Assembly (NCBI GenBank): GCA_036004365.1
Contig: DASYRN010000045.1
Span: 7,637-71,636, forward strand
From: Candidatus Binatia bacterium
GTDB lineage: Bacteria; Desulfobacterota; Binatia; UBA9968
Length of the DNA: 64,000 bases
Direction of reading: 5' to 3'
The notes under the pieces are model-generated. The model made no database searches and was not told the DNA's origin. It saw only the letters and a program-made list of their open reading frames with translations. This document shows positions 1-64,000 of the stretch, piece after piece (within the stretch, counting starts at the first letter, position 1; each line of letters begins with the position of its first letter). The translations under genes were made by a program, and so were the position numbers.

Positions 1-369
1 CGTAGAGATTACGACGAAGCTTGGAAGTTCCTGGAGCAAAAAGATTACAAGCGAGCCATCGATCGCTTCAAGGGCTTTGTGAAGAAGTATCCGAAGAGCG
101 CCTATGCGGACAATGCCCAGTACTGGATCGGCGAATGTCATTACGCCCTGAGAGAGTTTGACCAGGCGATCCTGGAATTCGACGCTGTCCGGCGCAATTA
201 CCCAAAGGGAGATAAAGTGCCGGCTGCGCTCCTTAAGCAGGGATTTGCCTTCGCTGAGCTGGGAGACAAGGTCGATGCCCGTCTGATTCTCCAGGAATTG
301 ATCAATCGATATCCTCAGTCATCGGAAGCGTCCAAAGCCAAGCAGAAACTCAAGTCTCTGGAATCGTAG
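1..369 (+). CDS. cpoB: Tol-Pal associated protein CpoB/YbgF, C-terminal TPR part (5' end outside window)
   Basis: Frame 1 is open from base 1. TPR-like text KYPKSAYADNAQYWIGECHYALREFDQAILEFDAVRRNYPKGDKVPAALLKQGFAF is typical of the YbgF C-terminus. Confidence 0.7.
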   Translation, partial: RRDYDEAWKFLEQKDYKRAIDRFKGFVKKYPKSAYADNAQYWIGECHYALREFDQAILEFDAVRRNYPKGDKVPAALLKQGFAFAELGDKVDARLILQELINRYPQSSEASKAKQKLKSLES

Positions 370-504
370 CGTAGTCACTGGAATCCCGCACTCTAAAGAC
401 TAACCTTAGCGTTGAATAGCTTTCAGCAGTCAGCCATCCGCAAGACAGATAAGGCCGGAGAACGAAGCTGAATACTGAGTGCTGAAGGTTGTTATCCAAA
501 AATC

Positions 505-1461
505 ATGCAGATTTACCGCCATATCGAGGATCGTGAAGTTTCACTTCGAGATCCCATATTGACGATGGGGAATTTTGACGGCGTTCATCTGGGTCACCAA
601 GCTCTTTTGTCCCGCATCGTTAAGGAAGCCCGAGAGAGGAAGGGCTCGTCTACTGTTCTGACTTTCGAGCCCCATCCCCTGAAGATTCTCGCGCCGAATC
701 GGGCGCCGCGGTTGATTTTGGCGCACAAGGACAAGATGCGCTTGCTCCAATCGCTGGGAATCGATGTCGTCATTATTCAGACGTTCAATTCCGCCTTCGC
801 GAATCTCGAGGCGGAGGAATTTGTCCGACGCTACCTTGTCAATCGGATCAAGGTTCGTAAAATTTGGGTCGGAAAGGATCTGAGGTTTGGCAAAGCGAGA
901 AAGGGCAGAGTGGAGGATTTGATCCGATGGGGAAAAGAGACCGGATTCGAGGTCGGAATCATAGAGCCCATACAGGTTGAAGGTGAGCGGATCAGTAGCA
1001 GCCGCATTAGGGAGCTCCTATTGAAGGGCGAGGTGCATGAGGCCGAAAGATTTCTCGGCCGCTACCATTTCATCTCAGGGAGAGTCGTGCGGGGACACCA
1101 GAGAGGTCGGCAGCTCGGGTTTCCGACTGCGAATATTATGAGCCAGACCGAAGTGCTGCCCGCGGACGGAATCTACGCTACGCTCTTGGAATCCGACGGA
1201 CGCCGTTGGCCGAGCGTCTCTAACATAGGAATCAATCCCACGTTTGGCTCGGGGCCGAGAACCATCGAGAGTTACCTGTTTGAGTTTTCCGGAGATCTCT
1301 ACGGCCAAACCGTGAGGCTGTTCTTTGTGAAGAGGATCCGGGAGGAAAAGAAATTTTCTTCAGCGGAAGTCTTGGTGGAGCAGATGAAGAAGGATGTTGC
1401 GAGCGCGCAGGAGATCCTGAGCCAGCTCCGGCCCCAAGAGGGCGCGGAACTTTCAAGGTAA
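505..1461 (+). CDS. ribF: bifunctional riboflavin kinase / FMN adenylyltransferase
   Basis: 318 aa. N-terminal GNFDGVHLGHQ nucleotidyltransferase motif and C-terminal riboflavin-kinase text GxxLGFPTANI. Confidence 0.9.
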   Translation: MQIYRHIEDREVSLRDPILTMGNFDGVHLGHQALLSRIVKEARERKGSSTVLTFEPHPLKILAPNRAPRLILAHKDKMRLLQSLGIDVVIIQTFNSAFANLEAEEFVRRYLVNRIKVRKIWVGKDLRFGKARKGRVEDLIRWGKETGFEVGIIEPIQVEGERISSSRIRELLLKGEVHEAERFLGRYHFISGRVVRGHQRGRQLGFPTANIMSQTEVLPADGIYATLLESDGRRWPSVSNIGINPTFGSGPRTIESYLFEFSGDLYGQTVRLFFVKRIREEKKFSSAEVLVEQMKKDVASAQEILSQLRPQEGAELSR

Positions 1462-1472
1462 CCTGAGCGCCC

Positions 1473-2447
1473 ATGCAGGTTGCCGTAACCGAGCAGGAAG
1501 ATGCGGGGACGCGCCTGGACCTGTTTTTGGCGCGTCGCAAGCTGGCTGCACCGGAGTGGAGCCGCTCGGCCATCCAGAAAATGATTCAGGAAGGAGCGAT
1601 CCTGCTTAACGGTCTTCGACCTAAGCCCAGCACGCGTCTTAAACTCAACGATCTCGTCGAAATTCGCGGCCTTCCCGTCAAGAACGCGAGGGTGGTGCCC
1701 GAGCCGATTCCTCTAGATGTTCTCTATGAAGATGCGGATTGCATCGCGGTCAACAAGCCGCCCGGCATCGTTGTCCATCCTGCGGCGGGAAAACAAACCG
1801 GGACTTTGGTGAACGCTCTCCTTTATCACTGTCGCGATCTCAAAGGCATCGGAGGAGAGCGGAGGCCCGGGATCGTCCACCGATTGGACAAGGACACTTC
1901 GGGCGTAATGATTGTCGCGAAGCATGCGCGGGCCTTCCATGGATTGGCCTTGCAGTTCAAGGAAAGGCGCATTCTCAAAGAGTATGTCGCGCTGGTGTGG
2001 GGCAAGGTGAAGCCAGAGAAGGGCCATATCCGTCGTCCGATCGGGCGCCACCGCAGGGACCGGAAAAGGATGTCGAGCCTCTACGCCTTGCCGCGGTTGA
2101 GAGAGGCAACGACAGAGTGGCACGTCGAAGAGCGCTTTCGTGTGGGCTCAGCGGTCGACTCATGGGTTACTTGGTTACGCGTTAAACCCTATACGGGACG
2201 AACCCATCAAATCCGAGTGCATTTATCCGATGAGGGATTCCCGATCGTGGGCGATAGGATTTACGGGCAAAAACAAAAGCGGCTCTCGACCTTGGCGCCT
2301 GCTGAGCTGCTGAACTTTCCGCGTCAGGCGCTCCATGCGGAGAGACTTCGATTTGACCACCCAGTGACGGGGAGACCGGTGGAGATTCGCGCTCCGCTCT
2401 TTTCCGATATGGAAGGTCTTCTACAGCGCTTAAGGAAGCCAGAGTGA
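1473..2447 (+). CDS. rluD: RluA-family 23S rRNA pseudouridine synthase (RluD-like) with S4 domain
   Basis: 324 aa. Catalytic HRLDKDTSG motif, KPPGIVVHP and GRTHQIRVH. Confidence 0.85.
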   Translation: MQVAVTEQEDAGTRLDLFLARRKLAAPEWSRSAIQKMIQEGAILLNGLRPKPSTRLKLNDLVEIRGLPVKNARVVPEPIPLDVLYEDADCIAVNKPPGIVVHPAAGKQTGTLVNALLYHCRDLKGIGGERRPGIVHRLDKDTSGVMIVAKHARAFHGLALQFKERRILKEYVALVWGKVKPEKGHIRRPIGRHRRDRKRMSSLYALPRLREATTEWHVEERFRVGSAVDSWVTWLRVKPYTGRTHQIRVHLSDEGFPIVGDRIYGQKQKRLSTLAPAELLNFPRQALHAERLRFDHPVTGRPVEIRAPLFSDMEGLLQRLRKPE

Positions 2448-2473
2448 TCAATCGAAAAACAAAGCGTGGGGGG

Positions 2474-2502
2474 TTGACAAGAGAACGGGTTTTTTTTAGT
2501 AT
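2474..2502 (+). promoter_or_regulatory. candidate sigma70-type promoter for rho (TTGACA-17 nt-TAGTAT), implying a leader of about 280 nt
   Basis: TTGACA at 2474-2479, 17-nt spacer, TAGTAT at 2497-2502. No ORF between it and rho. Confidence 0.3.
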
Positions 2503-2787
2503 AAGTAGAGTAATAATCAAGTCAACGTTCTCTAAGACAAAGCCCACGCGCAAGGTAATCACTCCGACCTAAACTTTAATTTGGATTTCGAACGAACGGT
2601 TTCGTCTGTGTCAAGTTCCCTATTACCTTGAGACGCTCCCCGCGAAAAGATCGACCTGCCTGAGGCAGGTAGCTGCCAATTTGTTTGGTAATCCTTGCGT
2701 GGTGTGAGGACGATTGCAGGCGGATCCTGAAGATGAGAATCGGCTTTCAGGAAATTTATTCTGCGGGATGAAAGGAGAGGTATATCA

Positions 2788-4086
2788 ATGGTACGTGGAA
2801 GGACCAAGGCCGAACCAGAGACTGTAGACGAGAACGGGCTCAATCTTAAGTCTCTTAAAGAAAAAAAGATCAGCGAGCTGGCATTGATTGGAAAGAACTT
2901 CAATATCGAGGGCGCAGCCAATATGCGCAAGCAGGAGCTCATCTTCGCCATATTGCAAGCTCAAACGGAGCAGAACGGGTACATTTACGGTGAGGGCGTG
3001 CTGGAGACGCTTCCTGACGGCTTTGGTTTCCTCAGGGCGCCGGACTATAACTATCTGCCCGGCCCCGACGATATTTACGTCTCTCCCAGCCAGATCCGGC
3101 GCTTCAATCTTCGCACGGGCGACATCATCTCAGGACATATCCGCCCTCCCAAAGAGGGCGAGCGTTACTTCGCCCTGCTCAAGGTGGAGTCCATCAATTA
3201 TGAGGATCCGGAAAAGGCGAGGGAAAAGATCCTCTTCGATAACCTCACTCCTCTTTATCCCAACCAACGGTTCCAGTTGGAATACCTGCCCGACGAATAT
3301 ACGACGCGGGTCGTCGATCTTATGACCCCGATCGGAAAAGGGCAAAGGGGGCTCATCGTCGCGGCCCCGCGCACGGGTAAGACCATGATGCTGCAGGCCA
3401 TCGCTAAGGCCGTGGCCCAGAACCATAAAGAGGTTATTTTGATCGTTCTTCTGATCGACGAGCGGCCAGAAGAGGTTACGGACATGCAGCGGTCTGTGGA
3501 TGGAGAGGTGGTGAGCTCCACGTTTGATGAGCCGGCCACGCGCCACGTGCAAGTCGCCGAGATGGTGATCGAGAAAGCCAAACGCTTAGTGGAGCATGGA
3601 AAGGACGTTGTCATCCTTCTCGATAGCATCACCCGGCTCGCACGGGCGTACAACACGGTTGTGCCGCCCAGCGGCAAGATTTTGTCCGGCGGCGTCGATT
3701 CCAATGCGCTTCACAAGCCGAAGAAATTTTTTGGGGCAGCGCGCAATATCGAGGACGGGGGAAGCCTGACGATTATTGCGACGGCGCTTATCGATACGGG
3801 AAGCCGCATGGACGAGGTGATCTTCGAGGAATTTAAAGGGACCGGTAATATGGAGATTCATCTGGACCGTCGGCTGATGGATAAGAGGGTTTTCCCGGCT
3901 ATTGACATCAACAAGTCGGGCACAAGAAAAGAAGAGCTTTTGATACCCAAGGAAGATTTGAATCGGATCTGGATCCTGCGCAAGGTATTGTCTCAACTCA
4001 GTGTGGTTGAGGCTATGGAATTTTTGCTGGATAAGATTCGTGGGACCAAAAACAACAAGGAATTTCTCGAATCCATGAATCAATAA
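2788..4086 (+). CDS. rho: transcription termination factor Rho
   Basis: 432 aa. Rho N-terminal and RNA-binding text, Walker A PRTGKT, and an RBS GAAAGGAGAGG upstream of the ATG. Confidence 0.95.
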
Positions 4087-4325
4087 ATGCCCCGTTCCCC
4101 CCTTATGACCGCCTTGCACAGGCTGCCGATCTTTGTTACAACCCCTAAATTGCCGAGTTGTTTGTATTGATTTCCAGATGCCCCTATTTTTCTGGCTCTG
4201 CGGGGGTAATCATCCTGGATAGAAAATTTCACACCCTTCCGGATCCCTTTCTAGGGTGCTCAGGTTTACGGGAATAGTTGGGAGTCGATGGAAGGGGAGG
4301 AGACCACAAAGGAGTAAACTTCTTT

Positions 4326-5117
4326 ATGACCGAGATCGCTATGAAGCAGCTCTTGGAAGCGGGCGTCCATTTTGGCCACCAGACGAGCCGCTGGAACCCG
4401 AAGATGAAGCCCTATATTTTCGGCGCGCGCAACGGAATCCATATTATCGACCTGCAGCAGACCGTTGCTATGTTCAAGGACGCCGCTGCCTTCCTTCGCG
4501 ACCTGGCGTCTTCGGGAGGGCATATCCTCTTCGTGGGGACCAAGAAGCAGGCGCAGGAGGCGATCAAGGAGGAGGCGCAAAGGTGCGGCATGTTTTATGT
4601 CCACAACCGTTGGCTAGGAGGAACGCTGACGAATTTTGCAACGATCCGGCAGAGTATTGAGAGGTTGAGAAAAATCGAAGAGATGGAGAATGATCCGAAG
4701 ATTGTCGAGGCCTTGACCAAAAAGGAGCTGCTGGGCCTCAAGCGTGAAAAGGAAAAGCTGGAGCAGTCTCTAGGCGGCATCAAAGGCATGAGGAAACTAC
4801 CCGAAGCGATCTTTGTGGTCGATCCCAAGCAGGAAGAGATCGCGGTTCGGGAGGCCAGGAAGCTCGGGATCCCCGTCGTCGCCGTCGTAGACACGAATTG
4901 TGATCCGGATATGGTCGATTACAAAGTTCCTGGAAATGATGACGCCATCCGGGCGATCCGGCTTTTCTGCGCCGCTTTCGCCGACGCGATTATCGAAGGG
5001 AAGACGATCTACGAGCAGTCCTTGGCCGGCAAGGAGAAGGAGGAGAAGGAATCCTCAGCGGCTCCTCAGGTGCACGAGACGGTCGAAAATTCAGCGGCGG
5101 GAGGGACCGCATTCTGA
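4326..5117 (+). CDS. rpsB: 30S ribosomal protein S2
   Basis: [20 protein letters not shown] prefer the ATG at 4326 (AAGGAG upstream) over the ORF-track start at 4278. Confidence 0.95.
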
Positions 5118-5726
5118 ATGGAAGTCAGCGCTTCTACAGTCAAAGAGTTGCGCGAGAAGACCGGCGCCGGGATGATGGATTGCAAGAAGGCCCTCGCGGA
5201 GTCCGGCGGCGATGTGGAAAAGGCGATCGATTATCTTCGACGCAAAGGGCTCGCGGCAGCGGCGAAGAAGATGAGCCGCGTAGCCGGAGAGGGGCTCGTG
5301 GGCGCCTATGTGCACCCTGGGGGTAAGATCGGCGTCTTGGTGGAGTTGAATTGCGAAACCGACTTTGTGGCTCGCACAGCGGAATTTCAAAACCTGCTCA
5401 AGGATATTGCGATGCAGATTGCCGCCGCCAACCCACGCTACGTGAAGCCGGAAGACGTCCCTCAAGCGGAACTGGAACGCGAGCGGGAGATCTATCGCCG
5501 ACAGGCGCTTGAATCGGGAAAGCCCGAGGAAGTCTTAGATAAAATCGTAGAAGGAAAGCTGGAGCGTTATTATTCCGAGATTTGCCTGCTGGAGCAAGCT
5601 TTTATCAAAGACCCGGATCGCAAAGTAGGAGATTTCATAAAAGACGCGGTGTTTAAGCTCAAGGAAAATATCCAAGTGCGGCGCTTCGCGCGTTACCATC
5701 TCGGGGAAGGCGTCGAAAAGCCTTAG
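5118..5726 (+). CDS. tsf: elongation factor Ts (short form)
   Basis: 202 aa. [19 protein letters not shown]. The ATG directly follows the rpsB stop. Confidence 0.9.
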
Positions 5727-5742
5727 GGTGCTTTAGGCCATT

Positions 5743-5825
5743 GCAAGCGCAAAGTGCAACAGTCAAAATTAAGAACTTTCGATCCTCGTTTTTGCATTTT
5801 TCAATTTGCATTCTTCATTTTGCCT
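5743..5825. repeat. 7-nt-period degenerate repeat arrays (TGCAAxx / xTTTGCA words) in inverted arrangement
   Basis: xCA recurs at 5795, 5802, 5809, 5816 and 5823. The left arm GCAAGCGCAAAGTGCAAC is the approximate reverse complement. Confidence 0.7.
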
Positions 5826-5840
5826 TGACCGCTTCGGTCT

Positions 5841-6566
5841 ATGGGAATGCTCAAGTATAAACGGATCATCCTGAAAGTTACGGGAGAAGTCCTCGCCGGG
5901 GGCGAGAGGTACGGCATCGACAACAATATGCTGAGCTCCTTCGCCCAGGAAATCAAAGAGGTGAAGGAGATGGGGAGCGAGATCGCCCTGGTGATGGGTG
6001 GAGGGAATATCTTTCGCGGCGCGGAGCTGAGCGAGGGAGGGATCGAGCGGGCGACCGCGGATTACATGGGAATGCTGGCCACGGTGATCAACAGCTTGGC
6101 GCTGCAGGATGCGTTGGAGAAAATCGGCGTTCCCACGCGGTGCATGTCTGCGATTGAGATGCGTCAGGTCGCGGAGCCGTATATCCGCCGGCGGGCCACG
6201 CGTCATTTGGAGAAGGGCAGGGTGGTCATTTTTGCCGGAGGCACCGGCAATCCTTATTTCACAACCGACACCACCGCAAGCCTGCGGGCGATGGAAATCG
6301 GAGCCGAGGTGATCCTTAAAGCCACGAAAGTGGAAGGAGTCTATGACGCGGATCCCCTGAAGCACCATAGCGCGAAAAAATACGGTGAGCTGACCTACAT
6401 CGAAGTGCTTAATAAAGAGCTTAAGGTCATGGACTCCACGGCGATCTCTCTTTGCATGGATAATCGGTTGCCCATCGTCGTCTTCAATATTATGGAGAAG
6501 GGGAACATCAAGCGAGTAGTGAGTGGAGAGGAGATCGGGACTCTCGTAAGCGCGGGAAGAAGATGA
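5841..6566 (+). CDS. pyrH: UMP kinase
   Basis: 241 aa. [14 protein letters not shown]...GGGNIFRG. Confidence 0.95.
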
Positions 6567-7120
6567 ACGAGCCCTTTTTTGCCGATCTGCAAAAAGAGAT
6601 GGAGAAGTCGATCGCGGCCTTTCGCAAGGACCTGGCGAAGATTCGAACCGGCCGCGCTTCGACGGCGCTGCTCGAAGGGGTCATGGTCGATTACTACGGG
6701 ACTTCGACTCCACTCAACCAGTTAGCCAACCTGTCCGCTCCCGAGCCGCGCCTGTTGGTCATCCAGCCCTACGATCGCGGGGCCATCGGCAATATCGAGA
6801 AAGCCATTCTTAAGTCTGACCTCGGCCTGACGCCGAATAACGATGGGAAGGTGATCCGGATTCCCATCCCGGAATTGACCGAGGAGAGGCGCAAAGAGCT
6901 GGCCAAACATGTGAAGAAGATCGCCGAAGAATTTCGCGTATCGGTGCGCAATCATCGAAGGCTTGCGGTCGAGAAACTCAAGGAGATGGAGAAGAAAAAA
7001 GAACTCACCGCGGACGACCTTAAACACAGTCAGGACCGAGTCCAGAAAATGACCGACGAATATATCCTCCGGGTCGATAAGGTGCTCAAGGCGAAAGAAG
7101 ACGAGATCATGGAGGTCTGA
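6563..7120 (+). CDS. frr: ribosome recycling factor
   Basis: 185 aa. [25 protein letters not shown] overlap with pyrH. Confidence 0.95.
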
Positions 7121-7157
7121 GCGATCCCACCCTCCCTGCAAAAATCCCGCCTGTAAA

Positions 7158-7934
7158 ATGGATCTGAGGGGCCTAGACAAGAGTCGACTGCCCAAGCATG
7201 TCGCCATTATCATGGATGGTAATGGACGCTGGGCCAAACTCAGAGGCAAAAGCCGTATCGAAGGCCATCGGCGAGGCAAGACTTCAGTTCGGGCCGTCGT
7301 AGAGATGAGCCGAAAATTGGGGATTGCTTACCTTTCTCTCTACGCGTTTTCCATTGAGAACTGGATGCGCCCCAAGGCGGAGGTCCACGCGTTGATGACC
7401 CTGCTCGAGCATTACCTTGTGACCGAGCAGGCAAGGATGAACCGGCTGGGAATCCGTCTCCTTTCTATTGGTAACCGAAAGTGGCTTCCGGCTTCCGTGC
7501 TGAGGACCCTCGATAAAACCGTGAGAGCGACCAGCAAGAATAAAAGGATGACCGTCGTCCTAGCGCTGAGTTACAGCGGCCGCGACGATATTGTGAGAAT
7601 GGTCAAGAGAGTAGCCGCAAAAGTCAAAGATGGAAGCTGCACCCTAGAAGAAATCGATGAACGGATGGTCTCCACTCACGTCGAGACTAGATTCATTCCC
7701 GACCCGGACCTCCTCATCCGGACCAGCGGCGAGATGCGAATCAGCAACTTCTTCCTCTGGCAGATCCCTTATACGGAACTTTACGTCACGCCGACCCTGT
7801 GGCCCGATTTTCGAGAGGCGGAATACCTTCAAGCTCTATTGGAATTTCAGAGGCGCCGCAGGAGATTCGGGCGGACCGACGAGCAGCTGACGCCGTCCGC
7901 TTCGGAGGCCGGTGAAGCCCAAGATCATTCCTAG
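7158..7934 (+). CDS. uppS: undecaprenyl (isoprenyl) diphosphate synthase
   Basis: 258 aa. HVAIIMDGNGRWA and LLIRTSGEMRISNFFLWQ. Confidence 0.9.
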   Translation: MDLRGLDKSRLPKHVAIIMDGNGRWAKLRGKSRIEGHRRGKTSVRAVVEMSRKLGIAYLSLYAFSIENWMRPKAEVHALMTLLEHYLVTEQARMNRLGIRLLSIGNRKWLPASVLRTLDKTVRATSKNKRMTVVLALSYSGRDDIVRMVKRVAAKVKDGSCTLEEIDERMVSTHVETRFIPDPDLLIRTSGEMRISNFFLWQIPYTELYVTPTLWPDFREAEYLQALLEFQRRRRRFGRTDEQLTPSASEAGEAQDHS

Positions 7935-8718
7935 AACGATCACCGCCCTGATCGGAATCCCCGTCCTGATCGCCATCATCAGCTGGGCGCGCCCGTGGCA
8001 GTTCGCCTTGGTGATTTTTCTCCTCACGCTAAAAGCCCTTCATGAATACTTTTCCCTCGTCTTTCCCGAGGACTGGGGGCACCGGGCGTTTGGCATCATC
8101 CTCGGCGCGCTCGTCTCTTGCGGAATAGTAATTCCTGCCTTCCGTGAAGCGAGTCTTGGGCTGGCGGGCTTGGTTGCCGTCATCTTCGCTGTTTATCTTT
8201 TTTCCGGTCCTAATTTGCGTGGCCGGTATCCGCGCCTCGGATGGACGCTTCTCGGAGCGCTCTACGTCGGTTATCTGATCCCGCATTTCAGCCTTCTCTA
8301 CAATTTACCTTCCGGAAGTGATTGGATTTTCTGGCTTCTTTCGGTCATCATGATCGGGGATAGCGCGGCTTATTTCATCGGCTCTTCGTTCGGGAAGAGG
8401 AAGCTTTCTCCGAGAATCAGTCCAGGTAAAACGGTTGAAGGCGCGTGGGCGTCGATGGCGGCAAGCCTTTGCGCGGGCGTTGTCGCAGGAATGTTTTTGC
8501 TGCCGCATTTGGCATGGCAAGAGTTGCTGTTGCTTGCGCTTGTTCTGAACGTCGTAGGGCAGGCAGGCGACCTCTTCGAGTCCTGGATCAAACGAAGCTT
8601 TTCCGTGAAGGACTCCGGGGCTATTCTTCCCGGCCACGGAGGGTTGCTCGATCGCATCGATAGTCTTATATTCCCGGTTGCTTTAACCACCTATTACATT
8701 AAGCTCTTTCACTCATGA
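7912..8718 (+). CDS. cdsA: phosphatidate cytidylyltransferase
   Basis: 268 aa multi-pass membrane protein with C-terminal signature SxxKRxxxxKDSGxxxPGHGGxLDRxDS. GTG start overlaps the uppS end. Confidence 0.85.
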   Translation: MKPKIIPRTITALIGIPVLIAIISWARPWQFALVIFLLTLKALHEYFSLVFPEDWGHRAFGIILGALVSCGIVIPAFREASLGLAGLVAVIFAVYLFSGPNLRGRYPRLGWTLLGALYVGYLIPHFSLLYNLPSGSDWIFWLLSVIMIGDSAAYFIGSSFGKRKLSPRISPGKTVEGAWASMAASLCAGVVAGMFLLPHLAWQELLLLALVLNVVGQAGDLFESWIKRSFSVKDSGAILPGHGGLLDRIDSLIFPVALTTYYIKLFHS

Positions 8719-9869
8719 AGTCCCTTGTCATTCTCGGTTCTACTGGCAGCATCGGGATAAACGCGCTCGATCTGGTGCGTCGTTTCCCTGACAAGTTTAG
8801 AGTGCGAGGCCTCGTCGCCGGCCGGAACCTAAAGCTCCTGGCGGCGCAGGCGCGCGAGTTTTCTCCAGACTGGATAAGTATCCGGGAGCAAGGCGAGGTC
8901 TCGCTCCTGAGTGAGCTTTTGCACAACCGAAAGGTTGAGATCCTATGGGGCGAGCAAGGGGCTATTTCCATTGCTAGGGCCGAGGGCGTTGACGTGGTCT
9001 TGGCGGCTATTGTCGGAGGCGCAGGTTTGGTGCCGACGTTGGAGGCGGTGCGCGCCGGGAAAGAGGTTGCGCTTGCGAATAAAGAAGCTCTGGTCATGGC
9101 GGGGGAAATTTTTGTCGCGGAAGCAAAAAAAAAAGGCGTGAGGCTCTTTCCCGTGGATAGCGAGCACAGCGCAATCTTCCAGTGCCTCCAGGGAAACCGG
9201 CGTGATGAGGTCGATCGAATCATTCTCACAGCCTCCGGCGGCCCTTTTCTCCGCGCTTCGTTGAAGAGTCTCAATCGGGTCAGCGTGAAGCAGGCCCTCA
9301 AACATCCGAATTGGAAAATGGGGCCCAAGATTACGGTCGATTCGGCCACGATGATGAACAAAGGTCTCGAGGTGGTTGAGGCCAGATGGTTATTTGATAT
9401 GATACCCACTCAGGTAGAGGTTGTAATTCATCCCGAGAGCATCATCCATTCCATGGTCCGATACCAGGACGGCTCGATCATCGCGCAATTGGGCATCCCC
9501 GACATGCGCATACCGATCGCCTATGCCCTTTCTTTTCCGCATCGACTCAAGGCGGGACTCAGGTCGCTTGAGTTGACCCGGCTCGGTAAGCTAACTTTTC
9601 TTCCGGTCGAAAAGAGGAGATATCCGGCTCTGGGTTTGGCTTACCGGGCTTTGGCTGTGGGAGGCACGATGCCCGCAGTTCTGAATGCCGCGAACGAGAT
9701 CGCGGTCGGCGCCTTCCTGGACAAACGGATCGGATTCCGGCAGATTCATCGGGTGATCGAGAAGACTATGGAGAGCCACACCACGCTCCGGCCAAAGGAG
9801 GTGGGCGAGATTCTCGAGGTGGATCGCTGGGCGAGGGAGAAAAGCCGGACTCTTGTCGAGAAGATCTAA
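8715..9869 (+). CDS. dxr: 1-deoxy-D-xylulose 5-phosphate reductoisomerase
   Basis: 384 aa. ILGSTGSIG, LANKEALV and NWKMGPKITVDSATMMNKGLE. Confidence 0.95.
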   Translation: MKSLVILGSTGSIGINALDLVRRFPDKFRVRGLVAGRNLKLLAAQAREFSPDWISIREQGEVSLLSELLHNRKVEILWGEQGAISIARAEGVDVVLAAIVGGAGLVPTLEAVRAGKEVALANKEALVMAGEIFVAEAKKKGVRLFPVDSEHSAIFQCLQGNRRDEVDRIILTASGGPFLRASLKSLNRVSVKQALKHPNWKMGPKITVDSATMMNKGLEVVEARWLFDMIPTQVEVVIHPESIIHSMVRYQDGSIIAQLGIPDMRIPIAYALSFPHRLKAGLRSLELTRLGKLTFLPVEKRRYPALGLAYRALAVGGTMPAVLNAANEIAVGAFLDKRIGFRQIHRVIEKTMESHTTLRPKEVGEILEVDRWAREKSRTLVEKI

Positions 9870-9881
9870 AGGAGAAAGCGA

Positions 9882-10952
9882 ATGTTAACCGTTGCTTATG
9901 CCATCGTTTCAGCCCTTATAGGGTTAGGGGTTTTGATCATTATTCACGAGTTGGGCCACTTCCTTGTGGCCAAAAAGCTCGGCGTGGGGGTTTTAACCTT
10001 TTCAGTCGGCTTTGGCCCCAAGCTCTTAAAGCGAAAGATCGGTGAAACCGAATACGCCTTGAGCGCCTTCCCCCTTGGAGGATACGTCAAAATGATTGGA
10101 GAGGATCCGGAGGAAGAGGTTAGCCAGGCGGATATCGAGCGATCTTTTTCCCACCAGGGAGTCGGAAAGCGCGCGGCGATCGTTGCCGCGGGTCCGCTGT
10201 TTAACCTGCTGCTCGCTGTCGTACTCTTCGGCGCCATCTTCATGTTCTACGGGGTCCCGCTCCTGACAACCCGAATCGCCGGCGTTGAGCCGGGTTCTCC
10301 AGCCGCGAAGGCGGGGATACAAAAGGGTGACCGCGTCGTTGCCGTAGACGGCGACGCGATAAGAGAATGGGAGGAGCTTTCGGCTCGGATCAAGCAAAGT
10401 CAGGGCAAACCTTTACAGCTAACGGTTCAAAGAGCGGATCAGGAGATCACCGTCACGGTTCAGCCGACCATGAGAGAGGGAAAAAACATCTTCGGAGAAA
10501 CAATAGACACCTGGGTCATTGGAATCGCCAGCGAGGTCTCGATGGAAAAAAGCAACCCTTTGTTGGCGATCGGAAATGGATTTTACAAGACCGGAGAATA
10601 TTCGGTTCTCACCCTGCTCGGCCTTGTGAAGATGATCAGAGGGGATGTGTCGCCGAAAAATCTCGGCGGTCCTCTTTTGATCGCCCAGATGGCTGGCCAG
10701 CAGGCGCAAGAGGGGCTGGCAAGTTTTTTATTTTTCGTCGCGATACTGAGTGTCAATCTTGGAGTATTGAATCTCCTGCCGATTCCCGTTCTTGACGGCG
10801 GCCATCTGCTTTTTTTCCTGATCGAGTCGCTCTTGGGCCGGCCGGTTGAGGTAAAACATCGGGAGAGGGCGCAGCAGATCGGAATTTTTGTTCTGATCCT
10901 CATCATGGTTTATGCCTTCTATAACGATATCTCCAGGTTATTCGAAGGATAA
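9882..10952 (+). CDS. rseP: RIP metalloprotease RseP (site-2 protease, single PDZ)
   Basis: 356 aa. HELGHF zinc motif in TM1, a PDZ segment, and C-terminal NLLPIPVLDGGH. Confidence 0.9.
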   Translation: MLTVAYAIVSALIGLGVLIIIHELGHFLVAKKLGVGVLTFSVGFGPKLLKRKIGETEYALSAFPLGGYVKMIGEDPEEEVSQADIERSFSHQGVGKRAAIVAAGPLFNLLLAVVLFGAIFMFYGVPLLTTRIAGVEPGSPAAKAGIQKGDRVVAVDGDAIREWEELSARIKQSQGKPLQLTVQRADQEITVTVQPTMREGKNIFGETIDTWVIGIASEVSMEKSNPLLAIGNGFYKTGEYSVLTLLGLVKMIRGDVSPKNLGGPLLIAQMAGQQAQEGLASFLFFVAILSVNLGVLNLLPIPVLDGGHLLFFLIESLLGRPVEVKHRERAQQIGIFVLILIMVYAFYNDISRLFEG

Positions 10953-10960
10953 TCTAGTAA

Positions 10961-11040
10961 GTCAGTTTCGAGTTTTGGATGCTTAATTCTTAGTTGTGTT
11001 AATCCTCAGCAACTCAAAACTTAAAACTCAAAACTAGAAA
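10961..11040. repeat. 7-nt-period degenerate arrays (xxGAGTT / CTCAAAA words) forming an imperfect inverted pair
   Basis: CT at 11013, 11020, 11027 and 11034 (CTCAAAA CTTAAAA CTCAAAA CTAGAAA). The left arm GTCAGTT TCGAGTT TTGGATG CTTAATT CTTAGTT is in opposite polarity. Confidence 0.8.
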
Positions 11041-11043
11041 TTC

Positions 11044-11778
11044 ATGGCGATTCTCGGCATCGACACTTCCACTGCCATCGCCAGCGTGGCCTTGGTGGAA
11101 ATGGGGAAGGTGGTCTGCGAGGAGATTCAGCAAGCTGGAAGTAAAACTAACGGCACGAGTCATGCCAACCATGCGGAGACTCTGTTGCCGTTAATTGATG
11201 GCATTCTCAAAAAGGCCTCTCTCCCCTTATCGGAGCTTTCCGCTATCGCACTCTCGATCGGTCCGGGATCTTTCACCGGTCTTCGGATCGGGTTGAGCAC
11301 CGTGAAAGGGCTCGCCTACGGCTCGAATATCTCGGTCGTTGGCATCTCCACATTGCTTGCGACGGCGGCGCGGGCAAAGGGCTGGGACGGCTTGGCGTGT
11401 CCTTTCCTCGATGCGCGAAAAAAAGAGGTCTATGCCGCGCTGTTCAGAAAGAAGGGTGAGAGCTTGGAGCGCCTGACCGAAGATCTCGTCGCTCCGCACC
11501 GAAAGATAGTCGAACTCGTTCTGTCCCGCGCCAACCAGGAGCGCTGCCTTTTCATCGGAGATGGGACTAAAACCTATGGTGACGTTCTTACCATGGCTCT
11601 CGGGGAAAAGTGTGTTTTGACCCTGGGCGAAGATTATCCCTCGACCGCTTCAGCAGTAGCCCGCTTGGCGGAAGAAAGATTGCGCGGCGAGCCATCCGAC
11701 CCGGTTGGTCCTTTGAGTCCGCTTTACCTTCGTCCTTCGGAGGCTGAGCTTAAACGGTTGAAGCAGGATGCGCAGTAG
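11044..11778 (+). CDS. tsaB: tRNA t6A biosynthesis protein TsaB (YeaZ)
   Basis: 244 aa. ILGIDTSTAIASVAL...GPGSFTGLRIG. Confidence 0.85.
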   Translation: MAILGIDTSTAIASVALVEMGKVVCEEIQQAGSKTNGTSHANHAETLLPLIDGILKKASLPLSELSAIALSIGPGSFTGLRIGLSTVKGLAYGSNISVVGISTLLATAARAKGWDGLACPFLDARKKEVYAALFRKKGESLERLTEDLVAPHRKIVELVLSRANQERCLFIGDGTKTYGDVLTMALGEKCVLTLGEDYPSTASAVARLAEERLRGEPSDPVGPLSPLYLRPSEAELKRLKQDAQ

Positions 11779-11907
11779 CTCGATCGCTCCACTCGGGATT
11801 TGGTCAATTGAAAAAAAATTGTTCTCAGGTCGGTCACGTTGACAAAAAAAAGGGCGTAGGATAAGTTAGCGATTTATGAAATAAAAAAACAAAATGAGGA
11901 GGCTCTC

Positions 11908-12153
11908 ATGGAGCAGCGAGAGGAAGAGCTGATCGTCTCTCTTTTGGACAAGGATGCGGAGCTGAAGAAATATTATGAAGAGCATCAGGAACTAGAGAAA
12001 AAGCTCTCGCTTTATCAGCATAAACCTCATCTGAGCGCGATGGAAGAAGTAGAGAAGAAAAGGCTTCAGAAACTCAAGCTTTTAGGAAAAGACAAAATCA
12101 TGGAAATTTTGGAGAGATACCGGCATGGACGAGCCCAAGGAGAAGCGAAATGA
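11908..12153 (+). CDS. DUF465/YdcH-like small coiled-coil protein
   Basis: 81 aa. HQELEKKL...LQKLKLLGKDKIMEIL. RBS AGGAGG. ATGA overlap with ilvB. Confidence 0.6.
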   Translation: MEQREEELIVSLLDKDAELKKYYEEHQELEKKLSLYQHKPHLSAMEEVEKKRLQKLKLLGKDKIMEILERYRHGRAQGEAK

Positions 12154-13928
12154 AAAAAACCGGCGCTGAGATATTTGTTGAGTCGCTCAAGCAGGAAGGT
12201 GTCAAAGTCGTCTTCGGCATCCCCGGAGGAGTCGTTTTAAAAATCTTTGATGTGTTGCACCAACAAAAGGACGTTGAAGTTATCCTGACCCGGCATGAAC
12301 AGGGTGCCGCCCATATGGCCGAGGGGTATGCGAAGGCGACAGGAAAGGCAGGAGTCGCGCTGGTGACTTCCGGCCCGGGAATGACCAACATCGTGACCGG
12401 TCTGACCGATGCTTTCATGGATTCAGTGCCTCTGGTTGCTTTTACCGGCCAGGTCTCGACTAGCTTGATCGGCAACGACGCCTTTCAGGAAGCGGACAAC
12501 GTGGGGATCAGCCGTCCCTGTACAAAGCACAACGTCTTGGTCAAAGACGTGAATGATCTGGCGCGCACCATCAAAGAAGCGTTTTACATCGCCACGACCG
12601 GGCGGCCCGGACCGGTGTTGGTCGATATTCCAAAAGATGTCAGCACCGAGAAGGCGGAATTCAAGTATCCGGACAAAGTGAGCCTGCGCGGTTACAATCC
12701 GACCTACGAGGGAAACAGATATCAGATTCGGCAGGCAGCCGAAGAGATCATGAACGCCAAGAAGCCGGTGATCTATGTCGGAGGCGGGGCGCTCTTTTCC
12801 GACGCAGCCGATGAGATCCTGGAATTGGCGGACATGACGCAAATTCCGGTCACGATGACGCTTATGGGCTTGGGAAGCTTTCCGGGAACTCACGCGCTTT
12901 CCATGGGAATGCTAGGCATGCACGGCGGTTACTGGACCAACATGGCGATGCATCAGGCCGATTTGCTCATCGCCGTTGGGGCGCGGTTTGATGACCGCGT
13001 CACCGGGAAGCTGTCCGATTTTTGCCCTGAGGCTAAGGTCATCCATATCGATATCGACCCGACTTCGATCAAGAAGAATGTCTTTACCCACATCCCCATC
13101 GTCGGGGATGTGAAGGCGGTGCTGCGGCAGCTCAATATCGTTCTGCGGTCGTTGGACGGCAATCAGGCTGAGCTCAAGGAAAGGCGGCGCCCCTGGCACA
13201 AGCAGATCGAGGAGTGGAAACGGGCCCACCCGCTGCGCTATCACCAGGACACCAAGATCACCAAGCCGCAGTACGTCATCGAGAAGCTCTACGAGATCAC
13301 CCGACACGATGCGATCGTCGCCACGGACGTCGGCCAACATCAGATGTGGGCCGCGCAGTATTTCAAGGGAACCAAGCCGCGGACCTTTCTCACCTCAGGC
13401 GGTCTGGGGACGATGGGATTCGGCTTCCCGGCCGCGCTCGGCGCGCAGAAGGCATACCCGGACAGGCTGGTGCTCTGCATCACGAGCGAGGGCAGCTTCC
13501 AGATGAATCTTCAGGAGCTGGCCACCGCGCAGGAACATAAGCTTCCGGTCAAGATCGTTTTGCTCAATAACGGATTTCACGGGATGGTGCGCCAATGGCA
13601 GGATCTCTTCTACGAAGGCCGTTATGCCGCCAGCTATCTTGGAAAACTCCCGGACTTCGTCAAGCTCGCCGACGCCTATGGCATCCGCGGCCTGCGCGCG
13701 GAGAAACCTTCCGAGGTCGAGTCGGTCATCCGGGAGGGGCTGAAGCACAAAGGCCCTGTGCTGATGGATTTTCAGGTTGACCCGTACGAAAACTGCTACC
13801 CGATGATCCCGGCGGGTGGCGCCCACCATGAGATGGTTCTCGAAGATCCACCCGAACTCAAGACCGCACGAAAGGGCGGAGTAGCAAAAAAGAAGGTTGA
13901 GGAGGGGGAAGGCGTTCTGCCCGCCTAG
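12150..13928 (+). CDS. ilvB: acetolactate synthase large (catalytic) subunit
   Basis: 592 aa. ThDP-enzyme text GIPGGVVLKIFD and GLGTMGFGFPAALGAQ. Confidence 0.95.
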   Translation: MKKTGAEIFVESLKQEGVKVVFGIPGGVVLKIFDVLHQQKDVEVILTRHEQGAAHMAEGYAKATGKAGVALVTSGPGMTNIVTGLTDAFMDSVPLVAFTGQVSTSLIGNDAFQEADNVGISRPCTKHNVLVKDVNDLARTIKEAFYIATTGRPGPVLVDIPKDVSTEKAEFKYPDKVSLRGYNPTYEGNRYQIRQAAEEIMNAKKPVIYVGGGALFSDAADEILELADMTQIPVTMTLMGLGSFPGTHALSMGMLGMHGGYWTNMAMHQADLLIAVGARFDDRVTGKLSDFCPEAKVIHIDIDPTSIKKNVFTHIPIVGDVKAVLRQLNIVLRSLDGNQAELKERRRPWHKQIEEWKRAHPLRYHQDTKITKPQYVIEKLYEITRHDAIVATDVGQHQMWAAQYFKGTKPRTFLTSGGLGTMGFGFPAALGAQKAYPDRLVLCITSEGSFQMNLQELATAQEHKLPVKIVLLNNGFHGMVRQWQDLFYEGRYAASYLGKLPDFVKLADAYGIRGLRAEKPSEVESVIREGLKHKGPVLMDFQVDPYENCYPMIPAGGAHHEMVLEDPPELKTARKGGVAKKKVEEGEGVLPA

Positions 13929-13935
13929 ACTACAA

Positions 13936-13998
13936 GTTTCGGGTTCCGAGTCCCGAGTTTCGAGTCAAACCCGAAACGCGGAGCCAGAAACTCGACAC
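13936..13998. repeat. 7-nt-period degenerate array (GTTTCGG GTTCCGA GTCCCGA GTTTCGA GTCAAAC CCGAAAC ...) containing self-complementary halves
   Basis: GT at 13936, 13943, 13950, 13957 and 13964. xAAAC units end at 13970, 13977, 13991 and 13998. GTTTCGGGTT and AACCCGAAAC are complementary. Confidence 0.8.
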
Positions 13999-14012
13999 TG
14001 ATCTTTGGTTGC

Positions 14013-14531
14013 ATGGAACATATCATTTCGATTCTCGTTGAGAATAAGTTCGGGGTATTGGCTCGCGTCGCGGGCCTGTTCAGCGCACGGGGCTACAACA
14101 TCGAAAGCCTCTCGGTTGCTCCGACGCTCGATCCGACGACTTCCATGATTACGATCGTGACGCAGGGGGAGGATCGGATCATCGAGCAGATCATCAAGCA
14201 GCTCAACAAGGTCATCGAGGTTCTCAAAGTGACCGACCTTACCGAGACGAGTTTTCTCGACCGCGAGACCGCTCTGATCAAGATCAACACCAAACCGGAG
14301 CACCGCGAGGAGGCGATCCGCATCGCGGAGATCTTTCGGGCGAAAATCGTCGACTCCTCGCCTATGACCTACACGATCGAGGTCACCGGCGACGTGGACA
14401 AGGTGGAGGCGCTCATCAATATGCTGCGCCCGCTCGGGATCAAAGAGCTCGTGCGCACAGGGCGCATCGCGATTGCTCGCGAAGGCGCGAAAGTATCCGT
14501 ACGCCGCGAAGCCCAGGCCGTGAAAGCCTGA
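14013..14531 (+). CDS. ilvN: acetolactate synthase small (regulatory) subunit
   Basis: 172 aa. ACT-domain start HIISILVENKFGVLARVAGLFSARGYNIESL. Confidence 0.9.
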   Translation: MEHIISILVENKFGVLARVAGLFSARGYNIESLSVAPTLDPTTSMITIVTQGEDRIIEQIIKQLNKVIEVLKVTDLTETSFLDRETALIKINTKPEHREEAIRIAEIFRAKIVDSSPMTYTIEVTGDVDKVEALINMLRPLGIKELVRTGRIAIAREGAKVSVRREAQAVKA

Positions 14532-14545
14532 AATTTTTTCACCCA

Positions 14546-14585
14546 CTTTCCGTTTTCATCTTTCCGTTTTTATCCTTTATCCGTT
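14546..14585. repeat. 7-nt-period array, pyrimidine-strand version of the GGATGAA family (CTTTCCG TTTTCAT CTTTCCG TTTTTAT CCTTTAT)
   Basis: Read directly. It shares a 12-nt core TTCATCTTTCCG with the reverse complement of 15729-15765. Confidence 0.75.
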
Positions 14586-14623
14586 CTTCTTGCCTTGCCG
14601 TAAAGAATCGGCATACTGGCGGT

Positions 14624-15727
14624 ATGTTGAAGACTAGGATAAGAATTTTTCTCGCGCTTCTTACCGGACTGGTTCTGAGCAGCGTGCCGGCATCATCCGC
14701 GACGACCCAACCGAATGTTGAAGTTGTCGCCGAGGGATTAGAAACTCCCTGGGCGATCGCCTTCGCGCCCGACAGGCGCATCTTCATCACCGAGCGGCCG
14801 GGACGCATCCGGGTGATCAAAGACGGTAAATTGCAGAAAGAGCCGTGGATGGAGATCGAGATCTACGAGGCTGGTGAGGCGGGGCTTATGGGGCTCGCTC
14901 TGGACCCGCAATTTGAGCGCAATCGGTTTGTCTATGTCGCCTATACCCATCGCGACAGCGCCGGTCGGATGAGAAATCACCTGGCGAGGCTGCGGGAGGA
15001 TCAAGGCAAGGGCGTCATGGATAAGGTCTTAGTCGACGGAGCGAGAGGAGCCAGAAATCACGACGGCGCGCGGGTCAAGTTCGGTCCCGATGGGAAACTT
15101 TACTTGACGATGGGCGATGCCCAGGACGCGGACACAGCACAAAACCTATCTTCCTTGAACGGCAAAATACTCAGGATGAACCCGGACGGGACAATTCCCT
15201 CGGATAATCCCTTCAAAAATTCTCCGGTCTATTCTTATGGCCATAGAAACCCGCAGGGACTCGCCTGGCAGCCTGGGACCGGAAGGCTTTACGCGACCGA
15301 GCACGGTCCGAGCGGCTTTCAGGGATGCTGTCGCGATGAGCTGAATTTTATCGAGCCGGGAAAGAATTACGGTTGGCCGGTCATACGCGGCGACCAAACC
15401 CGCGAGGGGATGGTGCCGCCGATTCTCCACAGCGGAACGAACGAGACATGGGCTCCCTGCGGGGCGACCTTTGTGACGCGCGGGCCGTGGGCTGGATCGC
15501 TTGTATTTACCGGCCTGCGCGGACAGACCCTTTACCGCGTGATCTTGGACAAAGACGATCCGCGCAAAGTCGCCGGATTCGAACGGGACTTTGCACGTGA
15601 GTTCGGACGGCTGCGTGACGTAGTCGAGGGACCGGACGGCGCGCTCTATGTTCTCACCAGCAACCGCGACGGCCGCGGCAGCCCGGCGTCGAACGACGAC
15701 CGCGTGTTGCGGCTCACTCTTAAGTAA
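14624..15727 (+). CDS. PQQ-dependent soluble sugar (aldose/sorbosone) dehydrogenase-like beta-propeller, secreted
   Basis: 367 aa with a signal-like N-terminus. PWAIAFAPDRRIFITERPGRIR, GLMGLALDP and YSYGHRNPQGLAW are typical of the YliI/GSDH family. Confidence 0.8.
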   Translation: MLKTRIRIFLALLTGLVLSSVPASSATTQPNVEVVAEGLETPWAIAFAPDRRIFITERPGRIRVIKDGKLQKEPWMEIEIYEAGEAGLMGLALDPQFERNRFVYVAYTHRDSAGRMRNHLARLREDQGKGVMDKVLVDGARGARNHDGARVKFGPDGKLYLTMGDAQDADTAQNLSSLNGKILRMNPDGTIPSDNPFKNSPVYSYGHRNPQGLAWQPGTGRLYATEHGPSGFQGCCRDELNFIEPGKNYGWPVIRGDQTREGMVPPILHSGTNETWAPCGATFVTRGPWAGSLVFTGLRGQTLYRVILDKDDPRKVAGFERDFAREFGRLRDVVEGPDGALYVLTSNRDGRGSPASNDDRVLRLTLK

Positions 15728-15728
15728 C

Positions 15729-15765
15729 AGGATGAAAGCGGAAATCGGAAAGATGAAATGAAAGG
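15729..15765. repeat. 7-nt-period array, purine-strand GGATGAA family (AGGATGA AAGCGGA AATCGGA AAGATGA AATGAAA)
   Basis: Read directly. It is the inverted partner of 14546-14585. Confidence 0.75.
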
Positions 15766-15990
15766 AATTGATTGCCTTGCGCCCTATCGACTCGCGCCTA
15801 TTCCATTTTTTGCTTTGCTAAAAAACTCAAAATCGTAGTAAAATTATCTTGTTTTCTCTACCTTTCCACACAATGCCGTGAAAGCCTTCGCAGAGGTTCA
15901 AGAAGAGACAGATAGGTGAAAGCCGCGTGCGACGTTGCGGCCCGAAATCCTACCTGTCATCAGGCGGGAATCGAAGAGGAGAAAATTTCC

Positions 15991-16611
15991 ATGGAAAGTC
16001 AGGATAAGTCTCCGGCAAAGGTCTATCCAGGTGGTTCAGCGGCTGAAAGTTTCGTTAATAGAGTTTTTGAGATCGTTAAGATAACCATCAAGGAAATTCC
16101 TCCGAGTGATCAGATCAAGCATTCTAACCCGGAGCTTCATGCCCGTGTATTGACAAAAGCAGCTGCTTTGAAGGCCGCCGCAGTATCAGGCACCTTGGCG
16201 CTCCCGCCCGGACCTTGGGGGCTTATGACCGTCTTGCCGGATCTGATCGAAATCTGGCGGCTGCAGGCTCGGCTCGTCTCCGATATAGCGGCCGTGTACG
16301 GAGAGAGAGCCAGCCTGACCCACGAAACATTGCTGTACTGCCTGTTTCGCCACGCCGTGGCTCAAGTCATCAGGGATTTGGTTACGCGCGTGGGCGAGAG
16401 AATCGTGGTCCAACGCGCCTCCTGGCGGCTGAGCCAGAGAATTCTACACAGGGTCGGTATGGAAATTACCCGGCGCGTCACCGGCAGGAGCGTCTCGCGT
16501 CTTCTTCCACTGATCGGAGCTTTAGGCGTCGCCGGGTACGCGTATTACGACACCGCGCAGGTCGGACAAACGGCCATCGAGTTTTTCAGCAGAGAAATTG
16601 AGCTTAAATAA
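15991..16611 (+). CDS. EcsC-like family protein (tentative)
   Basis: The ATG at 15991 is preceded by GAGGAG. Text PPGPWGLMTVLPDLIEIWRLQARLVSDIAAVYG resembles EcsC proteins as I recall them. Confidence 0.5.
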   Translation: MESQDKSPAKVYPGGSAAESFVNRVFEIVKITIKEIPPSDQIKHSNPELHARVLTKAAALKAAAVSGTLALPPGPWGLMTVLPDLIEIWRLQARLVSDIAAVYGERASLTHETLLYCLFRHAVAQVIRDLVTRVGERIVVQRASWRLSQRILHRVGMEITRRVTGRSVSRLLPLIGALGVAGYAYYDTAQVGQTAIEFFSREIELK

Positions 16612-16722
16612 CTAAGCACTTATCACAACTAACGAACACGATCACAAATCACGATCCGCCTTTTGCTCTTTCGATTCTATCCTTTATCCTTCATCCTTTA
16701 TTCTTTTTCTTGGAGGTAACCC

Positions 16723-17166
16723 GTGTATTACTTTGCCTACGGCTCGAACATGAACTGGGCGCAGATGAAGCAACGCTGCTCGTCGGCCAGGTTCGTGTCG
16801 GTGGCATGCCTGAAGGACCGCCGCTTTGCAATCACGCGACGATCGCGCCGGCGCCTGTGCGGGACGGCGGATGTCCTTCCTGAACCCGGCAGCGAGGTCT
16901 TGGGAGTCGTCTACGAGATCGATGATTGTGATCTCGGCCTACTCGATGGCTTCGAAGATGGCTACGGCAGAGAAAAGATGTTCGTGGATCCTATCGGCGA
17001 CGGCGGCCGTCGGCTGGAGGCGTGGGTTTATATCGCTGAGAAAGAAACGTATCCCCCGCTTCCCAACGCGCTCTACAAACGGCTCATCGTCGAGGGCGCG
17101 AGGCACTGGAAGCTGCCGGAAGCGTACATCGATATGCTGGAGAAAATCGAGATAGCAATCGAGTAA
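16723..17166 (+). CDS. gamma-glutamylcyclotransferase (AIG2/GGACT-like) family protein
   Basis: 147 aa. The N-terminal YYFAYGSNMN motif is typical of the family. GTG start with RBS GGAGG. Confidence 0.75.
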   Translation: MYYFAYGSNMNWAQMKQRCSSARFVSVACLKDRRFAITRRSRRRLCGTADVLPEPGSEVLGVVYEIDDCDLGLLDGFEDGYGREKMFVDPIGDGGRRLEAWVYIAEKETYPPLPNALYKRLIVEGARHWKLPEAYIDMLEKIEIAIE

Positions 17167-17257
17167 AGAGTAGCGAGTAACGAGGAAAGAGTTTAGAGTA
17201 GGAGTTCAGTCCTGTTTGTTACCTCATTACTCAATACTTGCTCCTTGCCCCTTTTGT

Positions 17258-17893
17258 TCACCTCGTTCCAGATGCGCGCACCGTGATCTGCGAGGCGGAA
17301 AGCGAACCGTCGGCTTGAGTCCCCTGGATCAACACCTCGGCGCCGGGCTTGAGCCATCCCGCGTCCCCGAGCACCCGCTTCACGACGGGGATATCCGGTG
17401 GCACAAGGACCTTGATCTCTCCATCCTTGTACTTGAGGGTCAGCATCCGTCCTTTCACGTCCTGAACCGCCACGTCTTCTACGGTCTCGACGTTGGCGTT
17501 CGTCATCGTCAATCCGCTTTGCGGCGCCGAACTCAGCGGTTTATGGCCTTCTCCGGTGCCACGTTGGTCCTCCGAGAATATATGCAATCGGGTGGCGCGG
17601 AACGTACCGTCAGCTGCTTTCGCCGCGGTGACCTCCACGTACATACCGGGTGTGATCTCAGAAAACTTGATTGGAACTTCACCGCGGATAATCGTCTTAT
17701 CCGCTGTCTTAACTTGGACGTCTCCGTTGGGGGCGGCGACGATCAATTCTTGGCCTTTAACAGACGTGATTTTCCCTGCGACGCTGACTGCGCCTTCCGC
17801 TGGACCGACTTGAGCTCGGAGGAGTGAAACCCCTAGGCTAAGGAAAATGGTCGGAAACAGCCAAAGAAAAATCGAAAGTGCAACTTTCATCAT
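17258..17893 (-). CDS. secreted hypothetical protein with repeated beta-rich modules
   Basis: Start at ATGATG 17893/17890 after AAGGAGG, with signal peptide MMKVALSIFLWLFPTIFLSLGVSLLRAQ. The opposite-strand ORF 17216-17827 looks non-coding. Confidence 0.55.
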   Translation of the reverse strand: MMKVALSIFLWLFPTIFLSLGVSLLRAQVGPAEGAVSVAGKITSVKGQELIVAAPNGDVQVKTADKTIIRGEVPIKFSEITPGMYVEVTAAKAADGTFRATRLHIFSEDQRGTGEGHKPLSSAPQSGLTMTNANVETVEDVAVQDVKGRMLTLKYKDGEIKVLVPPDIPVVKRVLGDAGWLKPGAEVLIQGTQADGSLSASQITVRASGTR

Positions 17894-18122
17894 GCCCTCC
17901 TTCAAGCAGCCTGCCTTATCCTTCATCCTTTATCTCTTATCTTTTTTTGCCACGAACACGTATCACGAACACGTTTTTTTCCGTTTTCCGCTTTCATCTT
18001 TCATAATTCCACATTCTCCTTGACCGTTCCTATATGTTAGTCGCCGATCCGGCGCAAGGCATGCTTCCTGCTCCCGGTCTGCCTTGACAGTCGCAGGGTT
18101 TTGGCTTAGACCGGCCCGAAGG

Positions 18123-19178
18123 ATGAAAACGCAAAATCGACCGATCAATCTTTTCGAATTTGAGACCGCCGCCAAGGAGCGCCTACCCAAGGAGGAGTAC
18201 GACTATATCGCCGGGGGTGCGACCGATGAGCTCAGTGTGGAGCGGAATCGCCGCGCCTTTGAGTCGTGGGCTTTGCGCCCGAGGGTGCTGAGGAACGTGA
18301 GCAAGCTTGACCTTTCGACCACGGTGCTGGGCACGAAGGTGAGCCTGCCGGTTCTTATCGCACCCTGCGGCGGGCATAAGAAGGCTCATCCCGAGGGAGA
18401 GTTCGCTACTTACCGGGCGGCGTCTGCAGTGGGGACCATCCTGGCGGTCAGCGCCAATGCAAGCACGAATTTCGAAGAATTAGCGACGGCGGCGGCCGGT
18501 CATCTCTGGATGCAGTTCTATCCTTTTCCGCACCGGGAAATGACCAAAACTTGGCTGCGCCGCGCGAAAGAAGCTGGCTATGAGGCGGTCTGTATGACTC
18601 TGGATTCCCAGTGGCCGCCCAAGCGGGAGCGCAATATCCGAAACAACTATAGAAGAAAGCGCGGAGTCAACTTTCCAACACTCGCTCCTGGGGAGGCCTC
18701 GCCCCAGGGCGGATGCGACCCTGCTGCGACTTGGAAGGATTTAGAGTGGATCAAATCGGAGACCGACCTTCCCGTCGTCGCCAAAGGCATCATGACGGGC
18801 GAGGACGTTGAAATGTGCGCGGAGGTTGGAGCCGACGCCGTCATCGTCTCCAACCACGGCGGCCGGCATCTCGATAACACGTTGGCGACGATCGAGGTTC
18901 TCTCCGAAGCCGTCGTCGCCGCTAAGGGGCGCATGGAGATTCTGCTGGATGGGGGTATTCGACGGGGAGCCGACGTCGTGAAGGCGCTGGCATTAGGGGC
19001 CAAGGCGGTTTTTATAGGCCGTCCGTTCTTCTGGGGTCTCGCCGTGGACGGCGAGCGAGGAGTTGTTCGAGTCTTGGAGATTCTCCGTGAGGAGATCGAG
19101 ATCACCATGGCCAAGTGCGGCAGGCCTACCATTGCGAGCATCGATTCCACTGTGGTGGTCAAGGCGCCGAGGTTGTGA
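18123..19178 (+). CDS. FMN-dependent alpha-hydroxy-acid oxidase/dehydrogenase (LldD/glycolate-oxidase family)
   Basis: LFEFETAAKERLPKEEYDYIAGGA and VSNHGGRHLD are hallmarks of the family. I prefer the ATG at 18123. Confidence 0.85.
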   Translation: MKTQNRPINLFEFETAAKERLPKEEYDYIAGGATDELSVERNRRAFESWALRPRVLRNVSKLDLSTTVLGTKVSLPVLIAPCGGHKKAHPEGEFATYRAASAVGTILAVSANASTNFEELATAAAGHLWMQFYPFPHREMTKTWLRRAKEAGYEAVCMTLDSQWPPKRERNIRNNYRRKRGVNFPTLAPGEASPQGGCDPAATWKDLEWIKSETDLPVVAKGIMTGEDVEMCAEVGADAVIVSNHGGRHLDNTLATIEVLSEAVVAAKGRMEILLDGGIRRGADVVKALALGAKAVFIGRPFFWGLAVDGERGVVRVLEILREEIEITMAKCGRPTIASIDSTVVVKAPRL

Positions 19179-19258
19179 AAAAAAGGGCGTTCAATTGGGT
19201 CACGTTTTTCATAGGAGGCCCCGTGACGTGCGCGGTAGAAAGCCGCAAGCGAAGAGGG

Positions 19259-19498
19259 ATGAAGAGCGTATCTTATAAAGGCCACGTCATTGAGCTTGTC
19301 TCGCAAAAGCTTCGGTCCGGAAGATGGATTGCTCGCGCGACAGTGATCATCAATGAAGCGAATACCGTCAAAATGATCCCTATCTTCGGTCGCCGTCGAG
19401 CCAGCTTTGATAACCGGCGGGAGGCCGACGCCTATGCTTTGGAGCTGGCGAGGCTGTGGGTGGAGGGGAGAATCTGGGGAGCGAACGGCCACGGATAG
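19259..19498 (+). CDS. small hypothetical protein
   Basis: 79 aa from the ATG at 19259, preceded by GAAGAGGG. No family recognised. Confidence 0.35.
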   Translation: MKSVSYKGHVIELVSQKLRSGRWIARATVIINEANTVKMIPIFGRRRASFDNRREADAYALELARLWVEGRIWGANGHG

Positions 19499-19524
19499 TG
19501 GAAGTGAGAAAAAGTAAAAGCTCC

Positions 19525-20058
19525 ATGATTCTTCACACCGCACTTACACAATTATCGGCTAATCAGTTCGTAGCCTTGATCTTGGATAACGAAGTGACGG
19601 TTGGCCATTTTGTTACAACTCCACCGCTACCCTGGACCCGTTTGACCCAGCGCAATGGAATCTACCAGGTCGCCAAAGGATATCCGTCTCTTTTGACGAC
19701 CGAGCAAGCCAAGTTCGAGATGAGAAACTGGGATGAGGTTTCGTTGCAGAGAATCATGGGCACGTTGAAAGAGCTGGATGACTCCGTGGATTATGTGCTC
19801 ATCGGAAACAATGCCGGCCAAGGGCTTCCGCTCGCTCAGAGCCTCCCGCAGAACTTAATCGGCAAGCACGCTGCGATCATCTACGGAGAGAGCCTTCCGG
19901 AAATAAAAGAATACGAGAAAACGGGTTATCGAACCTTCTTTCGGAGGAGCAAGGCTGCTTCCCGTCTGCTCGAGCTGACAAAGAGCGCGCGCCGACCTCT
20001 GGCCCTCTTCTTCATCAACACCATCCAACACAACGAGTTCAACTATCACGACCCGTAG
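19525..20058 (+). CDS. hypothetical protein
   Basis: 177 aa from the ATG at 19525. Coding-like composition. No family recognised. Confidence 0.45.
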   Translation: MILHTALTQLSANQFVALILDNEVTVGHFVTTPPLPWTRLTQRNGIYQVAKGYPSLLTTEQAKFEMRNWDEVSLQRIMGTLKELDDSVDYVLIGNNAGQGLPLAQSLPQNLIGKHAAIIYGESLPEIKEYEKTGYRTFFRRSKAASRLLELTKSARRPLALFFINTIQHNEFNYHDP

Positions 20059-20155
20059 TCAGAAAGGATGAGGGCGAAAGGATAAGGGATGAAAGTAAGT
20101 TAAAATCGAAAAGCGTGTCGGTTGTAAAGCTGGGAACGGTAAAGACACGACTAAC

Positions 20156-20794
20156 TCACAGTTTCGGAATCCGCAGGGTCTTACTAATCATGGCCGAACC
20201 GCTCACGAGATAGAGCAAGGAGAACGGGTGCCACTGCAGGGAGCCGATTTCGAAGACACCGAGTGGCAGATCGTCGCCGACGCGATCCATATGGAAGCAG
20301 AAAGCGAGCACAATAACGAGCACTAAACTGGAGGGAATTGGCGTTCCCTCGAAGTACTTTACTTTACCACCAAGGTCGGAAAATTCAGCCGCGGTGATGT
20401 TATACCGCGCTAGGCGGCTGATCCCGCAAACCACAAAGAATAAGAGGATAGGGACGTCTAGGCCACCGCGCATCCCCAATCCATAGGCGAGTGCCGTGGG
20501 TGCCACCCCGAAGCTCACAACATCCGCTAGCGAGTCGAGCTCCCCGCCGAAGCATGAATGCTTGTTGCGCCACCGGGCAACCCTGCCATCGGCCACATCC
20601 AATGCAAGAGCGAGCGGGAACAGCCCGACAGCCAAATAAACGCGCCAGCGGTCGGGCGTCACCAAGTAACTCATGATGGCAAAAATCGCCGCGGTTCCCA
20701 CGGCGCCGTTGCCAAGCGTGAGCAGATCCGCCACGTGATAACTGCGCAGCATGGAGAAGTGGACAGGCTTTTTTGGCGAAATGTCATGGTCCAT
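20156..20794 (-). CDS. pssA: CDP-diacylglycerol--serine O-phosphatidyltransferase (CDP-alcohol phosphatidyltransferase family)
   Basis: 212 aa membrane protein. Motif DVADGRVARWRNKHSCFGGELDSLADVVSFGVAP fits DGx2ARx8Gx3Dx3D. Confidence 0.85.
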   Translation of the reverse strand: MDHDISPKKPVHFSMLRSYHVADLLTLGNGAVGTAAIFAIMSYLVTPDRWRVYLAVGLFPLALALDVADGRVARWRNKHSCFGGELDSLADVVSFGVAPTALAYGLGMRGGLDVPILLFFVVCGISRLARYNITAAEFSDLGGKVKYFEGTPIPSSLVLVIVLAFCFHMDRVGDDLPLGVFEIGSLQWHPFSLLYLVSGSAMISKTLRIPKL

Positions 20795-20929
20795 CCAATG
20801 ATCTCCTCTTGGTCTTTTGTGAATCCATAGGACTACGCCAGAGTCGAGAATTCCCGAAGGGTCGAAATGGACGTGCGCCTGTCTTTTGCTAAGCGGTAGC
20901 TAAGAGGCAGGAGAGAGAACGCGAGGGTA

Positions 20930-21244
20930 TTATTTTGATGCCTTCTCGAGTTCGGTTTCACCGGCAATGTAAAATTCACTCTCGCGAAGTTTGATCTGGT
21001 ACAAGGTTCTGCCTTTTCGATAAACATCATCGGACGCATGGGCGGGGAGTTGGCCCACAAACACACCGTCCTTGACCTCTCCCTTTAACGACGGATCATC
21101 CTTCCATCTGACAATGTCTCCTTTTTTAAAGGAAAAGAGAAAAGAAAAGGTCTCGTCAAGCCGCGGGTCGTCGATTTTTATAAAATCCATAACCGATATT
21201 GTGTGGGGTAAAAATTCCTTTGTCAAAGGGGATTCGCCTAGCAA
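20930..21244 (-). CDS. hypothetical protein (alternative start 21190)
   Basis: 104-aa ORF. No family recognised. Confidence 0.4.
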   Translation of the reverse strand: MLGESPLTKEFLPHTISVMDFIKIDDPRLDETFSFLFSFKKGDIVRWKDDPSLKGEVKDGVFVGQLPAHASDDVYRKGRTLYQIKLRESEFYIAGETELEKASK

Positions 21245-21509
21245 GAACCGCGGAATCAGCCATTAACGATCGCGCTGAATACGGCTGACATTTGTTGAGA
21301 ATTCTTACGCATTGGCCAGAATTGTCATTTTGGACGATCTTCGTTCCATTTAAACCACTATGAGTGCGATTCTTAACTTCACCCAAAAGACCGCAAATCC
21401 TTTAAAAAACCGCGTCTTGTGTTGCTAAGCTAAAGATTGGCATGGATTGTGCTACATCTTTTCCGCTCTTGTGGGGGGTCGAAAGAGTAAAGCAGACCTC
21501 GAAATTTTA

Positions 21510-22118
21510 ATGGAAACAATCATCGCCTGCAAAACGTGCGGCCTGGTGCAGCGCATGGAGGAAGTCCAGTCGGACATAGCGGCGGAGTGTTGTCGCTGTG
21601 GGTCGATCATCGGCAAGCTCAACGTCAACAGCCTCGCACGCACGGCAGCGTTCTCGCTAGCCGCGCTGATTCTTTACGTACCGGCCAATATCTATCCGAT
21701 TCTCCATATGAATTATTACGGCGTGTATTCCGAAAGCACTGTTTGGGACGGCTGCGTGAAACTCTTTCGGGACGGCCAGTGGCTGGTGGCCGTGATCGTT
21801 TTTCTCGCCAGTATTTTGATTCCACTTTTAAAACTGCTCGGGCTTTTCTATTTGGTCGTCAGCGCGAAATTCAAATCCGCGCGTCAGCAGCAGGAACGGA
21901 CTTGGATTTACAAGACCATCGAAGTGATCGGTCCATGGGCAATGCTCGACGTCTTCCTCCTCGCGGTGCTCGTGGCGTTGGTCAAGCTGCAGCAGATCGC
22001 TACCGTCCTCCCTGGTCGGGGGCTCTTGGCGTTCACCGCCATGGTGGTGTTGACTATTTTGGCTTCGGCCAGTTTTGACCCGAGGTTGATTTGGAACGAA
22101 ACGGATGAAGAGTCATGA
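21510..22118 (+). CDS. pqiA: PqiA-like integral membrane protein, single module
   Basis: The N-terminal CxxC...CxxC Zn-ribbon-like text (ACKTCGLV...CCRCGS) followed by TM helices is typical of one PqiA repeat. ATGA overlap with the next gene. Confidence 0.7.
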   Translation: METIIACKTCGLVQRMEEVQSDIAAECCRCGSIIGKLNVNSLARTAAFSLAALILYVPANIYPILHMNYYGVYSESTVWDGCVKLFRDGQWLVAVIVFLASILIPLLKLLGLFYLVVSAKFKSARQQQERTWIYKTIEVIGPWAMLDVFLLAVLVALVKLQQIATVLPGRGLLAFTAMVVLTILASASFDPRLIWNETDEES

Positions 22119-23032
22119 GCGATTTGCAAAAAAATGCTGAAACCACCGAAGAGTTGCCCAAGGCAAAGGTCAAGATAAAGAGATGGAACTTTCCCGTCGT
22201 CTGGATTGTTCCCGTGATTGCCGCCATTGTTACAGGCTATCTTGTTTACGATCGCGTGCAGGAGTTTGGTCCGAAGATCACGATCAGGTTCAAGAACGGC
22301 AGCGGCCTTAAGATCGGCCAAACACCAATTAAGTATCGCGGCGTGCAGATTGGCGAAGTGACGGCGGTTGAATTGAGCGACGACCAGCAGAACGTGCTGG
22401 TGAAGGTACGACTGCGCCGCTCGGCGGCTTCCATTGCCCGGGAAGGAGCGGTTTTCTGGATCGTGCGTCCCGAAATGGGACTTTCAAACATCGCTGCCTT
22501 GGGGACGGTCATTACCGGACCGGAGATTGCGGTATTGCCGGGCACTGGCAAGGACCAAGCAGAATTTGTGGGTCTGGAGAGTTCGCCGGTGGTAGTAGAA
22601 GGTAATGAGCTGAAGATCGTTCTGGTCTCCGGCCGTGCCGGGTCATTGATAGCGAGTTCGCCGGTTTACTATCGGGGCGTCGAGGTAGGCACCATCCAAG
22701 ATATTCAGCTCAACAACGACGCCCGCACGGTGAACATCCACGTGTTCATCAAGCAGCGGTATGCGAACCTGGTCCGGAGCAGCTCGAAGTTTTGGAATGT
22801 AAGTGGCGTGGATGTGAGCATCGGCTTGTTCCGCGGCATGGAAATCAATATGGAATCGCTGAGATCGCTGGCGGTCGGGGGAATCGCCTTTGCCACCCCG
22901 AACGATCCAAAAGGCAAGCCGGCGAAGGACGGGATGGTATTTCCCCTTCACGACAAATCGAATAAGGAATGGTTGGAGTGGGCGCCGAAGATACCGATTC
23001 CACGGGAGAAACAGTTAGAGAAGTCGAGATAA
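22115..23032 (+). CDS. pqiB: MCE/MlaD-domain protein (PqiB-like, about two MCE domains)
   Basis: 305 aa with an N-terminal TM. Repeated MCE text (GLKIGQTPIKYRGVQIGEV ; LIASSPVYYRGVEVGTI). Confidence 0.7.
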   Translation: MSDLQKNAETTEELPKAKVKIKRWNFPVVWIVPVIAAIVTGYLVYDRVQEFGPKITIRFKNGSGLKIGQTPIKYRGVQIGEVTAVELSDDQQNVLVKVRLRRSAASIAREGAVFWIVRPEMGLSNIAALGTVITGPEIAVLPGTGKDQAEFVGLESSPVVVEGNELKIVLVSGRAGSLIASSPVYYRGVEVGTIQDIQLNNDARTVNIHVFIKQRYANLVRSSSKFWNVSGVDVSIGLFRGMEINMESLRSLAVGGIAFATPNDPKGKPAKDGMVFPLHDKSNKEWLEWAPKIPIPREKQLEKSR

Positions 23033-23352
23033 GTTCGATTAGCGGCGGATCTGTGTCCAGCCTGATAGGACCTATTTCCCCTTGCGGTAACACAACACGC
23101 ACCGATTTTTTGCAGTCCTAATTCCTTGCACCTGGGTGAATATTACCCTTCTTGACAGCTTGATCTCTCTCAAATATCGTCAAGCTATCATTCTTCAAGA
23201 TTAGTATTCGGTGGTATGAGTGACGGCCGAATTTTTTTTGCTTTAGGACTGCATCGTAGGTGGTCAGTGGAAATTTCCGCGGATAGAAACGGCCGAAAAC
23301 AAAAAATGAGCAGAACAACGGAATCCACATTGAATTAGTTGAGGAGGTAAAA

Positions 23353-23604
23353 ATGCCACTTTTTATGGACATCCACAGGAAAGCAGACGGAATAACGTCC
23401 CAAGCGCTCGCCGAGGCACACCGTAAGGATCTTGCCGTGCAGGGAAAGCACGGCGTCAAGTTCGTCAACTACTGGTACAATGAAGGCGAGGGCGCGATTT
23501 TTTGTTTGTGCGAAGCTCCAAGTAAAGAGGCGGCTGAAGCGGTACATCGCGAGGCTCACGGTGAGTTAGCAGACGAAATCATCGAGGTTAAAGAGGGGTC
23601 GTAG
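23353..23604 (+). CDS. DUF4242 (SCO4226-like) small protein
   Basis: 83 aa. MPLFMDIH...A..AH..DL..Q.KHGVKFVNYWYNE..G.IFCL.EAPS.EA. Strong RBS GAGGAGG. Confidence 0.7.
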   Translation: MPLFMDIHRKADGITSQALAEAHRKDLAVQGKHGVKFVNYWYNEGEGAIFCLCEAPSKEAAEAVHREAHGELADEIIEVKEGS

Positions 23605-23791
23605 CAAGCTGAGGGAGCCATGAAACGATCCGCAGGTTCTTCGATCACCCACAGAAAAGCGGTCAGCCCTTGAAAACATGAATTCTGCTTTGCTGAGGCT
23701 GCGCTGGCACGAGGCCGGTTGATCGAGTATCCGAGCATCCTGAATCGATTCCGGGTTTCCGAAGCCCTTCCCTGTTTCACCGCCGTTCAAC

Positions 23792-24025
23792 ATGACCCTT
23801 TGCAATCACACAACGCTCGAACTGTTACCTGAAAAGAAAAAAAGAGTGCGGTGCCGGCACTGCCACCTGATCCTAGACGGCGAGGAGCTGGGAGATGGCT
23901 ATTGCCCGGAATGTTTTGAGACGTCCGGCAAGAAGCAATATGACTTCGAGGATATGGAACCCGAAAGGGGAGGGGTCGCCCGCTACAGATGCGAAGAGTG
24001 CGGTGCCATCGTTGAAAGCGCGTAG
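23792..24025 (+). CDS. zinc-ribbon protein (three or four CxxC pairs)
   Basis: 77 aa. CRHC...CPEC...CEEC. Confidence 0.5.
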   Translation: MTLCNHTTLELLPEKKKRVRCRHCHLILDGEELGDGYCPECFETSGKKQYDFEDMEPERGGVARYRCEECGAIVESA

Positions 24026-24133
24026 TAAACTACTTGGCGCTACTGTGCCATTGAGTTTGTCTCGGACAAACTGTGATCAGGAGGACGGGTTCACAGATCA
24101 GTCAGGCAGCAAAAACCGCATGGCGAACAAGGA

Positions 24134-24295
24134 TCAGTAGCTTTCCACCGGTGATTGGGGGCGGATCTCTCCTGTGATCGGATCTTCACCCTCAACAGGT
24201 GGCCCGCCTCGCTTTTTCTCTGCCTTGCGCTGCTGGCGGCGAGCGACCTTTTCTATTTGCTTCTGCCGGCGCGCCATCTCCTTCTGGCGTTTCAT
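24134..24295 (-). CDS. possible 53-aa Lys/Arg-rich protein (below the ORF-track cutoff)
   Basis: Hand translation gives MKRQKEMARRQKQIEKVARRQQRKAEKKRGGPPVEGEDPITGEIRPQSPVESY. It competes with + ORF 24155-24382. Confidence 0.3.
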   Translation of the reverse strand: MKRQKEMARRQKQIEKVARRQQRKAEKKRGGPPVEGEDPITGEIRPQSPVESY

Positions 24296-24383
24296 GTAAG
24301 TTTGATTTCCCATACGGATAGATTAACACATACCAAAGGCAACAGGAACCGCCTCTTCAAAGAAAGCCGCGTTAAAGTATAAA

Positions 24384-24410
24384 GGGGCGTACTGATCTAC
24401 GCCCCTTTTT
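24384..24410. terminator. intrinsic-terminator hairpin (GGGGCGTA-loop-TACGCCCC) flanked by A and T runs, usable from both strands
   Basis: AAAGGGGCGTACTGATCTACGCCCCTTTTT lies immediately downstream of the RRM gene. Confidence 0.6.
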
Positions 24411-24431
24411 GCTTAGATTCTACAAGATAGG

Positions 24432-24746
24432 CTACCAGCGGTCGCGCCTGCCACCTCCACCGCCACCCCTTCTATCCCCACCGAACCCTGACCGCTTCTC
24501 CTGAGGCCGCGCCTCATTGACAGTGAGATTGCGCCCGTCGAACTCGGTTCCGTTCAGAGCCTGGATCGCTTTCTGGGCCTCCGCGCCGGAGCTCATCTCG
24601 ACAAAACCAAAGCCCTTGGACCGGCCGGTGAATTTGTCGGTGATCACCCGGGCGGATTCGACGGTGCCGTGCGCCGAGAATAGTTCCTCGAGCTGCTTGT
24701 CGGTGGTCGCGTAGGACAATCCACCTACGTAGACTTTATTCGTCAT
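24432..24746 (-). CDS. RRM (RNP-1) RNA-binding protein with Gly/Arg-rich tail
   Basis: RNP2 VYVGGL, RNP1 KGFGFVEM and a C-terminal GGDRRGGGGGGRRDRW tail. ATG at 24746 after AAGGAGG. Confidence 0.85.
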   Translation of the reverse strand: MTNKVYVGGLSYATTDKQLEELFSAHGTVESARVITDKFTGRSKGFGFVEMSSGAEAQKAIQALNGTEFDGRNLTVNEARPQEKRSGFGGDRRGGGGGGRRDRW

Positions 24747-25307
24747 GTTCTCCTCCTTTAGAAAAATGTTAGTGTCTTTCACCCTGGAATCTGATTACCG
24801 CGGGAGCAGAACATGGGGTTGGAACCCAGCGCTGGCCGGATTATCCTCCAAGGTAATACTTCGCAAGGAAAGACTCCCCCCGAGCCTTAAACTTTTATCT
24901 GTCTCACTTTCAGAAGGCCCCATACTGAAGTGACTTTAGCTTGTCTTGTTTGCCCTCTCGGTGCAACGGAGCCGGGCGCGTCCTTTATCGTGCAGACGAC
25001 GGCTCGACACGAGCCCAAGTCACTATCATTCTAGGGTCGTCCGACGCAAGAGGTAGGCGGCGCGCAAGAAAACGTTGGAACAGAATGCGCAAAGAGGCCA
25101 AGAGCTTTTTGAGCGATATAAAGGGGTGTAGGAAGCCTCCGATAGTGCCTATTAATGTCGTGTTAATGGAAGGGGAGGTTGGGTCCTCCAGGAACCAAGC
25201 ATGCTTTATGAAACGCGATCGTATCCTTTCGATGGTGGTCTCTGGGTCCGACCAGCACCTAAGGCGCATCGACTCCGGAAGAATTATTTTAACCAACCGG
25301 CGACCGT

Positions 25308-25321
25308 TTGAGAATTCTCAA
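25308..25321. repeat. 14-bp perfect palindrome TTGAGAATTCTCAA, copy 1
   Basis: Read directly. Shared flanks are CG-TTT on the left and GA(A)G(G)TCAAAA on the right. Confidence 0.9.
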
Positions 25322-25613
25322 GAAGGTCAAAATGAACAAACGCGTCAAAGATGACGTTTTTGCAATTGCGAGAGTACGAAAATGTGGTTTGAAGCCTGTC
25401 TAGCGGATCTTCTTTTATAAACGCAGTGGATGTCTGTCAAGTAGGAAAAAGGAAAAAAGGGGAGGATTTCCGAAATATCCAAAAAGCCGCGATCGTGGTC
25501 GTGAAATGTGATCAGGCAGCAGGCCGCGTTGGCGGAATAGCAAGGCAACCGATTTAATCGAGGTTTAAAAAAAAAGCTTGACAGCCCGCGCGACCGCGAT
25601 ATACCTAGGTCCC

Positions 25614-25901
25614 ATGACCGGCATGGAACTCATAAAGCTCAGAAAGCGACTGTCTATGACGCAAACCAGTCTCGCCCGCGCCGTCGGAATGAAGAGAAAA
25701 TCGGTCATTCTCATGGAGCGGGGAGAGGAGCCCATCTTAAGGACCACCGAGCTGTCGGTGAGGCTGCTGCTGCTGAAGAAGCAAGCTGCGAGGTTCGTAT
25801 TGCGGATAAAAGGGAGAAGACGCTATAGGCCCCGGCCGCGGCAAAACGGAGCTTCACTGTCAGAAATCTTGTCGCATCTTTCTACAGATAGACGGGAATA
25901 A
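25614..25901 (+). CDS. XRE-family helix-turn-helix protein
   Basis: LIKLRKRLSMTQTSLARAVGMKRKSVILMERGEEP. TTGACA at 25578 and TATACC at 25600 sit directly upstream, so the transcript may be leaderless. Confidence 0.65.
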   Translation: MTGMELIKLRKRLSMTQTSLARAVGMKRKSVILMERGEEPILRTTELSVRLLLLKKQAARFVLRIKGRRRYRPRPRQNGASLSEILSHLSTDRRE

Positions 25902-25989
25902 TCCTGACTGGCTTGAGGAGAAAAAAAAGAGACAGGCCATTTTTTCGTTGAAAACGGAAAGCTGACAACGGAAAAAGCTGCCAGCGTTT

Positions 25990-26229
25990 TCATTCCTTTC
26001 GGGCCTTTTCTCCACTTTCCCGTATTCTCTTACCGGCCTCTTTCATTGCCTCGCCGGCTTTTTCCATCGCTTGACCCGTTTGTTCCTTGGCCTTCTCCAT
26101 TGCTTGATCGACAGCCTTGCCCGTTTTTTCCATAGCACCTTTATCGTCTTCGGATTTTGAGCAGGAGCCCAAGGCAAGCGCAGACAGTCCGACGAGCAAT
26201 GCCAGGCACACGTTTTTGATCAGCTTCAT
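25990..26229 (-). CDS. small lipoprotein with AMEKxG(K/E)A repeats
   Basis: Signal peptide plus lipobox MKLIKNVCLALLVGLSALALGSC. RBS GGAGGG. Repeated KAVDQAMEKAKEQTGQAMEKAGEAMKEAGK. Confidence 0.55.
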   Translation of the reverse strand: MKLIKNVCLALLVGLSALALGSCSKSEDDKGAMEKTGKAVDQAMEKAKEQTGQAMEKAGEAMKEAGKRIRESGEKARKE

Positions 26230-26384
26230 TTGTCGGTTACCCTCCTCGTCCAAGTCTTAGTCTAATCCCTATAATAAAAACTCTTGGCACACAAGAAAGG
26301 TTTCTTGACAATCTGGAAGGTTGCGGAATGGGTTGGTTCTCTTAATGTCACAGGGGTTAAAATCCCGTCGGGATGCCACTGGCA

Positions 26385-26666
26385 TCAGTCGGATGCCTTT
26401 GGTTTCGGCGGCCCCGGATATCGGGTAGCAGCCTGGTTTGAAAAGCCATCTAATGCGGCGAGTTGACGCGCGAGGTCGAAGATGGTGTTCTCGATGGCCA
26501 TCCTGGAGGCCTCAATCTCATCGAGCGTTGATCGCGCTATCCCTACCGCTTCCACGAGCTTTACTCCCTCGGGCCGCCTTGCCAGTATCGTGAGACGGTA
26601 ATCGGCCTGGAAAACGCGCCAGTTGAGATAGACGCTTCGCACCTCAGCCTGTAGGTCTGAGGACAT
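26385..26666 (-). CDS. hypothetical protein, possibly the 3' part of a degraded gene
   Basis: 93-aa ORF. The reading frame stays open upstream of the ATG and neighbouring frames carry related-looking text (see findings). Confidence 0.35.
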   Translation of the reverse strand: MSSDLQAEVRSVYLNWRVFQADYRLTILARRPEGVKLVEAVGIARSTLDEIEASRMAIENTIFDLARQLAALDGFSNQAATRYPGPPKPKASD

Positions 26667-27091
26667 ATACCGGATCGAAACGGGAGCAGCGGGATCGTCC
26701 TCCAGGACGTAGAAAAGCGCCCGGCCGACGTGGTACTCCCCCCACTTAACTCCGGAGTATCGACACTTCCCACAGCTCGGCGAGAGCCGGATCGACCTGC
26801 ACCTTTACCCTTCGCTCTGGCGGAAGCTGGTAGCGCTGGTCGAAGAGGACCGTTTGGCCTCAGGCGCCAAGCCCGAGCGAAAGGAAAAACAAAGTGAAAA
26901 GGGAGGTCTTGCTCATGAGACGATCTGCAATTTCTTAGCATCTCTCCTAAAAGAGTAAAAGCCCCCGCAAGATAAAGGATGAAGGATAAGGGAAAGATGC
27001 TCATAAGACAGCGGACTTTCGGGGCCGTTCAAAGAATTTTGCTGGTGGCCACATCGAAGCTGTGCTATGTTGGTATGAAATTTTGAGAGCG

Positions 27092-27793
27092 ATGCGAAAG
27101 ACAGGTTTTGCTGCGCGAGATTTTCTCTTCTCGTGCCGATTGATTGTTTTCTGCTTATTTTCTCTATCTTGCTCTATACCCCCGAAGATTCCCACAGTTG
27201 CCGATGAGCGGCTCGAGGCCATGGTTAGAAATGAGGCCTCCGAGATCATAGAAGTGACCCCGGATAAAGAGGAGCTTTCTCGGTATCAGATTTTTCTGTC
27301 AGCCTTTCCCCGGAAGGATATATTAGGAGTGAGTGTCGGGAACCGTCGTATTTATATCAGTTATGAGCTGGTACAACTCGCGTTCAACAGTCCCCGCTAT
27401 CGTTGGCTGCTGAGGCAGACCTTGGCCCACGAGATTGCGCATGAAATAGCGGGGCATGCGAAAGATAGGCGAGTTGTCTCCTACAGTCCTTTTACGTTCG
27501 GCCGCGGCGTGACAGGCGGAGATATCGGCCTTCCGTCGAGCGTGCGATTCCATCATTATTCGGCGGAAAAAGAACTGGAGGCGGATTTAAACGGAATGAA
27601 GTACTGGAGAAAGCTTCAGTGGGACTGCCGGATCTGGGTGCGCATCTTGAGGCAATATTTTCAGATCAACTACACGGGCGATATTTTTCATCCGACAGAC
27701 GAGCGCCTAAGACAAGCATTGAGCGTGTGCCTTCCAGAGTCAGATCCGGAGCGGATCGCTATAGAGAAGAGACTCGAGGCAGTGAGGAGGTAG
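27092..27793 (+). CDS. M48-like zinc metalloprotease (HExxH) with N-terminal membrane/signal segment
   Basis: LAHEIAHEIAGH motif and a downstream E (EKELEAD). Confidence 0.6.
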   Translation: MRKTGFAARDFLFSCRLIVFCLFSLSCSIPPKIPTVADERLEAMVRNEASEIIEVTPDKEELSRYQIFLSAFPRKDILGVSVGNRRIYISYELVQLAFNSPRYRWLLRQTLAHEIAHEIAGHAKDRRVVSYSPFTFGRGVTGGDIGLPSSVRFHHYSAEKELEADLNGMKYWRKLQWDCRIWVRILRQYFQINYTGDIFHPTDERLRQALSVCLPESDPERIAIEKRLEAVRR

Positions 27794-27952
27794 GCAGGCC
27801 GATCTAAGAAAGGTACAAAGGCCCGTGCTCGTGATCGTGAAACGTCATCGTGACTAAAGACAAGGATGAAGTATAAGGGATGGAAGCAGAAAAAGAAGTG
27901 GACGTGATCGCGACTCGTGTGCGTGGAAACTTAGCAGACGCCTTGTGTGAGA

Positions 27953-28348
27953 TTATTGCTCTAAATCGGAAGCTCTCACCCAGCCGACAGCACCCGTCGA
28001 ACTCTTAACCATATACCACAGTCCGCTGCTACCAGCCGCCTTAGCCATTACTGTAAGCGTGTCTCCTCGCTCCAGTTTAGCGACGAGCGGTGAATACTCG
28101 TCCTGGCGGGCGTAGAGATGGACCTCGCTCTGCTTGACCGCGAGGAGAGCGGAGACCGGCGCCTGTGATCCTGCCGGAGCGTTGACGGAGTGTCTGTTTG
28201 CAGCAGGACTCCTCGTGTTTACCCCACGGCGGCTCTCCTTTAGAGCTCCGGTTTGTTTTCCGTATTCGAAGATGGCTTGAGCATCGCTTCTCTCGGCCAT
28301 AACCATGAAGAGCATGGGCACCCAAACCACGGCTAGCACGTGCTTCAT
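27953..28348 (-). CDS. secreted bacterial SH3-domain protein
   Basis: Signal peptide MKHVLAVVWVPMLFMVMAERSDAQA. C-terminal SH3b-like text LYARQDEYSPLVAKLERGDTLTV...WYMVKSSTGAVGWV. Confidence 0.65.
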   Translation of the reverse strand: MKHVLAVVWVPMLFMVMAERSDAQAIFEYGKQTGALKESRRGVNTRSPAANRHSVNAPAGSQAPVSALLAVKQSEVHLYARQDEYSPLVAKLERGDTLTVMAKAAGSSGLWYMVKSSTGAVGWVRASDLEQ

Positions 28349-28409
28349 AGCCTCCCAATTATAGTCGCGAGAGAAGGTCGCCGCAATTCAGTGAGCGGCA
28401 CGGACAAGA

Positions 28410-28480
28410 GATGAGGGATGAATGATAAAAGATAACGGATGAAGGATCGAAGCGGAAAGAGGAAAAGAGAAAGAGAAAAA
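28410..28480. repeat. ten consecutive degenerate heptads (GATGAGG GATGAAT GATAAAA GATAACG GATGAAG GATCGAA GCGGAAA GAGGAAA ...)
   Basis: GAT at 28410, 28417, 28424, 28431, 28438 and 28445. G continues at 28452, 28459 and 28473. Confidence 0.9.
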
Positions 28481-28625
28481 AGACCTGATCGGATTCGTGC
28501 TCGTCATCGTAAAGGAACAGCCTTGACACGTTTTCGGCCTTCGAATAGGTTAGTTTTGGCCAAGTCGTTGATCCTCAAGAGACGTGCACGTGTTCGAGAT
28601 TCGTGTTCGTGTAAACTTGCACGTT

Positions 28626-28639
28626 TTGAGAATTCTCAA
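28626..28639. repeat. 14-bp perfect palindrome TTGAGAATTCTCAA, copy 2
   Basis: Read directly. Confidence 0.9.
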
Positions 28640-28870
28640 AGCTTCGAAAAGCGCCACGATCGTCTTCGTGGAACGTGATCGTGAACAAGAACTGATGCTG
28701 TTATCACTTTTACGATTGCGCAAGTGCGCAAATGAGAAAATGTCCCAAGGCGCGAGCCTTGAGGTATGAGGACAAAAGGTGAGGATGATTCAGGAGGAAC
28801 GATAGCGGAACAAGGGAAAACGGCGGGGAGAAGAGGCTGGAGAGACCGGATAATTTTTTCTACGAGGAAG

Positions 28871-29686
28871 ATGGCGGCAACAAACCGCACCCGGAGAATT
28901 AAGGGAGTGGTTCGGGTCTGCGGGCTGTTCTTCCTGTACGATCTACTTGCTGTTTCCCCCGGTTTTTCCTGGCATGACAAAGGCCATCGCGTTGTGGCGA
29001 TCATCGCCCAGGCGAATCTCACCCCGGAGGCCAAAAAACGGATTCAGGAGATAGTACCTTCAGGCACCACTCTCGCCGACGCAGCCGTCTGGCCGGACTA
29101 CGAAGGGAGAAAAGTGGGAGATTTGGATCCGCTCCACTACGTCAGTATTTCCGACGGCGCCAACGGCTACGATCAAGCGCGTGACTGTCCGGAGAAAAAC
29201 TGTATGGTTGAAGCACTCAAGTGGTTTTCATCGAACATCGCCGACGAGAATGCCCCGACCGTCATGAGACGAATCGCTCTGCGGTATGTCGCGCATCTGG
29301 TCGGTGACCTGCACCAGCCGCTGCATGCGGGCAGGGCAACGGATCGAGGCGGCACGGATATCACGGTGACGTATAGAAGACAGACGACCAACCTGCACTT
29401 CTTTTGGGATAAAGACTTAGTGGAGATGGAAGAAGGAAACGCAGAGGAGGTAGCTGAGCGGCTTGGGGCGAGCCTTACTGAAGAGGAACGTCTTAAATGG
29501 CGGGCGGGCGACCCGAAACAATGGACTGATGAGTCGCTCGTGCTTGCAAGATCCTATGCGTACCCTATAGGGGGATCCTTTGAGCTTTCTGACGACTACG
29601 TAGAAAGGGCCCGACCGATTGTGCGAGTAAGGCTTGTTCAGGCTGGGATAAGATTAGCATGGTTGCTGAACATGGCTTTCAAATAG
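28871..29686 (+). CDS. S1/P1-family zinc nuclease, secreted
   Basis: W-H-x-x-GH after the signal segment, WPDYEGR, LHYVSI, CPEKNCMVEAL, ALRYVAHLVGDLHQPLH and GGTDITV...NLHFFWD match fungal P1 / plant S1 landmarks from memory. ATG at 28871 after GAGGAAG. Confidence 0.85.
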   Translation: MAATNRTRRIKGVVRVCGLFFLYDLLAVSPGFSWHDKGHRVVAIIAQANLTPEAKKRIQEIVPSGTTLADAAVWPDYEGRKVGDLDPLHYVSISDGANGYDQARDCPEKNCMVEALKWFSSNIADENAPTVMRRIALRYVAHLVGDLHQPLHAGRATDRGGTDITVTYRRQTTNLHFFWDKDLVEMEEGNAEEVAERLGASLTEEERLKWRAGDPKQWTDESLVLARSYAYPIGGSFELSDDYVERARPIVRVRLVQAGIRLAWLLNMAFK

Positions 29687-29693
29687 GATTGTT

Positions 29694-30071
29694 ATGAAAC
29701 CGCACCTTGTGTCAGGGCTAGGGCTCTTGCTAGGGGTTCTTGCCGCAAAGAGCGCACCCGCCGCGATGTATTGCGGCGACACACTGATAGACAAAGGGAT
29801 GACGAAGCTGGACGTCATCTCAAAGTGTGGCCAGCCTGATTTACGGGAAGTGACCTCGCTAGTTTTCCAGGTAAGGGAGGTCTGGCACTATAACTGCGGC
29901 GAGGGCAGGCTGAACAGGAGCCTTGTCTTTGAGGGCGAGACGCTTGTATCGGTCCAGGAAAGCAAAGTTACGGCAGCGGCCCGGAGAAGTGCAAATAAAA
30001 CGGAACTAATAGCAAGGAAGCACGAGGCAGCGATACGCTTCATTCCCGGCCGGGATCGAGCTCAATGCTGA
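29694..30071 (+). CDS. DUF2845-like secreted protein
   Basis: Signal peptide, then C..TLIDKGMTKLDVISKCGQPD...EVWHYNCGEGRLNRSLVFEGETLVSV. Confidence 0.65.
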   Translation: MKPHLVSGLGLLLGVLAAKSAPAAMYCGDTLIDKGMTKLDVISKCGQPDLREVTSLVFQVREVWHYNCGEGRLNRSLVFEGETLVSVQESKVTAAARRSANKTELIARKHEAAIRFIPGRDRAQC

Positions 30072-30321
30072 TGAGCTCGTAGCGTTCCGAAGAATACTCT
30101 CCCCGTTGTCTCAGGCTTTCTCGACGTTGGCGGTCGAGCACGGCGTGGTCCTGGTGTATCCGCTGCTGTTGTTCGTCCTGCCTCTGTTCTCGAACCTGGA
30201 GAAGTTCACCGACGGGAGCACCAGCCCCTCGCTCAAGGCTACTACAACCGATAGGAGTCATTAGAAGAGTTACCGCAATCAACTCTATAGAGAGGTTCTT
30301 CGCGTAACCAAACCGAATCAT
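30040..30321 (-). CDS. putative small lipoprotein, Gln/Arg-rich
   Basis: LLMTPIGC lipobox-like N-terminus. Overlaps the 3' end of the DUF2845 ORF by about 30 nt. Confidence 0.4.
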   Translation of the reverse strand: MIRFGYAKNLSIELIAVTLLMTPIGCSSLERGAGAPVGELLQVREQRQDEQQQRIHQDHAVLDRQRRESLRQRGEYSSERYELISIELDPGRE

Positions 30322-30676
30322 AATCCTCCTCCTCGAGATTTTGGTGCAAGGGCTTTTGCCCGAGACAGCTGACGCGATGCAAGCGATATACCAAGGGCCA
30401 GAATAATTAAACCGTGGATTGTTAAAGGGATTGGAAGTTCGGCTCTTCTGACACGGTCCCTAATTGTTATGGAAAGGCCTAAATTGTACCGTCAAGTAAC
30501 TTGATCGTTGTCTAAGAGGAATGGGATCCTCGTCTTGATCTTGGATTCTTGAGCCAGGTCACCCGGTCTGCCATGTGTATCTTGGCGATCCAAGAAAGGG
30601 ACGAGGCAAGAGGTGATAGGCGATAGTTTTTAGTCGCTCTCGCAACTATTGTATATTATAACATGGCTCTCGCGTT

Positions 30677-30690
30677 TTGAGAATTCAAAA
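30677..30690. repeat. half-degenerate copy of the palindrome (TTGAGAATTCAAAA), copy 3
   Basis: Read directly. The left flank CGCGTTT is conserved. Confidence 0.7.
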
Positions 30691-30746
30691 ATGTAAAAAC
30701 GAGTTAATGATGGAATCTTGCCCTATACGATTGTAACATTGGATAG

Positions 30747-30893
30747 GACCGAATTGCCGGCTTGATGACTTCCTATGGATACGCGAATATTCTCCACGCC
30801 GGTTTCTGCGCCTTGGAGCTTCTTGAATGGGAAGTCGATCAGGTTTTGGGCGTTGGGCCTTTCACGTCCGCCGAATTGCGCGCCGATCGTTAG
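30747..30893 (+). pseudogene. 3' remnant of a YciI-family gene (paralogue of 35809-36117)
   Basis: 30798-30893 aligns with 36022-36117 with 12 mismatches in 96 nt (hand count), including a 30-nt identical run. Translation ..IAGLMTSYGYANILHAGFCALELLEWEVDQVLGVGPFTSAELRADR*. An in-frame TAG at 30744 cuts off the rest. Confidence 0.7.
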
Positions 30894-30941
30894 CAGTTGG
30901 AGATTCACATCTTCGGCGGAAGATTTGAGAAGGAGGTATCC

Positions 30942-31031
30942 ATGTTGGCCATTCTTCCCCCGCTGATAATGATTCTTCTCGTAGCTCTTATTTTCTATCT
31001 TGCCTGGTGGGACGCTAACAGACGTAAGTAG
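30942..31031 (+). CDS. possible 29-aa hydrophobic peptide MLAILPPLIMILLVALIFYLAWWDANRRK
   Basis: Strong SD GAAGGAGG 6 nt before the ATG. One TM helix plus a basic tail. Below the ORF-track size cutoff. Confidence 0.45.
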   Translation: MLAILPPLIMILLVALIFYLAWWDANRRK

Positions 31032-31155
31032 AAGTAAAAAGGCGTTGGGACAGCCATTGTGCGTCGGGCAATTCAATCGGAGCTAACGTTGAGGACGCAA
31101 AGCAGCACAAAGTGGCCGAGTTTATCACCGAAGGTAAGACAAGAAAGGAGAATCT

Positions 31156-31605
31156 ATGCCGAGAGTGACTTCGTTGGGTCATGTAGGCCTTTACGTGGGC
31201 GACATTGAGCGTTCCAAGGCATTTTATCGGGATATCCTTGGCCTGAAGGTGAGCGACGAGAGTCCCAACAGGGGCGCAGTATTCATGACGGCCAAAGACC
31301 GGCTGGAAGAGCACCACGAGCTCCTGCTCATGCCGGGCCGAGAGGATGGCAAAGTCGTCCAGCAAGTTTCTTTCCGCTGTGCCAGCCTCGCCGATATCAA
31401 AGACTTTTACCGAGTTTTTTTGCAGAACAAAATCCCCATCAACCGCATCGTAAGCCACGGCAATGCTATAGGGATCTATTTTCAAGATCCCGACGGAAAC
31501 CAGATCGAAGTTTACTGGCCCACCGGCATCGACTGGCCCCAGCCCTTTGGGAAGCCGGTCGACCTGGCCGTAACCGACGAGGAGATCCTTGCGCAGCTGA
31601 CGTAG
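31156..31605 (+). CDS. VOC (glyoxalase/bleomycin-resistance/extradiol dioxygenase) family protein
   Basis: 149 aa. LGHVGLYVGDIERSKAFYRDILGLKV. Confidence 0.8.
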   Translation: MPRVTSLGHVGLYVGDIERSKAFYRDILGLKVSDESPNRGAVFMTAKDRLEEHHELLLMPGREDGKVVQQVSFRCASLADIKDFYRVFLQNKIPINRIVSHGNAIGIYFQDPDGNQIEVYWPTGIDWPQPFGKPVDLAVTDEEILAQLT

Positions 31606-31636
31606 CCTGTAAGGCGGGCCTTAAAAAGTAAAAGCA

Positions 31637-32164
31637 ATGTCGAAACGACTGATTTTCCTCCCATGGATGTTGTCTCTACTTCTGCTACCGGCCTGCATCC
31701 ATGGCCTAACGATGCACTCCATGGACGGAGAGACCTTAAGCGGAAAGTATCGTTTCGCGCGCGAAGGCAAAGGATTGATCAAGGTCATCCGATCCGATGG
31801 CGAGGTCTTGACGGGCCATTTTGTGACGGTTGGGCCGAAGGCTTTTGTCGAGAGTTTCAAGAAGGCTTTCGGCAGCGGATCTATCGTTGTCTTCGGTCCC
31901 GATGCCTCCGCTTACGGAAATGCCTTCGGAGGCACCTTTGCAAGTGCGCACGGGACTGCAGGGGCTGCCTATGGCGAGACGTTCAATACCGGCTCCGGTC
32001 AATCCACAACCGTGGTGACCGGGCCGCGTTTTTACTGGACGGCATTCCTTCAGGGCAGTGGAGGAACAACGATGGCATGTTTTTTCATCGGCTCCTCGTA
32101 TACGGGTCACGGATTTGGAAGATGTAAGAGCAACATGGGGAAGGAGTATAGTGTAGAGTTTTAA
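31637..32164 (+). CDS. putative lipoprotein, Gly-rich
   Basis: MSKRLIFLPWMLSLLLLPAC lipobox. Confidence 0.55.
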   Translation: MSKRLIFLPWMLSLLLLPACIHGLTMHSMDGETLSGKYRFAREGKGLIKVIRSDGEVLTGHFVTVGPKAFVESFKKAFGSGSIVVFGPDASAYGNAFGGTFASAHGTAGAAYGETFNTGSGQSTTVVTGPRFYWTAFLQGSGGTTMACFFIGSSYTGHGFGRCKSNMGKEYSVEF

Positions 32165-32523
32165 GATCTCTAGTCTTTTTTCAGAGGTCAAAATAAATAG
32201 TAGATGAGCGTGCTCGATCCTGCCATTGTCTCACGTTTGCGTGATTGCGACGAAGAAACAGTGGCCTGTCGGCCCGGATATCTGAGCGGTCGGGGACGGA
32301 TACTCCTCCTGCGTTGTCTCTAACCGAATTTCCGGAGAGTTGTTCATAATTGTCATATTGGACGGTTTCGGTCCACTTACCACGAGCCCTTATTCGACTT
32401 GTGAGCGGGAAATCCTTTTTAAAAACCACATATTGTATTGATAGGCCAAAATAAGGGCCTTTGGCATGAATTATGAATCTTATCCACTATATAGGCCCAT
32501 CTATCTTAAGAGAGCGATCCCTT

Positions 32524-33954
32524 ATGCGAGACGTCGCAATAGCAACCGAGGCAGCATCACTTTCCAAGGAATGTCCTGGATGTGGCGCTCTCCTGGAACT
32601 GACTCTCGAGGCGTGCTGGAAATGCGGCGGAAAAGTCGAACCGGATATTCCCACAGCGCCGTACGAAGAGAAACGACCCTTCAAGCCCTATCTAGACAGA
32701 AGCGCCGACCTTGGAAGAGAGGTCTACGAACGGCTTATCCAAGCCTTTTCAGAAGTGAATCCCCGCGAAAGACCCTGGTGTGGCATAGGGGTTAAAGCTG
32801 ACCTTCTCGCGGTATCACCAAGATCCGTGACAGTCGCGGTGATAAAGGAGCTGAGCGGGGTCAAGAAAGGCCTCGTTCATGTCTCGCAGAATTGGCGGGA
32901 ACCTTGGCAGGTAGAAACCGTCGATAGGGAGAAACATCAGATACGAAGCAATCCTTGCGAGCAGGCGGAGCGGGCGATCAGCGCTGTCAAAAGTAGTCTC
33001 AAGTCTTTTCTCAAGGCCAATGAGCAGGCTGTATTCCCGCGCATAAAGTGTTTAATCGTTTTCCCCGATGGATACGACTTTGAAGGGCCAAAGGATTTTT
33101 CCATGCTCGACCACGACGGGGTGATCACGCTGAGTCTACTAAACTTTCGTGATTTACCGGATGCGATATTACGACCGACGGACCACGAAGGACTGGATTC
33201 CCGGCAGTACAGGAAATGGATTGAAGAACTTCTAAGGAGCAACGATGAGTCCACCCTCGGGACATGGCTTGATCCGGCCTTCGATAAGCCGGAGCCGGAG
33301 CCGCCCAAGAGACAGCTCTGGCGGTTACGTTATCCGCGCCGCCGAAAAGTGCCGGCAAAGGAAGAGGAACTCTCTTGGTCAAATAGTCCGCGAAAGAGAT
33401 CGGTCCAGGCGAAATTGAAGGGGACTCGACTCAAATTTACCGTGACGGTTATCACGGGTATGCTCGTTGGAATGGTCGGATGGCAAATGTATAGTGTTGG
33501 GGAACATACCGCGCCGCCTCCACGCGCGGAAACTACCCCTGAAGTCACTCAAGCGGTGCCACCCCAAGATGTCCCGTTGTCAACGGAACTCGAGAAGGAG
33601 GAGATATTGCCTCCGCCGCAGCCAGTAGAATCCCGCGAACCGCAGGCGCCTATAGCGCCGAAAGAGGATCAACCCATCAAAGGCGCGAATAAATCTGAGG
33701 TCACCCGCACTCAGGCTCCTGGCGATTTAGAGCTCAAGCGGCAGAAGGTGGAACTCAAGATCCATGATGCTATTCTCCGTCGCGCGATCACCGGTGTGAC
33801 GGTTTACTTCGCCGGGGACACGGCTTACCTCCGCGGCCAGGTCGAGACCGAAAACCAAAAATCTGCTGCCGAAAAGGCCGCGAGGAGCGTCCCGGGGGTT
33901 AAGGAAATCCGCAATTCAATTGAGGTCAATCCCCCATCCCCTGCGGATGGCTAG
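32524..33954 (+). CDS. Zn-ribbon / NERD-like / TM / Pro-rich linker / BON domain fusion protein
   Basis: CPGCG..CWKCGG. NERD-like text ADLLAVSPRSVTVAVIKELSG....W.....NPCEQAERAISAVKSSL. TM LKFTVTVITGMLVGMVGWQMY. C-terminal BON text VTVYFAGDTAYLRGQVETENQKSAAEKAARSVPGVKEIRNSIEV. Confidence 0.65.
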   Translation: MRDVAIATEAASLSKECPGCGALLELTLEACWKCGGKVEPDIPTAPYEEKRPFKPYLDRSADLGREVYERLIQAFSEVNPRERPWCGIGVKADLLAVSPRSVTVAVIKELSGVKKGLVHVSQNWREPWQVETVDREKHQIRSNPCEQAERAISAVKSSLKSFLKANEQAVFPRIKCLIVFPDGYDFEGPKDFSMLDHDGVITLSLLNFRDLPDAILRPTDHEGLDSRQYRKWIEELLRSNDESTLGTWLDPAFDKPEPEPPKRQLWRLRYPRRRKVPAKEEELSWSNSPRKRSVQAKLKGTRLKFTVTVITGMLVGMVGWQMYSVGEHTAPPPRAETTPEVTQAVPPQDVPLSTELEKEEILPPPQPVESREPQAPIAPKEDQPIKGANKSEVTRTQAPGDLELKRQKVELKIHDAILRRAITGVTVYFAGDTAYLRGQVETENQKSAAEKAARSVPGVKEIRNSIEVNPPSPADG

Positions 33955-34030
33955 CCTGATGACGGCCAGATAACACTTCGCTTTTCCTTCAGATCAAAGT
34001 AAAGAGCAGCGAGCGTCCGCTGACTGTCCC

Positions 34031-34486
34031 TCAAGTTTGATTACTAATGAACTGAAATATCTTTGCAGCGGCGTCAGCGCCGGTCGTCGTTGTCGTGTCG
34101 ATTCTTATAGTCGGATTGTTCGGCGGCTCCATTCGATGGAACATGATGTGGAGTGCTTTTTCGGATATATTCGGCTGCCGTTCTCGATTGCGCCGAAGAG
34201 CGACCTCTAAGGGGCAATCAAGAAAAACGGTTACAACTCTCTCCGCTTGTGCCCGCGCTTTGACCTGGCACCGCCATTCCTTTTTGTAAAACGTGGCGTC
34301 AAAAATTAGGAAATCCGTTCTCCTCCGATCGGGCGCCAGCGCATTGAAAAACTTCCGGTAGACCGGCGGTCTTAGCCTGTCGGAACTCAAGATCTGAACG
34401 CTGCCTAATTCAGCGAGGCGCTCGGCCAGCTTTTCTGCTATCGTACTCTTACCCGATCCGGGAATGCCGCAAAAGAGAATAATCAA
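34031..34486 (-). CDS. P-loop kinase, KTI12/PSTK-like (AAA_33-type)
   Basis: Walker A ILFCGIPGSGKST. The later text LIFDATFYKKEWRCQV...FLDCPLEVALRRNRERQPNISEKALHIMFHRMEPP resembles archaeal O-phosphoseryl-tRNA kinase / KTI12 as I recall them. Confidence 0.7.
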   Translation of the reverse strand: MIILFCGIPGSGKSTIAEKLAERLAELGSVQILSSDRLRPPVYRKFFNALAPDRRRTDFLIFDATFYKKEWRCQVKARAQAERVVTVFLDCPLEVALRRNRERQPNISEKALHIMFHRMEPPNNPTIRIDTTTTTGADAAAKIFQFISNQT

Positions 34487-34514
34487 TAAGATATGTTCGT
34501 GACGCCGCGCTGGG

Positions 34515-34772
34515 CTATCGGCGGGGTCGGGCGAGCCTCATCGCTTGCTCAATGGTGGGAATGATCTCGGGGCAACATTGCCTGGCGATTTCGAGAATGA
34601 TGCGCGCTTGGTTCTGGTCACAGGGGATCGTGTAGCCTTTAAAAAATACGCCCTCAAACGAATGATCAATTCGCGTGGCCTTGGCAATGGCCTCATAGGC
34701 GGGAGACTCAACGGGAATTCGACTCCGCAGTCGGTCAAAGTGTGGAGGAGCGACCTTAATGAATATCTCCAT
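34515..34772 (-). CDS. hypothetical protein
   Basis: 85-aa ORF between the kinase and phosphatase genes on the same strand. Confidence 0.4.
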   Translation of the reverse strand: MEIFIKVAPPHFDRLRSRIPVESPAYEAIAKATRIDHSFEGVFFKGYTIPCDQNQARIILEIARQCCPEIIPTIEQAMRLARPRR

Positions 34773-34894
34773 GGCGCCACCTCACCAAAAATACGTTAGG
34801 ATGCTCAATTCAACCTACCAAATAGGGCCGTTATTTCAATGCGGGTCCGTCAACCTTCACCGGTCGAGTTTCCCAAAACCCGCTCGTCAAGGCA

Positions 34895-35350
34895 TCACAC
34901 TCTAGTAGCAAAACGGATCGCATCGATATTAGGTAAGCAAGAGCGGCATTGGGTGACGTGTGCGACGGCGGCGTCCAAATCCCAGCCGCAGCACCAAGAG
35001 AGATACGCGACCGCGACCGTAGGAGATCGGCCAGCGCCGGCGGAGCAATGGAGATAGACTGTATGGCCAGACTCCATGAGCTCGTTTAGCGCGGACACGC
35101 ACGCCGGGAGCTTGTCTTGCAGATCGACTGGGTCCAAGTCGCGCACTGGGACACGACAAGGGTGAATGCGGCAGATTTGGTAGTGGGTTGCCAGCGAATT
35201 CCAATCCAGGCTAAAGTGCTGCATGTCCTCGTCGGTTTGTAGATTGAGCACAGCCGAAATGGCGGCATCGCGCTTTAATATCTCGATGTCACCAGCGCTT
35301 CCTGGGTAGGAACCGACAAAGAGTTTGGAAAGAATCTGATGGTAATCCAT
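34895..35350 (-). CDS. dual-specificity (Cys-based) phosphatase, DSP domain only
   Basis: Active site HCSAGAGRSPT (HCx5R[ST]). Flanking text NLQTDEDMQHF, VRDLDPVDL..KLPA and RSCLPNIDAIRFAT resembles plant SEX4/LSF glucan-phosphatase DSP domains from memory. Confidence 0.8.
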   Translation of the reverse strand: MDYHQILSKLFVGSYPGSAGDIEILKRDAAISAVLNLQTDEDMQHFSLDWNSLATHYQICRIHPCRVPVRDLDPVDLQDKLPACVSALNELMESGHTVYLHCSAGAGRSPTVAVAYLSWCCGWDLDAAVAHVTQCRSCLPNIDAIRFATRV

Positions 35351-35444
35351 AGCTTGGGTAGGTCGTAAGGAGTGAGGCGTAAACAGGAGAACCCCTTGCA
35401 CGTTTTACGTTTCACTAGCCATGACTATCATCCTGACGTTACGG

Positions 35445-35666
35445 TCACGGACTCTCTTTGACGGCGAGAAGTGAGGCCAGCGGGCACAACACTTTGTATT
35501 CGGCTTTGCCTGTTTTTTCTTTCCAGCTGGCGGCGCCTGGAGCTCCGTCAATGAATTCGTAAGCATCCACGCCGAATGTGCTTTTACCGTCAATCAGCAG
35601 GACTTCGTGCCATCCGTCGGCAAGCAGCACATAACGCACTTTCTCTACATTGAGCTTCAGAGCCAT
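35445..35666 (-). CDS. hypothetical protein
   Basis: 73-aa ORF, first gene of the same-strand run 35666->34031. Confidence 0.4.
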   Translation of the reverse strand: MALKLNVEKVRYVLLADGWHEVLLIDGKSTFGVDAYEFIDGAPGAASWKEKTGKAEYKVLCPLASLLAVKESP

Positions 35667-35808
35667 GTTTTGCCTCCTTTCCTCAGGATCCGAACGTTGC
35701 GTTCGAGGTTCCTTGTCGTGATATTTTATCAGGATTCAAGGCTCGCTCCAGGGGTAGGCCCGCTAAGGGGTAAAGGATGCAATAAACTATAAAAGCTAGG
35801 AGGACAGC

Positions 35809-36117
35809 ATGTGGTATCTGATCCATCGTAAGCCCATACGACCGCGTGAGGAATGGACCGTGAGTCTCGACGAGCATCTTGTCTGGATGAAACAGCAGCA
35901 CGAGGCCGGCCGGATCCTTTTTTCCGGCCCGACCCGGGATCGCACGTTGGGGATTTACGCGATACGCGCCGGCTCCAGGGAAGAAGCCGAGCGGATCGCC
36001 GGCAGCGATCCTTACACGAAGGCCGGTTTCTGCGCTTTCGAGCTTTTTGAGTGGGAGGTGCACCAAGTTTTGGGCGTCGGGCCTTTCACGTCCGCCGAAT
36101 TGCGCGCCCATCGCTAG
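35809..36117 (+). CDS. YciI-family protein
   Basis: 102 aa. RiLfSGPt....G.yaIRAgSrEEAerIAgsDPy. Confidence 0.8.
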   Translation: MWYLIHRKPIRPREEWTVSLDEHLVWMKQQHEAGRILFSGPTRDRTLGIYAIRAGSREEAERIAGSDPYTKAGFCAFELFEWEVHQVLGVGPFTSAELRAHR

Positions 36118-36153
36118 CGGTCTACAAGGAGCTCAGAAGAGCACTTTCACCGT

Positions 36154-36167
36154 TTGAGAATTCTCAA
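36154..36167. repeat. 14-bp perfect palindrome TTGAGAATTCTCAA, copy 4
   Basis: Read directly. Lies between the convergent YciI and pdaD stops. Confidence 0.9.
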
Positions 36168-36200
36168 GAGTCAAAAGGATTTGGGAACAAGAAAAGGACT

Positions 36201-36950
36201 TTAAGAAGGGTTCTTTCTTGTGGGAGGAACGATTCTAGCCTGTTCGATGGCGGGTTTGGCCGCTTCCTTATGAGGGCGAGCTAGCTGGTCTGGAGCGTCG
36301 GTCGTTTTAGGCTGACCTTCTATTGTTTGTCTTAGAATTTCCTCTTGCAGCGAACCTTTATTGTTCCCAGCTACGGGCTTTCCCGTCTCAATGTCGTCAT
36401 TGATGAAAACTGCGGCTGCAAAGACAGTCGTCCAGAGCCCATCTTTATTGCCAACGGCAGACTGAGTGATATTGGTAGTACGGACGATCTTGCCGGACAT
36501 CTTGAAAAGTTGCTCGCGCTCGTCCCAATCCAATTCAGGATCAAATTCAATCCCCAGGGTAGTCGCGAGCATGCTGGCGGCGAGGTCTTCCGCATATTCT
36601 CCCGCTCGTTCATCGGTTTCTCCAAACGAATGATGCTCGGAAAGATAACCGTGCATGGAAGAATCCGCGGGGATCGCCAAGCCGATAGAAGCTGCGATGA
36701 GACGATTTGGCTCGTTGTTACTTTCTCGATCATAAACGGCAAATACAATCTCTCCGGGCCGTAAGAGCTTTAATCCTTCCTCCTTGGAGATAATCTTGCA
36801 GGCTGGGGGATAGATGCTGGAGACGAGAACCAAATTGCAGTGGGCCAAGCCGGCAACCCGCAGCGCCATCTCAAAGGAGGCCAACCGTTCCTTATGAACG
36901 CCGACTCCTTTGGTGAAAAAAACTTTCTTAGGAACCATATGTGGCTGCAT
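36201..36950 (-). CDS. pdaD: pyruvoyl-dependent arginine decarboxylase with about 70-aa C-terminal extension
   Basis: [44 protein letters not shown] carries the Ser-Ser self-cleavage site. Start is 36950 or 36938. Confidence 0.85.
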
Positions 36951-37076
36951 TTTAACATGACGAAAATGAGCTGACAAGAAAATTTCTTATCCTGAGATTA
37001 TTTTTATTGACATTCGCTTGCTCATGATCTAGAGGCTTAACAAGATCACCAAAACAAGTTGGAGGAGGTATCCACG

Positions 37077-37346
37077 ATGACCAAGGCTGACCTCATCAAT
37101 GTAGTGGCCAGGGCGGCAAGGATGAGCAAGAGAGGAGCGGAAGACGCCATCAATGCAACCTTTGATGCTCTGACCAAAGGCATCAAGAAGGACAAACGGT
37201 TTCAGGTGCCGGCGTTCGGCACCTTCTCGGTCAGGGCACGGAAGGCAAGGCCGGGAAGGAATCCTCGGACGGGCGAGGCCATCACTATCAAGGCGAGTCG
37301 AACGGTGGGTTTCAAGCCGGCACCCAGGCTAAAGAAGGGCCTCTAG
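37077..37346 (+). CDS. hup: HU-family DNA-binding protein
   Basis: MTKADLI...FGTFSVRARKARPGRNPRTGEAITIKASRTVGFKPA. RBS GGAGGAGG. Confidence 0.9.
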   Translation: MTKADLINVVARAARMSKRGAEDAINATFDALTKGIKKDKRFQVPAFGTFSVRARKARPGRNPRTGEAITIKASRTVGFKPAPRLKKGL

Positions 37347-37376
37347 AAGTCTGAGCTGATCCCGACAGGTTAGTTG

Positions 37377-37670
37377 CTATCCTTGGCGCCTGCGTGCTGA
37401 GCCCGCCATTGCACGGACACGCTTTTCATCGTTGTTACGAGCCTCGGCGCTCGCTTTCAACGACCCTATAAAGGGCTCCAGCACGGCAGTCTCTTTGCGT
37501 CTCCGCCCGGTCCGTCTAAGCCATGAATCTTCCCGGAAAAGTTCGGGGCTATCATAGCCGCGAACCACGGGCTTTTCCGGCACCTTTAGGTCTGGCTTTG
37601 GATCTGGGCAGAGATGCGGGAAGAGTTTTCCTATCGCATTTCTGTACCAGCCAATAAAGACTTCATACAT
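37377..37670 (-). CDS. hypothetical protein with RGYDSPELFRED motif
   Basis: 97-aa ORF. A frameshifted paralogue lies at 39935-40229. Confidence 0.4.
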   Translation of the reverse strand: MYEVFIGWYRNAIGKLFPHLCPDPKPDLKVPEKPVVRGYDSPELFREDSWLRRTGRRRKETAVLEPFIGSLKASAEARNNDEKRVRAMAGSARRRQG

Positions 37671-38225
37671 GGCTCACGCAATCGTTACGATGCAGGCAAG
37701 TTCCAGCGCTAATAGACACCCAATTGCTATGTTGCCTACAATCGTCAATGGCTCTCCCATCCTACTGCAACGAAGCGAACCGGAAATTGTGCATCGATCG
37801 CACCGATGATCTTCGGGAACCGCGTCTTGTGTTTCGCGGTTCGCCGCTTTGACGGTCCGTGGCAAGAATCAAAGCCAAGGCGATGGCTTTCATGCAGCGC
37901 GGCAAGGAGTTAAAAAGACAAGTAATAAATGACAATCCGGTGCCGCTCTGATTGATCAGGTGGTAGGCACGGTCGACATTTGTCGTCACTTGCGAACGCT
38001 TATTGTACAGTCCATCATGCTTCGCGAACCTGAAACGACTGCGAGCGGTGCGGGAGCGGTGGCAGAGGGTCAACTGCCGCGTAGTGGGGAATGCAAAGGC
38101 TCAGTACCCGAGATTCCTTGAATGCGGCGAAGGCGGCCTGGCAGCAGGGGATCTGGGCATCGAAGTGGGTAACTTCGCTTGATCCTTATGACCAAGAGCC
38201 TGATGGGCGGGCGAAAACATTGGGT

Positions 38226-38648
38226 CTACGGCGTGGTCCAAACGATCGTTCCGTCTTTGCCGTAAAATTCCACCCCCGGGGTGTTGTTAGATCGTATTCC
38301 CAGTGCGATGCCCGTCTTTCCGTCCTGGCCGTCCAGTCTCAACGCCGGGTTACGACTAACCCCCATGCCCAAGGTGACACCGGCCTTTCCGTTCTTATCT
38401 CTTATCTCCAGGCCCATGTTCCCATTGGGGATGGCTCCGAGCACGGCGCTCACCGAGCCCGAACTGTCGCGCACGACGAACCTTTCAGCCTCGATGACCT
38501 TACCGACGTTGCCGGGTTCGGCCTGTCCCATGACCACCAATGCGACCGCCCCGAAGAGCGCCAAGGCGCCTATGCGTTTGATCCGCCGGTTTTCCTTTTC
38601 CAGGCGCTCCAGCCGTCTCAGCATCTGATCCATGCTAGGCTCGTTCAT
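38226..38648 (-). CDS. membrane-anchored protein with coiled-coil N-terminus and about four xDxxGKxxxxLG beta repeats
   Basis: MDQMLRRLERLEKENRRIKRIGALALFGAVALVVMGQA. Repeats RDSSGSVSAVLG / RDKNGKAGVTLG / DGQDGKTGIALG / YGKDGTIVW. Confidence 0.5.
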   Translation of the reverse strand: MNEPSMDQMLRRLERLEKENRRIKRIGALALFGAVALVVMGQAEPGNVGKVIEAERFVVRDSSGSVSAVLGAIPNGNMGLEIRDKNGKAGVTLGMGVSRNPALRLDGQDGKTGIALGIRSNNTPGVEFYGKDGTIVWTTP

Positions 38649-38913
38649 TATTCTCTCCTTTCTTACCGGGTGGTGTTTCAAGCTTACTCCCGTAGCCGCT
38701 TTAAACCAACTGGATTGGCCTCTAACAAAAAGGGCCGGGGCGGCTCTATCCTAACACTCCCGCGATCTCGGGGACAATTTAAAACTTCGGTGATCCTTTT
38801 GTGCGCACTCCTGCTGATTCTCTAGCCTTTGGCCCCTGGTGAATCTGCTTTTTGAGTGCGCTTCGAAAAGCGGCGCTCGACTGGTATAATAGTCATTCGA
38901 GAGGCAGAATTTT

Positions 38914-39543
38914 ATGAAGATGGCACTGTCGCGCGACTTTGGTATTTCCATTTTGATCGCCACGCTTGCTCTCACTGGCTGTTCCACCACTCAGATGATT
39001 GTCAGTGAATGGAGCAATCCCCGCTACGTCTCACCTTCGTTCAAGAGGATCATGGTGGGCGGTGTCGGCGAAGAAACCAGCATCCGGCGTAACTTCGAAG
39101 ACGAGTTCGTCGCTCAGCTCAGGGCAGCCGGCGTCGCGGCGTTGCCGAGCTACCGATATATGCCTGAGGATGAGAAGATTGACGAAAGCAAACTCAAACA
39201 AGCGGCACAAAGGGCCGGCACCGATGGCGCCATCCTCGCCCGTTCGGTAAGCGTCGAACAGAAAACGGAGTATGGCCCGAGCTATTACCCGCTTGCCGGC
39301 TTCGGCATCTTTGGTCGGAACGTCGGCGCCTCATGGTCGGGGCCTTACGGTGCACCAAGCGTCTCCCGCTACAACGTGTATACCTCGGAGACCACTCTGT
39401 ACGACGTCACCAAGAACGAGGTGGTCTGGACCGGCACCATCAAGACCACCGAGCCGGACAATATTAACACCGCGATCAAGGACTATGTCGGAACGGTCAT
39501 AAAAGCGCTCAACGAGAAGAATCTTCTCGGAGTTAAGAAATGA
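38914..39543 (+). CDS. lipoprotein (possibly DUF4136-like)
   Basis: Lipobox LALTGC. 209 aa. Confidence 0.55.
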   Translation: MKMALSRDFGISILIATLALTGCSTTQMIVSEWSNPRYVSPSFKRIMVGGVGEETSIRRNFEDEFVAQLRAAGVAALPSYRYMPEDEKIDESKLKQAAQRAGTDGAILARSVSVEQKTEYGPSYYPLAGFGIFGRNVGASWSGPYGAPSVSRYNVYTSETTLYDVTKNEVVWTGTIKTTEPDNINTAIKDYVGTVIKALNEKNLLGVKK

Positions 39544-39571
39544 GGGCCGGGTGGGACGGAAGGAAACAACC

Positions 39572-39883
39572 CTACGGAGCATGACTGAAATCCAGCCCGC
39601 CGATGTGTTGAACGGTATGGCCACAATGACCACGCAGTAACGCAAAGATCTGGCTGCAGAACGAGGTGTCATCAAATAAAAGACATCCCATATATGCGGC
39701 TCGTTCGTATTCAACGATTAAATAGCACCTGTTGGACGGTTGGAGTGTAGACAACATCACATCCTGCAGGATGCCGACCTCGCCTTTTGGGTGTTTGTTT
39801 TCTTCCCCACCTATCCAAGTCCAGGTCGGAGGCCAGTTGGGAAGACCTTGGTGAGACATGAGGGGATGATCTCGCAGCTTCAT
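39572..39883 (-). CDS. hypothetical protein
   Basis: MKLRDHPLMSHQGLPNWPPTWTW... I prefer the start at 39883. Confidence 0.45.
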   Translation of the reverse strand: MKLRDHPLMSHQGLPNWPPTWTWIGGEENKHPKGEVGILQDVMLSTLQPSNRCYLIVEYERAAYMGCLLFDDTSFCSQIFALLRGHCGHTVQHIGGLDFSHAP

Positions 39884-39934
39884 GGTTGGTTCTAAATCTG
39901 TGGTCGATAAATGATTCATTTATCTAGATCTTCG

Positions 39935-40229
39935 TTACGCGGATCCGGGATCGTTGTCATCGTCGGTTGATGGTTTTCTAGAACGGACGTTGAATTGGAT
40001 CTTGGATAGTTCCGAGTCCAGCCACCGCATCCTTTTGAGAGTATCCTCTCGGAAAAGCTGTGGACTGTCGTAGCCGCGGTACACTTCACACCTCTGGGTT
40101 GTGACTCCAGGTAAACGGAAAGCTTACACAATGAATCCGGCGTAGCTTGTCGGGCAACCCTATCAATGCGCAATGGCTGTGCCAGACCAGAAGATTCGTA
40201 TTATCGAATAGTTGTAAAAGTTCAGCCAT
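39935..40229 (-). pseudogene. frameshifted paralogue of 37377-37670
   Basis: ATG at 40229 opens a 47-codon frame ending ..SHNPEV*. A shifted frame continues (C)EVYRGYDSPQLFREDTLKRMRWLDSELSK..., matching VVRGYDSPELFREDSWLRR of the intact copy. Confidence 0.4.
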
Positions 40230-40444
40230 GACGAGATGGGTAAAAAGGTAAGAGCTGGGAAGAAATTACGCGATAAGTAAGAGTAGAGACTGCAAATTAT
40301 AGCTGGAGGATTGCTCCTTTGGGCGTTTCCTCTAACGTGGGCTTTTCACGTTTCGACTATTTTCGAAATGTCGAAACGATGAGCGGCGCTTGTTCGGACA
40401 AGCGATTGACTCATTTGATGCGGCTGTGATAGCGCTCGAAAGCC

Positions 40445-41518
40445 ATGTCAGGCGAAAGTTTCCGTGGCGAGATCGGACTCCACTTTCCGTTGCATGTCCT
40501 TAACCGCTACTCTCTCCCCGAGCTGATCCGCCTTGCGGAACGCGCTGTGGAGGCACTTCGACAGTTCGGCTTCACGCAGATCTGGACCAACGATAATCTA
40601 GAGTATCGAAGCGTTTTGGCGAGCTCCGCTGCACTCGTGGCGCGGGTTCCGGTCAAGCTCGGAACGGCCGTCACCGTTCCCTATTTTCGCAACCCCATCG
40701 ATCTGGCCGCGGCGTTCGTCACTCTCTCCGAACTCACAAACGGGCAGGAAATCTCGCTTGGCCTGGGACCCGGCTCGAGGTCGATCCTGACCCATCAAGT
40801 CGATCGTGTGAAGCCGCTGATCATCATGGCCGAGTTGGCGACGGCTCTGCGGAAGCTCTTCGATGGAAAGGCAATCGGGCGCAATGAAATTCCGAATTTG
40901 GCTTCCTATTTTCACTTGAACGCGGAAAGTTACACTTTGCGCTTCAAGGCCCAGTCGCCGATCCGGCTTTACTATGGTCCAAGCCTGCTCAAGCCCGCGG
41001 TCTTAAATCTAATCGGATGCCACTTCGATGGGGTCATCCTGCAAACTCTGTATAGCGGGGCGGATATGGAGGCTACGCTCTCGAGTCTGAAACGTGCCCG
41101 CGCACAGTCCGCTCTAAGGGAGCCGCTAGCTAAAATCATGCTTATCAACGCGTCCGTTTCTCGCGACGGACGGGCGGCGAGAGAGCACGCCAAGCGCTTC
41201 GTGTCCCACATCATCGCCGGATGGCCGGACGACACCCTCCAAAGGAAAGGCATTGACCCAGCCTCCGTTCAGTCGGTGCGCCGAGCCTACGCTCAGAACC
41301 GCGGAGTGGATTATGCGGCGTCGCTGACTCCGGAGGAAGCGGTGGACCGTCTGGTCGTCGCTGGCACGCCGGAGCAGTGCATCGAACGGATCTCCGAACT
41401 CTTTTCCACCGGCGCGAAGCACGAATTCGGGCAGATCTTTATCGGCGTGCCACTTGGACCCGATGTCGGTGAAGTGATCGATATCTGGGCTAAAGAGATC
41501 CTGCCGGCTCTTTCGTAA
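40445..41518 (+). CDS. LLM-class (luciferase-like) flavin/F420-dependent oxidoreductase
   Basis: 357 aa. TIM-barrel LLM-type text (FTQIWTNDNLEY...LGTAVTVPYFRNP...GLGPG). Confidence 0.75.
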   Translation: MSGESFRGEIGLHFPLHVLNRYSLPELIRLAERAVEALRQFGFTQIWTNDNLEYRSVLASSAALVARVPVKLGTAVTVPYFRNPIDLAAAFVTLSELTNGQEISLGLGPGSRSILTHQVDRVKPLIIMAELATALRKLFDGKAIGRNEIPNLASYFHLNAESYTLRFKAQSPIRLYYGPSLLKPAVLNLIGCHFDGVILQTLYSGADMEATLSSLKRARAQSALREPLAKIMLINASVSRDGRAAREHAKRFVSHIIAGWPDDTLQRKGIDPASVQSVRRAYAQNRGVDYAASLTPEEAVDRLVVAGTPEQCIERISELFSTGAKHEFGQIFIGVPLGPDVGEVIDIWAKEILPALS

Positions 41519-41648
41519 TCCGAAAGATGTGGGCGAATTCAGATCTCCGCCTTGCCACACTCAGGCAGATGCGCGGTGAACTGTCTACCCCCGAAACCTG
41601 ACTTCTGAAACGCTGCGCCAAAACGGGAATGTAGAAGACTCGATGCGC

Positions 41649-42311
41649 TCAGTGGCCGGGGCTCTCCAAGACGGCGAGCGCGGCCTGGCAGCAGAGGATG
41701 TCCTGCTCGGCTCGGCTACCGCCGGCTACGCCGATGGCGCCGACGATCGCCGCGCCGTCAACGATCGCAATGCCTCCACCCGCCGGCATGATGCGACCGC
41801 GGTGCGAGATGACGAGGCTGCGAAACCAGGGGCGGCGCGCTTGGGGCGCCAACTCGGCGGTGGCCAGGTGAAAGGCGGCGGCCGTGTAGGCCTTATTGAA
41901 GGCGAGCTCTGCAGTCCTGGGCTCGGCTTGGTCCATCCGTCCGACGGCGATAGGAGTGCCAGCTTCATCTACGACCACGGCCGTCACCGCGATCCCCGCT
42001 CTTTCCGCGTAGGCGTGCGCTCGATGCACCATCTCCCATGCCTTGTCCACCGGAACCGGCCCAACTGCTGCTTTGTTCTTACGGAAGAAGCTGGCATTGA
42101 CCTCGATGGAGGCCTCATGCTCGGCGGGGAGCTTGGAATCGAGGAAGATCGCGTCCACCGGGCAGACGATCTCACACTGCTCGCACTCGATGCACACTTC
42201 GGGATCAACGTAGTGTTGTGGAGCCCCCGGGAGGGTATGAATGCAGGCGACCGGGCAGACGTCGACGCACGCCCCATCATTTGTACACAGCGAGGTGATA
42301 ATGTACGTCAC
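41649..42311 (-). CDS. ferredoxin (7Fe-type Cys pattern) fused to GlcG/HbpS-like (DUF336) domain
   Basis: C9-x5-C15-x3-C19-P and C40-x2-C43-x2-C46-x3-C50-P. The C-terminal half (ITAVVVDEAGTPIAVGRMD...FNKAYTAAAF...GGIAIVDGAAIVGAIGVAGG) is paralogous to 44593-44991. Confidence 0.8.
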   Translation of the reverse strand: MTYIITSLCTNDGACVDVCPVACIHTLPGAPQHYVDPEVCIECEQCEIVCPVDAIFLDSKLPAEHEASIEVNASFFRKNKAAVGPVPVDKAWEMVHRAHAYAERAGIAVTAVVVDEAGTPIAVGRMDQAEPRTAELAFNKAYTAAAFHLATAELAPQARRPWFRSLVISHRGRIMPAGGGIAIVDGAAIVGAIGVAGGSRAEQDILCCQAALAVLESPGH

Positions 42312-42351
42312 GGAAATCCCTTCTACTAGGTAGCTTCAGAACTCCTCTGAA

Positions 42352-42441
42352 CGTCATGCCAGCCGAGCCCGCGACAGCGGGCGAGAGCCGGAATCCAGGC
42401 AAATATAAGAAGTGCTGGATTTCCGCTTCCGCGGAAATGAC
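42352..42441. repeat. REP/MITE-like palindromic element (CGTCAT...CCGGAATCCAG / CTGGATTTCCG...ATGACG)
   Basis: Terminal CGTCAT/ATGACG, inner CCGGAATCCAG vs CTGGATTTCCG, and an internal hairpin GCCCGC-GACA-GCGGGC. One frame translates to LDFRFRGNDE, a string I recall from dispersed repeats of many bacteria. Confidence 0.55.
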
Positions 42442-42485
42442 GAACCCCGAGGGTCGATTCTTTGGCTGATTTCACACATAGGTGC

Positions 42486-43082
42486 CTATCCATCCGCCCT
42501 CAGCGGCAAATCGGTGCGAATGACGTTCGTCACATGGACGCGGGTCCCATATTTGGGAGTCACTAGCCTCCCGTTAGGGTTGAGAGTACCCAGCCCCGCC
42601 GCCGCGGCGAGCCGCTCGGCATTGGGATCCGGCGCTGCCGTGGCGCGAAAGCCAAGCTCTCTGATCCACGCGCTGAGAACGAAAGTGACGAACAGCCCGT
42701 TCTGCACCGGCACCTGGCCGCCGATGCCCGGGGCCTCTCGCGGGTCATAATCGGCTCGAACCGCACAGATGACGGCGAAGGGATACTGCTCGTCTTTCGA
42801 ATCCAATCTGGCGATACCCACCAGATCGGTGCCCAGGTAGCGGGCCAGCTCCTTGACATGGTTGGACGTGATCTCGGGCGTGTGGATGTCCGCTTTGGTC
42901 GGGAAGACGTTACCCTCGGGCGCACTGCGGATCAGCTCCGTCACCGAATTGGCCAGATCTTCCGGAGGCGTGTTGATGAAAAAATCCCAGTATGGGTCGC
43001 CTGCCCTGAGCCTGGTCGAAGGGTCGTGCTGGGAGCGTGTCTTCGGCCACGGGATTTTTAGCGGGCCCAGTCTGAGGGTCAC
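42486..43082 (-). CDS. RdhA/QueG-superfamily core-only paralogue (no Fe-S domain)
   Basis: The GTG at 43082 shares its G with the TAG stop of the upstream gene. KELARYLGTDLVGIARL...GLGTLNPNGRLVTPKYGTRVHVTNVIRTDLPL parallels KAVARYMGADVVAIAR...GVGELGRNGLIINEKFGARIHMPDPIMTDLPL of the 433-aa protein, and it ends just where that protein's Cys motifs begin. Confidence 0.6.
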   Translation of the reverse strand: MTLRLGPLKIPWPKTRSQHDPSTRLRAGDPYWDFFINTPPEDLANSVTELIRSAPEGNVFPTKADIHTPEITSNHVKELARYLGTDLVGIARLDSKDEQYPFAVICAVRADYDPREAPGIGGQVPVQNGLFVTFVLSAWIRELGFRATAAPDPNAERLAAAAGLGTLNPNGRLVTPKYGTRVHVTNVIRTDLPLRADG

Positions 43083-44383
43083 TAAACGTCCCGCTTGACG
43101 AATCGGTTGGTATTCTCTTTCAGCGGAGCATAGTAGCCGATATCTCCCGCCACCTTTCCCGAGTTCGCCTCGTGCGCCGCGGTGCAACCGGCAACGGTAC
43201 ACGCGTGCTCTCCGGGCTTGATGCCGGAGTCATACCCAAGCCAGCGCACCCGCTTCTGACTCACCACGCCCCAGAAGCGATCATCGATCGCCTTCAGCGC
43301 GTGCACGAGCGCCGGTCGCGCGGGGATAGGGCAGGTGCGCAGAGCCCAGACCGTAAGGCTGCGCCACCAAACGTTGGGTTTGGTGAACGGGCAAACGGTG
43401 GCGCAGGTCAGGCAGCTCATCCAGTGGTCGTGGGTGTACGGCCGCAGCTTATAGCAGGTCAGCCAGTTGATCTTGTACTTCTCGACGCCGTTGAAGACCA
43501 CCTTATCGCCGAAGGGGATGCTGTTGGTGGGACAGTTGACAGCGCATTTGCGGCAAATCTTGCAGAAGTCCTCGACGCCTATGTCGACGGGTTGGTCCGG
43601 CACCAGCGGGAGGTCGGTCATGATGGGATCGGGCATGTGGATGCGGGCACCGAACTTCTCGTTGATGATGAGTCCGTTTCGGCCCAGTTCGCCCACGCCG
43701 GCGGCCAGCCCGGCGGCCTGAGGGTTCGCCACGCCCCGTAGAGCGGTGTAACCCAGCTCCTTGACGTAGCCCTCCAGGGCCTTGAGGATCATGACACCTT
43801 TCATTTGAGAGACGTGGTAGGCCGCATCGCCGACGTGATGGCGGTGCGCCTGAAGCTTATCGTGGTCCCATGCGGTCGTCGTGACGATGATGTAGGGGAA
43901 CTTCCGCACCAGCTCCTCGGGAGTGCTTTGTTGGTACGCGTCCTCTGCCGTGCCGTCTTGCACGTAGCGGTTGCCAGCGTACATGAAGGATGGATGCGCC
44001 CTGGCGATGGCGACGACGTCAGCGCCCATATAACGGGCGACGGCCTTGATGTGGCGCGTCATCGCCGCGGGATCCGTCACTGGCACCTGCTTCGAGTTGA
44101 CCTTGCCCTTGCTGGCTTGGTTAATCACCGTGGTCAGGAAATGTCTGCGATCGGCGAAATGGTTCGGGGCCGACACCCGGGTAAGTGGATCTTTGGAGAT
44201 CGTGTTGCGGTACCAGTTGAAAAGGGCCTTCCCCAGCTCACCGCGCTGGTTTTTGGGATGCGGCGACTGGTTCATATCGACATTAGCGACAGGCCCCACG
44301 ACACGGGCTGACCGGCCGAGGTTGGGTACGGGCGGGATATCCAAGCCTCTTTGATTAACCTTGTCTAGCGTTGCGTTCCCCAT
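43082..44383 (-). CDS. reductive dehalogenase / epoxyqueuosine reductase superfamily protein, cytoplasmic type (no Tat signal)
   Basis: 433 aa. Fe-S motifs CKICRKCAVNCP and C-x14-CLTCATVCP in the C-terminal third, and an N-terminal core with the GADVVAIA motif. No RRxFxK and no RdhB-like gene nearby. Confidence 0.65.
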   Translation of the reverse strand: MGNATLDKVNQRGLDIPPVPNLGRSARVVGPVANVDMNQSPHPKNQRGELGKALFNWYRNTISKDPLTRVSAPNHFADRRHFLTTVINQASKGKVNSKQVPVTDPAAMTRHIKAVARYMGADVVAIARAHPSFMYAGNRYVQDGTAEDAYQQSTPEELVRKFPYIIVTTTAWDHDKLQAHRHHVGDAAYHVSQMKGVMILKALEGYVKELGYTALRGVANPQAAGLAAGVGELGRNGLIINEKFGARIHMPDPIMTDLPLVPDQPVDIGVEDFCKICRKCAVNCPTNSIPFGDKVVFNGVEKYKINWLTCYKLRPYTHDHWMSCLTCATVCPFTKPNVWWRSLTVWALRTCPIPARPALVHALKAIDDRFWGVVSQKRVRWLGYDSGIKPGEHACTVAGCTAAHEANSGKVAGDIGYYAPLKENTNRFVKRDV

Positions 44384-44592
44384 GGCGAATTTTCCCTTCT
44401 TTTAGAAAGGATGAAGTATGAAATCGGAAGGATGAAGTGACAATGGCGCATTGACAGATGTTTTTTTATCCCTTAGCCTTCATCCTTTAGTTCTCCTGTA
44501 TGTTTGCCACGAAAACCGACTCTGATGCAACTCCTTATATGTCATATGTCCCGTGCGCCTAGAGGGAGCCGGCGTCTGACGTGCATCCCATC

Positions 44593-44991
44593 TCAGGCAT
44601 AGGAGGCGAGAGCGGCTTCAGCGCAGCGCTGGTCCTGCTCTTCAGTACCACCCGCTACGGCGATGGCGCCCACAACATTGCCGCCCTCCACGATGGGCAA
44701 TGCGCCTGCACCGGGCATGATTCGACCGTTGCTGGAGACGACCAGGCTTTGAAACCATGTCTGCCCGGCAACTCCCGCCAACTCCTTGGTAGGCTGCTGG
44801 AAACTCGCTGCCGTGTAGGCTTTGTTGAGAGCAATTTCCACCGTAATGGGACGAGCACGGTCCATACGGCCTAGCGCGATCATACGGCCACTGTGGTCAA
44901 CGACCACAGCGGTGACTGCGATATCCAACTGCGTGGCCTCAAGGTGGGCGGTTCGCACCATCTGAATCGCTTTTTCTCCGGGGATAGCCAT
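44593..44991 (-). CDS. GlcG/HbpS-like (DUF336) protein
   Basis: 132 aa. VTAVVVDHSGRMIALGRMD...ALNKAYTAASF...GALPIVEGGNVVGAIAVAGG. Confidence 0.8.
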   Translation of the reverse strand: MAIPGEKAIQMVRTAHLEATQLDIAVTAVVVDHSGRMIALGRMDRARPITVEIALNKAYTAASFQQPTKELAGVAGQTWFQSLVVSSNGRIMPGAGALPIVEGGNVVGAIAVAGGTEEQDQRCAEAALASYA

Positions 44992-45175
44992 CGTCGTTCG
45001 CGGTCCTCCTTGTCGTCGAAGTGGCGCCTAGTGTAACAGGTAATGCTAACCAACAGTCAAGCACTTACAGGCTGTTGAAAGCGCCGCGAGTCAGTGGTTC
45101 CCACAAGAGGGTAAATCCAAGCAAGGAGCGCGTACTAAGGGATGAAGGATGAAATGCCTAATCAGTTCATTGCCT

Positions 45176-46579
45176 TTAAGGTTTATCGTTCGGGACGAGG
45201 AGTCGGGCGAGCTTCCCGGCGTCTTCGAGCCTGTCTAGACTTTCAATCGTATCTTGGAGTTCGTCGATACGGGACGGCGAAAGGACTCGCGAGGCAAGCA
45301 GGCGAAATTTTTCGCTGACCTCGACGCGTGTCATGGGATGCTTATCACTTCCCTTGGCGTGAAGCACTTTGGCCCCGTAGCTCTTCCCGTCTCTCGTCTC
45401 GACCTCTAGAATCACGCCGTGGCGCCCTTCGTCTCCTAGGGCCTCGAGCTCGGTATCTTCAACCACCTCGATCTTTTTCGTCGTATTCAGGACGTCAGCC
45501 CTGTTTATGGATTTCTCCGTCACCTGATCGACGAAGAAGTCCCGGTCGTGGAGCAACACCGCAACACAATAAAGAAGATTCATTTGCGCCGTGGTCAGGC
45601 TGTTCGGCACATAAGGCCAACCGACATGAAGCTTGGTGGCGCGGGTTGTGCGGATGGTGATTTTTTCCGCGTTCTCCGCGCTTACGTCGGGGTGCTCACG
45701 GAGAATTTTCTTGAGCGCATCGATCGAAGTGTGATTGCTGCCGCAGCAAGGATAAGGTTTGAAGCCGACGTTCAGGGCCTCGAACCGTTCGCCAAGATCT
45801 CGCGTCAGGTGGGATAGGTTGGGATTGTCGCAGAAGGTCGAGCAGAAGCCTCCATAAGGCGCTTCGAGAATATCCTCGATTCCGGTAAATCCCTTAGCGG
45901 CGAGCAGTGCTCCGTACACACCTGCCTGTGATGCCCTACCAGGGTGCATGCGCTTTACCATCGAAGCTTGTTGGGCAGCCATAAGGCCCGCGGCCTGAGT
46001 GCCAGCGATTCCCAAGGCGTGGAGTGTCTCTGACGGATCAAGTCCAAGCATTTTTGCCGCCGCGGCTCCAGCAGCGAAGGTTCCTGAGGTGGCCGTAGGG
46101 TGGAAGCCCCGGCGCAACTGGGAAGCGCCCCCTGTCATGGCCACGCGGCAGCCTGCCTCATAACCAGCGATTACAGCCGTAAGGAATCTCTTGCCGTCTG
46201 TCGCGCCGTCGTAGCGTACCAGGGCATCTGCCGCAGGTATCGCTTCGGCGCCCGGGTGGATGACGCCGACGCGGTGAAGATCGTCCATTTCAAAGCTGTG
46301 GATCAAGGTACCATTGGCCAACGGCGCGCTCGTGCTGGGAACCTCTGCGCCATCGCCCCAGAGAAGAGCCCCTTTGCCCGCGCCTAGCTCCTTTGCAAAG
46401 CCTGTGATGATTTTTCCCCAAGGAAGGGTCGAGCCGAAAAGGGCGCATCCGAGAGAATCGAGTAGGCAGAGCTTGACGTGTGAGATGACCTCTCCGGGAA
46501 TATCACTGTACGAAAGCGACGATACAAACTGCGCGAGAGCGCGGGTGGGCGAGGTCTCTGGGCTTTGACTCGTTAACAT
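45176..46579 (-). CDS. MmgE/PrpD family protein (2-methylcitrate dehydratase-like)
   Basis: 467 aa. LLDSLGCALFGS...AEAIPAADAL...HPTATSGTFAAGAAAAKMLGL. Confidence 0.85.
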   Translation of the reverse strand: MLTSQSPETSPTRALAQFVSSLSYSDIPGEVISHVKLCLLDSLGCALFGSTLPWGKIITGFAKELGAGKGALLWGDGAEVPSTSAPLANGTLIHSFEMDDLHRVGVIHPGAEAIPAADALVRYDGATDGKRFLTAVIAGYEAGCRVAMTGGASQLRRGFHPTATSGTFAAGAAAAKMLGLDPSETLHALGIAGTQAAGLMAAQQASMVKRMHPGRASQAGVYGALLAAKGFTGIEDILEAPYGGFCSTFCDNPNLSHLTRDLGERFEALNVGFKPYPCCGSNHTSIDALKKILREHPDVSAENAEKITIRTTRATKLHVGWPYVPNSLTTAQMNLLYCVAVLLHDRDFFVDQVTEKSINRADVLNTTKKIEVVEDTELEALGDEGRHGVILEVETRDGKSYGAKVLHAKGSDKHPMTRVEVSEKFRLLASRVLSPSRIDELQDTIESLDRLEDAGKLARLLVPNDKP

Positions 46580-46664
46580 GAGGTTCGATCAACCGGATAG
46601 ATTTTGCCCATCCTCTTATTGTATACGTGGTTCTGTCAAGGCCCAGGAACACGAGGGAGGAAAA

Positions 46665-47735
46665 ATGCGCCTGCAAAAGTGGTCTCTGGTTGGGGTGATC
46701 CTGGCGATCTTCGCTTCTCCCCATCGCAGCTATGCACAGTCGGCCGGAGAGATCCTCAAGCGCTACGAAGGGCTGAGCCCAAAGCAGCGCCAGGAAAAGC
46801 TCGTTGAGGGCGCGCGGAAGGAAGCAGCAGTCGTGATTTACAGTTTTACCGCAGTCGACCAGCTCACGCCATTACTTGAAGAATTCTACAAGAAATACCC
46901 GTTTGTTAAACCAGAGCACTACAGGGCCAACGCCTCAGGCGTTTTTAATAAGTTTATCACCGAGGCGCGCGCCGGCCGGACCCTGGCCGATGTGCTCGAT
47001 ATCTCGGCGGGCGAAGCCTATACCCTACGCCAGATGGGACTCGTCGATCCTTATTCTTCTCCCTTTAGAGAAGGGATTCCAAAAGATTTTCTGGACGAGC
47101 GAGGGTATTGGGCCGCGCATTACCACTTCGTAGTCGCCTTGGGCGCTAATACCAGAGCCATCAGCGCCTCGGAGGCACCGAGAAGCTACGGAGAGCTACT
47201 CAACCCGAAATGGAAAGGGCGCTTCTCGCTGGATCCCGCTGATCAAGATCTTTTTGGTGCGCTGCTGATGTATTGGGGGAAAGAGAAGACGCTTGACTAT
47301 TTTAAAAATCTCGCAAAACTCGAACCCCGGATGGTCACCGGCCACACGCAACAAGCCAATCTCGTTGGGTCGGGCGAGATTCACATGGCTCCGTGGCTTT
47401 ACGGCTATCGTCCGCTTCAATTAAAGGACGAGGGAGCTCCGGTTGAGGTCTTTCTCTTTGATCCTGTTCTCACCAACCCCGCTTATCTTTTGCTGGCGAA
47501 GAATTCTCCTCACGCTCACGCGGCCGCGCTCCTGATCGATTGGGCTCTTTCCGCTGACGGAGGGATGAAGTTTTTTGCCGAGAAATTCGGTCGAACGCCT
47601 ACTCGGCCGGGACTCAAGGAGAGGTTTCCACAACTTCGGGTGGAGAAATACCTCGTCGTCAAACCCGAAGTCGTCGGGCCAAACTTCAAAGAGTTCACCA
47701 AGGTCTATAACGAGATTTTTGCGATTGGTAAGTAG
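46665..47735 (+). CDS. periplasmic solute-binding protein (SBP family 1, iron(III)/polyamine-like)
   Basis: ATG at 46665 after GAGGGAGG, with a signal peptide. Paralogous to 50047-51171 (KKYPFVKPEHYRA.. vs KKYPFVKVMVWRS..). Confidence 0.75.
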   Translation: MRLQKWSLVGVILAIFASPHRSYAQSAGEILKRYEGLSPKQRQEKLVEGARKEAAVVIYSFTAVDQLTPLLEEFYKKYPFVKPEHYRANASGVFNKFITEARAGRTLADVLDISAGEAYTLRQMGLVDPYSSPFREGIPKDFLDERGYWAAHYHFVVALGANTRAISASEAPRSYGELLNPKWKGRFSLDPADQDLFGALLMYWGKEKTLDYFKNLAKLEPRMVTGHTQQANLVGSGEIHMAPWLYGYRPLQLKDEGAPVEVFLFDPVLTNPAYLLLAKNSPHAHAAALLIDWALSADGGMKFFAEKFGRTPTRPGLKERFPQLRVEKYLVVKPEVVGPNFKEFTKVYNEIFAIGK

Positions 47736-47741
47736 GGAGGT

Positions 47742-48677
47742 TTATTTTTTCCCGCGAAAACGGAACAGTTCGACGAGCTTTCGCCGAACCACCTCCTCGC
47801 CGCCCGGCAGGATGTCAAACTTTGTTGTGTTATCCATCTTTTGCATTATTTTCCGGCCTTCGTCATCTTGATGCATCGAAAGCAAGGTCTCCTGAAGACG
47901 CTTGGCCACCTCCGGATGCAAACCCCTGCGAATAGAAACGAGATGGCGTGGAACCGTCTCCGTTTCGGCCAGGATAGCGATCTCGGCCCTTGCTTTCTCG
48001 TCAAGCGTGGCGTAGTCGTCATCGCTAAACGCACCAGCCATCACCTTCTTTGAGAGAAGGAGGTCAGCGATATTTTTGTGTGTAGAGGCAAAGATGTAGC
48101 CAATCTCCTTAGGAGAAACCTTGGCTTCGAGCCCGGGTTTTTCGGTAAGTCTGAATCCCTTCCTTAGAAGGAAGACCTTTGGCAAAAGATAGGCTGAAGT
48201 AGACCCGGGATCCTCGAAGGCGATGATCTTACCCTGTAGGTCTTCAAGCCGGGCTATGCCGCTCTCTTTGCTCGTGGCAAGGATGCCTCGATATTCGCCC
48301 TTCCCCCCCTTCCAACGCCTGAGCAACAATCTCGCGGACCCTTGCCTGTTGATGAGATAGGTCGGATAGGGGCTTTCCATATAAAAATCAACCCGCTTCT
48401 CCTCAAGCAGCTTTGCGAGTTGTAGCGCTGTCGGAGCCACAACAACCGTTCCTTTGATCTCGGAAGTGGAGGAGAGTTTTCGCGCGACATAACCCACAAA
48501 ATCGCGGAAATGCTCCTCGATCTCCTTCTGATGTATTTGAGAGACGAGTCCTAAAGAGATCGTTTTAACTGTGCCGGTCTCCGGCGCCTGTCCGGCAGCT
48601 TCAAGCTCAGGGGTTAGGAGAGAAACAAGAGCGGCAACGGCAAATATGAGGGAGGCATGATGTGTGTGTCTCTTCAT
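47742..48677 (-). CDS. PhnD-like (phosphonate/phosphite-type) solute-binding protein
   Basis: 311 aa with a signal peptide. ISLGLVSQ....EEHFRDFVGYVARKL resembles PhnD-type SBPs. Confidence 0.65.
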   Translation of the reverse strand: MKRHTHHASLIFAVAALVSLLTPELEAAGQAPETGTVKTISLGLVSQIHQKEIEEHFRDFVGYVARKLSSTSEIKGTVVVAPTALQLAKLLEEKRVDFYMESPYPTYLINRQGSARLLLRRWKGGKGEYRGILATSKESGIARLEDLQGKIIAFEDPGSTSAYLLPKVFLLRKGFRLTEKPGLEAKVSPKEIGYIFASTHKNIADLLLSKKVMAGAFSDDDYATLDEKARAEIAILAETETVPRHLVSIRRGLHPEVAKRLQETLLSMHQDDEGRKIMQKMDNTTKFDILPGGEEVVRRKLVELFRFRGKK

Positions 48678-48965
48678 GACGACCTGTCACAGCCGGGAAT
48701 TTGCCGCGGGAGAACCCGAGAGCAATGGCGAACGACAAAGCCCACGCTACGTATATATAAACGAGGCAAACTTGGCAAGAATGAAAACAGATTCGGAAGC
48801 ACCTGGTGTCGCAAATCCTCGCCAAACGCCGAAACGACTCCGGGGAGGCCGGCTGTTTCACACCGGTGTATGAGGTCAGTGGACAGGCACGGAGAGGTTG
48901 TAATATAAGCAGTCTTGTCGTGGCTGCCGGGCGATTGCGGCGACACCAAAATCGGAGGTGAGATC

Positions 48966-50027
48966 ATGTGGTACAAAGCGAAGGCGCTCGATTTATTCGG
49001 AGTGGCGTTGGGATTCGGCTGCTTAGTGATTTTTCCCAAAGACGCTTTCTCTCAGGCCGGCTACTACCAGGGGAAGACCATCACGATTGTTCGGGGCGGG
49101 GAACCGGGGGGCTCAGGGGATATGCAGGCCAGGGCGTTGATACCGTTCCTCAAAAAACATATTCCCGGGAATCCGAATATTATCGTGGAGAACATGCCCG
49201 GCGCCGCCGGGATGAAAGCGGTCAACCATATTTATACGGCGAAGCCCGATGGGCTCACGATCACCGCCGTCGGCTCCGGCCTCGCCGCAGGCCCGATCCT
49301 CGGCTTGCCGGGAGTAAAATACGACATCGATAAGCTGATTTATCTGGGGTCGACGGAGCATGGCGATCCCTATGTCTTTTTAAGCCGGAAAGAAGCCGGT
49401 TTCGACAGTCTGGAAAAGCTGCGTGCTGCGTCGGGGATCAGGCTCGGTGCGCAAACCGTGGGCCACGCGGTTTATATTAGCGGGCGTATCTTCGCGCATC
49501 TTCTGGGTCTCAAGGATCCCAAGGTCGTTGTCGGCTTTGGAGGACCAGAGCTCGACATCGCTTTGGCCCGAGGCGAGGTTGACGCCAGAGCGAACAGCGC
49601 GGATACGGTGGTGCGCAGAAACGCCGATGCGCTGGAAAAAGGTCAGTTCAACATTCACGCCACCATCACGATTCCAAAAGGGAAGTTTCACCCGCGCTTC
49701 GCGAACGTCCCCGATGTGGAGACGCTTGCTAAAAACGACAAAGAGCGCCAACTGGTAAATCTGTTCCGCGCGTTTCTCTATCCGCGTTGGCCTTACGTGC
49801 TGCCGCCAGGCACCCCCGCGGAAATCGTCAAGGTCCTGCGCGAAGGGATGGTCAAGGCCTTTAAGGACCCGGGTTTTCACCAGGAATTTAAAAAACTCAT
49901 GGCGAGCGATCCATCCCCTCTCACCGGAGAAGAGGTGGAGACATCCATTAGAGAGCTGCCGCGCGATCCCGAGGTCATTGGACTATATAAAAAGATGGCC
50001 GAGCATGGACCGCTGCCGCCGCGCTAG
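48966..50027 (+). CDS. Bug/TctC-family tripartite tricarboxylate transporter solute-binding protein
   Basis: YYQGKTITIVRGGEPGGSGDMQARALIPFLKKHIPGNPNIIVENMPGAAGMKAVNHIY. ATG at 48966 after GGAGG. Confidence 0.8.
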   Translation: MWYKAKALDLFGVALGFGCLVIFPKDAFSQAGYYQGKTITIVRGGEPGGSGDMQARALIPFLKKHIPGNPNIIVENMPGAAGMKAVNHIYTAKPDGLTITAVGSGLAAGPILGLPGVKYDIDKLIYLGSTEHGDPYVFLSRKEAGFDSLEKLRAASGIRLGAQTVGHAVYISGRIFAHLLGLKDPKVVVGFGGPELDIALARGEVDARANSADTVVRRNADALEKGQFNIHATITIPKGKFHPRFANVPDVETLAKNDKERQLVNLFRAFLYPRWPYVLPPGTPAEIVKVLREGMVKAFKDPGFHQEFKKLMASDPSPLTGEEVETSIRELPRDPEVIGLYKKMAEHGPLPPR

Positions 50028-50046
50028 GGTGGGCATTTCCTTTCAT

Positions 50047-51171
50047 CTATCTCCTGCTGATGAAGAGCTGCCGCATTAGAGCTTCCCACTCAGCAAATCT
50101 CTTCTCATACTCTTCGAGAGAGTATTTGGCCTCGAGGTAGGTTTTCTTGAATTTCGTCTCCAACGAGCCGATGTCGCTCCGCGGCGAGTTCAGGCCGCCT
50201 TTCATCGCAACTTGCTGTCCCTCTCTTGAATGGATGTAGTCAAGGAAAAGAAGCGCAGCATGGGGATGGGGAACCTTGTTGAGCAACCCGGACTTGCCGA
50301 CGCTCGCAATCACCGGCTCTAAAGGACGCCACTCGACGGGAGCTCCCTTCTGCCTGGCCGTGGTGATATTGGAGTCGAAGATTGTGGGAGAAAGCGGCAC
50401 CTCGCCAGAGGCCACGAGACCTGCCAGCGCCGCTCCCGACATGTTTTGGACGTTCACCTGCTGTTGGCTCATCTTTTCGAGAAACTCGCGGCCCATCCCC
50501 TCCAGCAGATTTCCCACCCACTGGACCCCCGTAGTCGTGCCGGCAATGGACATTTTTCCCTTCCATTTGGGATCGAGGAGATCTTTCAGGCTCCGAGGCG
50601 CCTCGGCCGGCGGCACGAGCTTGGTGTTGAATCCCAGACTGATATAGATCTCTCGATTCGCCCAATAAACAACGCCGTTTTTTCCTTTCGTCTTCACTTC
50701 GTCGCCATAAAAAGCCATCTCAGGCGAATAGTGTTCTTGGAGCATGTCGTTTTTATGCAACAGCGCCATGTATTCAGGGCTCGTCTCCAAGACGTCGGCG
50801 ATGAGGCGGCCTGAGGCATATTCCTCTGTGACACGCTTGAGCAATTCCTTAGAGTCGCTGCGCCATACCATGACCTTAACGAACGGGTATTTCTTTTCGA
50901 ATGCCTGGGGCAACGCGCTCGCCATCCACGTGTTCGATGTGTAAAACGTCACTTGTCCTTCTTTCTTGGCCCCTTCGATCAAGAGCGGCTCCCTGTCGCG
51001 GCCTTGATAAAGGGCGATCTCGGCAAGCGCTTTGGGCTTACTGGCGGTCGCTGCAAGGCCTGGGGTTGGCAGCGACAGGAACCCGGCCGTCAGCAGAGAG
51101 CCTGCCACTATGAAAAAGCGCGAAGATTGGAAGCGGGCAAACCGGCAAAGCATAAGAAAGCATCCTCCCAC
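50047..51171 (-). CDS. periplasmic solute-binding protein (SBP family 1), paralogue of 46665-47735
   Basis: 374 aa with a signal-like N-terminus (start may be 51153). Confidence 0.75.
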   Translation of the reverse strand: MGGCFLMLCRFARFQSSRFFIVAGSLLTAGFLSLPTPGLAATASKPKALAEIALYQGRDREPLLIEGAKKEGQVTFYTSNTWMASALPQAFEKKYPFVKVMVWRSDSKELLKRVTEEYASGRLIADVLETSPEYMALLHKNDMLQEHYSPEMAFYGDEVKTKGKNGVVYWANREIYISLGFNTKLVPPAEAPRSLKDLLDPKWKGKMSIAGTTTGVQWVGNLLEGMGREFLEKMSQQQVNVQNMSGAALAGLVASGEVPLSPTIFDSNITTARQKGAPVEWRPLEPVIASVGKSGLLNKVPHPHAALLFLDYIHSREGQQVAMKGGLNSPRSDIGSLETKFKKTYLEAKYSLEEYEKRFAEWEALMRQLFISRR

Positions 51172-51197
51172 TATTTTGTACTTTAGAGGCTATGAAT

Positions 51198-51845
51198 CTA
51201 AAATTTCTTCCACGGGTTGATCCCCAACTCTACATGCTTTCGGTATAACATGGCTACATAGATAAAATCGAAAATGAATATGGACACATAAAGAAAGTTC
51301 AGAAGAACCGAGGCGGGAAAGCGAAGAAAAAACAGTATCGACGGCAATAAAGTTCCGAGCATCTTAAATAAGGCTATATAAATCGACTGGCCACTCACGT
51401 CTCTCCGATTCAGCAGCATCGATATAAACAAAACAGACATCATAAGATTTTGCCCGAAGGCTGCGTACTTGCCGTCCCAGTCTTTGAACTCATAGGTTAT
51501 GGCCAGGATGGCGCCAAAACTTAGGATTAGCGTTACAAGGAAAGTAAGATAGAAAAAGCGCGCCGGCAGTATTTGATTCAAGGCCTTCCCTCCGAAGCGG
51601 AGAGTTTGAAAGACGATGATCGTATCAAAGGCAAACCAAGCGATATTGATATAATTCTGAGGAGGCTCGTGCGGGTGCATGAAGGAAAATATAAATTCCC
51701 AGGAGATATTCGCCGATAGAGCCGCTACCGGCATCCCATAAGTCTTGTCCTGGAATCCCACTCGGAGGATCAAGATATAGGCCAAGGTCCAGAAGACTCC
51801 CGATCCGATCTGCAAGCTCAAGCTTATCTCAGGAGGAACCGCCAT
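51198..51845 (-). CDS. multi-pass membrane protein resembling PaxB/Pyr4-type transmembrane terpene cyclases (tentative)
   Basis: 215 aa with about 6-7 TM helices. FWTLAYILILRVGFQDKTYGMPVAALSANISWEFIFSF resembles W..NY......F.DETYGM....L..NI.WE of fungal PaxB as I recall it. Confidence 0.5.
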   Translation of the reverse strand: MAVPPEISLSLQIGSGVFWTLAYILILRVGFQDKTYGMPVAALSANISWEFIFSFMHPHEPPQNYINIAWFAFDTIIVFQTLRFGGKALNQILPARFFYLTFLVTLILSFGAILAITYEFKDWDGKYAAFGQNLMMSVLFISMLLNRRDVSGQSIYIALFKMLGTLLPSILFFLRFPASVLLNFLYVSIFIFDFIYVAMLYRKHVELGINPWKKF

Positions 51846-52091
51846 AACATACCGCTTTTGCGGATGCTAACTTACTCTCCCCGTTTTTAGCAATGACGGC
51901 CAGCATGAAAGGTAGAGCGTTGGTATCCGTAAGCCGCTTCATCTAAGTCATTTCGACATTTCGGGAATTCTCGAAGCATGGAAGCGTGGCAGAAGCTCCC
52001 GCTGGAATTGAATGTGCGGGCGGCAGCGGCGGGTGTCGTCAACTATGTCGGTGCAAAACGATGGCGAAGATGAGAGAATGCGCCGGGAACG

Positions 52092-53183
52092 ATGCGCATC
52101 GTCGTGCATGTCGATATGGACGCGTTCTACGCCGCCGTGGAGGAGCGGTACAATCCTCAATTGCGCGGCCTTCCTGTGGTCGTAGGAGCCGACCCTAAAG
52201 AAGGAAGAGGACGAGGCGTGGTGACGACGGCCAACTACACGGCGCGCAGGTTCGGCATCCACTCGGCCCTGCCGATCTCACGCGCGTGGCGGCTTGCAGA
52301 AGCCGCTCGGAAGCGAGGCGAGCCCGCAGCGGTCTTCATCCGGACGAACTTCCAGCTGTATGGGGAGGTTTCGGCCCGCATCATGCAGATTCTCGAAAGC
52401 CGGGCCGATTCTTTTGAAGAGGCGAGCATCGATGAGGCCTATCTCGAAATCTCATCGCTTGGGAGCTTTGAGGTCGCAGTAGGGCACATGAGTGCGTTAA
52501 AGACCGAGATCCGGGACAAGGAGGAGCTTAGCTGCTCCGTCGGCATCGGTCCAAACAAGCTTATCGCCAAAATTGCCTCGGGCCACAACAAGCCTGACGG
52601 CCTCACCGTTGTGAGGCCGGAGCAGGTCCAGGAGTTCCTCGATCCTCTCCCTATCCGCGTGATTCCCGGCATCGGGCCCAAGGGCGAGGCCTTCCTCCAC
52701 GAGCAAAAGATTCAGACCGTAAAAGAGCTGCGGGAAATTCCCGGCTCAAAGCTCATGGACTGGTTTGGAAAATGGGGTCATAGTCTTTTTGAAAAGGCTC
52801 GGGGCGTCGATGACTCACCGGTTTCAAACGAGTGGACGAGAAAGTCGGCGGGCGAGCAGGAAACATTCGATCAGGACACCCGAAGCCTTTCTTTTGTTAC
52901 CGAGCGGCTTTATGCGATCGCCGAGCGGGTCATCGGCAAACTCAGGGAAAAAGAGTTCGCCGGTTTCCGCACTGTCACCTTGACGGTGCGCTTTTCCGGT
53001 TTTGAAACTAAGAACCGTTCCCGCAGCTTCAAGAATGGAATCGTGCTCGACAACGATGGAGTGGCGCTCCAACTCCTCAAGCAGGAGACCCTAAAACTCG
53101 TACTTCCTTTTTTCGACTCGCGGGAAAACCCGCGGGGAAAGGCGATCCGGCTCATCGGCCTCCGCCTGGAAAAACTTTTCTGA
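52092..53183 (+). CDS. dinB: DNA polymerase IV
   Basis: 363 aa. IVVHVDMDAFYAAVEERYNPQLRGLPVVVG and SIDEAYLE. Confidence 0.9.
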   Translation: MRIVVHVDMDAFYAAVEERYNPQLRGLPVVVGADPKEGRGRGVVTTANYTARRFGIHSALPISRAWRLAEAARKRGEPAAVFIRTNFQLYGEVSARIMQILESRADSFEEASIDEAYLEISSLGSFEVAVGHMSALKTEIRDKEELSCSVGIGPNKLIAKIASGHNKPDGLTVVRPEQVQEFLDPLPIRVIPGIGPKGEAFLHEQKIQTVKELREIPGSKLMDWFGKWGHSLFEKARGVDDSPVSNEWTRKSAGEQETFDQDTRSLSFVTERLYAIAERVIGKLREKEFAGFRTVTLTVRFSGFETKNRSRSFKNGIVLDNDGVALQLLKQETLKLVLPFFDSRENPRGKAIRLIGLRLEKLF

Positions 53184-53504
53184 GATGATCCTCCACGTTT
53201 CATCGATTCAACTTTAGCCGCTGCGATGGATAGTACATTTTAGGCCTTTGCCGGCTAAGAATTGCGGCCCTATCGTCCCACAAGTCTCTTCAAATTTCCT
53301 GAAGAATTAACGGCTTAGTTACCTGCTGGCCGTGGTATATGCCTTGCATAATGGTAAACAGTAAGAGCCCTCGACAGCGACGGAACCAGGTCGAACAGGA
53401 TCACCAACATCGAGAGACGGAAGGCTAAGATGGCAATAGCAGCATTAAGACCATTCATCGGAAGTTTACCGGCATCGGTATCGAAGTGTGATGAAGGAGG
53501 CACC

Positions 53505-54440
53505 GTGAAAGGAAGAGGAAGATATTTGGCTGTCGTTCATTCAGTCCATCTAAGCTGTCTTGCTTTTGCGAGCTTCTTCGCATTAGTTCCAGTTTTAGCT
53601 TCCCAGGCTCAGATGGATCCGATTCCAACGGAGGAAAACCGCATGCGAGAGCTGGTTGATGACCTAAAAGATCTCATCCAGAAGGCGGACGGAGACGACA
53701 GATCAGAGCCTGGGTTGCTTCGGCAGCTCCGCGACCTCGTGGGCCGTTACGATTGGCCGTGGAGAGTGTTGCTCTTACGCGAGGATTTTCGCGATGGCGA
53801 TTATACTTACGATCCGCCATGGATCGTGAACCACGGGGAGTTCCGGGTCGTGAACGGATCCGGACTTAAAACTGTCTTTCACCCAGTACGCCAAGGCCGT
53901 TATTTAGCGGACACGAAAGGCGAAAATCCCGTGGACGTTTTGGACGAAATTTTTGGCCGCGTGAGAGAACGGGAAGAAAAAGATGATCTTCAGAGAACTT
54001 CACCATCCGCAGCCGAAATCTACACTCAGCTCGATATCAGTAACGCTTTTGCCGTGAAGGTTCAGCTTAAGCTTAGCGGATACCACGACCGGAACAATCG
54101 ACTTGAATTGGGTCCCTATCTGACTGATGAGCGCAACTCGGGATATCGGCTTGCCTATGAGTCTGGAAACGGGCCGTCTATAAGCTTGTTGCGAGTTGCG
54201 CCGGGCAGTTCGGCGGTCATTGAGATATGGGATCGAGGAGTCGACGTGGAAGACGGGAACCCGCACATCATTGAGTGGCGCCGCCGAGCTGACGGTGAAA
54301 TGGTAGTGTTTTTGGATGCCAAAGAAATCATCCGGGCCATGGACCGCGCCCCAATAGATTGGTTTGATGGCTTTAGTATTATCAATAAGGGCGGCGATTA
54401 CGAATTGACGGAAATCTCTATCTTTGGAGCCTACCGGTAA
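53505..54440 (+). CDS. secreted hypothetical protein (jelly-roll/LamG-like C-terminal half?)
   Basis: GTG at 53505 after GGAGG, with signal segment LSCLAFASFFALVPVLASQAQ. Confidence 0.5.
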   Translation: MKGRGRYLAVVHSVHLSCLAFASFFALVPVLASQAQMDPIPTEENRMRELVDDLKDLIQKADGDDRSEPGLLRQLRDLVGRYDWPWRVLLLREDFRDGDYTYDPPWIVNHGEFRVVNGSGLKTVFHPVRQGRYLADTKGENPVDVLDEIFGRVREREEKDDLQRTSPSAAEIYTQLDISNAFAVKVQLKLSGYHDRNNRLELGPYLTDERNSGYRLAYESGNGPSISLLRVAPGSSAVIEIWDRGVDVEDGNPHIIEWRRRADGEMVVFLDAKEIIRAMDRAPIDWFDGFSIINKGGDYELTEISIFGAYR

Positions 54441-54584
54441 AACAAGTCATTCTACGTCGCTGCTGCGAGATATTCTTTGTTGATACTTCTTCTTTCCAGA
54501 CACTTTTCCTCTCCAGGATTGTAAAGATATTCAGGCTGGACCAAGGCGCACGGCGGACTCTGCTGTCCAGAGTTTTCGATGGTG

Positions 54585-55511
54585 TCAGGAGCGCCAAAGG
54601 TTGCGGAACCGGACAGCCACCACTTGGTCGTAGGGCACCGGGCCGGGCAGCAGGCCGGCGGATTGGGCGAATCGGTTGAGCCCAGCGATGGCCTCTTCGG
54701 AGATGACGGGATCGTAGAAGGGCAAGTCCCGGTCGACGATCGGTGCAATTAGCTCCGCAGCCTCCGGAGGAAAGCGGCGCCGCCCCACCTCTGCGGCCTG
54801 CGCTGGTTCTGCCCGGAGGGCTCGTTGAGTTTTCACGATGGCTCGGACAGCTGCCGCGGCGCGCTCCGGGTCCCGCGCGATCAGCGTCTCAGTCGTGGCG
54901 AGCGCAGCAAACGTGAAGTGGCGGACTTCGGCTGGGTCATCGCCGCGCCGCACATCGAGGAGGATCTTGCCCACACCCCGCCGGACCGCGGCCTCGCTAC
55001 CCATCGCGTTGGCCCAGAAGCCATCGATCTGGCCCGCCTCCAGAGCGCGGGCCGCGAACACGCCAAAGGAGACATCGCGCGCCCGGGAGCCCGGCAGCTC
55101 CACGATCTGCAGCTCTAGGTCCGGATCGATTCCGGCATCGATCAGCATCTGTCGTAGCGCCAGGTCGGGTCCCTCCGCCGCCGTGAGCCGAAGCCCCTTC
55201 AACGCCCGAATGTCGCCGCGCTTTGCGGGGAGATCGGCACGGACGACGAGAAGCCAGGGGGTCCCTTGGGAGAGGGCCACGATCAGCTTCGCCCCTTGCC
55301 AGCGGGGAAACGCCGTCAAGAGGTCATGCACCGAACCGGCGACCATGGCATCTGCGGCGCCGTCCCGCAGCGCTTTAGTCGCCCCAAGCATGGGGAAGAG
55401 TTCCACATGGGCATCCAGACCCTCGGCACTGTAGAAGCCTAGCTCCTCAGCGGCGAGCGCGGGGAAACAGGTATTGCTGACGAGGTCGACCGCTGCGATG
55501 CGCATGTGCAC
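54585..55511 (-). CDS. NMT1/SsuA-like substrate-binding-fold protein without obvious signal peptide
   Basis: 308 aa. Locally higher GC. Text ...LRLTAAEGPDLALRQMLIDAGIDPD.. resembles nitrate/sulfonate/bicarbonate-type SBPs. Confidence 0.6.
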   Translation of the reverse strand: MHMRIAAVDLVSNTCFPALAAEELGFYSAEGLDAHVELFPMLGATKALRDGAADAMVAGSVHDLLTAFPRWQGAKLIVALSQGTPWLLVVRADLPAKRGDIRALKGLRLTAAEGPDLALRQMLIDAGIDPDLELQIVELPGSRARDVSFGVFAARALEAGQIDGFWANAMGSEAAVRRGVGKILLDVRRGDDPAEVRHFTFAALATTETLIARDPERAAAAVRAIVKTQRALRAEPAQAAEVGRRRFPPEAAELIAPIVDRDLPFYDPVISEEAIAGLNRFAQSAGLLPGPVPYDQVVAVRFRNLWRS

Positions 55512-55547
55512 GGCACCACTACTCCTGAACTTCTTTGTTCGTAAGAT

Positions 55548-55946
55548 TTACCTCGCCGGCGCGTAAAGCTGCAGCAGGTTGCCTTCGGTGTCGAAGAAGT
55601 AAAAACCGCTGGCCCCGCCCCGATCGACCCGCTCCCTGGCATGGAGCTTTACGCCCCACTCCTTTATTTTCTGGGCCGCCAGCTCAAAATCTTCCCGCTC
55701 GATCTCGAAGGCCTGGTGCGTCGCGCCATCCTCTTCAATGGCATTTTTCTTGGCAAGATGCGGCCGCTCAAAAAGAACGATGAGATCGTCACCGGATCTG
55801 AGCTCGGTGCGCGCCAGGATTTTTCCCATGTCGTCCTTTCCGGTTTTGGATACCTTCATTCCAAGGACTTCGGTGTAGAACTTCACTGCCCGGTCCATAT
55901 CATCGACCGGTATCCCCATGTGATGAATTCCTTTGGTTCTGATCAT
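55548..55946 (-). CDS. VOC (glyoxalase) family protein
   Basis: 132 aa. IHHMGIPVDDMDRAVKFYTEVLGMKV. Confidence 0.8.
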   Translation of the reverse strand: MIRTKGIHHMGIPVDDMDRAVKFYTEVLGMKVSKTGKDDMGKILARTELRSGDDLIVLFERPHLAKKNAIEEDGATHQAFEIEREDFELAAQKIKEWGVKLHARERVDRGGASGFYFFDTEGNLLQLYAPAR

Positions 55947-56368
55947 CCCTAACCTCCTTTGAGCGCCTTTGGCCGGTCAGCGGATTTCGAGGATAACGCA
56001 TGCGCCGAAATATCTCACGATGCGCATCAGTGTTTTTTTCGTAAGTGCCAGGACTTCCAATGTTAGCTTCTAATAGCCGAGACTGAAGTATCACACGATG
56101 GTTTTGCGATCAACCGTTACGCTCCGTCACAATGTATTTCCGCGGCCTTGAGAATCCAGAGCAGCCGTAACGTAGACTGGTTCTCTTCTCTTAGGTGGTG
56201 GCTAACCATCCAATAGAGTGTATGCAAAAGCCTGCATTACACCTTAATATTTGGCAGTATAATCTGCAGTTCGCGCCTCTCGAAATCCTCAGATCGCATG
56301 TAACTCGGTATCAAAAAGAAAGATTCAATTCTGGCATGTAATTTGTTTCTCCCCCGGATGGTCCGCCC

Positions 56369-57199
56369 ATGAAGCCTGCTAGACTCACCCTTGTTGGCGT
56401 AACCGGACTTATCCTCCTTTGCGCTACGGTGCTCGCCGGAGCCCAAACTAGGAATAAACAAGCAAAAACTAGCTACGGCAGCTCGCCGCGGCTCGGATCC
56501 TCGGAGAAGACCCTTTTAGAGAAGCGAAAAGAACTCATCGAAAGAAAGAAGGCCTCAAGGGACGGTCTGGGAAATCTCCTCCAGGTCTATGAAAAAAAAT
56601 TGGAGCGCCAGTCCGCCGATTATGAGACGAAGAAGGAATTGTATCAGAGCGACTTGATTTCAAAGGCGGAACTTGAGGAGAGCAGGCGCGCTATGACTCA
56701 TACTCGCCTCGAGATCCAACAAGTCCAGCAATGGATCGCGGAAGATGATGTCGCGCTCTTACTGTCAGAGCTCGCGGCGCAGGGAAAGCTGGAGCGCCTT
56801 CCCTTAGGAGGGTACCATGAAACCGCGACCTTCATTCGCTACAACGGCGCCGCGGATTGGTCGCTCGCCAATACAGGAAAGATCAAAGAGTTCTTCTTGA
56901 AGCGGTTTGGCCGGCCGCTCCCTGTAAGCGCCATGGGCCAGTCCTCGACTCACGACGACATGGGCTTTGATCATCGAGATGCCATTGATGTCGCGGTGCG
57001 TCCAGATAGCGAAGAAGGGCGTGGGCTCATGGCATACTTGCGGAAGGCCGGCATCCCATTCATCGCTTTTCGGAACAAGGTGCGCGGCATGGCCACGGGA
57101 GCGCATATTCACATAGGTAGGCCGTCGCTGAGAATTGCGCAGGTGAAGCAGGGGTTGACGCACCCGGCCTTGCTACAGAAAGCCGGAGACGAGAGCTGA
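56369..57199 (+). CDS. secreted protein with coiled-coil region and C-terminal possible LAS-type metallopeptidase-like motif
   Basis: Signal peptide MKPARLTLVGVTGLILLCATVLAGA. DHRDAIDV ... GAHIHIG resembles H-x(n)-D / H-x-H zinc ligands (weak). Confidence 0.45.
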   Translation: MKPARLTLVGVTGLILLCATVLAGAQTRNKQAKTSYGSSPRLGSSEKTLLEKRKELIERKKASRDGLGNLLQVYEKKLERQSADYETKKELYQSDLISKAELEESRRAMTHTRLEIQQVQQWIAEDDVALLLSELAAQGKLERLPLGGYHETATFIRYNGAADWSLANTGKIKEFFLKRFGRPLPVSAMGQSSTHDDMGFDHRDAIDVAVRPDSEEGRGLMAYLRKAGIPFIAFRNKVRGMATGAHIHIGRPSLRIAQVKQGLTHPALLQKAGDES

Positions 57200-57697
57200 C
57201 CCATTTTCTATAGGCACCCCTTTCATCGGTCGTCTGCGTTCTCTCTCGAGTGATCTGGCAAGCAACAAATCCTCTTGACACGTATCCCGCGCGTTTACTA
57301 TATCCGGTAGTAGCAATAGAGCATATTTTTCTCACGCGAGATCATCACCAATCACGACGTGTAAGACCCTCGGAGGCACGGAAAGGCGTTCTCGTAGTGA
57401 GAAGCATCTGCAGGAAGTTTGCTTGCGTATGACCATGAGCTTGCGCATCCGCTTTAACGAAAACAAGCTCAAACAGAGCCTGTATCAAACGGAAGATGAC
57501 TTTGTCCCTGAGGTTAGCGGCGCGGGCTGGCCGAAGAATACTTGGTTCCAAGAACGTTTACGCCATGTCAGAGAACAGCAACGAAAGAAAATGGGAGAAC
57601 CTGATTTTGTGTATGAATGCCCGTTGGGCACCATTACACTTCGGCACTCGAATGGCGGGGATTAAGAAAGGGGAATAGTATGGCCGATGTCCCGGCT

Positions 57698-58636
57698 TTA
57701 GACCATGGGGAGCACTTCCTGTGCCAACCAGTCCAATCGTTTTAAAGTCTCTGCCGGACCAGGACTCCGGACATCGAAAATAAGGCAATTCACTCCAGCC
57801 TTTTGATAGTCTCTCACGTCGGATGCGACCTGCCCCGCGCTGCCGATGAATCTTCTTCGTCGCCCCGCCTGAGCTTCGACTTCCCGATCAAACAACGAGG
57901 CTTTGAAAGCTACGCGGATTTCGCTCGGATTCCTGCCTGCCGCTTGAGCGTACTCAGCGAGTGTTTCCAACTTTCTTTCAAGATCTGCCGGTTCCAGAGG
58001 TACGGTCGGCACGCCTCCTATGGGATGCCATCCATCCCCTAACTCAGCGGCGCGGCGCAGAGCCCGGTTGCTATGCCCTCCGATCCAAATCGGAATGTGA
58101 GGCTTTTGCGCTGGCTTCGGTAGAAATGCCAAGTCGGAAAACTTGCAATAAGTGCCCTTAAAGGTGGGATTCTCCTTTGTCCAGAGCTCCTTAAAAGCTT
58201 TAATGTATTCGTCCGTAACACGGCCACGATCCTCAAACGGAGGAGCTCCAACAAGCAGGAATTCTTCTTTCATCCATCCGACTCCCAATCCCAGAATCAC
58301 TCGGCCGCCTGAAAGGAAGTCCAGGGTTGAAAGCATCTTGGCGACAACGACAGGAGGGCGATAAGGGGCAATCATGACGCTGGCGACGAAGGAGATGCGC
58401 TGAGTGGCGCTGGCAAGAAACGCCATGACCGTCATTTGATCGAGATGATGACCTTTTCCGGGATACTTCTTGTCTACAGTATAAGGATAAGGGGAAGCGA
58501 TGTTTCTCGGGATGACGATGTGATCAGCGACGGTTACACAGAAAAAATCCAATTCCTCCGCGCGCTTAACGAAATGGATCAGATCTTCGGGTTTTACTCG
58601 GGGGTCGGACACAGCTAGGTGAAGCCCATAGTCCAT
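57698..58636 (-). CDS. LLM-class F420-dependent oxidoreductase
   Basis: 312 aa. VADHIVIP......LDQMTVMAFLASAT.RI.F..SVMI.PYRPP...AK.L.TLD.LSGGR..LG.GVGW fits the LLM family. Confidence 0.8.
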   Translation of the reverse strand: MDYGLHLAVSDPRVKPEDLIHFVKRAEELDFFCVTVADHIVIPRNIASPYPYTVDKKYPGKGHHLDQMTVMAFLASATQRISFVASVMIAPYRPPVVVAKMLSTLDFLSGGRVILGLGVGWMKEEFLLVGAPPFEDRGRVTDEYIKAFKELWTKENPTFKGTYCKFSDLAFLPKPAQKPHIPIWIGGHSNRALRRAAELGDGWHPIGGVPTVPLEPADLERKLETLAEYAQAAGRNPSEIRVAFKASLFDREVEAQAGRRRRFIGSAGQVASDVRDYQKAGVNCLIFDVRSPGPAETLKRLDWLAQEVLPMV

Positions 58637-58893
58637 CAGAAGCCTGAACCCATCTTTTCCGCAGATCGGTTGGCGGAAGAAGAGAACGTTTTCTTAGTTT
58701 CGCTATTGTCAAAACATGAAAGCTTGGACATGCATATTCCAATCATGCTCCGCGTTGTTGAGAAGCAGATCGAGGAATCCATTCTTCCACGCCCGCCACA
58801 GCTCGGAAGGACAGAGCCGTTAGGGACTATGCCACAGTGCGAAAGCTTTATGTGCGGGGAGAAGCCCAGTTGGAGAGACGCGTTCGCAAGTAC

Positions 58894-59349
58894 TTAAATG
58901 ATTCTGGCACGTCCTTTATCCCGCTGTTTGTACATGCGGACGCTGAGATCGTAGAGACCCGAGGCGCGGAGCTCTTCCTTTTTGCGCTCACGCATGCCCG
59001 TTTGGTACTCGACGCTAAGCAACGATATAGCGCCGGAGGGGACTTGCCTGGAGAGCCTTACGAACCGACCCTCTTTGCGATCGATATACTGACCGATTGC
59101 GCGCAGGGCTTGGGACAGCGTCGACAAATCAGGCGTTCTGGATGGGTCGCTCCGTTTGGCCCGGCCTTGGCGCTCCAGACGCCCTATATCTTCCGGGGTA
59201 TACCGCAGCTCGAGCGGTTCTGGCGATGCCGCAGTCTGAACGAGATAGTCTTTGCCTTCGCTCTTGATGTCGAAGTACTTTAGATTAAGCTCCTCCAGAT
59301 CCTGGCCGATAGCGCGGAGGACTTGAGCGTACCGAGGACTCTCAATCAC
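58894..59349 (-). CDS. hypothetical protein with internal duplication
   Basis: YAQVLRAIGQDLEE.. and LSQALRAIGQYIDR.. mark two repeats. Confidence 0.5.
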   Translation of the reverse strand: MIESPRYAQVLRAIGQDLEELNLKYFDIKSEGKDYLVQTAASPEPLELRYTPEDIGRLERQGRAKRSDPSRTPDLSTLSQALRAIGQYIDRKEGRFVRLSRQVPSGAISLLSVEYQTGMRERKKEELRASGLYDLSVRMYKQRDKGRARII

Positions 59350-59545
59350 AGCAATTTACTCCTATCTCTCCCGCGATAGCACGTCAATAGGGTAAACAGC
59401 CGCGTGGTTTGGTACTCTGAACTAGGCAGCCGGTTCATATGAGTCGCCAGGGCAATAGTCGATGAGGTTCCGCCCGAGTCAATGTTTCTTCTAACTATCT
59501 AGCGTTGTCAGTCTCTTCTGTTATGATTTAATAAAAGAAGGAGTC

Positions 59546-59710
59546 ATGGCAACTGAAAAGCAAAGACGAGCAGCAGGAAAAAACATCAAAAGAGCTGCCC
59601 GGGCAATAAAGCGAAAACAGACTCTTAAGAAACTCCCGAAAAAGACCCGCGTTGCTCTTGGTAAACAAGCAGCGAAGGTCGCCAGGGCGCGCCGACGACG
59701 GGCCCGCTAA
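59546..59710 (+). CDS. 54-aa Lys/Arg-rich protein (below the ORF-track cutoff)
   Basis: Strong SD AAGAAGGAG 5 nt before the ATG. Translation MATEKQRRAAGKNIKRAARAIKRKQTLKKLPKKTRVALGKQAAKVARARRRRAR. Confidence 0.45.
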   Translation: MATEKQRRAAGKNIKRAARAIKRKQTLKKLPKKTRVALGKQAAKVARARRRRAR

Positions 59711-59732
59711 AGGGTTTTTCTTCCATGCCCGA

Positions 59733-60362
59733 TCATTCTCGCATGAACGCTTGGAGGAGGAAGTGCGTCGGCAAGTAGACACAGACCGGAACGAAGGCTA
59801 ACAACAACGCCAAGTAAAGTCTCGGAGCGATCTTCTGTTGCGGCTGACCACCCAGGCCGAACACCCAATTGATATTCTCGGAAGGTTCGGTGAAGAAAAA
59901 GCAGACGAGCGAAACCGCCCAAAAGAAAATCGTCTGCGCGATCCAGGCACGCCGGTCGTATCCGAGGCGGTAGACGAGCCAAACGAGAAAGAACGGAAGC
60001 ACAAGATGAAATAGGGATAGCCCCCGCAGAAACAGCGGCTTGTCCGACTCGAACATGTACTCGGCAATTCCAATGAAACGGATACCGGTCGTCAACCGTG
60101 CCAAGAAGTCGACAATCCATACCAGCTCCAGTAAGGAGACCGAAATCGCCTGCATGCTGGCCAGCAGTCGGTTTTCCAGCCACAGCGCCAGCAGTCCGAG
60201 GAGCAGTGCCAGGTCGGAAAACCATAGGAAATTGGCGGGACCGTAGTGGCGCCAGTACGTTGGAATCAGAACACAGACAAAAACTGTGTAGAGAAGTTTC
60301 ACCGGGAGGGAAATCCCTCGGCTCGAAAGAAGCCATTGAACGGTTTCCCGCCAATCAACCAT
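59733..60362 (-). CDS. multi-pass membrane protein, unknown family
   Basis: About 6 hydrophobic helices. I prefer the start at 60362 (MVDWRET). Confidence 0.5.
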   Translation of the reverse strand: MVDWRETVQWLLSSRGISLPVKLLYTVFVCVLIPTYWRHYGPANFLWFSDLALLLGLLALWLENRLLASMQAISVSLLELVWIVDFLARLTTGIRFIGIAEYMFESDKPLFLRGLSLFHLVLPFFLVWLVYRLGYDRRAWIAQTIFFWAVSLVCFFFTEPSENINWVFGLGGQPQQKIAPRLYLALLLAFVPVCVYLPTHFLLQAFMRE

Positions 60363-60423
60363 TGCGGTTATTCCATGCCGATTCGGGCGAAAGGTCGCCG
60401 GAAAACCGACACCGAACACTTGC

Positions 60424-61914
60424 TCAGGAAAAGCTCGGCAACTTAAGAATTCTTCCTCGCTCTATTTCTTCATTCAAACCGACCTGATTCAAGATAGCCA
60501 AGTCTTCGGCGGTCATGTCGCGAGGTAAGTCGCGGGGAATTAACGCCTTGAAGGGCGCCGAGCGGGTCACGGGCTGTAAACGAATCCGGACCGGCTGCCG
60601 ATTTAGGATCTCACGATTGTCGATCTCTCCGAATCCGCGCATCGGTTGCAGAAATAGGTTTCTGAAACGATCAAACGCCTGCGGCGCAGTGTAAGCGACG
60701 AACTGGTAGACGCCCCCCCGATACTCTATGAAGTAAGTAAGCAGTCTCACGATCTGCCCGTTCTGAGTTTGAGCGTCTGCGACGGCTGCAAAAGCCGGCA
60801 ACCCGTCGGAGCGGGCCGGGCCGCTCTCAAGAACCCTCAAGCCCGGCTGAGATAGGAATTTCGAAGCCACCGCCCGCGCGGATTTCTCTCCGCTGCCGGT
60901 AAATCCAATCATGGCGCGCTGCTGATTGTCTACCATAATGACCTGCGTGGGCTGGTTGACGACTCTGAAACCTTGGGGCACGGGGAAGCGGAAGCGCAGC
61001 TCTGGGTGATAGAAAACGCTCCGCTCGACAAAGCCTTGCCGCGGATCTTCACCCAGTATGATCCCGTCGATCGCTTTATAGTAGGCTCCGCGATCCGCTT
61101 CTCTGACAGCTGTTTTTGCGCGCCAACCGGCCGCCAGCTCTTTAACGCGCGTCAGTCGGTCGCCGGGGTCAGGATGCGTCGAAAGGAAGTTGGGTAACCC
61201 TTGCCCTTCTTTCTCGGTTATTCGCGAAAGCGCACGAAAGAAGCCCACCACGTCCTCCGCCTGATAGCCGGCCAGCGAACTGTATTCGACACTGAGTCGA
61301 TCAGCATCCAATTCATCTTCACGGCTATAGCGCAGGAAGATCATTTGCGCTGCCATGCTGCCAAGGTTCAGCATCTGTTCCGCAGGCAGCCCCAGGACTT
61401 GCTGGCCGAGAATCGCACCGCCGAGAAGGAGACCTTGACCCAGCTGTTGCTGCCAGGCGCGTCGCGCTGCGTGGCGCGCGGCAATGTGGCCGATCTCGTG
61501 ACCTAACACGGCCGCGAGTTGGTCCTCGCTGTTTAAGTGAGCGAGCAATCCTCGAGTGACGTAGATATAGCCTCCCGGAAGAGCCATGGCATTGACGGTC
61601 GGACTATCGAGTACGCGGAACGTGATCGGTGTATTGCGAATTTCCTGATCCATTTCAGGACGTCGAAGATGGCTTTTTGCCAGTACCCGCTGTCCTACCT
61701 CCTGCACGTACCGTTCCAGTTTTGGATCCTCGTAAATACCAAAGAGTGTCGCAATCTCTTTGTTGGCCTGCTTACCTATCTCAAGCTCCTTTTCCCAGCT
61801 AAAGCCGACAAAGCGTTTCTCTCCTGTCGCCGGGATGATCCCCCTCGTGCAAGCCCAGGCTAGCGCCGCGCTTAAAGGCACGATGAAGAGCCACGCTTTG
61901 AAACGTGACCGCAT
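60424..61914 (-). CDS. M48-family zinc metalloprotease (BepA/YfgC-like N-terminal half) with C-terminal extension
   Basis: 496 aa with a signal/lipobox-like N-terminus. HEIGHIAARH plus a downstream E...DxxG region. Confidence 0.85.
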   Translation of the reverse strand: MRSRFKAWLFIVPLSAALAWACTRGIIPATGEKRFVGFSWEKELEIGKQANKEIATLFGIYEDPKLERYVQEVGQRVLAKSHLRRPEMDQEIRNTPITFRVLDSPTVNAMALPGGYIYVTRGLLAHLNSEDQLAAVLGHEIGHIAARHAARRAWQQQLGQGLLLGGAILGQQVLGLPAEQMLNLGSMAAQMIFLRYSREDELDADRLSVEYSSLAGYQAEDVVGFFRALSRITEKEGQGLPNFLSTHPDPGDRLTRVKELAAGWRAKTAVREADRGAYYKAIDGIILGEDPRQGFVERSVFYHPELRFRFPVPQGFRVVNQPTQVIMVDNQQRAMIGFTGSGEKSARAVASKFLSQPGLRVLESGPARSDGLPAFAAVADAQTQNGQIVRLLTYFIEYRGGVYQFVAYTAPQAFDRFRNLFLQPMRGFGEIDNREILNRQPVRIRLQPVTRSAPFKALIPRDLPRDMTAEDLAILNQVGLNEEIERGRILKLPSFS

Positions 61915-61939
61915 TACCCCTCCGATCGACAGCCAGAAA

Positions 61940-62677
61940 CTATTTTTCTCGCCATACTCTCAGCCCATCCAGCCTTGTTTCCGCATGTCCCAGGCCGCCT
62001 GTATAGTTGGCGTAGACCCCGATATAGCCTGAGCCGATGCGTTCGAGCCGGAAGGGACCCCCAGGGAGCAGGATAGAGTCCCAGTAAACTTCCGCTTCGT
62101 CATTCTTGACTTCAATAGCCACACGGTGCCAACCGCTCTGCGCCGGTCGGCCCCCGGGTAGCTCAGCAGACTTCCACTGGACCAGGTGGATCGGGAAATT
62201 ATTCGAGTCTTTACCTACGTAGGCGAGGCTTAAGAAAGAATCTTTGGCAAAATGGGTCGCCAGTCGATAGAATCGGTTAGCCGCCGGCTCGACTCTGAAC
62301 GCGATGCCGTTAAGTGGCCCTTTCTCTTCGTTGACGAGCTGGACGTAGAGCCACGCTTCCAGATAGAAATCAGAAATCGCCCGGGTGTTTGCATAGGAGA
62401 GGGCGGCGAACCCGCCGACGCTCTTATTGTCCAAAACGCCGACTCCAGGGTCACCTTCGGGTGACGTGGGATCGATGGCCCCTCTAAGATTGTCGTGATT
62501 GAAGTGAGGATGCGGAACCCATTCGAGCTGGGGCTTTCCCCCTGTAAAACTGTCACTGATTAGCAGTTCACCGGCTCGCTCCATGGCGATAACATGAGAG
62601 GTCGGCGGGAAATTCAAAGCCGCGAGAAGCGGTAAGCCGATTGAAGCAAGTCGCCACACTGAGATCAAGGCTCCCAC
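61940..62677 (-). CDS. secreted hypothetical protein (concanavalin/LamG-like fold suspected)
   Basis: Signal segment. GWHRVAIEVKNDEAEVYWD is typical of jelly-roll lectin-like domains. Confidence 0.45.
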   Translation of the reverse strand: MGALISVWRLASIGLPLLAALNFPPTSHVIAMERAGELLISDSFTGGKPQLEWVPHPHFNHDNLRGAIDPTSPEGDPGVGVLDNKSVGGFAALSYANTRAISDFYLEAWLYVQLVNEEKGPLNGIAFRVEPAANRFYRLATHFAKDSFLSLAYVGKDSNNFPIHLVQWKSAELPGGRPAQSGWHRVAIEVKNDEAEVYWDSILLPGGPFRLERIGSGYIGVYANYTGGLGHAETRLDGLRVWREK

Positions 62678-62725
62678 TCCGAAAGTCGAAAAGCAAAACT
62701 ATTTGCCGAGACTAGGAAAGTCTTA

Positions 62726-63103
62726 CTAGGATTTCTCTTGCTCCTCTTGAATTAACTTAAGGGTTTTCTTACGTAGTTCAACATCATCCTTCACGCTATT
62801 GAATATCCTGACATAAGCTTCACGGGTGAGCCCTTGATCTTCGACAGCCTTTTCCATTTTCACTGTCGCTTCCCGCTGAATATTCTGCAGTTGTTCCGGG
62901 TCCCGGGCGTTTCGCAGAGAGGGTTCATAGGCTAATCTTATTTTGTCGACTTCTACGTACGCCTTAGCAAACGCTTTGAGATCCTGGTCACTAACATTAG
63001 CCTTCTCCTGTAGCTCTTGCGCTAGGATTAGGGAACTGAATCCTAGTCCAATCAGGCTGACAGCCAGGGATAGCATGAAAGTATTTCTCAATGATTTTTG
63101 CAT
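62726..63103 (-). CDS. DUF4168-like secreted protein
   Basis: ATG at 63103 after GAGGAGG. VSDQDLKAFAKAYVEVDKI...EDQGLTREAYVRIFNSVKDD. Confidence 0.6.
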   Translation of the reverse strand: MQKSLRNTFMLSLAVSLIGLGFSSLILAQELQEKANVSDQDLKAFAKAYVEVDKIRLAYEPSLRNARDPEQLQNIQREATVKMEKAVEDQGLTREAYVRIFNSVKDDVELRKKTLKLIQEEQEKS

Positions 63104-63204
63104 TCTATAACCTCCTCTTGTATGCAGCGGTTGGAACCCATTTGAAGCCAACTGCGCGGCCTTGAATTTTATTTCTCTGTGAGGCGATCTCGTCTTGTTC
63201 GATG

Positions 63205-63639
63205 TTACTCGGAGTCGCCCGGCTGGACGTCCAGAATCTTAACGTCGAATGTCAAGGTTTTCCCCGCTAGAGGATGATTGAGGTCCAAAACTACGCTCTC
63301 CTCTTTGATCTCATGGACACGAAAAGCAACGTCTTCTCCGTGCGGACCGCGAACACGAAGCATGGTCCCGGTTTTCAAACCTTCAGCGGGAATATGCTTT
63401 CTGGGTACTTCCTTGAAACCTTCAGGATCCACAGGCCCGTACGCGTCTTTCGGCCCGAGGCGAATATTCTTCTTCTCGCTTATCCCCATTACCGAAAGCG
63501 CCTTCTCTAAGGCGGGGATAATTTCCTCTTCGCCGTGAGTATAAGTTACGGGCGCCTCTCCTTTGTTCGATTCAATGACTGCGCCGCTTTCATCGGATAG
63601 AGTATACTCGAAACTCACGACAGAGTCCTTTTTGATCAT
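63205..63639 (-). CDS. FKBP-type peptidyl-prolyl cis-trans isomerase (SlyD-like, with insert-in-flap)
   Basis: 144 aa. VVSFEYTL.DESG.VIES......VTYTHGEEEIIPALEKAL and LNHPLAGKTLTFDVKILDV. Confidence 0.9.
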   Translation of the reverse strand: MIKKDSVVSFEYTLSDESGAVIESNKGEAPVTYTHGEEEIIPALEKALSVMGISEKKNIRLGPKDAYGPVDPEGFKEVPRKHIPAEGLKTGTMLRVRGPHGEDVAFRVHEIKEESVVLDLNHPLAGKTLTFDVKILDVQPGDSE

Positions 63640-64000
63640 GTGTTTCTCCTTGGATATTTGCTCAGTGAGCCAATCTGTGGATTGATGAGGACGGCCGTAA
63701 ACAGTTTGGGGGTAGTACTATCTAATCCTCGCTTGAGAAACTTGCTTAAAATTGCGACGCAAATTTAATACCATCCCGTACGTCATTGATTTCATTGGAT
63801 ACCAATGTTTCTGAGTTGGATCTCTGACTGCAATTCCCTACATTTGTTGTTCGGCTTCGACGTTGATCTACTTCCATCTTTCTAGAACGTCACAGTTGAT
63901 CGCCAAACTATCGTGTGATAGTTCGATATCGGCTGTAAATTCCTGGAAGGACCATGAAAAGATTCTCTTTGTCAGAATAATGATCATTGAACGGAGTGTC

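Follow-up and report, generated by a model that had tools for sequence, protein, structure and literature searches.

Imperfect hairpins of degenerate heptanucleotide repeats fill intergenic spacers in conserved operons of a Candidatus Binatia bacterium and its relatives

The window analysed here, a stretch of 64,000 nt of DNA, originates from an uncultured soil bacterium (Candidatus Binatia); it has the Tol-Pal gene cpoB, and its closest relatives are MAGs assigned to Candidatus Binatia or 'Deltaproteobacteria'. The complete spacer between rseP and tsaB consists of one imperfect hairpin, whose 3' arm is separated by 5 nt (AATTC) from the tsaB ATG at position 11044 (Table 1). Tandem Repeats Finder recovers its array at 11011-11035 with a period of 7, 3.6 copies and 88% matches. 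The first-pass annotation had placed CT at 11013, 11020, 11027 and 11034, which is what the sequence reads, and had described two facing arrays; the right array is indeed present, but the left arm holds merely about two units (AGTTTCG AGTTTTG). The hairpin has an MFE of -20.7 kcal/mol (z = -3.7, with 1 of 200 dinucleotide shuffles as stable), and its z varied between -2.8 and -3.7 across folding runs with dinucleotide shuffles.

Other hairpins of this kind lie at cpoB|ribF, at ilvB|ilvN and between two convergent genes. At cpoB|ribF (z = -1.84; 8/200 shuffles as stable), the units GCTGAAT ACTGAGT GCTGAAG had been said to face the reverse complement of TGAATAGCTTTCAGCAGTCAGCC within 400-500, and the sequence agrees. 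The arms of the ilvB|ilvN hairpin form 20 Watson-Crick pairs out of 26 (z = -1.7). The convergent hairpin is flanked by a GGACT-family gene on the + strand and a DUF5666 gene on the - strand; Tandem Repeats Finder gives a period of 7 (4.7 copies) and also a period of 21, and dinucleotide shuffles yield z = -2.05 on the + strand and -2.76 on the - strand. At these last two sites, the units are those previously described for 13936-13998 and 17167-17250. At tsf|pyrH, the arrays face each other but fold no better than dinucleotide shuffles (z = -0.2 to -0.4), their period is 14 according to Tandem Repeats Finder instead of the proposed 7, and the CA dinucleotide said to recur every 7 nt from 5795 to 5823 occurs at 5795, 5802, 5809 and 5816 but is replaced by CC at 5823. 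Among the five junctions for which an array facing its reverse complement had been claimed, the layout holds at rseP|tsaB, cpoB|ribF, ilvB|ilvN and 17167-17257, and the 7-nt period common to the junctions is borne out; their designation as housekeeping operon junctions does not apply to 17167-17257, where the genes converge.

Table 1. Coordinates of the heptad hairpins and arrays in the window
Feature	Position	Strand	Arms, units and context
cpoB|ribF hairpin	415..493	+	5' arm 415-433 (NNTCAGC units); 3' arm 475-493 (GCTGANN units)
tsf|pyrH spacer arrays	5743..5825	+	TGCAAnn on the left; TTTGCAn/TTTTCAA on the right (5791-5823, period 14)
rseP|tsaB complete spacer, one imperfect hairpin	10953..11043	+	5' arm 10953-10978 (AGTTTNG units); 3' arm 11013-11038 (NAAAACT units)
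ilvB|ilvN hairpin	13935..13992	+	Arms 13935-13960 (GTTTCGG/GTTCCGA/GTCCCGA/GTTTCGA) and 13967-13992
Pyrimidine-rich heptad array without local partner	14546..14600	+	CTTTCCG TTTTCAT ... TATCCTT; upstream of GSDH gene
Purine-rich heptad array	15729..15761	+	GGATGAA AGCGGAA ATCGGAA AGATGAA; reverse complement of the TTTCCG/TTTCAT family
TATCCTT/CATCCTT array	16671..16713	+	Abuts the GGAGG ribosome-binding site of the GGACT-family gene, on its upstream side
Convergent-junction heptad hairpin	17160..17257	.	Fills the spacer between two stop codons; arms 17169-17188 and 17219-17238
Two pyrimidine-rich arrays	17911..18019	+	CCTTATC-type 17911-17949; TTTCCG/TTTCAT-type 17973-18019; divergent intergenic region
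TATCCTT-type array copy	28402..28452	-	Pyrimidine-rich on the - strand; upstream of a - strand SH3-domain gene

Period 7 is the only standout repeat period of the window that is not a multiple of 3. Indeed, in 28-nt segments with at least 20 self-matches, 7 clusters have period 7, versus 0 for periods 4-6, 8-11 and 13. The autocorrelation of intergenic DNA in the first 20 kb reaches 0.335 at lag 7, 0.306 at lag 14 and 0.293 at lag 21, over a baseline of about 0.26-0.27, whereas coding DNA has 3-periodicity alone, the lag-7 peak being limited to intergenic DNA. With lenient criteria, 13 of the 15 heptad arrays are intergenic. These arrays are long simple sequence repeats (LSSRs) in that they are head-to-tail 7-nt tandem units beyond chance length and mainly intergenic, and super-units of period 14 and 21 are also found among them by Tandem Repeats Finder.

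Furthermore, several arrays that form no local hairpin share words over longer distances. The array at 14546..14600 has its reverse complement at 15730-15758, on the other side of the GSDH gene (29 nt, 79% complementary); the array at 15729..15761 is 95% complementary to 17978-17998; the one at 16671..16713 has no inverted partner and is 92% complementary to 26972-26997; and the region 17911..18019, with CACGAACACGT as a direct repeat between its two arrays, includes 22 nt that are 100% complementary to 26970-26991. The TATCCTT-type word occurs at 14566, 16673 and 17914 and, reverse-complemented, at 26969, 27862 and 28408, and the TTTCCG/TTTCAT-type word at 14547 and 17976 and, reverse-complemented, at 15730 and 25949. 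Identical 22-nt multi-unit blocks, whose units are themselves non-identical, are located 9 kb apart. The earlier claim of one word per spacer is accurate for the five junctions chosen but not elsewhere, as other window arrays share words and those of the window reappear at different junctions in relatives. The gene at 14624-15727 encodes a GSDH-family dehydrogenase, its assignment as ilvC having been rejected.

The pyrimidine-rich arrays are oriented with their downstream genes (14546, 16671 and 17911-18019, and on the - strand 26966 and 28402), which would suit binding-site arrays for a single-strand nucleic acid reader that advances in 7-nt steps (cold-shock-domain or S1-type) and whose footprint sets the period. 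A precedent exists in Bacillus subtilis, where CspB occupies heptamer repeats at a ratio of one protein to each heptamer (PMC4679880). However, the hairpin words are diverse (TCAGC, AGGC, AAACT, GGAATT, TTCGR, GAGTA), so that a sequence-specific reader is unlikely, and the hairpins hold a word and its complement on the same strand; such a function seems very improbable to us.

Within the heptad unit, about 5 bases are conserved and 2 adjacent bases are variable, and the stems consequently consist of 5-bp helices split by small mismatches. Indeed, 67 of the 80 non-consensus cells fall in the two most variable phases, against 55.2 +/- 2.4 under the null, and 0 of 5000 permutations reach 67. The internal loops of the hairpins recur at 7-nt spacing. 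The first-pass annotation had named stems no more stable than shuffled controls as part of a refuting outcome, and this did not arise, with z <= -2 in 12 of the 20 heptad spacers; those of the window's tsf|pyrH and of the related loci L088 and L127 fold no better than shuffles. In the 20 spacers, the hairpin occupies 89% of the spacer, and the unpaired flanks have medians of 5 nt on the stop-codon side and 4 nt on the start-codon side. Mismatch counts depend on how the arms are paired: MFE structures contain 23 G.T versus 14 A.C, MFE folding itself favouring G.U, while alignments of the arms by Watson-Crick pairs only give 15 A.C versus 2 G.T on the coding strand (about 28 versus 13 in a wider set). 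These small and conflicting samples argue at most against a simple G.U-tolerant selection on the sense RNA. Rfam 15 gave no match at gathering score in the 64 kb and, at E up to 1 over 1-20 kb, a sole match to an unrelated chance snoRNA; the tRNA/tmRNA scan returned none. A supply of stop codons in three frames was considered for the heptads and rejected: the GCTGA words have TGA, the AGGC/GCCT and TTCGR words do not.

In about 1.9 Mb of related sequence, a heptad hairpin extends from stop codon to start codon at rseP|tsaB in the window and 17 relatives (18 loci), and the same architecture was found at orthologous ilvB|ilvN (2), cpoB|ribF (1) and tsf|pyrH (2) junctions, in line with the architecture proposed earlier. 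The hairpin persists at its site and its words change. Four to five word families are present at rseP|tsaB, namely TCAGC, AGGC(R), AAACT (with an AAATT variant in L088) and GGAATT; they are patchy on the RseP tree and do not follow it. L085 and L087 have the family of the window's rseP|tsaB hairpin at the same junction, and their ilvB|ilvN hairpins are made of words other than the window's. The TCAGC/GCTGA word is encountered at three junction types: (i) cpoB|ribF (the window and, with the same word at the same junction, L005), (ii) rseP|tsaB (L001, L003, L005, L127) and (iii) ilvB|ilvN (L085). At tsf|pyrH, TTGCAAA-type arrays are present in L009 and L005, that of L009 forming a strong inverted pair. 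A metagenome scan for closer relatives gave a best match 79% identical in RseP; hence, there is no micro-evolutionary series for the window's own rseP|tsaB hairpin beyond L085 and L087.

No Shine-Dalgarno site is present in the hairpin spacers (0/22), versus 60/62 and 58/68 at dxr|rseP. In hairpin-free genomes, the median spacing is -4 nt for rseP|tsaB (114 loci) and 12 nt for ilvB|ilvN (83 loci); in relatives of this kind, the genes of these pairs either overlap through ATGA or are separated by about 12 nt. Translation of ilvN has to take place beyond the hairpin all the same, since its product and that of ilvB are the two subunits of a single enzyme. Many rseP|tsaB hairpins are followed by a short pyrimidine tail (CTTTCT, CTTTTTCCT, CTTCTTT), which could point to intrinsic transcription terminators or attenuators between the genes, an option that had been raised in the first-pass annotation. 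However, these tails, 4-8 nt in length, mix C with T and run straight into the ATG, the stems are of considerable length, contain mismatches and in many cases are rich in AT, and the junctions are inside conserved operons. No hairpin was terminator-like in a scan for terminator and promoter consensus sequences, in which 26 terminator-like sites were found versus 24.4 expected by chance, with no heptad hairpin among them. The hairpins do not have the character of terminators, and a terminating or attenuating function is highly improbable.

In Escherichia coli, the mRNA upstream of a REP element is stabilised by it, and translation of the upstream gene falls when the element is no more than about 15 nt away from a stop codon. 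The heptad hairpins could do another RNA-level job of this type, as translational insulators ('ribosome termination structures'), REP-like 3'-end stabilisers or processing sites, which would decouple or differentially tune the flanking genes. Stable structures located just past stop codons are reported to insulate against re-initiation and not to promote it (bioRxiv 10.1101/2020.02.10.941153), and here most of the stems begin 0-6 nt past the stop codon (median 5 nt), at the edge of the terminating ribosome's footprint; the convergent hairpin at 17160-17257 also fits a 3'-end protector. However, with no Shine-Dalgarno site and a start codon directly next to the stem, the downstream genes would initiate poorly de novo; ilvN has to be produced along with ilvB; and the periodic mismatches would probably make the stems poor substrates for enzymes recognising long perfect duplexes. 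We regard insulation or stabilisation as unlikely.

The turnover of the elements bears on a further possibility, namely that they are selfish or neutral DNA. REPIN- or MITE-like copies, or by-products of 7-nt slippage and fold-back template switching, would occupy any harmless spacer without RNA function, and the hairpin form would reflect how they are made or moved (as single-stranded DNA hairpins), not selection on the mRNA. Several findings are in keeping with this: words that recur across junctions and genomes in a pattern discordant with the RseP tree; the wholesale replacement of the spacer between L004 and L005, which are 94.3% identical in rseP and align in the flanks up to TAG and ATG although their spacers are non-homologous; a tsf|pyrH element that is present or absent among L007, L009 and L011, about 97% identical in rseP (124 nt in L009 versus a short spacer in L007 and L011); the 22-nt blocks; the A.C excess that the Watson-Crick alignments give on the coding strand, which equates to G.T pairs on the other strand; and the hairpin between convergent genes. 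An origin of heptanucleotide repeats by polymerase slippage has also been hypothesised (Mrazek 2007, as relayed in PMC4679880 and PMC4692102). The first-pass argument that each spacer has a different word and hence does not derive from copy-paste does not hold, given the recurrence of TCAGC/GCTGA at three junction types, the tree-incongruent words, the unrelated L004 and L005 spacers and the 22-nt blocks.

Other findings speak against selfish or neutral DNA. When filled and empty sites are aligned, they differ by clean indels located between stop codon and start region, with no convincing target-site duplication and a 4-nt TAGT in L005 as the sole flanking direct repeat; non-orthologous copies have the word alone in common, without shared loop or terminal sequence; and no transposase is encoded among the 30 annotated ORFs of the window. 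Moreover, in L011 three stem pairs have changed from GC to AU on both arms, L009 having the A.C intermediates, the variable positions are at fixed unit phases, and the hairpins are tied to coupled junctions without a Shine-Dalgarno site, all of which argues for constraint rather than neutrality. In all, selfish or neutral DNA appears possible but rather less probable than not. Five public contigs with identical RseP are 99.94-100% identical to the window, with all 8 SNPs outside the arrays; no unit-number indel was found in the arrays among these contigs, so slippage does not act rapidly over such a time span.

The explanation that we favour, with about an even chance of being correct, is that the elements are REP-like, lineage-specific small intergenic palindromes of degenerate heptanucleotide repeats, which would be retained because their folding keeps operon expression intact. 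Each element has 3-5 seven-base units in an array that is followed, past a short loop, by the reverse complement of that array, and the transcript or the single-stranded DNA can fold into a stem of 45-95 nt in which helices of about 5 bp alternate with 1x1 or 2x2 mismatches. The elements may change in 7-nt steps by replication slippage, with which the super-units of period 14 and 21 are consistent, and may also be rewritten by copying from arm to arm and from locus to locus, probably by conversion; such copying would produce the shared word families and the wholesale replacement at a fixed site. They fill the whole stop-to-start spacer where the downstream gene has no Shine-Dalgarno site, and the hairpin form alone would be tolerated or selected at these junctions. 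The fold would bring the stop and start codons to about 5-15 nt from each other at the stem base, whereby termination-reinitiation coupling, which is lost past about 20 nt of linear distance (PMC10666635), could survive, and it would also keep a long untranslated stretch structured within the operon. The persistence of the hairpins through the replacement of their sequences makes a structural role plausible for them; that RNA-level coupling is the reason for this retention is something we purely infer.

Some observations are at odds with coupling: it can play no part at 17160-17257, where the hairpin separates convergent genes; similar arrays that form no hairpin are present at 14546, 16671 and 17911; and the A.C excess counted on the coding strand in the Watson-Crick alignments does not indicate the tolerance of G.U pairs that would be predicted if a + strand RNA helix were under selection.

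A more far-reaching proposal would make these spacers 'zippers', a functional class that replaces ATGA overlaps or gaps of about 12 nt and allows termination-reinitiation across 60-100 nt by joining the stop and the start. The period-7 succession of 5-bp helices and 2-nt mismatches would be a selected design, which the ribosome could melt and which would yet not be a long perfect duplex, and a dedicated, sequence-independent process working in a 7-nt register (slippage plus arm-to-arm templating) would rewrite the spacers, so that the word would be swapped wholesale while the architecture stays. We consider this proposal doubtful.

The heptad hairpins are best read as a new case of a known class, to which the GGGAATC pairs of Xanthomonas and the cyanobacterial STRR belong. 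To our knowledge, none of the window's words (TCAGC, AAACT, TTGCA and others) is an STRR word. The heptanucleotide is the over-represented unit length of intergenic tandem repeats in many bacteria, according to Mrazek et al. (2007) as cited in PMC4679880 and PMC4692102, and the preference for this length goes back in the literature to the studies of cyanobacterial STRR and to that 2007 survey of simple sequence repeats. In Xanthomonas, (GGGAATC)n/(GGGANTN)n repeats (Rehm et al. 2015, PMC4692102) are, as here, degenerate intergenic arrays of about 4 heptamer units, mostly between co-oriented genes, with conserved and variable positions within the unit; 70-75 convergent inverted pairs per genome are capable of forming stem-loops, and the word of L040 (GGAATTG/GGGAATT) is close to GGGAATC. 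Xanthomonas, however, belongs to a different phylum and relies on a single G-rich word throughout its genome, whose G-quadruplex formation has been studied, whereas at least 6 unrelated words, most of them not G4-capable, are used here: the window's words do not contain GGG, and GGGAATT-like units are found solely in L040, so the arrays are not sets of at least 4 units with a G3+ tract. Exact stop-to-start filling, word swapping at fixed sites and the link with missing Shine-Dalgarno sites are not described for Xanthomonas.

The STRR of filamentous cyanobacteria (PMC2670836) are also intergenic 7-bp tandem repeats, and one of them forms a hairpin between the two genes of one operon that encode the subunits of one enzyme, as here, where 7-bp tandem units are likewise capable of forming intercistronic hairpins. 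For this hupS-hupL hairpin, a role in transcript stability or translational coupling has been proposed in the available text of PMC2670836, which reports neither word turnover at orthologous sites nor a 5+2 mismatch geometry. The STRR have specific words, whereas the Binatia-type bacterium has others. The long simple sequence repeats of heptanucleotides and the TAACTGA repeats of Beggiatoaceae (PMC4679880) offer a parallel to the hairpin junctions without Shine-Dalgarno sites; they are direct repeats, with one inverted case reported among those of Beggiatoaceae, whereas an array together with its reverse complement defines the element here. REP, BIME and REPIN sequences of enterobacteria and pseudomonads (REPINs, PMC3116915) share with the heptad hairpins the character of short imperfect palindromes in transcribed extragenic DNA, in operons and between convergent genes, as well as dispersed families, long bulged hairpins and fast turnover between strains; the elements here are palindromic and extragenic, and the same word at 3 junction types and in several genomes may reflect a dispersed multi-copy family of the REP type. 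They differ in that the arms of the heptad hairpins have no common GTAG-type head and are tandem 7-mers, not a unique sequence of about 20 nt, and in that no RAYT is found among the 30 annotated ORFs.

The Binatia hairpins provide a comparison-rich example of the long-noticed and unexplained excess of 7-base repeats between bacterial genes. This subclade of Binatia offers a natural experiment, in which a given essential-operon junction may be filled by a hairpin in one relative and short or overlapping in another, with word swapping at fixed sites, compensatory changes at about 97% rseP identity and a clean association with missing Shine-Dalgarno sites. The findings yield testable alternatives, namely a coupling device, an insulator or a selfish palindrome. 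If the coupling reading were true, it would qualify the rule that termination-reinitiation needs overlaps or very short linear distances.

Tandem Repeats Finder called arrays with a period of 7 or a multiple of 7 in the window (a non-exhaustive list is given in the table). An internal control counted clusters of 28-nt windows having 20 or more self-matches, one lag at a time: period 7 gave seven clusters, periods 12 and 14 one each, and periods 4-6, 8-11 and 13 none. Pooled intergenic autocorrelation in the first 20 kb was 0.335, 0.306 and 0.293 at lags 7, 14 and 21 (baseline about 0.26-0.27); coding DNA displayed a 3-nt period alone, with no lag-7 peak. The first-pass annotation, which described five junctions each carrying its own heptad word in inverted arrays, was real in its essentials and is largely confirmed: the quoted words and positions are present, except at 5823 (tsf-pyrH), where the bases are CC and not CA, and the gene names (cpoB, ribF, tsf, pyrH, rseP, tsaB, ilvB, ilvN) agree with annotation. 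The inverted layout is found at four of the five sites, cpoB-ribF, rseP-tsaB, ilvB-ilvN and 17160-17257, with fold stabilities relative to dinucleotide shuffles of z = -1.8, -3.7, -1.7 and -2.1 to -2.8, respectively, but the tsf-pyrH spacer of the window folds like its shuffles (z = -0.2). Since the genes flanking 17160-17257 are convergent, this site is not an operon junction.

The gene 3' of ilvN, first assumed to be ilvC, encodes a GSDH-family dehydrogenase. An 81-aa ORF (11908-12153; ATGA overlap with the ilvB start, no Pfam match, 71-87% identity and a conserved TTGACA promoter-like box upstream in the relatives' loci L002, L004 and L005) is a small protein heading the ilv operon. The 340-nt leader 5' of rho (2448-2787) carries blocks conserved in relatives whose sequences otherwise show about 70% identity, including CCCACRC-TAAGGT-ATCA-TCAC, TTTGATTTGGATTTCGA, and GAAAGGAGA ahead of the ATG; an Rfam search of the window gave no match for this leader, which is probably a rho autoregulatory leader.

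Genes, period-7 arrays and word families (L numbers, relatives' loci fetched around rseP)
Feature	Location	Remark
cpoB/ybgF	79-369	annotated ORF
ribF	505-1461	annotated ORF
RluD-like pseudouridine synthase gene	1473-2447	
rho	2788-4086	
tsf	5118-5726	annotated ORF
pyrH	5841-6566	annotated ORF
rseP	9882-10952	annotated ORF
tsaB	11044-11778	annotated ORF
ilvB	12150-13928	annotated ORF
ilvN	14013-14531	annotated ORF
GSDH-family dehydrogenase gene	14624-15727	next after ilvN
Tandem Repeats Finder array	5791-5823	period 14
Tandem Repeats Finder array	11011-11035	period 7 or multiple
Tandem Repeats Finder array	14546-14574	period 14
Tandem Repeats Finder array	15734-15752	period 7 or multiple
Tandem Repeats Finder array	16678-16706	period 7 or multiple
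Tandem Repeats Finder array	17160-17192	period 7 or multiple, also 21
Tandem Repeats Finder array	17977-17995	period 7 or multiple
Tandem Repeats Finder array	28410-28452	period 7 or multiple
TATCCTT/CATCCTT dispersed heptads	14566-14597, 16673-16711, 17914-17944	
TATCCTT/CATCCTT dispersed heptads	20067-20089, 26969-26997, 27862-27885, 28408-28447	reverse complements
Word family NNTCAGC/GCTGANN	rseP-tsaB	L001/L081, L003, L005, L127
Word family NNAGGC(R)/(Y)GCCTNN	rseP-tsaB	L004, L007/L094, L009, L011, L053
Word family AGTTTTN/NAAAACT	rseP-tsaB	window, L085, L087
AATTNT/AAAATTN variant of AGTTTTN/NAAAACT	rseP-tsaB	L088
Word family GGAATTN	rseP-tsaB	L040

MAGs of uncultured bacteria labelled 'Candidatus Binatia' or 'Deltaproteobacteria bacterium' are the nearest relatives in public data (RseP identity at most 79% across genomes and metagenomes). 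The rseP region was compared across 160 loci taken from genomes and metagenomes. One subclade, whose RseP ends in ...FEG*, has an rseP-tsaB spacer of 60-98 nt that always consists of array, loop and reverse-complement array from stop codon to ATG, and that always folds as one long imperfect hairpin; in the remaining Binatia, rseP and tsaB overlap by ATGA (median distance -4 nt, 114 loci). This architecture is also seen at ilvB-ilvN (window, L085, L087), cpoB-ribF (window, L005) and tsf-pyrH (window, L005, L009). In 20 heptad spacers from the four junction types, the hairpin covers a median of 89% of the spacer, with a median of 5 unpaired nt following the stop codon and 4 preceding the start codon, and z is -2 or lower in 12.

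Further arrays were observed elsewhere. Inverted heptad pairs (GATCGAG/GATGGAA facing CCTCCAT/CTCGATC) lie seemingly at one equivalent position in two Binatia beyond this subclade (L032 20812-20888; L054 20855-20922). In Thermodesulfovibrionia, another phylum, AAAACTC/AAACTCG arrays (L076 2846-2890 and 4072-4121; L074 2134-2195) have a core identical to the rseP-tsaB word of the window, and an L076 array appears, on reading the sequence, to lie inside an RluD-like frame. Long single arrays in Desulfacinum (L077 2534-2650, 117 nt, CCCTCAT/CACTCAT/CACCCGT units) and Desulfosoma (L080 16144-16211, CACGATT/TACGATT about seven times) indicate that heptanucleotide arrays are widespread in neighbouring lineages too.

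Within one arm, the unit has about five invariant positions and two variable ones, usually adjacent. In 21 arms, which were picked by eye so that the figure calls for caution, the two most variable phases account for 67 of 80 non-consensus cells (55.2 +/- 2.4 under random placement; 67 reached in 0 of 5000 permutations). Variable positions in one arm lie opposite those in the other, so that the stem is a series of helices of about 5 bp interrupted by internal loops (1x1 or 2x2), which return at 7-nt intervals (at 8, 15, 22 and 29 in L001; 8, 15 and 21 in L003; 8, 15 and 22 in L011).

The site of the hairpin is stable and its sequence is not. L004 and L005 have 94.3% identical rseP and flanks that align as far as the TAG on one side and again from the ATG on the other, and their rseP-tsaB spacers (60 nt, AGGCA/TGCCT, and 77 nt, TCAGC/GCTGA) are unrelated; at tsf-pyrH, L005 has 108 nt and L004 essentially none. 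L007, L009 and L011 (rseP about 97% identical) keep the AGGC register and differ in variable positions, loop and length; in L011 three stem pairs changed from GC to AU in both arms, with A.C intermediates in L009. At tsf-pyrH, L009 has a 124-nt TTTGCAA hairpin, whereas the spacer of L007 and L011 is short and includes the ribosome-binding site AAGGA. Word families are patchy on the RseP tree: the window (AAACT) and L001 (TCAGC) are sisters, as are L004 (AGGC) and L005 (TCAGC). The TCAGC/GCTGA family occurs at three junction types across different genomes, with copies alike beyond the core, e.g. TCAGCGGTCAGC and GCTGAGCGCT(GAT). In the window, three units that differ from one another make up a 22-nt block (CCTTATCCTTCATCCTTTATCT, 17914-17935) with a perfect reverse complement at 26970-26991, other array blocks match at 92-95%, and arrays beyond the five junctions share words with one another. 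Word replacement, the patchy tree, shared words and the 22-nt block speak against the idea that every junction has a word to itself and, contrary to the exclusion of a copy-paste process, suggest that loci copy or convert one another on top of local change, of which super-units of period 14 and 21 are the visible trace. Comparisons of filled and empty junctions gave no convincing target-site duplication, and there is no transposase among the 30 annotated ORFs of the window. The arrays are stable on the shortest time scale: five near-identical public metagenome contigs from different samples (99.94-100% identity over 3882-16952) show 8 SNPs relative to the window, all outside the arrays, and no unit-number indels. 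In the cpoB-ribF spacer of L005 (362-434), AGGC-type units (TATAGGCACAAGGCG) lie in the loop of a TCAGC/GCTGA hairpin, one word family therefore being nested in another.

Strong Shine-Dalgarno (SD) motifs precede many genes of this organism (dxr-rseP AAGGAG; tsaB-next gene GAGGAGG; rho AAGGAGAGG). Of 1073 orthologous junctions surveyed, 25 have a spacer that passes the heptad cut-off (at least 45 nt and lag-7 identity of at least 0.38). None of the 22 hairpin spacers (rseP-tsaB, cpoB-ribF, tsf-pyrH, ilvB-ilvN) has an SD motif; the three that do are weakly folding arrays 5' of the dxr-rseP ribosome-binding site (L003-L005). Where a genome has no hairpin, the gene pairs concerned are closely spaced and likewise lack the motif (rseP-tsaB -4 nt; ilvB-ilvN median 12 nt, motif in 0 of 83), and genes 3' of hairpins therefore presumably depend on translational coupling. 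Termination-reinitiation coupling collapses experimentally beyond a linear distance of about 20 nt (PMC10666635). If a hairpin takes up the entire spacer, folding of the RNA would bring the stop codon to within about 5-15 nt of the start codon, and a ribosome at the stop codon would have to melt the stem base and so free the region directly 5' of the ATG; only hairpin-shaped insertions would then survive at these junctions, as folding would preserve coupling. This proposal fits the need to produce IlvN together with IlvB, and the finding that arrays at SD junctions (16671-16713; dxr-rseP in L003-L005) are not hairpins. Against it count the hairpin between convergent genes and reports that stable structures directly 3' of stop codons act as insulators against re-initiation (bioRxiv 10.1101/2020.02.10.941153). 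The mismatch spectrum, in which A.C exceeds G.T (an MFE-based count gives the opposite), lends no support to a G.U-tolerant sense-strand helix. As for the suggested terminator role, no hairpin resembled an intrinsic terminator in a terminator scan, and none matched an Rfam family in the window search.

Other arrays are pyrimidine-rich. The TATCCTT/CATCCTT family is usually so on the strand of the downstream gene, about 150 nt or less from its start; because its CCUUC is complementary to a GGAGG ribosome-binding site, these arrays could be anti-SD decoys or S1-binding leaders. In at least two intergenic regions, pyrimidine-rich heptad arrays adjoin the direct repeat CACGAACACGT-ATCACGAACACGT (17951-17974 and, as reverse complement, 28588-28611; 92% complementary copies), and a related CGAACACGATCACAAATCACGATCC lies 5' of a GGACT-family gene (16633-16660); together they look like an operator or promoter module common to a small gene set. 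The GSDH-family gene is flanked by mutually reverse-complement heptad arrays (14546-14600 and 15729-15761; 29 nt, 79% complementary, 1147 nt apart), which could reflect long-range pairing or cassette-like insertion.

Intergenic heptanucleotide repeats are a recognised phenomenon without explanation, and a 2007 survey is reported to have found 7 nt the commonest long-simple-repeat unit in most genomes and to have suggested a link to polymerase slippage (PMC4679880, PMC4692102). The Binatia hairpins behave like (i) the roughly 185 (GGGANTN)n arrays of Xanthomonas, 70-75 of which form convergent inverted pairs, with gene context mostly conserved between species and length and sequence variable (PMC4692102), (ii) the cyanobacterial STRR heptamers, which form a hairpin between hupS and hupL for which transcript stability or translational coupling was proposed (PMC2670836), (iii) the Beggiatoaceae TAACTGA arrays, which directly precede start codons at positions where a ribosome-binding site seldom occurs (PMC4679880), and (iv) REP/REPIN palindromes. 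However, they differ from STRR in taxon and words, from G-quadruplex heptamer repeats in that the window's words have no G-tracts, and from REP/REPIN in having no GTAG head, and no RAYT was found among the annotated ORFs of the window. New here are the phylum, several word families side by side, the exact stop-to-start filling of junctions that lack an SD motif and overlapped ancestrally, the mismatch geometry of 5+2, and the complete exchange of one word for another, at an unchanged site, between genomes that are nearly identical.

In summary, of the initial interpretation the common architecture and a probable structural constraint stand, and private words without copy-paste do not. Most likely, these are REP-like palindromes of heptanucleotide repeats, which slippage and copying between arms and between loci would remodel and which would be filtered by the requirement that coupled operon junctions stay functional; the chances of this reading as a whole appear even, the identity of the elements being more certain than their function.

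What the first reader, a model, noticed from the sequence alone, without database searches (positions are those of the whole stretch)
16633..18005. Dispersed two-module spacer family: GGATGAA/GGATAAG arrays plus CACGAAC/CGTGATC arrays
GGATGAA-type arrays seen on the purine strand: 15729-15765, 20062-20096, 26971-26996, 27862-27886, 28410-28480, 44406-44437 and 45136-45156. On the complementary strand: 14546-14585, 16678-16703, 17914-17941, 17981-18005 and 44467-44490. CACGAAC-type arrays: 16633-16657, 17951-17973, 27824-27854, 27901-27926, 28491-28512, 28581-28612 and 28655-28690. The two modules co-occur in the spacers at 16.6 kb, 17.9 kb, 27.8 kb and 28.4 kb. In the first two they flank the convergent gene pair 16723-17893 in mirrored order. 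That is at least 12 copies of one word family in 64 kb, always intergenic.
Basis: seen in the sequence. Interest (0 to 1): 0.55.

Follow-up and report, generated by a model that had tools for sequence, protein, structure and literature searches.

The report
Heptamer repeat arrays between genes
The flagged words are real, degenerate 7-base (GGATGAA) and 6-base (CGTGAT) tandem repeats that sit only between genes of an uncultured Binatia bacterium; this kind of repeat is already known, its function is unknown, and the same GGATGAA word recurs in many phyla with a strict strand orientation.

Summary
Tandem GGATRAR dimers occur 16 times against 0.68 expected, and all lie in spacers. CGTGNNCGTG occurs 12 times against 1.5 expected. 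Period-7 self-similarity is specific to non-coding DNA.

The two "modules" are not one composite element. They are two of at least five short-period word families in these spacers; the others are GAGTNNN, CAGCNNT and TGCAAAA.

All belong to the known class of intergenic heptanucleotide repeats (STRR/LSSR type). A relative at about 97% identity keeps the arrays. Relatives at about 88-90% identity lack or replace them. The arrays at 16.6 and 17.9 kb do not fold.

GGATGAA arrays occur in many phyla and in viral contigs, about 10 times more often than same-composition control words. Inverted pairs are almost always purine arm, loop, pyrimidine arm (79 to 2). Other heptamer words follow the same G-rich-arm-first rule (36 to 4). 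This extends a polarity already published for G-rich heptamers.

No function was shown. Tests for canonical terminators and for selection on sense-strand RNA hairpins were negative. My best reading is slippage-born, rapidly replaced repeats filtered by orientation at gene boundaries. This is a new member of a known kind, of moderate interest.

The parts
14546..14585 (-). GGATGAA-family array, read on the minus strand. The + strand reads CTTTCCG/TTTTCAT/TTTATCC (the Y form). It lies between ilvN and the GSDH gene.
   Evidence: conserved in L274
15729..15765 (+). GGATGAA-family array (R form). It begins 1 nt after the GSDH stop codon. Together with 14546-14585 it brackets the GSDH gene.
   Evidence: Absent in L277, which has only an AAGGA seed plus a small hairpin there. 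Duplex of the two bracketing arrays: dG -33 kcal/mol, z -4.2.
16633..16657 (-). CGTGAT-family hexamer array (the + strand reads CACGAT/CACAAAT)
   Evidence: one substitution in L274
16678..16706 (-). GGATGAA-family array (Y form on the + strand), ending 16 nt before the start of the GGACT gene
   Evidence: the spacer does not fold (z +0.5)
17914..17941 (-). GGATGAA-family array in the divergent spacer between the DUF5666 and FMN_dh genes
   Evidence: no fold (z +0.2)
17951..17973 (-). CGTGTT/CGTGAT hexamer array flanked by T7 runs on the + strand
17981..18005 (-). Variant of the GGATGAA family (CCGTTTT/CCGCTTT/CATCTTT on the + strand). L009 carries the same layout: B array, T-run, then a CCGTTTTC-type array.
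20062..20096 (+). GGATGAA-family array (R form) beginning 3 nt after a stop codon. With 17914-18005 it brackets the FMN_dh operon.
25443..25467 (+). AGGAAAA/AGGGGAGGAT purine array.
25490..25513 (+). CGATCGTGGTCGTGAAATGTGATC hexamer array, the second half of the missed composite
26971..26996 (+). GGATGAA-family array (R form) in a divergent spacer. The overlapping ORF is spurious.
27824..27854 (+). CGTGCT/CGTGAT hexamer array
27862..27886 (+). GGATGAA-family array (R form)
27901..27926 (+). CGTGAT/CGTGTG hexamer array
28410..28480 (+). Longest GGATGAA-family array, grading into GAAAGAG/A-rich units
28491..28512 (+). TTCGTG/CTCGTC hexamer array
28581..28612 (+). CGTGCA/CGTGTT hexamer array
28655..28690 (+). 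Hexamer array of mixed orientation, CACGAT.../CGTGAT/CGTGAA
44406..44490 (.). The only local inverted pair of the GGATGAA family in the window: R arm 44406-44437, a 29-nt loop, then Y arm 44467-44490
   Evidence: the fold is weak (z -1.4)
45136..45156 (+). GGATGAA-family array. With 44467-44490 it brackets the HbpS-like gene.
17160..17250 (.). Inverted heptamer arrays of another family (GAGTAAA/GAGTAGC, loop, TTACTCA) between the convergent genes
   Evidence: fold z -2.05; about 21 nt of indel relative to L274
13935..13992 (.). Hairpin of the GAGTTTC/GAGTCCC family inserted between ilvB and ilvN. Relatives have a 9-12 nt spacer here.
   Evidence: a 6-nt indel in strain variant L006
10953..11038 (.). 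Hairpin GAGTTTT, loop, AAAACTC between rseP and tsaD. L009 and L278 carry CAGCNAT-type arrays in the orthologous spacer; in L009 they form a hairpin.
   Evidence: fold z -3.28
415..493 (.). Hairpin of the CAGCNNT family
   Evidence: fold z -2.19

Best explanation
The flagged words are degenerate short tandem repeat arrays. One family has a 7-nt unit (GGATGAA/GGATAAG/GCGGAAA). The other has a 6-nt unit (CGTGAT/CGTGAA). Both belong to the known class of intergenic heptanucleotide simple-sequence repeats (cyanobacterial STRR, Mrazek's LSSR).

The host is an uncultured Candidatus Binatia bacterium.

Inferred mechanism:
1. Arrays arise at gene boundaries from short seeds by slipped-strand expansion and by copying between arms.
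2. They then decay by point mutation.
3. They are replaced within roughly 10% sequence divergence.
4. They persist mainly in one orientation, with the G/purine-rich strand reading 5' to 3' away from the adjacent gene end. Spacers therefore read R...Y and genes are bracketed Y-gene-R.

The two 'modules' are independent word families. They share spacers and strand because both obey this polarity.

In this window most copies are single, decayed arms with no local fold. I infer they have little sequence-specific function here. Where both arms are present, the DNA or RNA can form a long stem-loop at a gene boundary.

Shown: reality of the arrays, non-coding restriction, class features, turnover, phyletic breadth and polarity. 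Inferred: origin by slippage, selection as the cause of the polarity, and weak function.
For: - Above chance and confined to spacers.
- Several word families in the same spacers.
- Turnover in relative L274 (coding identity 96.5-97.5%). It keeps the A and B arrays compared with only point changes and no unit-number change. The GAGTAAA hairpin differs by about 21 nt.
- Turnover in relative L277 (87-90%). It lacks the ilvB-ilvN hairpin and the post-GSDH array, where only an AAGGA seed plus a small hairpin is present. It has a different Y array after ilvN.
- A 6-nt indel in a near-identical strain.
- Other Binatia contigs carry period-7 arrays of other words, sometimes in the same orthologous spacer.
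- Perfect GGATGAA x3 is found in 95 IMG/VR stretches. Five same-composition control words give 16, 9, 3, 4 and 16.
- Polarity of inverted pairs: R-loop-Y to Y-loop-R is 40:0 in genome loci and 39:2 in viral loci.
- It is 19:0 in convergent spacers.
- Forty-three pairs of other heptamer words have a 5' arm with G>C in 36 against 4.
- At gene scale the order flips to Y...R, 31 against 5.
- Rehm et al. 2015 (PMC4692102) reported the same ORF-relative polarity, rapid length and sequence variation between close species, and no identified function for GGGAATC/GGGGAYT repeats.
Against: - Pure local slippage does not explain why one word recurs at 13 sites in 64 kb. It also does not explain why GGATGAA is about 10 times commoner than same-composition words across phyla.
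- The polarity is too strict to be neutral (79:2). I could not show what selects it.
- A 72-nt two-armed hairpin appeared in a spacer that is 9-12 nt in three outgroups. That looks more like an insertion than in-situ growth.
- In the window itself the polarity rule is only moderately obeyed. By my reading, about 6 arrays fit, 3 do not and 2 are neutral.
- Gene calls in the comparative loci were ORF-based and noisy.
Confidence: 0.55

Rival explanations
1. The arrays are functional RNA-level gene-boundary elements. R-loop-Y stem-loops in spacers, or pairing of a 5' Y array with a 3' R array of the same transcript, would act as terminators or insulators, RNase III processing sites, exonuclease barriers or devices for translational coupling.
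For: - Paired arrays elsewhere form very long stems, median 34.5 pairs and dG -49 kcal/mol.
- The R arm starts within 10 nt of stop codons (72 against 16).
- The Y arm ends within 40 nt of start codons (71 against 36).
- Different lineages put different hairpin arrays into the same rseP-tsaD spacer.
- In L277 a small conventional hairpin occupies the place of the window's post-GSDH array.
- The arrays bracketing GSDH are strongly complementary (dG -33, z -4.2).
Against: - Stems are not followed by U-rich tails, with a mean of 2.5 T in 8 nt. The window shows no excess of terminator-like sites.
- In tandem spacers the sense transcript has fewer G-U pairs than the antisense (59 against 114). It is less stable in 24 of 38 cases. 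This is the opposite of what selection on the sense RNA predicts.
- Loops are long and variable, 5-167 nt.
- Arms carry independent variants, such as TTCCGCC in Y arms.
- Most arrays in this window are single arms that do not fold.
Confidence: 0.2
2. Each arm is a single-strand recognition site.
- The purine form (AAGGAUGA)n carries an SD-like AAGGA, an AUG and a UGA every 7 nt. It also resembles the CsrA-type GGA motif.
- The pyrimidine form (UUCAUCC)n is G-free and C-rich. It could serve as an unstructured S1-binding leader or as a Rho loading (rut-like) site.

RNA entering a gene from either side would then be policed, and RNA leaving it would not.
For: - The polarity holds for single arms as well as pairs, and in all three spacer types.
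- The best predictor across words is G>C and purine excess in the outward-reading strand (36:4). Stop codons are a poor predictor (11 against 8).
- The word composition can be read directly from the sequence.
- MacGregor 2015 (PMC4679880) proposed S1, Csp or CsrA binding for TAACTGA repeats placed just upstream of start codons.
Against: - No binding or expression data exist.
- The arrays are shorter (14-40 nt) than typical rut sites (my own knowledge).
- As far as I know, CsrA is absent from cyanobacteria and Bacteroidota, which carry the arrays. I did not test this.
- In the window the DUF5666 gene has the purine form directly upstream of its RBS.
- The polarity is shared by many unrelated words. 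That argues for a compositional rule rather than a sequence-specific one.
Confidence: 0.12
3. The arrays are the arms of small mobile palindromic elements of the REP/REPIN or MITE type, spread by a transposase encoded elsewhere in the genome.
For: - The same word occurs at many loci.
- Each family has a fixed arm order.
- A 72-nt hairpin was inserted de novo immediately after the ilvB stop codon.
- The arrays are present in viral contigs.
Against: - No transposase or RAYT gene was found among the proteins scanned in the window. Only part of the gene set was scanned.
- No target-site duplication or conserved terminal tetranucleotide is visible at the ilvB-ilvN insertion.
- Copies differ in unit number and sequence rather than being copies of one master.
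- Solitary arms are common.
- An in-situ AAGGA seed exists at the orthologous site in L277.
Confidence: 0.08
4. The arrays are repair scars. Purine-rich repeats would be added or copied onto both 3' ends of breaks in spacers, in a telomere-like or templated end-extension, before rejoining. That would automatically give G-rich strands converging on the spacer centre.
For: It is the only model here in which the R-loop-Y polarity, its independence of spacer type, non-mirror arms and variable 'loops' (the old spacer) all follow from how the arrays are generated. This is inference only.
Against: - I know of no enzyme or precedent for this in bacteria.
- Many different words would each need a template.
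- Nothing in the window bears on it.
Confidence: 0.05

Closest known systems
Heptanucleotide long simple sequence repeats (LSSR, Mrazek et al. 2007, as summarised in PMC4679880) and cyanobacterial STRR repeats (Mazel et al. 1990, from my own knowledge)
   Same: - 7-nt units in tandem.
- Strongly intergenic.
- Several word families per genome.
- Sporadic phyletic distribution.
- Slippage proposed as the origin.
- No established function.
   Different: - The arrays here are short (2-10 units) and degenerate.
- The lineage (Binatia) and the word GGATGAA are not, as far as I could find, described.
- A co-resident 6-nt family is present.
GGGAATC / GGGGA(C/T)T repeats of Xanthomonas and Nostoc (Rehm et al. 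2015, PMC4692102)
   Same: - Heptamer units, over-represented in non-coding DNA.
- The G-rich strand lies close to its 5' neighbouring ORF whatever that ORF's orientation.
- Inverted copies exist.
- Length and sequence vary between close relatives.
- Not linked to particular gene functions.
   Different: - GGATGAA has no G-tracts, so it cannot form a G-quadruplex.
- The polarity therefore does not depend on G4.
- No preference for four units was seen.
TAACTGA direct repeats of marine Beggiatoaceae, cyanobacteria and Bacteroidetes (MacGregor 2015, PMC4679880)
   Same: - One heptamer shared by distant phyla.
- Short arrays of 2-6 copies next to start codons.
- Contains stop codons.
- A post-transcriptional role has been proposed but not shown.
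   Different: - TAACTGA arrays are almost all direct repeats, with a single inverted set.
- They lie upstream of start codons in 'forward' orientation.
- GGATGAA arrays also follow stop codons and often occur as inverted pairs.
Geobacter metallireducens heptanucleotide elements GGACCGG and MTYCTGA (Aklujkar et al. 2009, PMC2700814)
   Same: Four or five tandem heptamers dispersed at 15-49 sites and annotated as putative regulatory elements. A GGGACCG inverted pair also turned up in my loci (L210).
   Different: Different words. Some Geobacter copies lie inside genes.
REP / BIME / REPIN extragenic palindromes
   Same: Dispersed intergenic elements able to form hairpins at gene boundaries.
   Different: - REPs are 20-40 nt units with a conserved GTAG or CGTC head, per the abstract of PMC3733652.
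- REPs are linked to RAYT transposases (my own knowledge).
- Here the arms are tandem heptamers of variable number.
- Many copies are single arms.
- No RAYT was seen.
CsrB/RsmZ-type GGA-repeat sponge RNAs (from my own knowledge)
   Same: A repeated heptamer-like CAGGAUG / AGGAUGA motif.
   Different: - A resemblance only.
- The arrays here are dispersed in spacers rather than being one sRNA gene.
- Rfam found nothing.
- CsrA was not examined.

Membership tests
Intergenic heptanucleotide SSR (STRR/LSSR class) | Head-to-tail repeats with a 7-nt unit, more than chance gives | tested here: met
   TRF rows with period 7. Period-7 self-similarity gives 7 segments against 0 in shuffles, and other periods give at most 1. 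Tandem dimers: 16 against 0.68 expected.
Intergenic heptanucleotide SSR (STRR/LSSR class) | Restricted to non-coding DNA | tested here: met
   16 of 16 A dimers and 7 of 7 strict period-7 segments lie in spacers.
Intergenic heptanucleotide SSR (STRR/LSSR class) | The same word at many dispersed loci, with several word families per genome | tested here: met
   13 A arrays and 8 B arrays, plus GAGTNNN, CAGCNNT and TGCAAAA arrays.
Intergenic heptanucleotide SSR (STRR/LSSR class) | Unit number or sequence varies between related genomes | tested here: met
   A 6-nt indel in L006. About 21 nt of indel in L274, and arrays absent or replaced in L277, L007 and L009.
G-rich heptamer repeats with ORF-relative polarity (Rehm 2015) | The G-rich strand has its 5' side next to the nearest ORF | tested here: met
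   In other genomes: inverted pairs 79:2, convergent spacers 19:0, other words 36:4. In the window itself the rule is only partly met, about 6 fitting and 3 not (my reading).
G-rich heptamer repeats with ORF-relative polarity (Rehm 2015) | G-tracts able to form a G-quadruplex | tested here: not met
   The GGATGAA unit has no run of three or more G (seen directly in the sequence).
Phase-variation (contingency) SSR | Perfect repeats whose copy number differs among near-identical strains and switches a gene on or off | tested here: not met
   The units are degenerate. A and B arrays are identical in six assemblies and have the same unit number in L274. Neighbouring genes are housekeeping.
Canonical intrinsic terminator | A short GC-rich stem followed by a U-tract | tested here: not met
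   No excess of terminator-like sites, and none at the arrays. Paired arrays elsewhere have stems of about 35 bp and tails with a mean of 2.5 T in 8 nt.
REP/REPIN | A 20-40 nt palindromic unit with a conserved GTAG/CGTC end | tested here: not met
   The arrays are tandem 6-7 nt units and no such head is visible.
REP/REPIN | A cognate RAYT transposase in the genome | not testable with these tools
   Only 64 kb of the genome is available. None was found among the scanned proteins.
MITE | Terminal inverted repeats with a target-site duplication | tested here: not met
   No duplication flanks the ilvB-ilvN insertion when it is aligned with the empty sites.
CRISPR array | Repeats of 24-48 nt separated by unique spacers of similar length | tested here: not met
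   The units are 6-7 nt and contiguous.
Known structured RNA family (Rfam) | A match at gathering score | tested here: not met
   0 matches in the window. No tRNA or tmRNA.

The most novel reading that the evidence does not exclude
The arrays in this window are a local sample of a general, cross-phylum gene-boundary rule. Short heptamer arrays bracket genes as Y-gene-R and spacers as R-loop-Y. The G/purine-rich strand always reads outward from the gene, whatever the word, the spacer type or the host, and phage-like contigs follow the rule too. A few words such as GGATGAA are strongly preferred.

If this reflects a mechanism, it would be an unrecognised layer of bacterial genome organisation. 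Candidate mechanisms are Rho-type policing of RNA that enters genes, pairing of the 5' and 3' ends of transcripts, or a directional process that adds repeats at breaks in spacers.
Probability: 0.15. Interest if true: 0.8.

Novelty: new member of a known kind. Interest (0 to 1): 0.42.

Why it matters
For this window it matters little. The arrays are ordinary non-coding repeats next to housekeeping genes. Their main practical effect is to create spurious FILHPSS-type ORF calls.

The wider interest lies in three results.
- One heptamer word is shared by many phyla and by viral contigs, at about 10 times the frequency of same-composition words.
- The arm order of inverted heptamer arrays is almost invariant. 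It holds in convergent spacers and for unrelated words.
- This shows that the polarity published for G4-forming repeats does not depend on G-quadruplexes.

Together these give a sharp, testable constraint on what heptanucleotide repeats do or how they form. That question has been open since STRRs were described (1990, from my own knowledge).

Tried and rejected
- **Rfam and tRNA scans.** Nothing found.
- **Promoter and terminator consensus scans around the arrays.** No excess, and no site tied to an array.
- **Local folding of the spacers at 16.6 and 17.9 kb.** No structure (z +0.5 and +0.2).
- **Canonical terminator model for paired arrays.** Rejected, because there are no U-rich tails.
- **Selection on the sense-strand RNA hairpin.** Not supported. 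G-U pairs number 59 in sense against 114 in antisense transcripts.
- **Stop codons in all three frames as the cause of the polarity.** Rejected. Among other words, stops occur only in the 5' arm in 11 pairs and only in the 3' arm in 8. G>C skew gives 36:4.
- **"No purine array before a start codon" as the sole cause.** Rejected, because convergent spacers show 19:0.
- **Association with PF05635 (Avd-like or 23S IVS protein) genes.** Seen once, in L009. Not seen in the loops of GGATGAA pairs.
- **Literature search for GGATGAA/TTCATCC repeats.** It returned only unrelated papers in which the two strings occur incidentally.
- **Mrazek 2007.** The paper is not held in the library.
- **My first array detectors.** They were too strict or too permissive.
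- **The single metagenome scan.** Not used. A two-module pattern would have given hundreds of chance hits without organism names.
Full report
**Observation**

- GGATRARGGATRA with at most one mismatch occurs 16 times, against 0.68 expected from dinucleotide-preserving shuffles. No shuffle reaches 16.
- All 16 matches lie in spacers. None lies in the roughly 48 kb that a rough self-trained gene call marks as coding.
- The second module has a 6-nt unit (CGTGAT/CGTGAA). CGTGNNCGTG occurs 12 times against 1.46 expected, and 10 of the 12 are non-coding.
- A word-independent detector finds period-7 self-similarity only in non-coding DNA: 7 of 7 segments, against none in shuffles. Other periods give at most one segment.
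- Six independent metagenome assemblies reproduce the region at 99.8-100% identity, so the arrays are not assembly artefacts.
- The ORF that overlaps array 26971-26996 translates to nonsense starting MSIFPLSFILYL, so it is a spurious call.

**Context**

The window carries housekeeping genes. They include rho, rpsB-tsf-pyrH-frr, dxr, rseP, tsaD, ilvBN, a glucose/sorbosone dehydrogenase, an FMN-dependent dehydrogenase, pqiA and mlaD. The best named relatives of IlvN are MAGs of Candidatus Binatia/Binatota. Rfam and ARAGORN find nothing.

**What else is in the spacers**

The two modules are not alone.
- GAGTNNN arrays occur 8 times against 0.26 expected.
- Arrays of the CAGCNNT, AACTCAA and TTTGCAT types are also present.
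- Several of these form inverted pairs that fold better than shuffles: 10953-11043 (z -3.3), 405-495 (z -2.2) and 17160-17257 (z -2.05).
- The focal A/B spacers at 16.6 and 17.9 kb do not fold at all (z +0.5 and +0.2).

In four of the five composites the order on the purine strand is the same: GGATGAA-type array, an A-rich run, then a (W)TCGTG array. The spacer at 27.8 kb also carries a CGTG array upstream of its purine array. The copies on either side of the gene pair 16723-17893 share strand orientation, so they are not mirror images of each other.

**Relatives**

| Locus | Coding identity to window | State of the arrays |
|---|---|---|
| L274 | 96.5-97.5% | The A and B arrays compared are kept with point changes only, no unit-number change, and spacer identity of 95-97%. 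The GAGTAAA hairpin differs by about 21 nt. |
| L277 | 87-90% | ilvB-ilvN spacer is 9 nt instead of 84. After GSDH there is only an AAGGA seed and a small hairpin (CGTCCCTTGGGACG). After ilvN there is a different pyrimidine array (TTCATCCCTCATCC). |
| L006 (near-identical strain) | 99.8% overall identity to the window | 6-nt indel in the ilvB-ilvN array |
| L007, L009, L278-L280 (more distant Binatia contigs) | not measured | Period-7 arrays of other words, sometimes in the same orthologous spacer (rseP-tsaD). CGTG/CACG arrays are frequent only in L009. |

The arrays are therefore stable over about 3% divergence and turned over by about 10%. They are not hypermutable contingency loci.

**Beyond the lineage**

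These fall in Planctomycetota, Acidobacteriota, Cyanobacteriota, Chloroflexota, Bacteroidota, Verrucomicrobiota, Armatimonadota, Nitrospirota and other phyla. They include cultured Herpetosiphon, Mongoliitalea and Leptolyngbya.

In IMG/VR, perfect (GGATGAA)x3 occurs in 95 stretches. Five control words of the same composition give 16, 9, 3, 4 and 16. The word is therefore preferred about tenfold.

CGTG arrays are not associated with GGATGAA arrays outside Binatia. Database proteins with FILHPSS strings exist. All are short, unnamed 'hypothetical proteins' with no Pfam domain, and most are singletons.

**Polarity**

| Test | Result |
|---|---|
| Inverted GGATGAA pairs within 200 nt, genome loci | purine arm-loop-pyrimidine arm (R-loop-Y) 40, reverse 0 |
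| Same test, viral loci | 39 to 2 |
| By spacer type | convergent 19:0, divergent 9:0, tandem 39:2 |
| Order at gene-scale distances (200-3000 nt) | Y...R 31, R...Y 5 |
| Inverted pairs of other heptamer words (43 pairs) | 5' arm G>C in 36, G<C in 4 |
| Stop codons as predictor among those words | only in 5' arm 11, only in 3' arm 8 |

At gene scale, genes are therefore bracketed Y-gene-R. Stop codons do not explain the rule.

Rehm et al. 2015 described the same ORF-relative placement for G4-forming GGGAATC/GGGGAYT repeats and found no function. The present data show that the rule does not need G-quadruplexes.

In the window itself the rule is only moderately obeyed. GSDH, the FMN_dh operon and the HbpS-like gene are bracketed Y...R by complementary arrays. 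The GSDH pair has dG -33 kcal/mol and z -4.2.

**Mechanism tests**

- Paired arrays elsewhere make stems of about 35 bp (median dG -49 kcal/mol). They lack U-rich tails, so they are not canonical terminators.
- Many abut start codons, which leaves no room for a promoter.
- In tandem spacers the sense transcript has fewer G-U pairs than the antisense (59 against 114) and is less stable in 24 of 38 cases. Selection on a sense-strand RNA hairpin is therefore not supported.
- No mobile-element gene was found among the window proteins scanned, which were only part of the gene set.

**Conclusion**

The finding is a real and statistically solid sample of intergenic short-period repeats of the STRR/LSSR kind, in a Binatia genome. 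The 'two-module family' is better described as two co-oriented word families among several.

I favour slippage-born, fast-turnover arrays that survive in one orientation at gene boundaries and have weak or no sequence-specific function in this window (confidence about 0.55).

Functional readings remain open. They are boundary stem-loops, single-strand recognition by ribosome, CsrA or Rho, REP-like mobility, and repair scars. The strict polarity and the cross-phylum preference for GGATGAA are the parts that no explanation tested here accounts for.

Published precedents were read. I found no description of the GGATGAA family itself.

Noticed in passing
window 25305-25324, 28623-28642, 30674-30692, 36151-36170: A dispersed palindrome, TTTGAGAATTCTCAAA, at four intergenic sites. 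There are 7 strand-matches against 0.01 expected. One copy sits among the CGTG arrays at 28.6 kb. An XRE-type HTH ORF starts near 25615. This may be an operator family.
   Followed up: partly
L009 16069-16614: A PF05635 gene (23S rRNA intervening-sequence protein, Avd-like four-helix bundle) is bracketed by a GAGTA-type array upstream and the complementary TACTC-type array downstream. No such genes were found in the loops of GGATGAA pairs.
   Followed up: partly
window 13929-14012 compared with L277, L007, L009 and L278: ilvB and ilvN are 9-12 nt apart in relatives, probably translationally coupled, but 84 nt apart here. A roughly 72-nt hairpin of GAGTTTC-type units lies directly after the ilvB stop codon. 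A near-identical strain (L006) differs by 6 nt inside it.
   Followed up: yes
window 24432-24782 (-): A gene for a small RRM_1 RNA-binding protein (E 1.8e-25). This bacterial family is common in cyanobacteria. Its link to the repeats, if any, was not examined.
   Followed up: no
window 26385-26930 (-): An apparently frameshifted or pseudogenised ORF. A signal-peptide-like start (MSKTSLFTLFFLSLGLGA) runs into a stop, and a plausible protein continues in other frames. I read this by eye from the sequence.
   Followed up: no
window 40363-40379 and 51948-51964; L009 near 16.85 and 18.6 kb: TTTCGAC-type palindromic motifs (TCATTTCGACRTTTCGA). L009 carries two near-identical copies of about 45 nt. 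The two window matches are not significant on their own (2 against 0.48 expected).
   Followed up: partly
genome and viral loci, for example L014, L021, L022, L029, L039, L101, L124, L139: The pyrimidine arms of GGATGAA hairpins in several different loci carry the same variant unit, TTCCGCC (as in ...TTCATCCTTCCGCCTTCATCC), with no matching change in the purine arm. The window's GCGGAAA/TCGGAAA units are the same variant. No explanation was found.
   Followed up: no
window 46000-64000: The last 18 kb of the window has spacers of similar size but almost no short-period arrays. The arrays cluster at 0-30 kb and 44-45 kb, and all those between 25 and 29 kb have the purine strand on the + strand.
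   Followed up: no
L210 5937-6006 (IMG/VR contig): An inverted pair of GGGACCG arrays. This is the same heptanucleotide described as a 49-copy element in Geobacter metallireducens (PMC2700814).
   Followed up: no

Follow-up and report, generated by a model that had tools for sequence, protein, structure and literature searches.

A repeated intergenic element of Binatia

Uncultured Binatia soil bacteria carry a repeated element of about 40 bp, not described before, that occurs in high copy number in a Binatia lineage and is confined almost entirely to the spaces between genes. We lean towards interpreting this element, from its sequence and that of the genes beside it, as the putative site of lineage-specific ArsR/SmtB-like proteins of 99 aa. 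The window, a stretch of 64,000 nt from a Candidatus Binatia MAG (GCA_036004365.1, contig DASYRN010000045.1, positions 7,637-71,636), contains eight members of the family, which look partly decayed and would be diverged or decaying copies (Table 1).

The initial annotation had reported four copies of a 14-bp perfect palindrome, three of them exact, with a common left flank CG(T)T-TT, a single polarity, and a right flank GA(A)G(G)TCAAAA common to copies 1 and 4. These observations hold: three exact matches to TTGAGAATTCTCAA are present where 0 are expected (0.00 matches in 100 dinucleotide-preserving shuffles), together with the degenerate TTGAGAATTCAAAA. However, the total was too low, four further members having been overlooked, and the palindrome, although real, is not the conserved unit, which is about 40 bp and not 14 bp. 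The suggestion that it might be part of a small dispersed element was apt, with the 40-bp element found in more than 300 places. By itself, and outside this lineage, TTGAGAATTCTCAA is unremarkable: it is scattered over all phyla among 185,579 reference genomes without the family flanks, as chance predicts. Public gene calls likewise place copies 1 and 2 between divergent genes and copy 4 between the convergent stops of the YCII and pyruvoyl arginine decarboxylase genes, but the promoter-spacer location seen for copies 1 and 2 does not generalize to the family, which lies mostly just past a stop codon on the sense strand.

Table 1. Members of the element in the window, with window coordinates and profile E values
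Copy	Position	Strand	Type	Sequence	E	Context
	20830..20871	+	2	core TCGAGAATTCCCGA, 20844-20857; tail AGGGTCGAAATGG	0.0026	59 nt past stop of minus-strand 86-aa ORF; 36 nt before start of minus-strand CDP-alcohol phosphatidyltransferase gene
	21281..21322	+	1, decayed, weak member	core TTGAGAATTCTTAC, 21295-21308	not significant	divergent spacer ahead of PqiA gene
1	25294..25335	+	1	core TTGAGAATTCTCAA, 25308-25321; tail GAAGGTCAAAATGA	0.0015	between RRM_1 gene (minus strand) and XRE gene (plus strand); 1-nt indels in both inner arms relative to consensus
2	28612..28653	+	1	ACTTGCACGTT-TTGAGAATTCTCAA-AGCTTCGAAAAG; core 28626-28639	7.7e-11	127 nt ahead of S1/P1 nuclease start; best-preserved window copy; right half missing in related strain (83-nt deletion)
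3	30663..30704	+	1, decayed	core TTGAGAATTCAAAA, 30677-30690	0.024	same sequence in related strain L253
4	36140..36181	+	1	ACTTTCACCGT-TTGAGAATTCTCAA-GAGTCAAAAGG; core 36154-36167	6.2e-06	begins 20 nt past stop of minus-strand arginine decarboxylase gene, on its sense strand; placement typical for family
	40339..40381	+	2, decayed centre	CTTTTCACGTT-TCGACTATTTTCGA-AATGTCGAAACGATGA; centre 40353-40366	2.1e-05	64 nt ahead of luciferase-like monooxygenase gene
	51947..51988	-	2	core TCGAGAATTCCCGA on minus strand (exact reverse complement at 51961); tail AATGTCGAAATGA	7.5e-08	divergent spacer between terpene-cyclase-like and DinB-type polymerase genes; only inverted copy in window

Architecture of the element

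Alignment of the copies reveals that TTGAGAATTCTCAA is the inner dyad of an asymmetric palindrome of about 40 bp, ACTTnCACGTT-TTGAGAATTCTCAA-AACGTCAAAATGA. On the usual sense strand, four 8-bp units flank a GAATTC centre, [CATTTTGA][CGTTTTGA]GAATTC[TCAAAACG][TGnAAGTT], with the outer boxes TTTTGAC ... GTGAAAG. The four-unit dyad encloses a 24-nt perfect palindrome, a size that fits one or two winged-helix dimers, and a G.G mismatch and a U.G wobble are conserved. Three core variants are found around GAATTC (TTGA, TCGR and YCG), and the variant cores are still palindromic. The type-specific base of the inner units is correlated with that of the outer units (Fisher p=4e-21 and 1e-12), as four equivalent reading heads would require and a hairpin would not.

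Abundance, placement and orientation

A metagenome scan with the palindrome and tail recovered at least 120 loci, more than 300 copies are present on soil and sediment metagenome contigs, and a profile search detected 337 sites in 0.77 Mb of retrieved DNA. Intergenic positions account for 184 of 195 unique sites (~94%). Sites usually begin 0-40 nt past a stop codon, on the sense strand. In co-directional spacers the ratio of sense to antisense sites is 81:10 (28:7 after clustering), and 185 of 192 sites follow the majority orientation of their own contig. According to public gene calls, a sense gene precedes the site in 17/19 cases on contig L247 and 10/10 on L248, with many sites no more than 0-40 nt from the stop. 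Density reaches 1-2 sites per kb in toxin-antitoxin and defence islands, being highest between small operons; these islands contain BrnT, HicAB, Phd/ParE, VapBC, zeta, MqsA and ORF6N genes. Many other sites adjoin ordinary housekeeping genes, as in the window. Doublets are direct repeats about 65 nt apart with a preferred order, type 2 or 3 preceding type 1 (29 pairs versus 2). A DNA uptake sequence was considered and rejected, given that half-units outside full sites in the window occur only at chance level and that the element is intergenic and oriented.

Sense orientation and a position just past stop codons are also what would be expected of an element acting in RNA, where the sense transcript would form, at the 3' end of the gene before the site, a hairpin of 16 bp that stabilizes the mRNA, marks processing or forms a Rho-dependent protected end, the C/A-rich CACGA repeats downstream acting as a rut-like region. 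Folding energies favour the sense RNA over the antisense at 189 of 240 sites (mean -14.2 versus -11.9 kcal/mol), the consensus folds at -16.6 kcal/mol in sense (z=-5.3) and -12.4 in antisense (z=-3.1), and CACGA is enriched 4-6 fold 20-130 nt past the site. Nevertheless, we regard this explanation as unlikely: there is no U-tract, ordinary intrinsic terminators exist in the genome (e.g. 24375-24414), the window copies fold weakly (-4 to -14.5 kcal/mol), and the window has 0 Rfam 15 matches at the gathering score. Nor does a hairpin need a fixed sequence at hundreds of loci, three discrete variants or a correlation across units. An RNA-level role would be compatible with protein binding to the DNA. 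As a separate candidate, the intrinsic (Rho-independent) terminator was discarded, the stem being A/U-rich and followed by AAGUUCC (sense) or AAAAUGA (other strand), not by a U-tract.

ArsR-like proteins and matched site classes

An ArsR-like gene (PF12840) encoding a 99-aa winged-helix protein is found in about 25 of the 120 listed loci, which were picked by DNA motif alone. The nearest solved relatives of the protein in the PDB are CmtR (E=6e-4) and ArsR (E=6e-3). It scores 27.0 against Pfam HTH_20, where the cut-off is 27, and falls below the cut-off of the NCBIfam ArsR/SmtB model NF033788 (34-49 versus 55 bits). The centre of a site lies 54-62 nt upstream of the ArsR-like start codon in classes 1 and 2 and 26 nt upstream in class 3; in classes 1 and 2 this upstream site abuts a TTGACA -35 box. 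A second site follows 20-34 nt past the stop of the gene. Three types of recognition helix pair with the three core types: ..VSTISIHL.. with TTGA-GAATTC-TCAA, ..VQTVSGHL.. with TCGR-GAATTC-YCGA, and ..VQRVSTVL.. with (T)YCG-GAATTC-CGR(A). Helix class matches the type of the upstream site in 21/21 cases and of the downstream site in 22/24, with limited independence because each class is one of three clades. Among 240 database homologues, too, the helices fall into discrete classes.

The palindrome had been likened to the footprint of a dimeric DNA-binding protein, and this is the reading we favour, the palindromic variant cores tracking the recognition helix of the winged-helix protein. The ArsR/SmtB-like proteins would bind the element, probably as two dimers on four units, in at least three specificity classes with helix type matched to core type. 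That the promoter of each ArsR-like gene has a site of the gene's own type implies autoregulation. The paralogues' operator-type sites may then have been multiplied many times over and placed at transcription-unit boundaries, where they could serve as roadblock, insulator or cassette boundary. The TGA-N6-TCA core resembles the inverted repeats bound by ArsR/SmtB proteins, and the comparison extends to the small ArsR-like winged-helix candidate binder, to a long inverted repeat whose size fits two dimers (as in the 12-2-12 operators of SmtB, CzrA and CmtR, occupied by one or two dimers), and, in related loci but not in the window, to a copy at the regulator's own promoter. Unlike those operators, the element exists in hundreds of strongly oriented copies, mostly past stop codons, and in three co-varying specificity classes. 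In the KorB/OB operator sets of IncP plasmids and in CIRCE-HrcA, a single conserved palindrome likewise recurs at many transcription units and is recognized by one dedicated small regulator, but there the sites are promoter sites and number about a dozen, whereas here hundreds lie at chromosomal gene ends.

Several observations weigh against ArsR-like proteins as the binders. The protein-site correlation is drawn from three clades and may reflect common descent of site-gene-site modules, and classical operators are not placed right past stop codons. A symmetric binder leaves the strong orientation bias, the G.G mismatch and the U.G wobble unaccounted for, all of which are in keeping with a folded single strand. 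In the window the copies are degenerate, with one half-deleted in a strain whose flanks are 92-95% identical, and neither the window nor the ~8-10 kb flanking it on each side contains an ArsR-like gene; the cognate gene of these copies would be elsewhere in the genome.

The initial annotation had pointed instead to the XRE helix-turn-helix protein (25614-25901) as a partner. Its gene begins 293 bp downstream of copy 1 and its product gives a weak HTH_3 match, but of the eight window copies it adjoins just one, the hundreds of family members found elsewhere lack an XRE neighbour, and the site variants co-vary with the ArsR-like family. That the palindrome is an operator of the XRE protein is thus hardly credible.

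Spread of the element and exchange of modules

What might explain the hundreds of copies? Point mutation cannot create a 40-bp site hundreds of times over, so a copying mechanism is needed, which counts against the ArsR-operator reading as well. The element could be a REP-like palindrome that spreads as folded single-strand DNA with the help of an enzyme, for instance a Y1 (RAYT-type) transposase; the ArsR-like genes would then be no more than frequent passengers, or secondary binders in the manner of IHF at BIMEs. It shares with the REP/BIME and REPIN-RAYT elements of proteobacteria a short, imperfectly palindromic form, a high copy number and an extragenic location close to the 3' ends of genes, single or clustered, and a unit of 40 bp has to spread by copying. 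Like them, it marks rearrangement boundaries and could also bind protein: 60 of 235 internal homology breakpoints between contigs are within 30 nt of a site, although sites and their margins make up only ~3% of the DNA, and modules recur in different orders. The conserved mismatch and wobble are accompanied by compensatory stem substitutions of C-G for T-A (at one position, 133 T-A, 31 C-G and only 5 non-pairs). Y1_Tnp genes are present on two contigs, L154 and L248. However, the L154 gene is frameshifted, that of L248 is cut by the end of the locus, and the available DNA shows no sites next to either. Unlike the REP/BIME and REPIN-RAYT elements, the element has no flanking RAYT gene and no GTAG-type 5' tetranucleotide in its consensus, its stem is A/T-rich, and its doublets are direct and ordered rather than inverted pairs; in addition, its sequence is conserved even though the contigs are in other respects very different. 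Neither the correlation of inner and outer units nor the helix-class match is expected of a plain hairpin, and we think the REP-like explanation rather unlikely.

Another candidate is a recombination site of a cassette system, at which toxin-antitoxin and defence modules would be inserted and exchanged. Such a site would either be attC-like or consist of a double-stranded core whose two arms enclose a 6-bp crossover region, GAATTC. The arm-spacer-arm layout resembles tyrosine-recombinase core sites, and, as with integron attC sites, co-oriented imperfect palindromes with a conserved unpaired position follow small ORFs or operons in toxin-antitoxin-rich arrays. The same modules appear in different neighbourhoods, and the upstream gene keeps its site: in the one junction compared base by base, L125 versus L187, homology stops at the distal edge of the upstream gene's site. 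On the other hand, the attC boxes R'' RYYYAAC and R' GTTRRRY are absent, and to our knowledge no attC site is as short as this element of only ~40 nt. No integrase or other recombinase was seen in three islands within up to 10 kb on each side (less at contig ends), no integron integrase was detected in L245, L247, L248 and L249 (≤10 kb on each side, array ends being only partly visible), a motif scan of 0.58 Mb gave no recombinase, and many sites are next to ordinary housekeeping genes. We therefore consider a cassette recombination site very unlikely.

Returning to ArsR-like proteins as the binders, a more speculative extension is that bound protein at the ends of transcription units separates the densely packed modules as an insulator or polar roadblock, and that the shared 40 bp also provide break-and-join points in module exchange. 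Binatia would then possess a protein-addressed punctuation, in which ArsR-type paralogues and tandem-ordered 40-bp gene-end sites form sequence-specific polar terminators or insulators and perhaps exchange points of toxin-antitoxin and defence cassettes. We give little credence to this full scheme; if true, it could be viewed as an integron-like cassette organization without an integrase, or as a REP-like element with a winged-helix partner in place of RAYT.

If the ArsR-like paralogues do bind the element, they would constitute natural orthogonal protein-operator pairs: a single scaffold on which a few helix residues correspond to a few base pairs, with each genome reusing the pairs hundreds of times and with a directly testable recognition code. 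They would also provide a handle on how a phylum without a cultured member organizes and insulates its dense toxin-antitoxin and defence islands, and would show how these modules are shuffled. With this element, the list of repeated extragenic elements in bacteria gains a lineage for which none had been described, and annotation of Binatia contigs can rely on it to mark the sense strand and the ends of transcription units.

The element and its copies in the window

The initial annotation had reported a perfect 14-bp palindrome with shared flanks in four dispersed copies, and this observation is confirmed and enlarged. Exact protein matches assign the window to a Candidatus Binatia MAG, on a contig of 88 kb. 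The exact 14-mer, TTGAGAATTCTCAA, occurs three times in the window as noted, with 0 matches in 100 dinucleotide-preserving shuffles, and the flanks claimed for the copies are present. A search allowing up to three mismatches recovered the fourth, degenerate copy and gave 11 window sites against 3.4 expected, among them further members listed in the table below. Because of the flanks of the members at 20844 and 51961 (tail ..TCGAAATG), the conserved unit must be regarded as longer than 14 bp and asymmetric. The window holds eight copies, all of types 1 and 2 of the variants described below; several have arm indels or decayed cores, and their RNA folds are weak. By public gene calls and our own, three copies follow a sense-strand stop (20850, 30683, 36160), four occupy divergent spacers ahead of a gene on the sense strand, and one is antisense. 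The tail 10-mer GTCAAAATGA is also found exact and palindrome-free at two window positions (expected 0.06 per strand); the first has a Shine-Dalgarno-like box, GGAGGA, before it and might indicate that a genuine start codon lies at 10093.

We compared the window with a strain, L253, of 92-95% flank identity. Copy 3 is unchanged there, copy 4 carries some four changes or indels over 40 nt, and the right half of copy 2 has gone through an 83-nt deletion. With copies 2 and 4 altered and copy 3 identical, any constraint on the window copies is weak at best. The gene upstream of the S1/P1 nuclease also differs in L253 (glyoxalase), and window homology begins 76 nt right of the copy 2 centre.

Coordinates of element copies and other features (window positions unless a locus outside the window, L-number, is given)
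Feature	Position	Remark
Exact 14-mer (copies 1, 2, 4)	25308, 28626, 36154	
Copy 3, degenerate	30677	≤3-mismatch search of window
Further member TTGAGAATTCTTAC	21295	≤3-mismatch search of window
Further member TCGAGAATTCCCGA	20844	≤3-mismatch search of window
Exact reverse complement of TCGAGAATTCCCGA	51961	≤3-mismatch search of window
Eighth copy	40339-40381	centre decayed
Tail 10-mer alone	10086-10095, 19367-19376	
Deletion at copy 2	L253:541-720	versus window 28541-28800
Canonical G+C-rich hairpin	24375-24414	T-runs both sides; after RRM_1 RNA-binding protein gene
CGTGnTCGTG repeats	25488-25505, 27824-27841, 28496-28513, 28583-28600, 28674-28691; L147, L168, L179, L187, L241	sense CACGAnCACGA
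Purine-rich repeats (AAGGATGAAGGATAAGGGA)	20064-20089, 26969-27016, 27862-27903, 28408-28447; L187	several GGA motifs
ACTTTCyAwTCTAGCCAATCTTGrC	L131:3290-3330, L222:7410-7450, L154:6880-6930	TTGAC box inside
XRE gene	25614-25901	near copy 1
ArsR-like gene promoters	L214:1200-1270, L247:5880-5950, L225, L158	
Frameshifted or truncated ArsR-like genes	L194, L196, L128, L214:4152-4337, L216:3638-3805, L228:3310-3630	
Y1_Tnp (IS200/RAYT-type)	L248:20218-20300	271 aa, cut by locus end; edge of toxin-antitoxin island
Y1_Tnp (IS200/RAYT-type)	L154:6961-7299	frameshifted relic
Direct repeat, 100 nt	30798-30897, 36022-36121	87% identical
Minus-strand ORF over YciI remnant	30723-31076	no Pfam match

A family of sites in metagenomic contigs

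The bare 14-mer was rejected as a family marker, a reference-genome scan giving chance-type matches in all phyla with unrelated flanks. Scanning metagenomes with the palindrome plus its tail (N2-6 TCRAAA) gave at least 120 loci, mostly from soil, vadose-zone and sediment samples, and the aligned copies yielded a consensus of about 40 bp, gGAACTTnCACGTT-TTGAGAATTCTCAA-AACGTCAAAATGA, with a perfect 24-nt palindrome inside and outer arms that differ in a fixed manner. A profile derived from the aligned copies found 268 sites in the first contig set (0.58 Mb) and 337 when later loci were included (0.77 Mb). Local density rises to 11 sites over 6.5 kb in L147 and, in L247, to 19 inside a 14-kb island. 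Rfam gave 0 matches anywhere in the window, neither the viral contigs searched with the 24-nt palindrome nor the plasmids searched for the element contained a match, and our literature search found nothing on its sequence or on repeats in Binatota. The element is previously undescribed, and combines features of REP-like repeats and of regulator-operator sets. A parS-, dif- or hix-like identity was rejected, as spacing or arm order does not suit such sites and the element has far too many copies.

Placement, orientation and folding

Gene calls made with a model of codon usage, for which long ORFs served as training set, place 184 of 195 unique sites between genes. Because both neighbouring genes usually lie opposite to the strand on which the consensus is written, we named the complement, 5'-TCATTTTGACGTTTTGAGAATTCTCAAAACGTGnAAGTTCC, the gene-sense strand. 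Sense sites outnumber antisense sites 81:10 in co-directional spacers (28:7 after aggressive clustering of related loci), and in contigs with at least four sites a single orientation is common to 185 of 192. In three long contigs with public gene calls, a site follows almost every small gene or operon of the islands, often 0-40 nt past the stop. These site-rich islands are of the toxin-antitoxin and defence kind, with BrnT/A, HicAB, Phd/ParE, VapBC, PemK, zeta, MqsA, DUF433/DUF5615, ORF6N, 23S_rRNA_IVP, BREX and Dnd genes. Where sites form doublets about 65 nt apart, their order along the sense strand is fixed. An ECF-sigma-type (GGAACTT-N17-TCAAA) or sigma-70 promoter inside the element was rejected, the neighbouring genes being mostly on the opposite strand, and so was the conserved ATG of the AAAATGA tail as a leaderless-gene start, the downstream ORFs being of chance-like length.

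What might explain an element so consistently oriented and placed after stops? Both properties, together with the stem and folding features that follow, fit a folded single strand, RNA or DNA. One stem position shows compensatory change (133 T-A, 31 C-G, only 5 non-pairs), a G.G mismatch and, on the sense strand, a U.G wobble are each conserved in 127 of 170 sites, and the sense-strand RNA fold is stabler than the antisense in 189 of 240 sites (consensus fold -16.6 kcal/mol, z=-5.3, versus -12.4, z=-3.1). Against the known kinds of folded element, the U-tract of an intrinsic terminator is absent, attC boxes are lacking, the loci examined showed no integrase, and of the two Y1_Tnp genes seen (the REP-like case) neither is flanked by the element in the DNA covered. 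The genome has ordinary terminators: the canonical hairpin after the RRM_1 gene (table) indicates that the organism uses intrinsic terminators as well.

Several other motifs recur in these spacers. CACGA is 4-6 fold enriched on the gene-sense strand 20-130 nt after a site, and heptad-like CGTGnTCGTG repeats adjoin sites in the window and family-wide; the CACGA repeats may form a C/A-rich tract resembling a rut site, or an additional array for binding. Purine-rich repeats occupy the same intergenic regions, and another recurrent intergenic motif (ACTTTC...) stands immediately after a site in two cases.

Association with ArsR-like proteins

The sites vary while keeping the palindrome: TTGA-GAATTC-TCAA in type 1, TCGR-GAATTC-YCGA in type 2 and (T)YCG-GAATTC-CGR(A) in type 3, with near-constant arms. 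At the type-specific base the inner and outer 8-bp units are correlated (p=4e-21 and 1e-12), which is expected of four equivalent reading heads and is not demanded by hairpin base pairing. Between sites, the commonest module codes for a 99-aa winged-helix protein that matches Pfam HTH_20, has CmtR and ArsR as its nearest solved relatives and scores below the NCBIfam ArsR/SmtB threshold. Its gene is present in about 25 of 120 loci among the matches listed, the loci having been chosen by DNA motif only, and database homologues number in the hundreds for each of its three classes.

A site precedes the start codon of every full-length ArsR-like gene. In classes 1 and 2 it is centred 54-62 nt upstream, abutting a TTGACA-N17-TAnAnn-N7-ATG promoter, and for class 3 the centre lies 26 nt before the start codon; a second site lies 20-34 nt past the stop. 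TTGACA directly after a site is found almost only at these genes, which also weighed against a promoter inside the element. By recognition helix the proteins form discrete classes: a VSTISIHL-like helix goes with type 1, a VQTVSGHL-like one with type 2 and VQRVSTVL with type 3. Helix class agrees with site type in 21/21 upstream and 22/24 downstream sites, counts that include six loci fetched later expressly to test the pattern. From this covariation, among only three clades, we infer that the ArsR-like proteins bind the sites. The best-supported reading of the sequence data is that the element represents a family of operator-type sites of lineage-specific ArsR-like paralogues, which would have multiplied at transcription-unit boundaries. 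At gene ends the sites may act as a polar roadblock or insulator, as a cassette boundary, or through a parallel RNA hairpin function. Neither the window nor the roughly 8-10 kb by which each end was extended contains an ArsR-like gene, and the XRE gene near copy 1, earlier proposed as the partner, is unsupported in that role.

In the ArsR-like promoters TTGACA-N17-TAnAnn ends about 7 nt before the ATG, without a Shine-Dalgarno sequence, which suggests that transcripts of this lineage can be leaderless. Frameshifts or truncations affect several of the ArsR-like genes, indicating rapid turnover of the family, like that of toxin-antitoxin genes.

Homology breakpoints and spread of the element

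Shared modules are found in differing orders across contigs, and 60 of 235 internal homology breakpoints between contigs lie within 30 nt of a site, versus about 3% expected. At the single junction read base by base, homology stops at the distal edge of a site kept with its upstream gene. A per-position homology profile for placing the crossover was too noisy and was abandoned. Most pairs matching on one flank only reflected a hypervariable spacer and not a different context. Recombinase searches returned only the two Y1_Tnp genes, neither of them adjoined by the 40-bp element in the DNA covered, and one false tyrosine-recombinase motif. The 40-bp unit must have spread by copying. The window also contains a 100-nt direct repeat, formed by the 3' end of the YciI-family gene and a second, remnant copy of it near copy 3, which overlaps a called minus-strand ORF.
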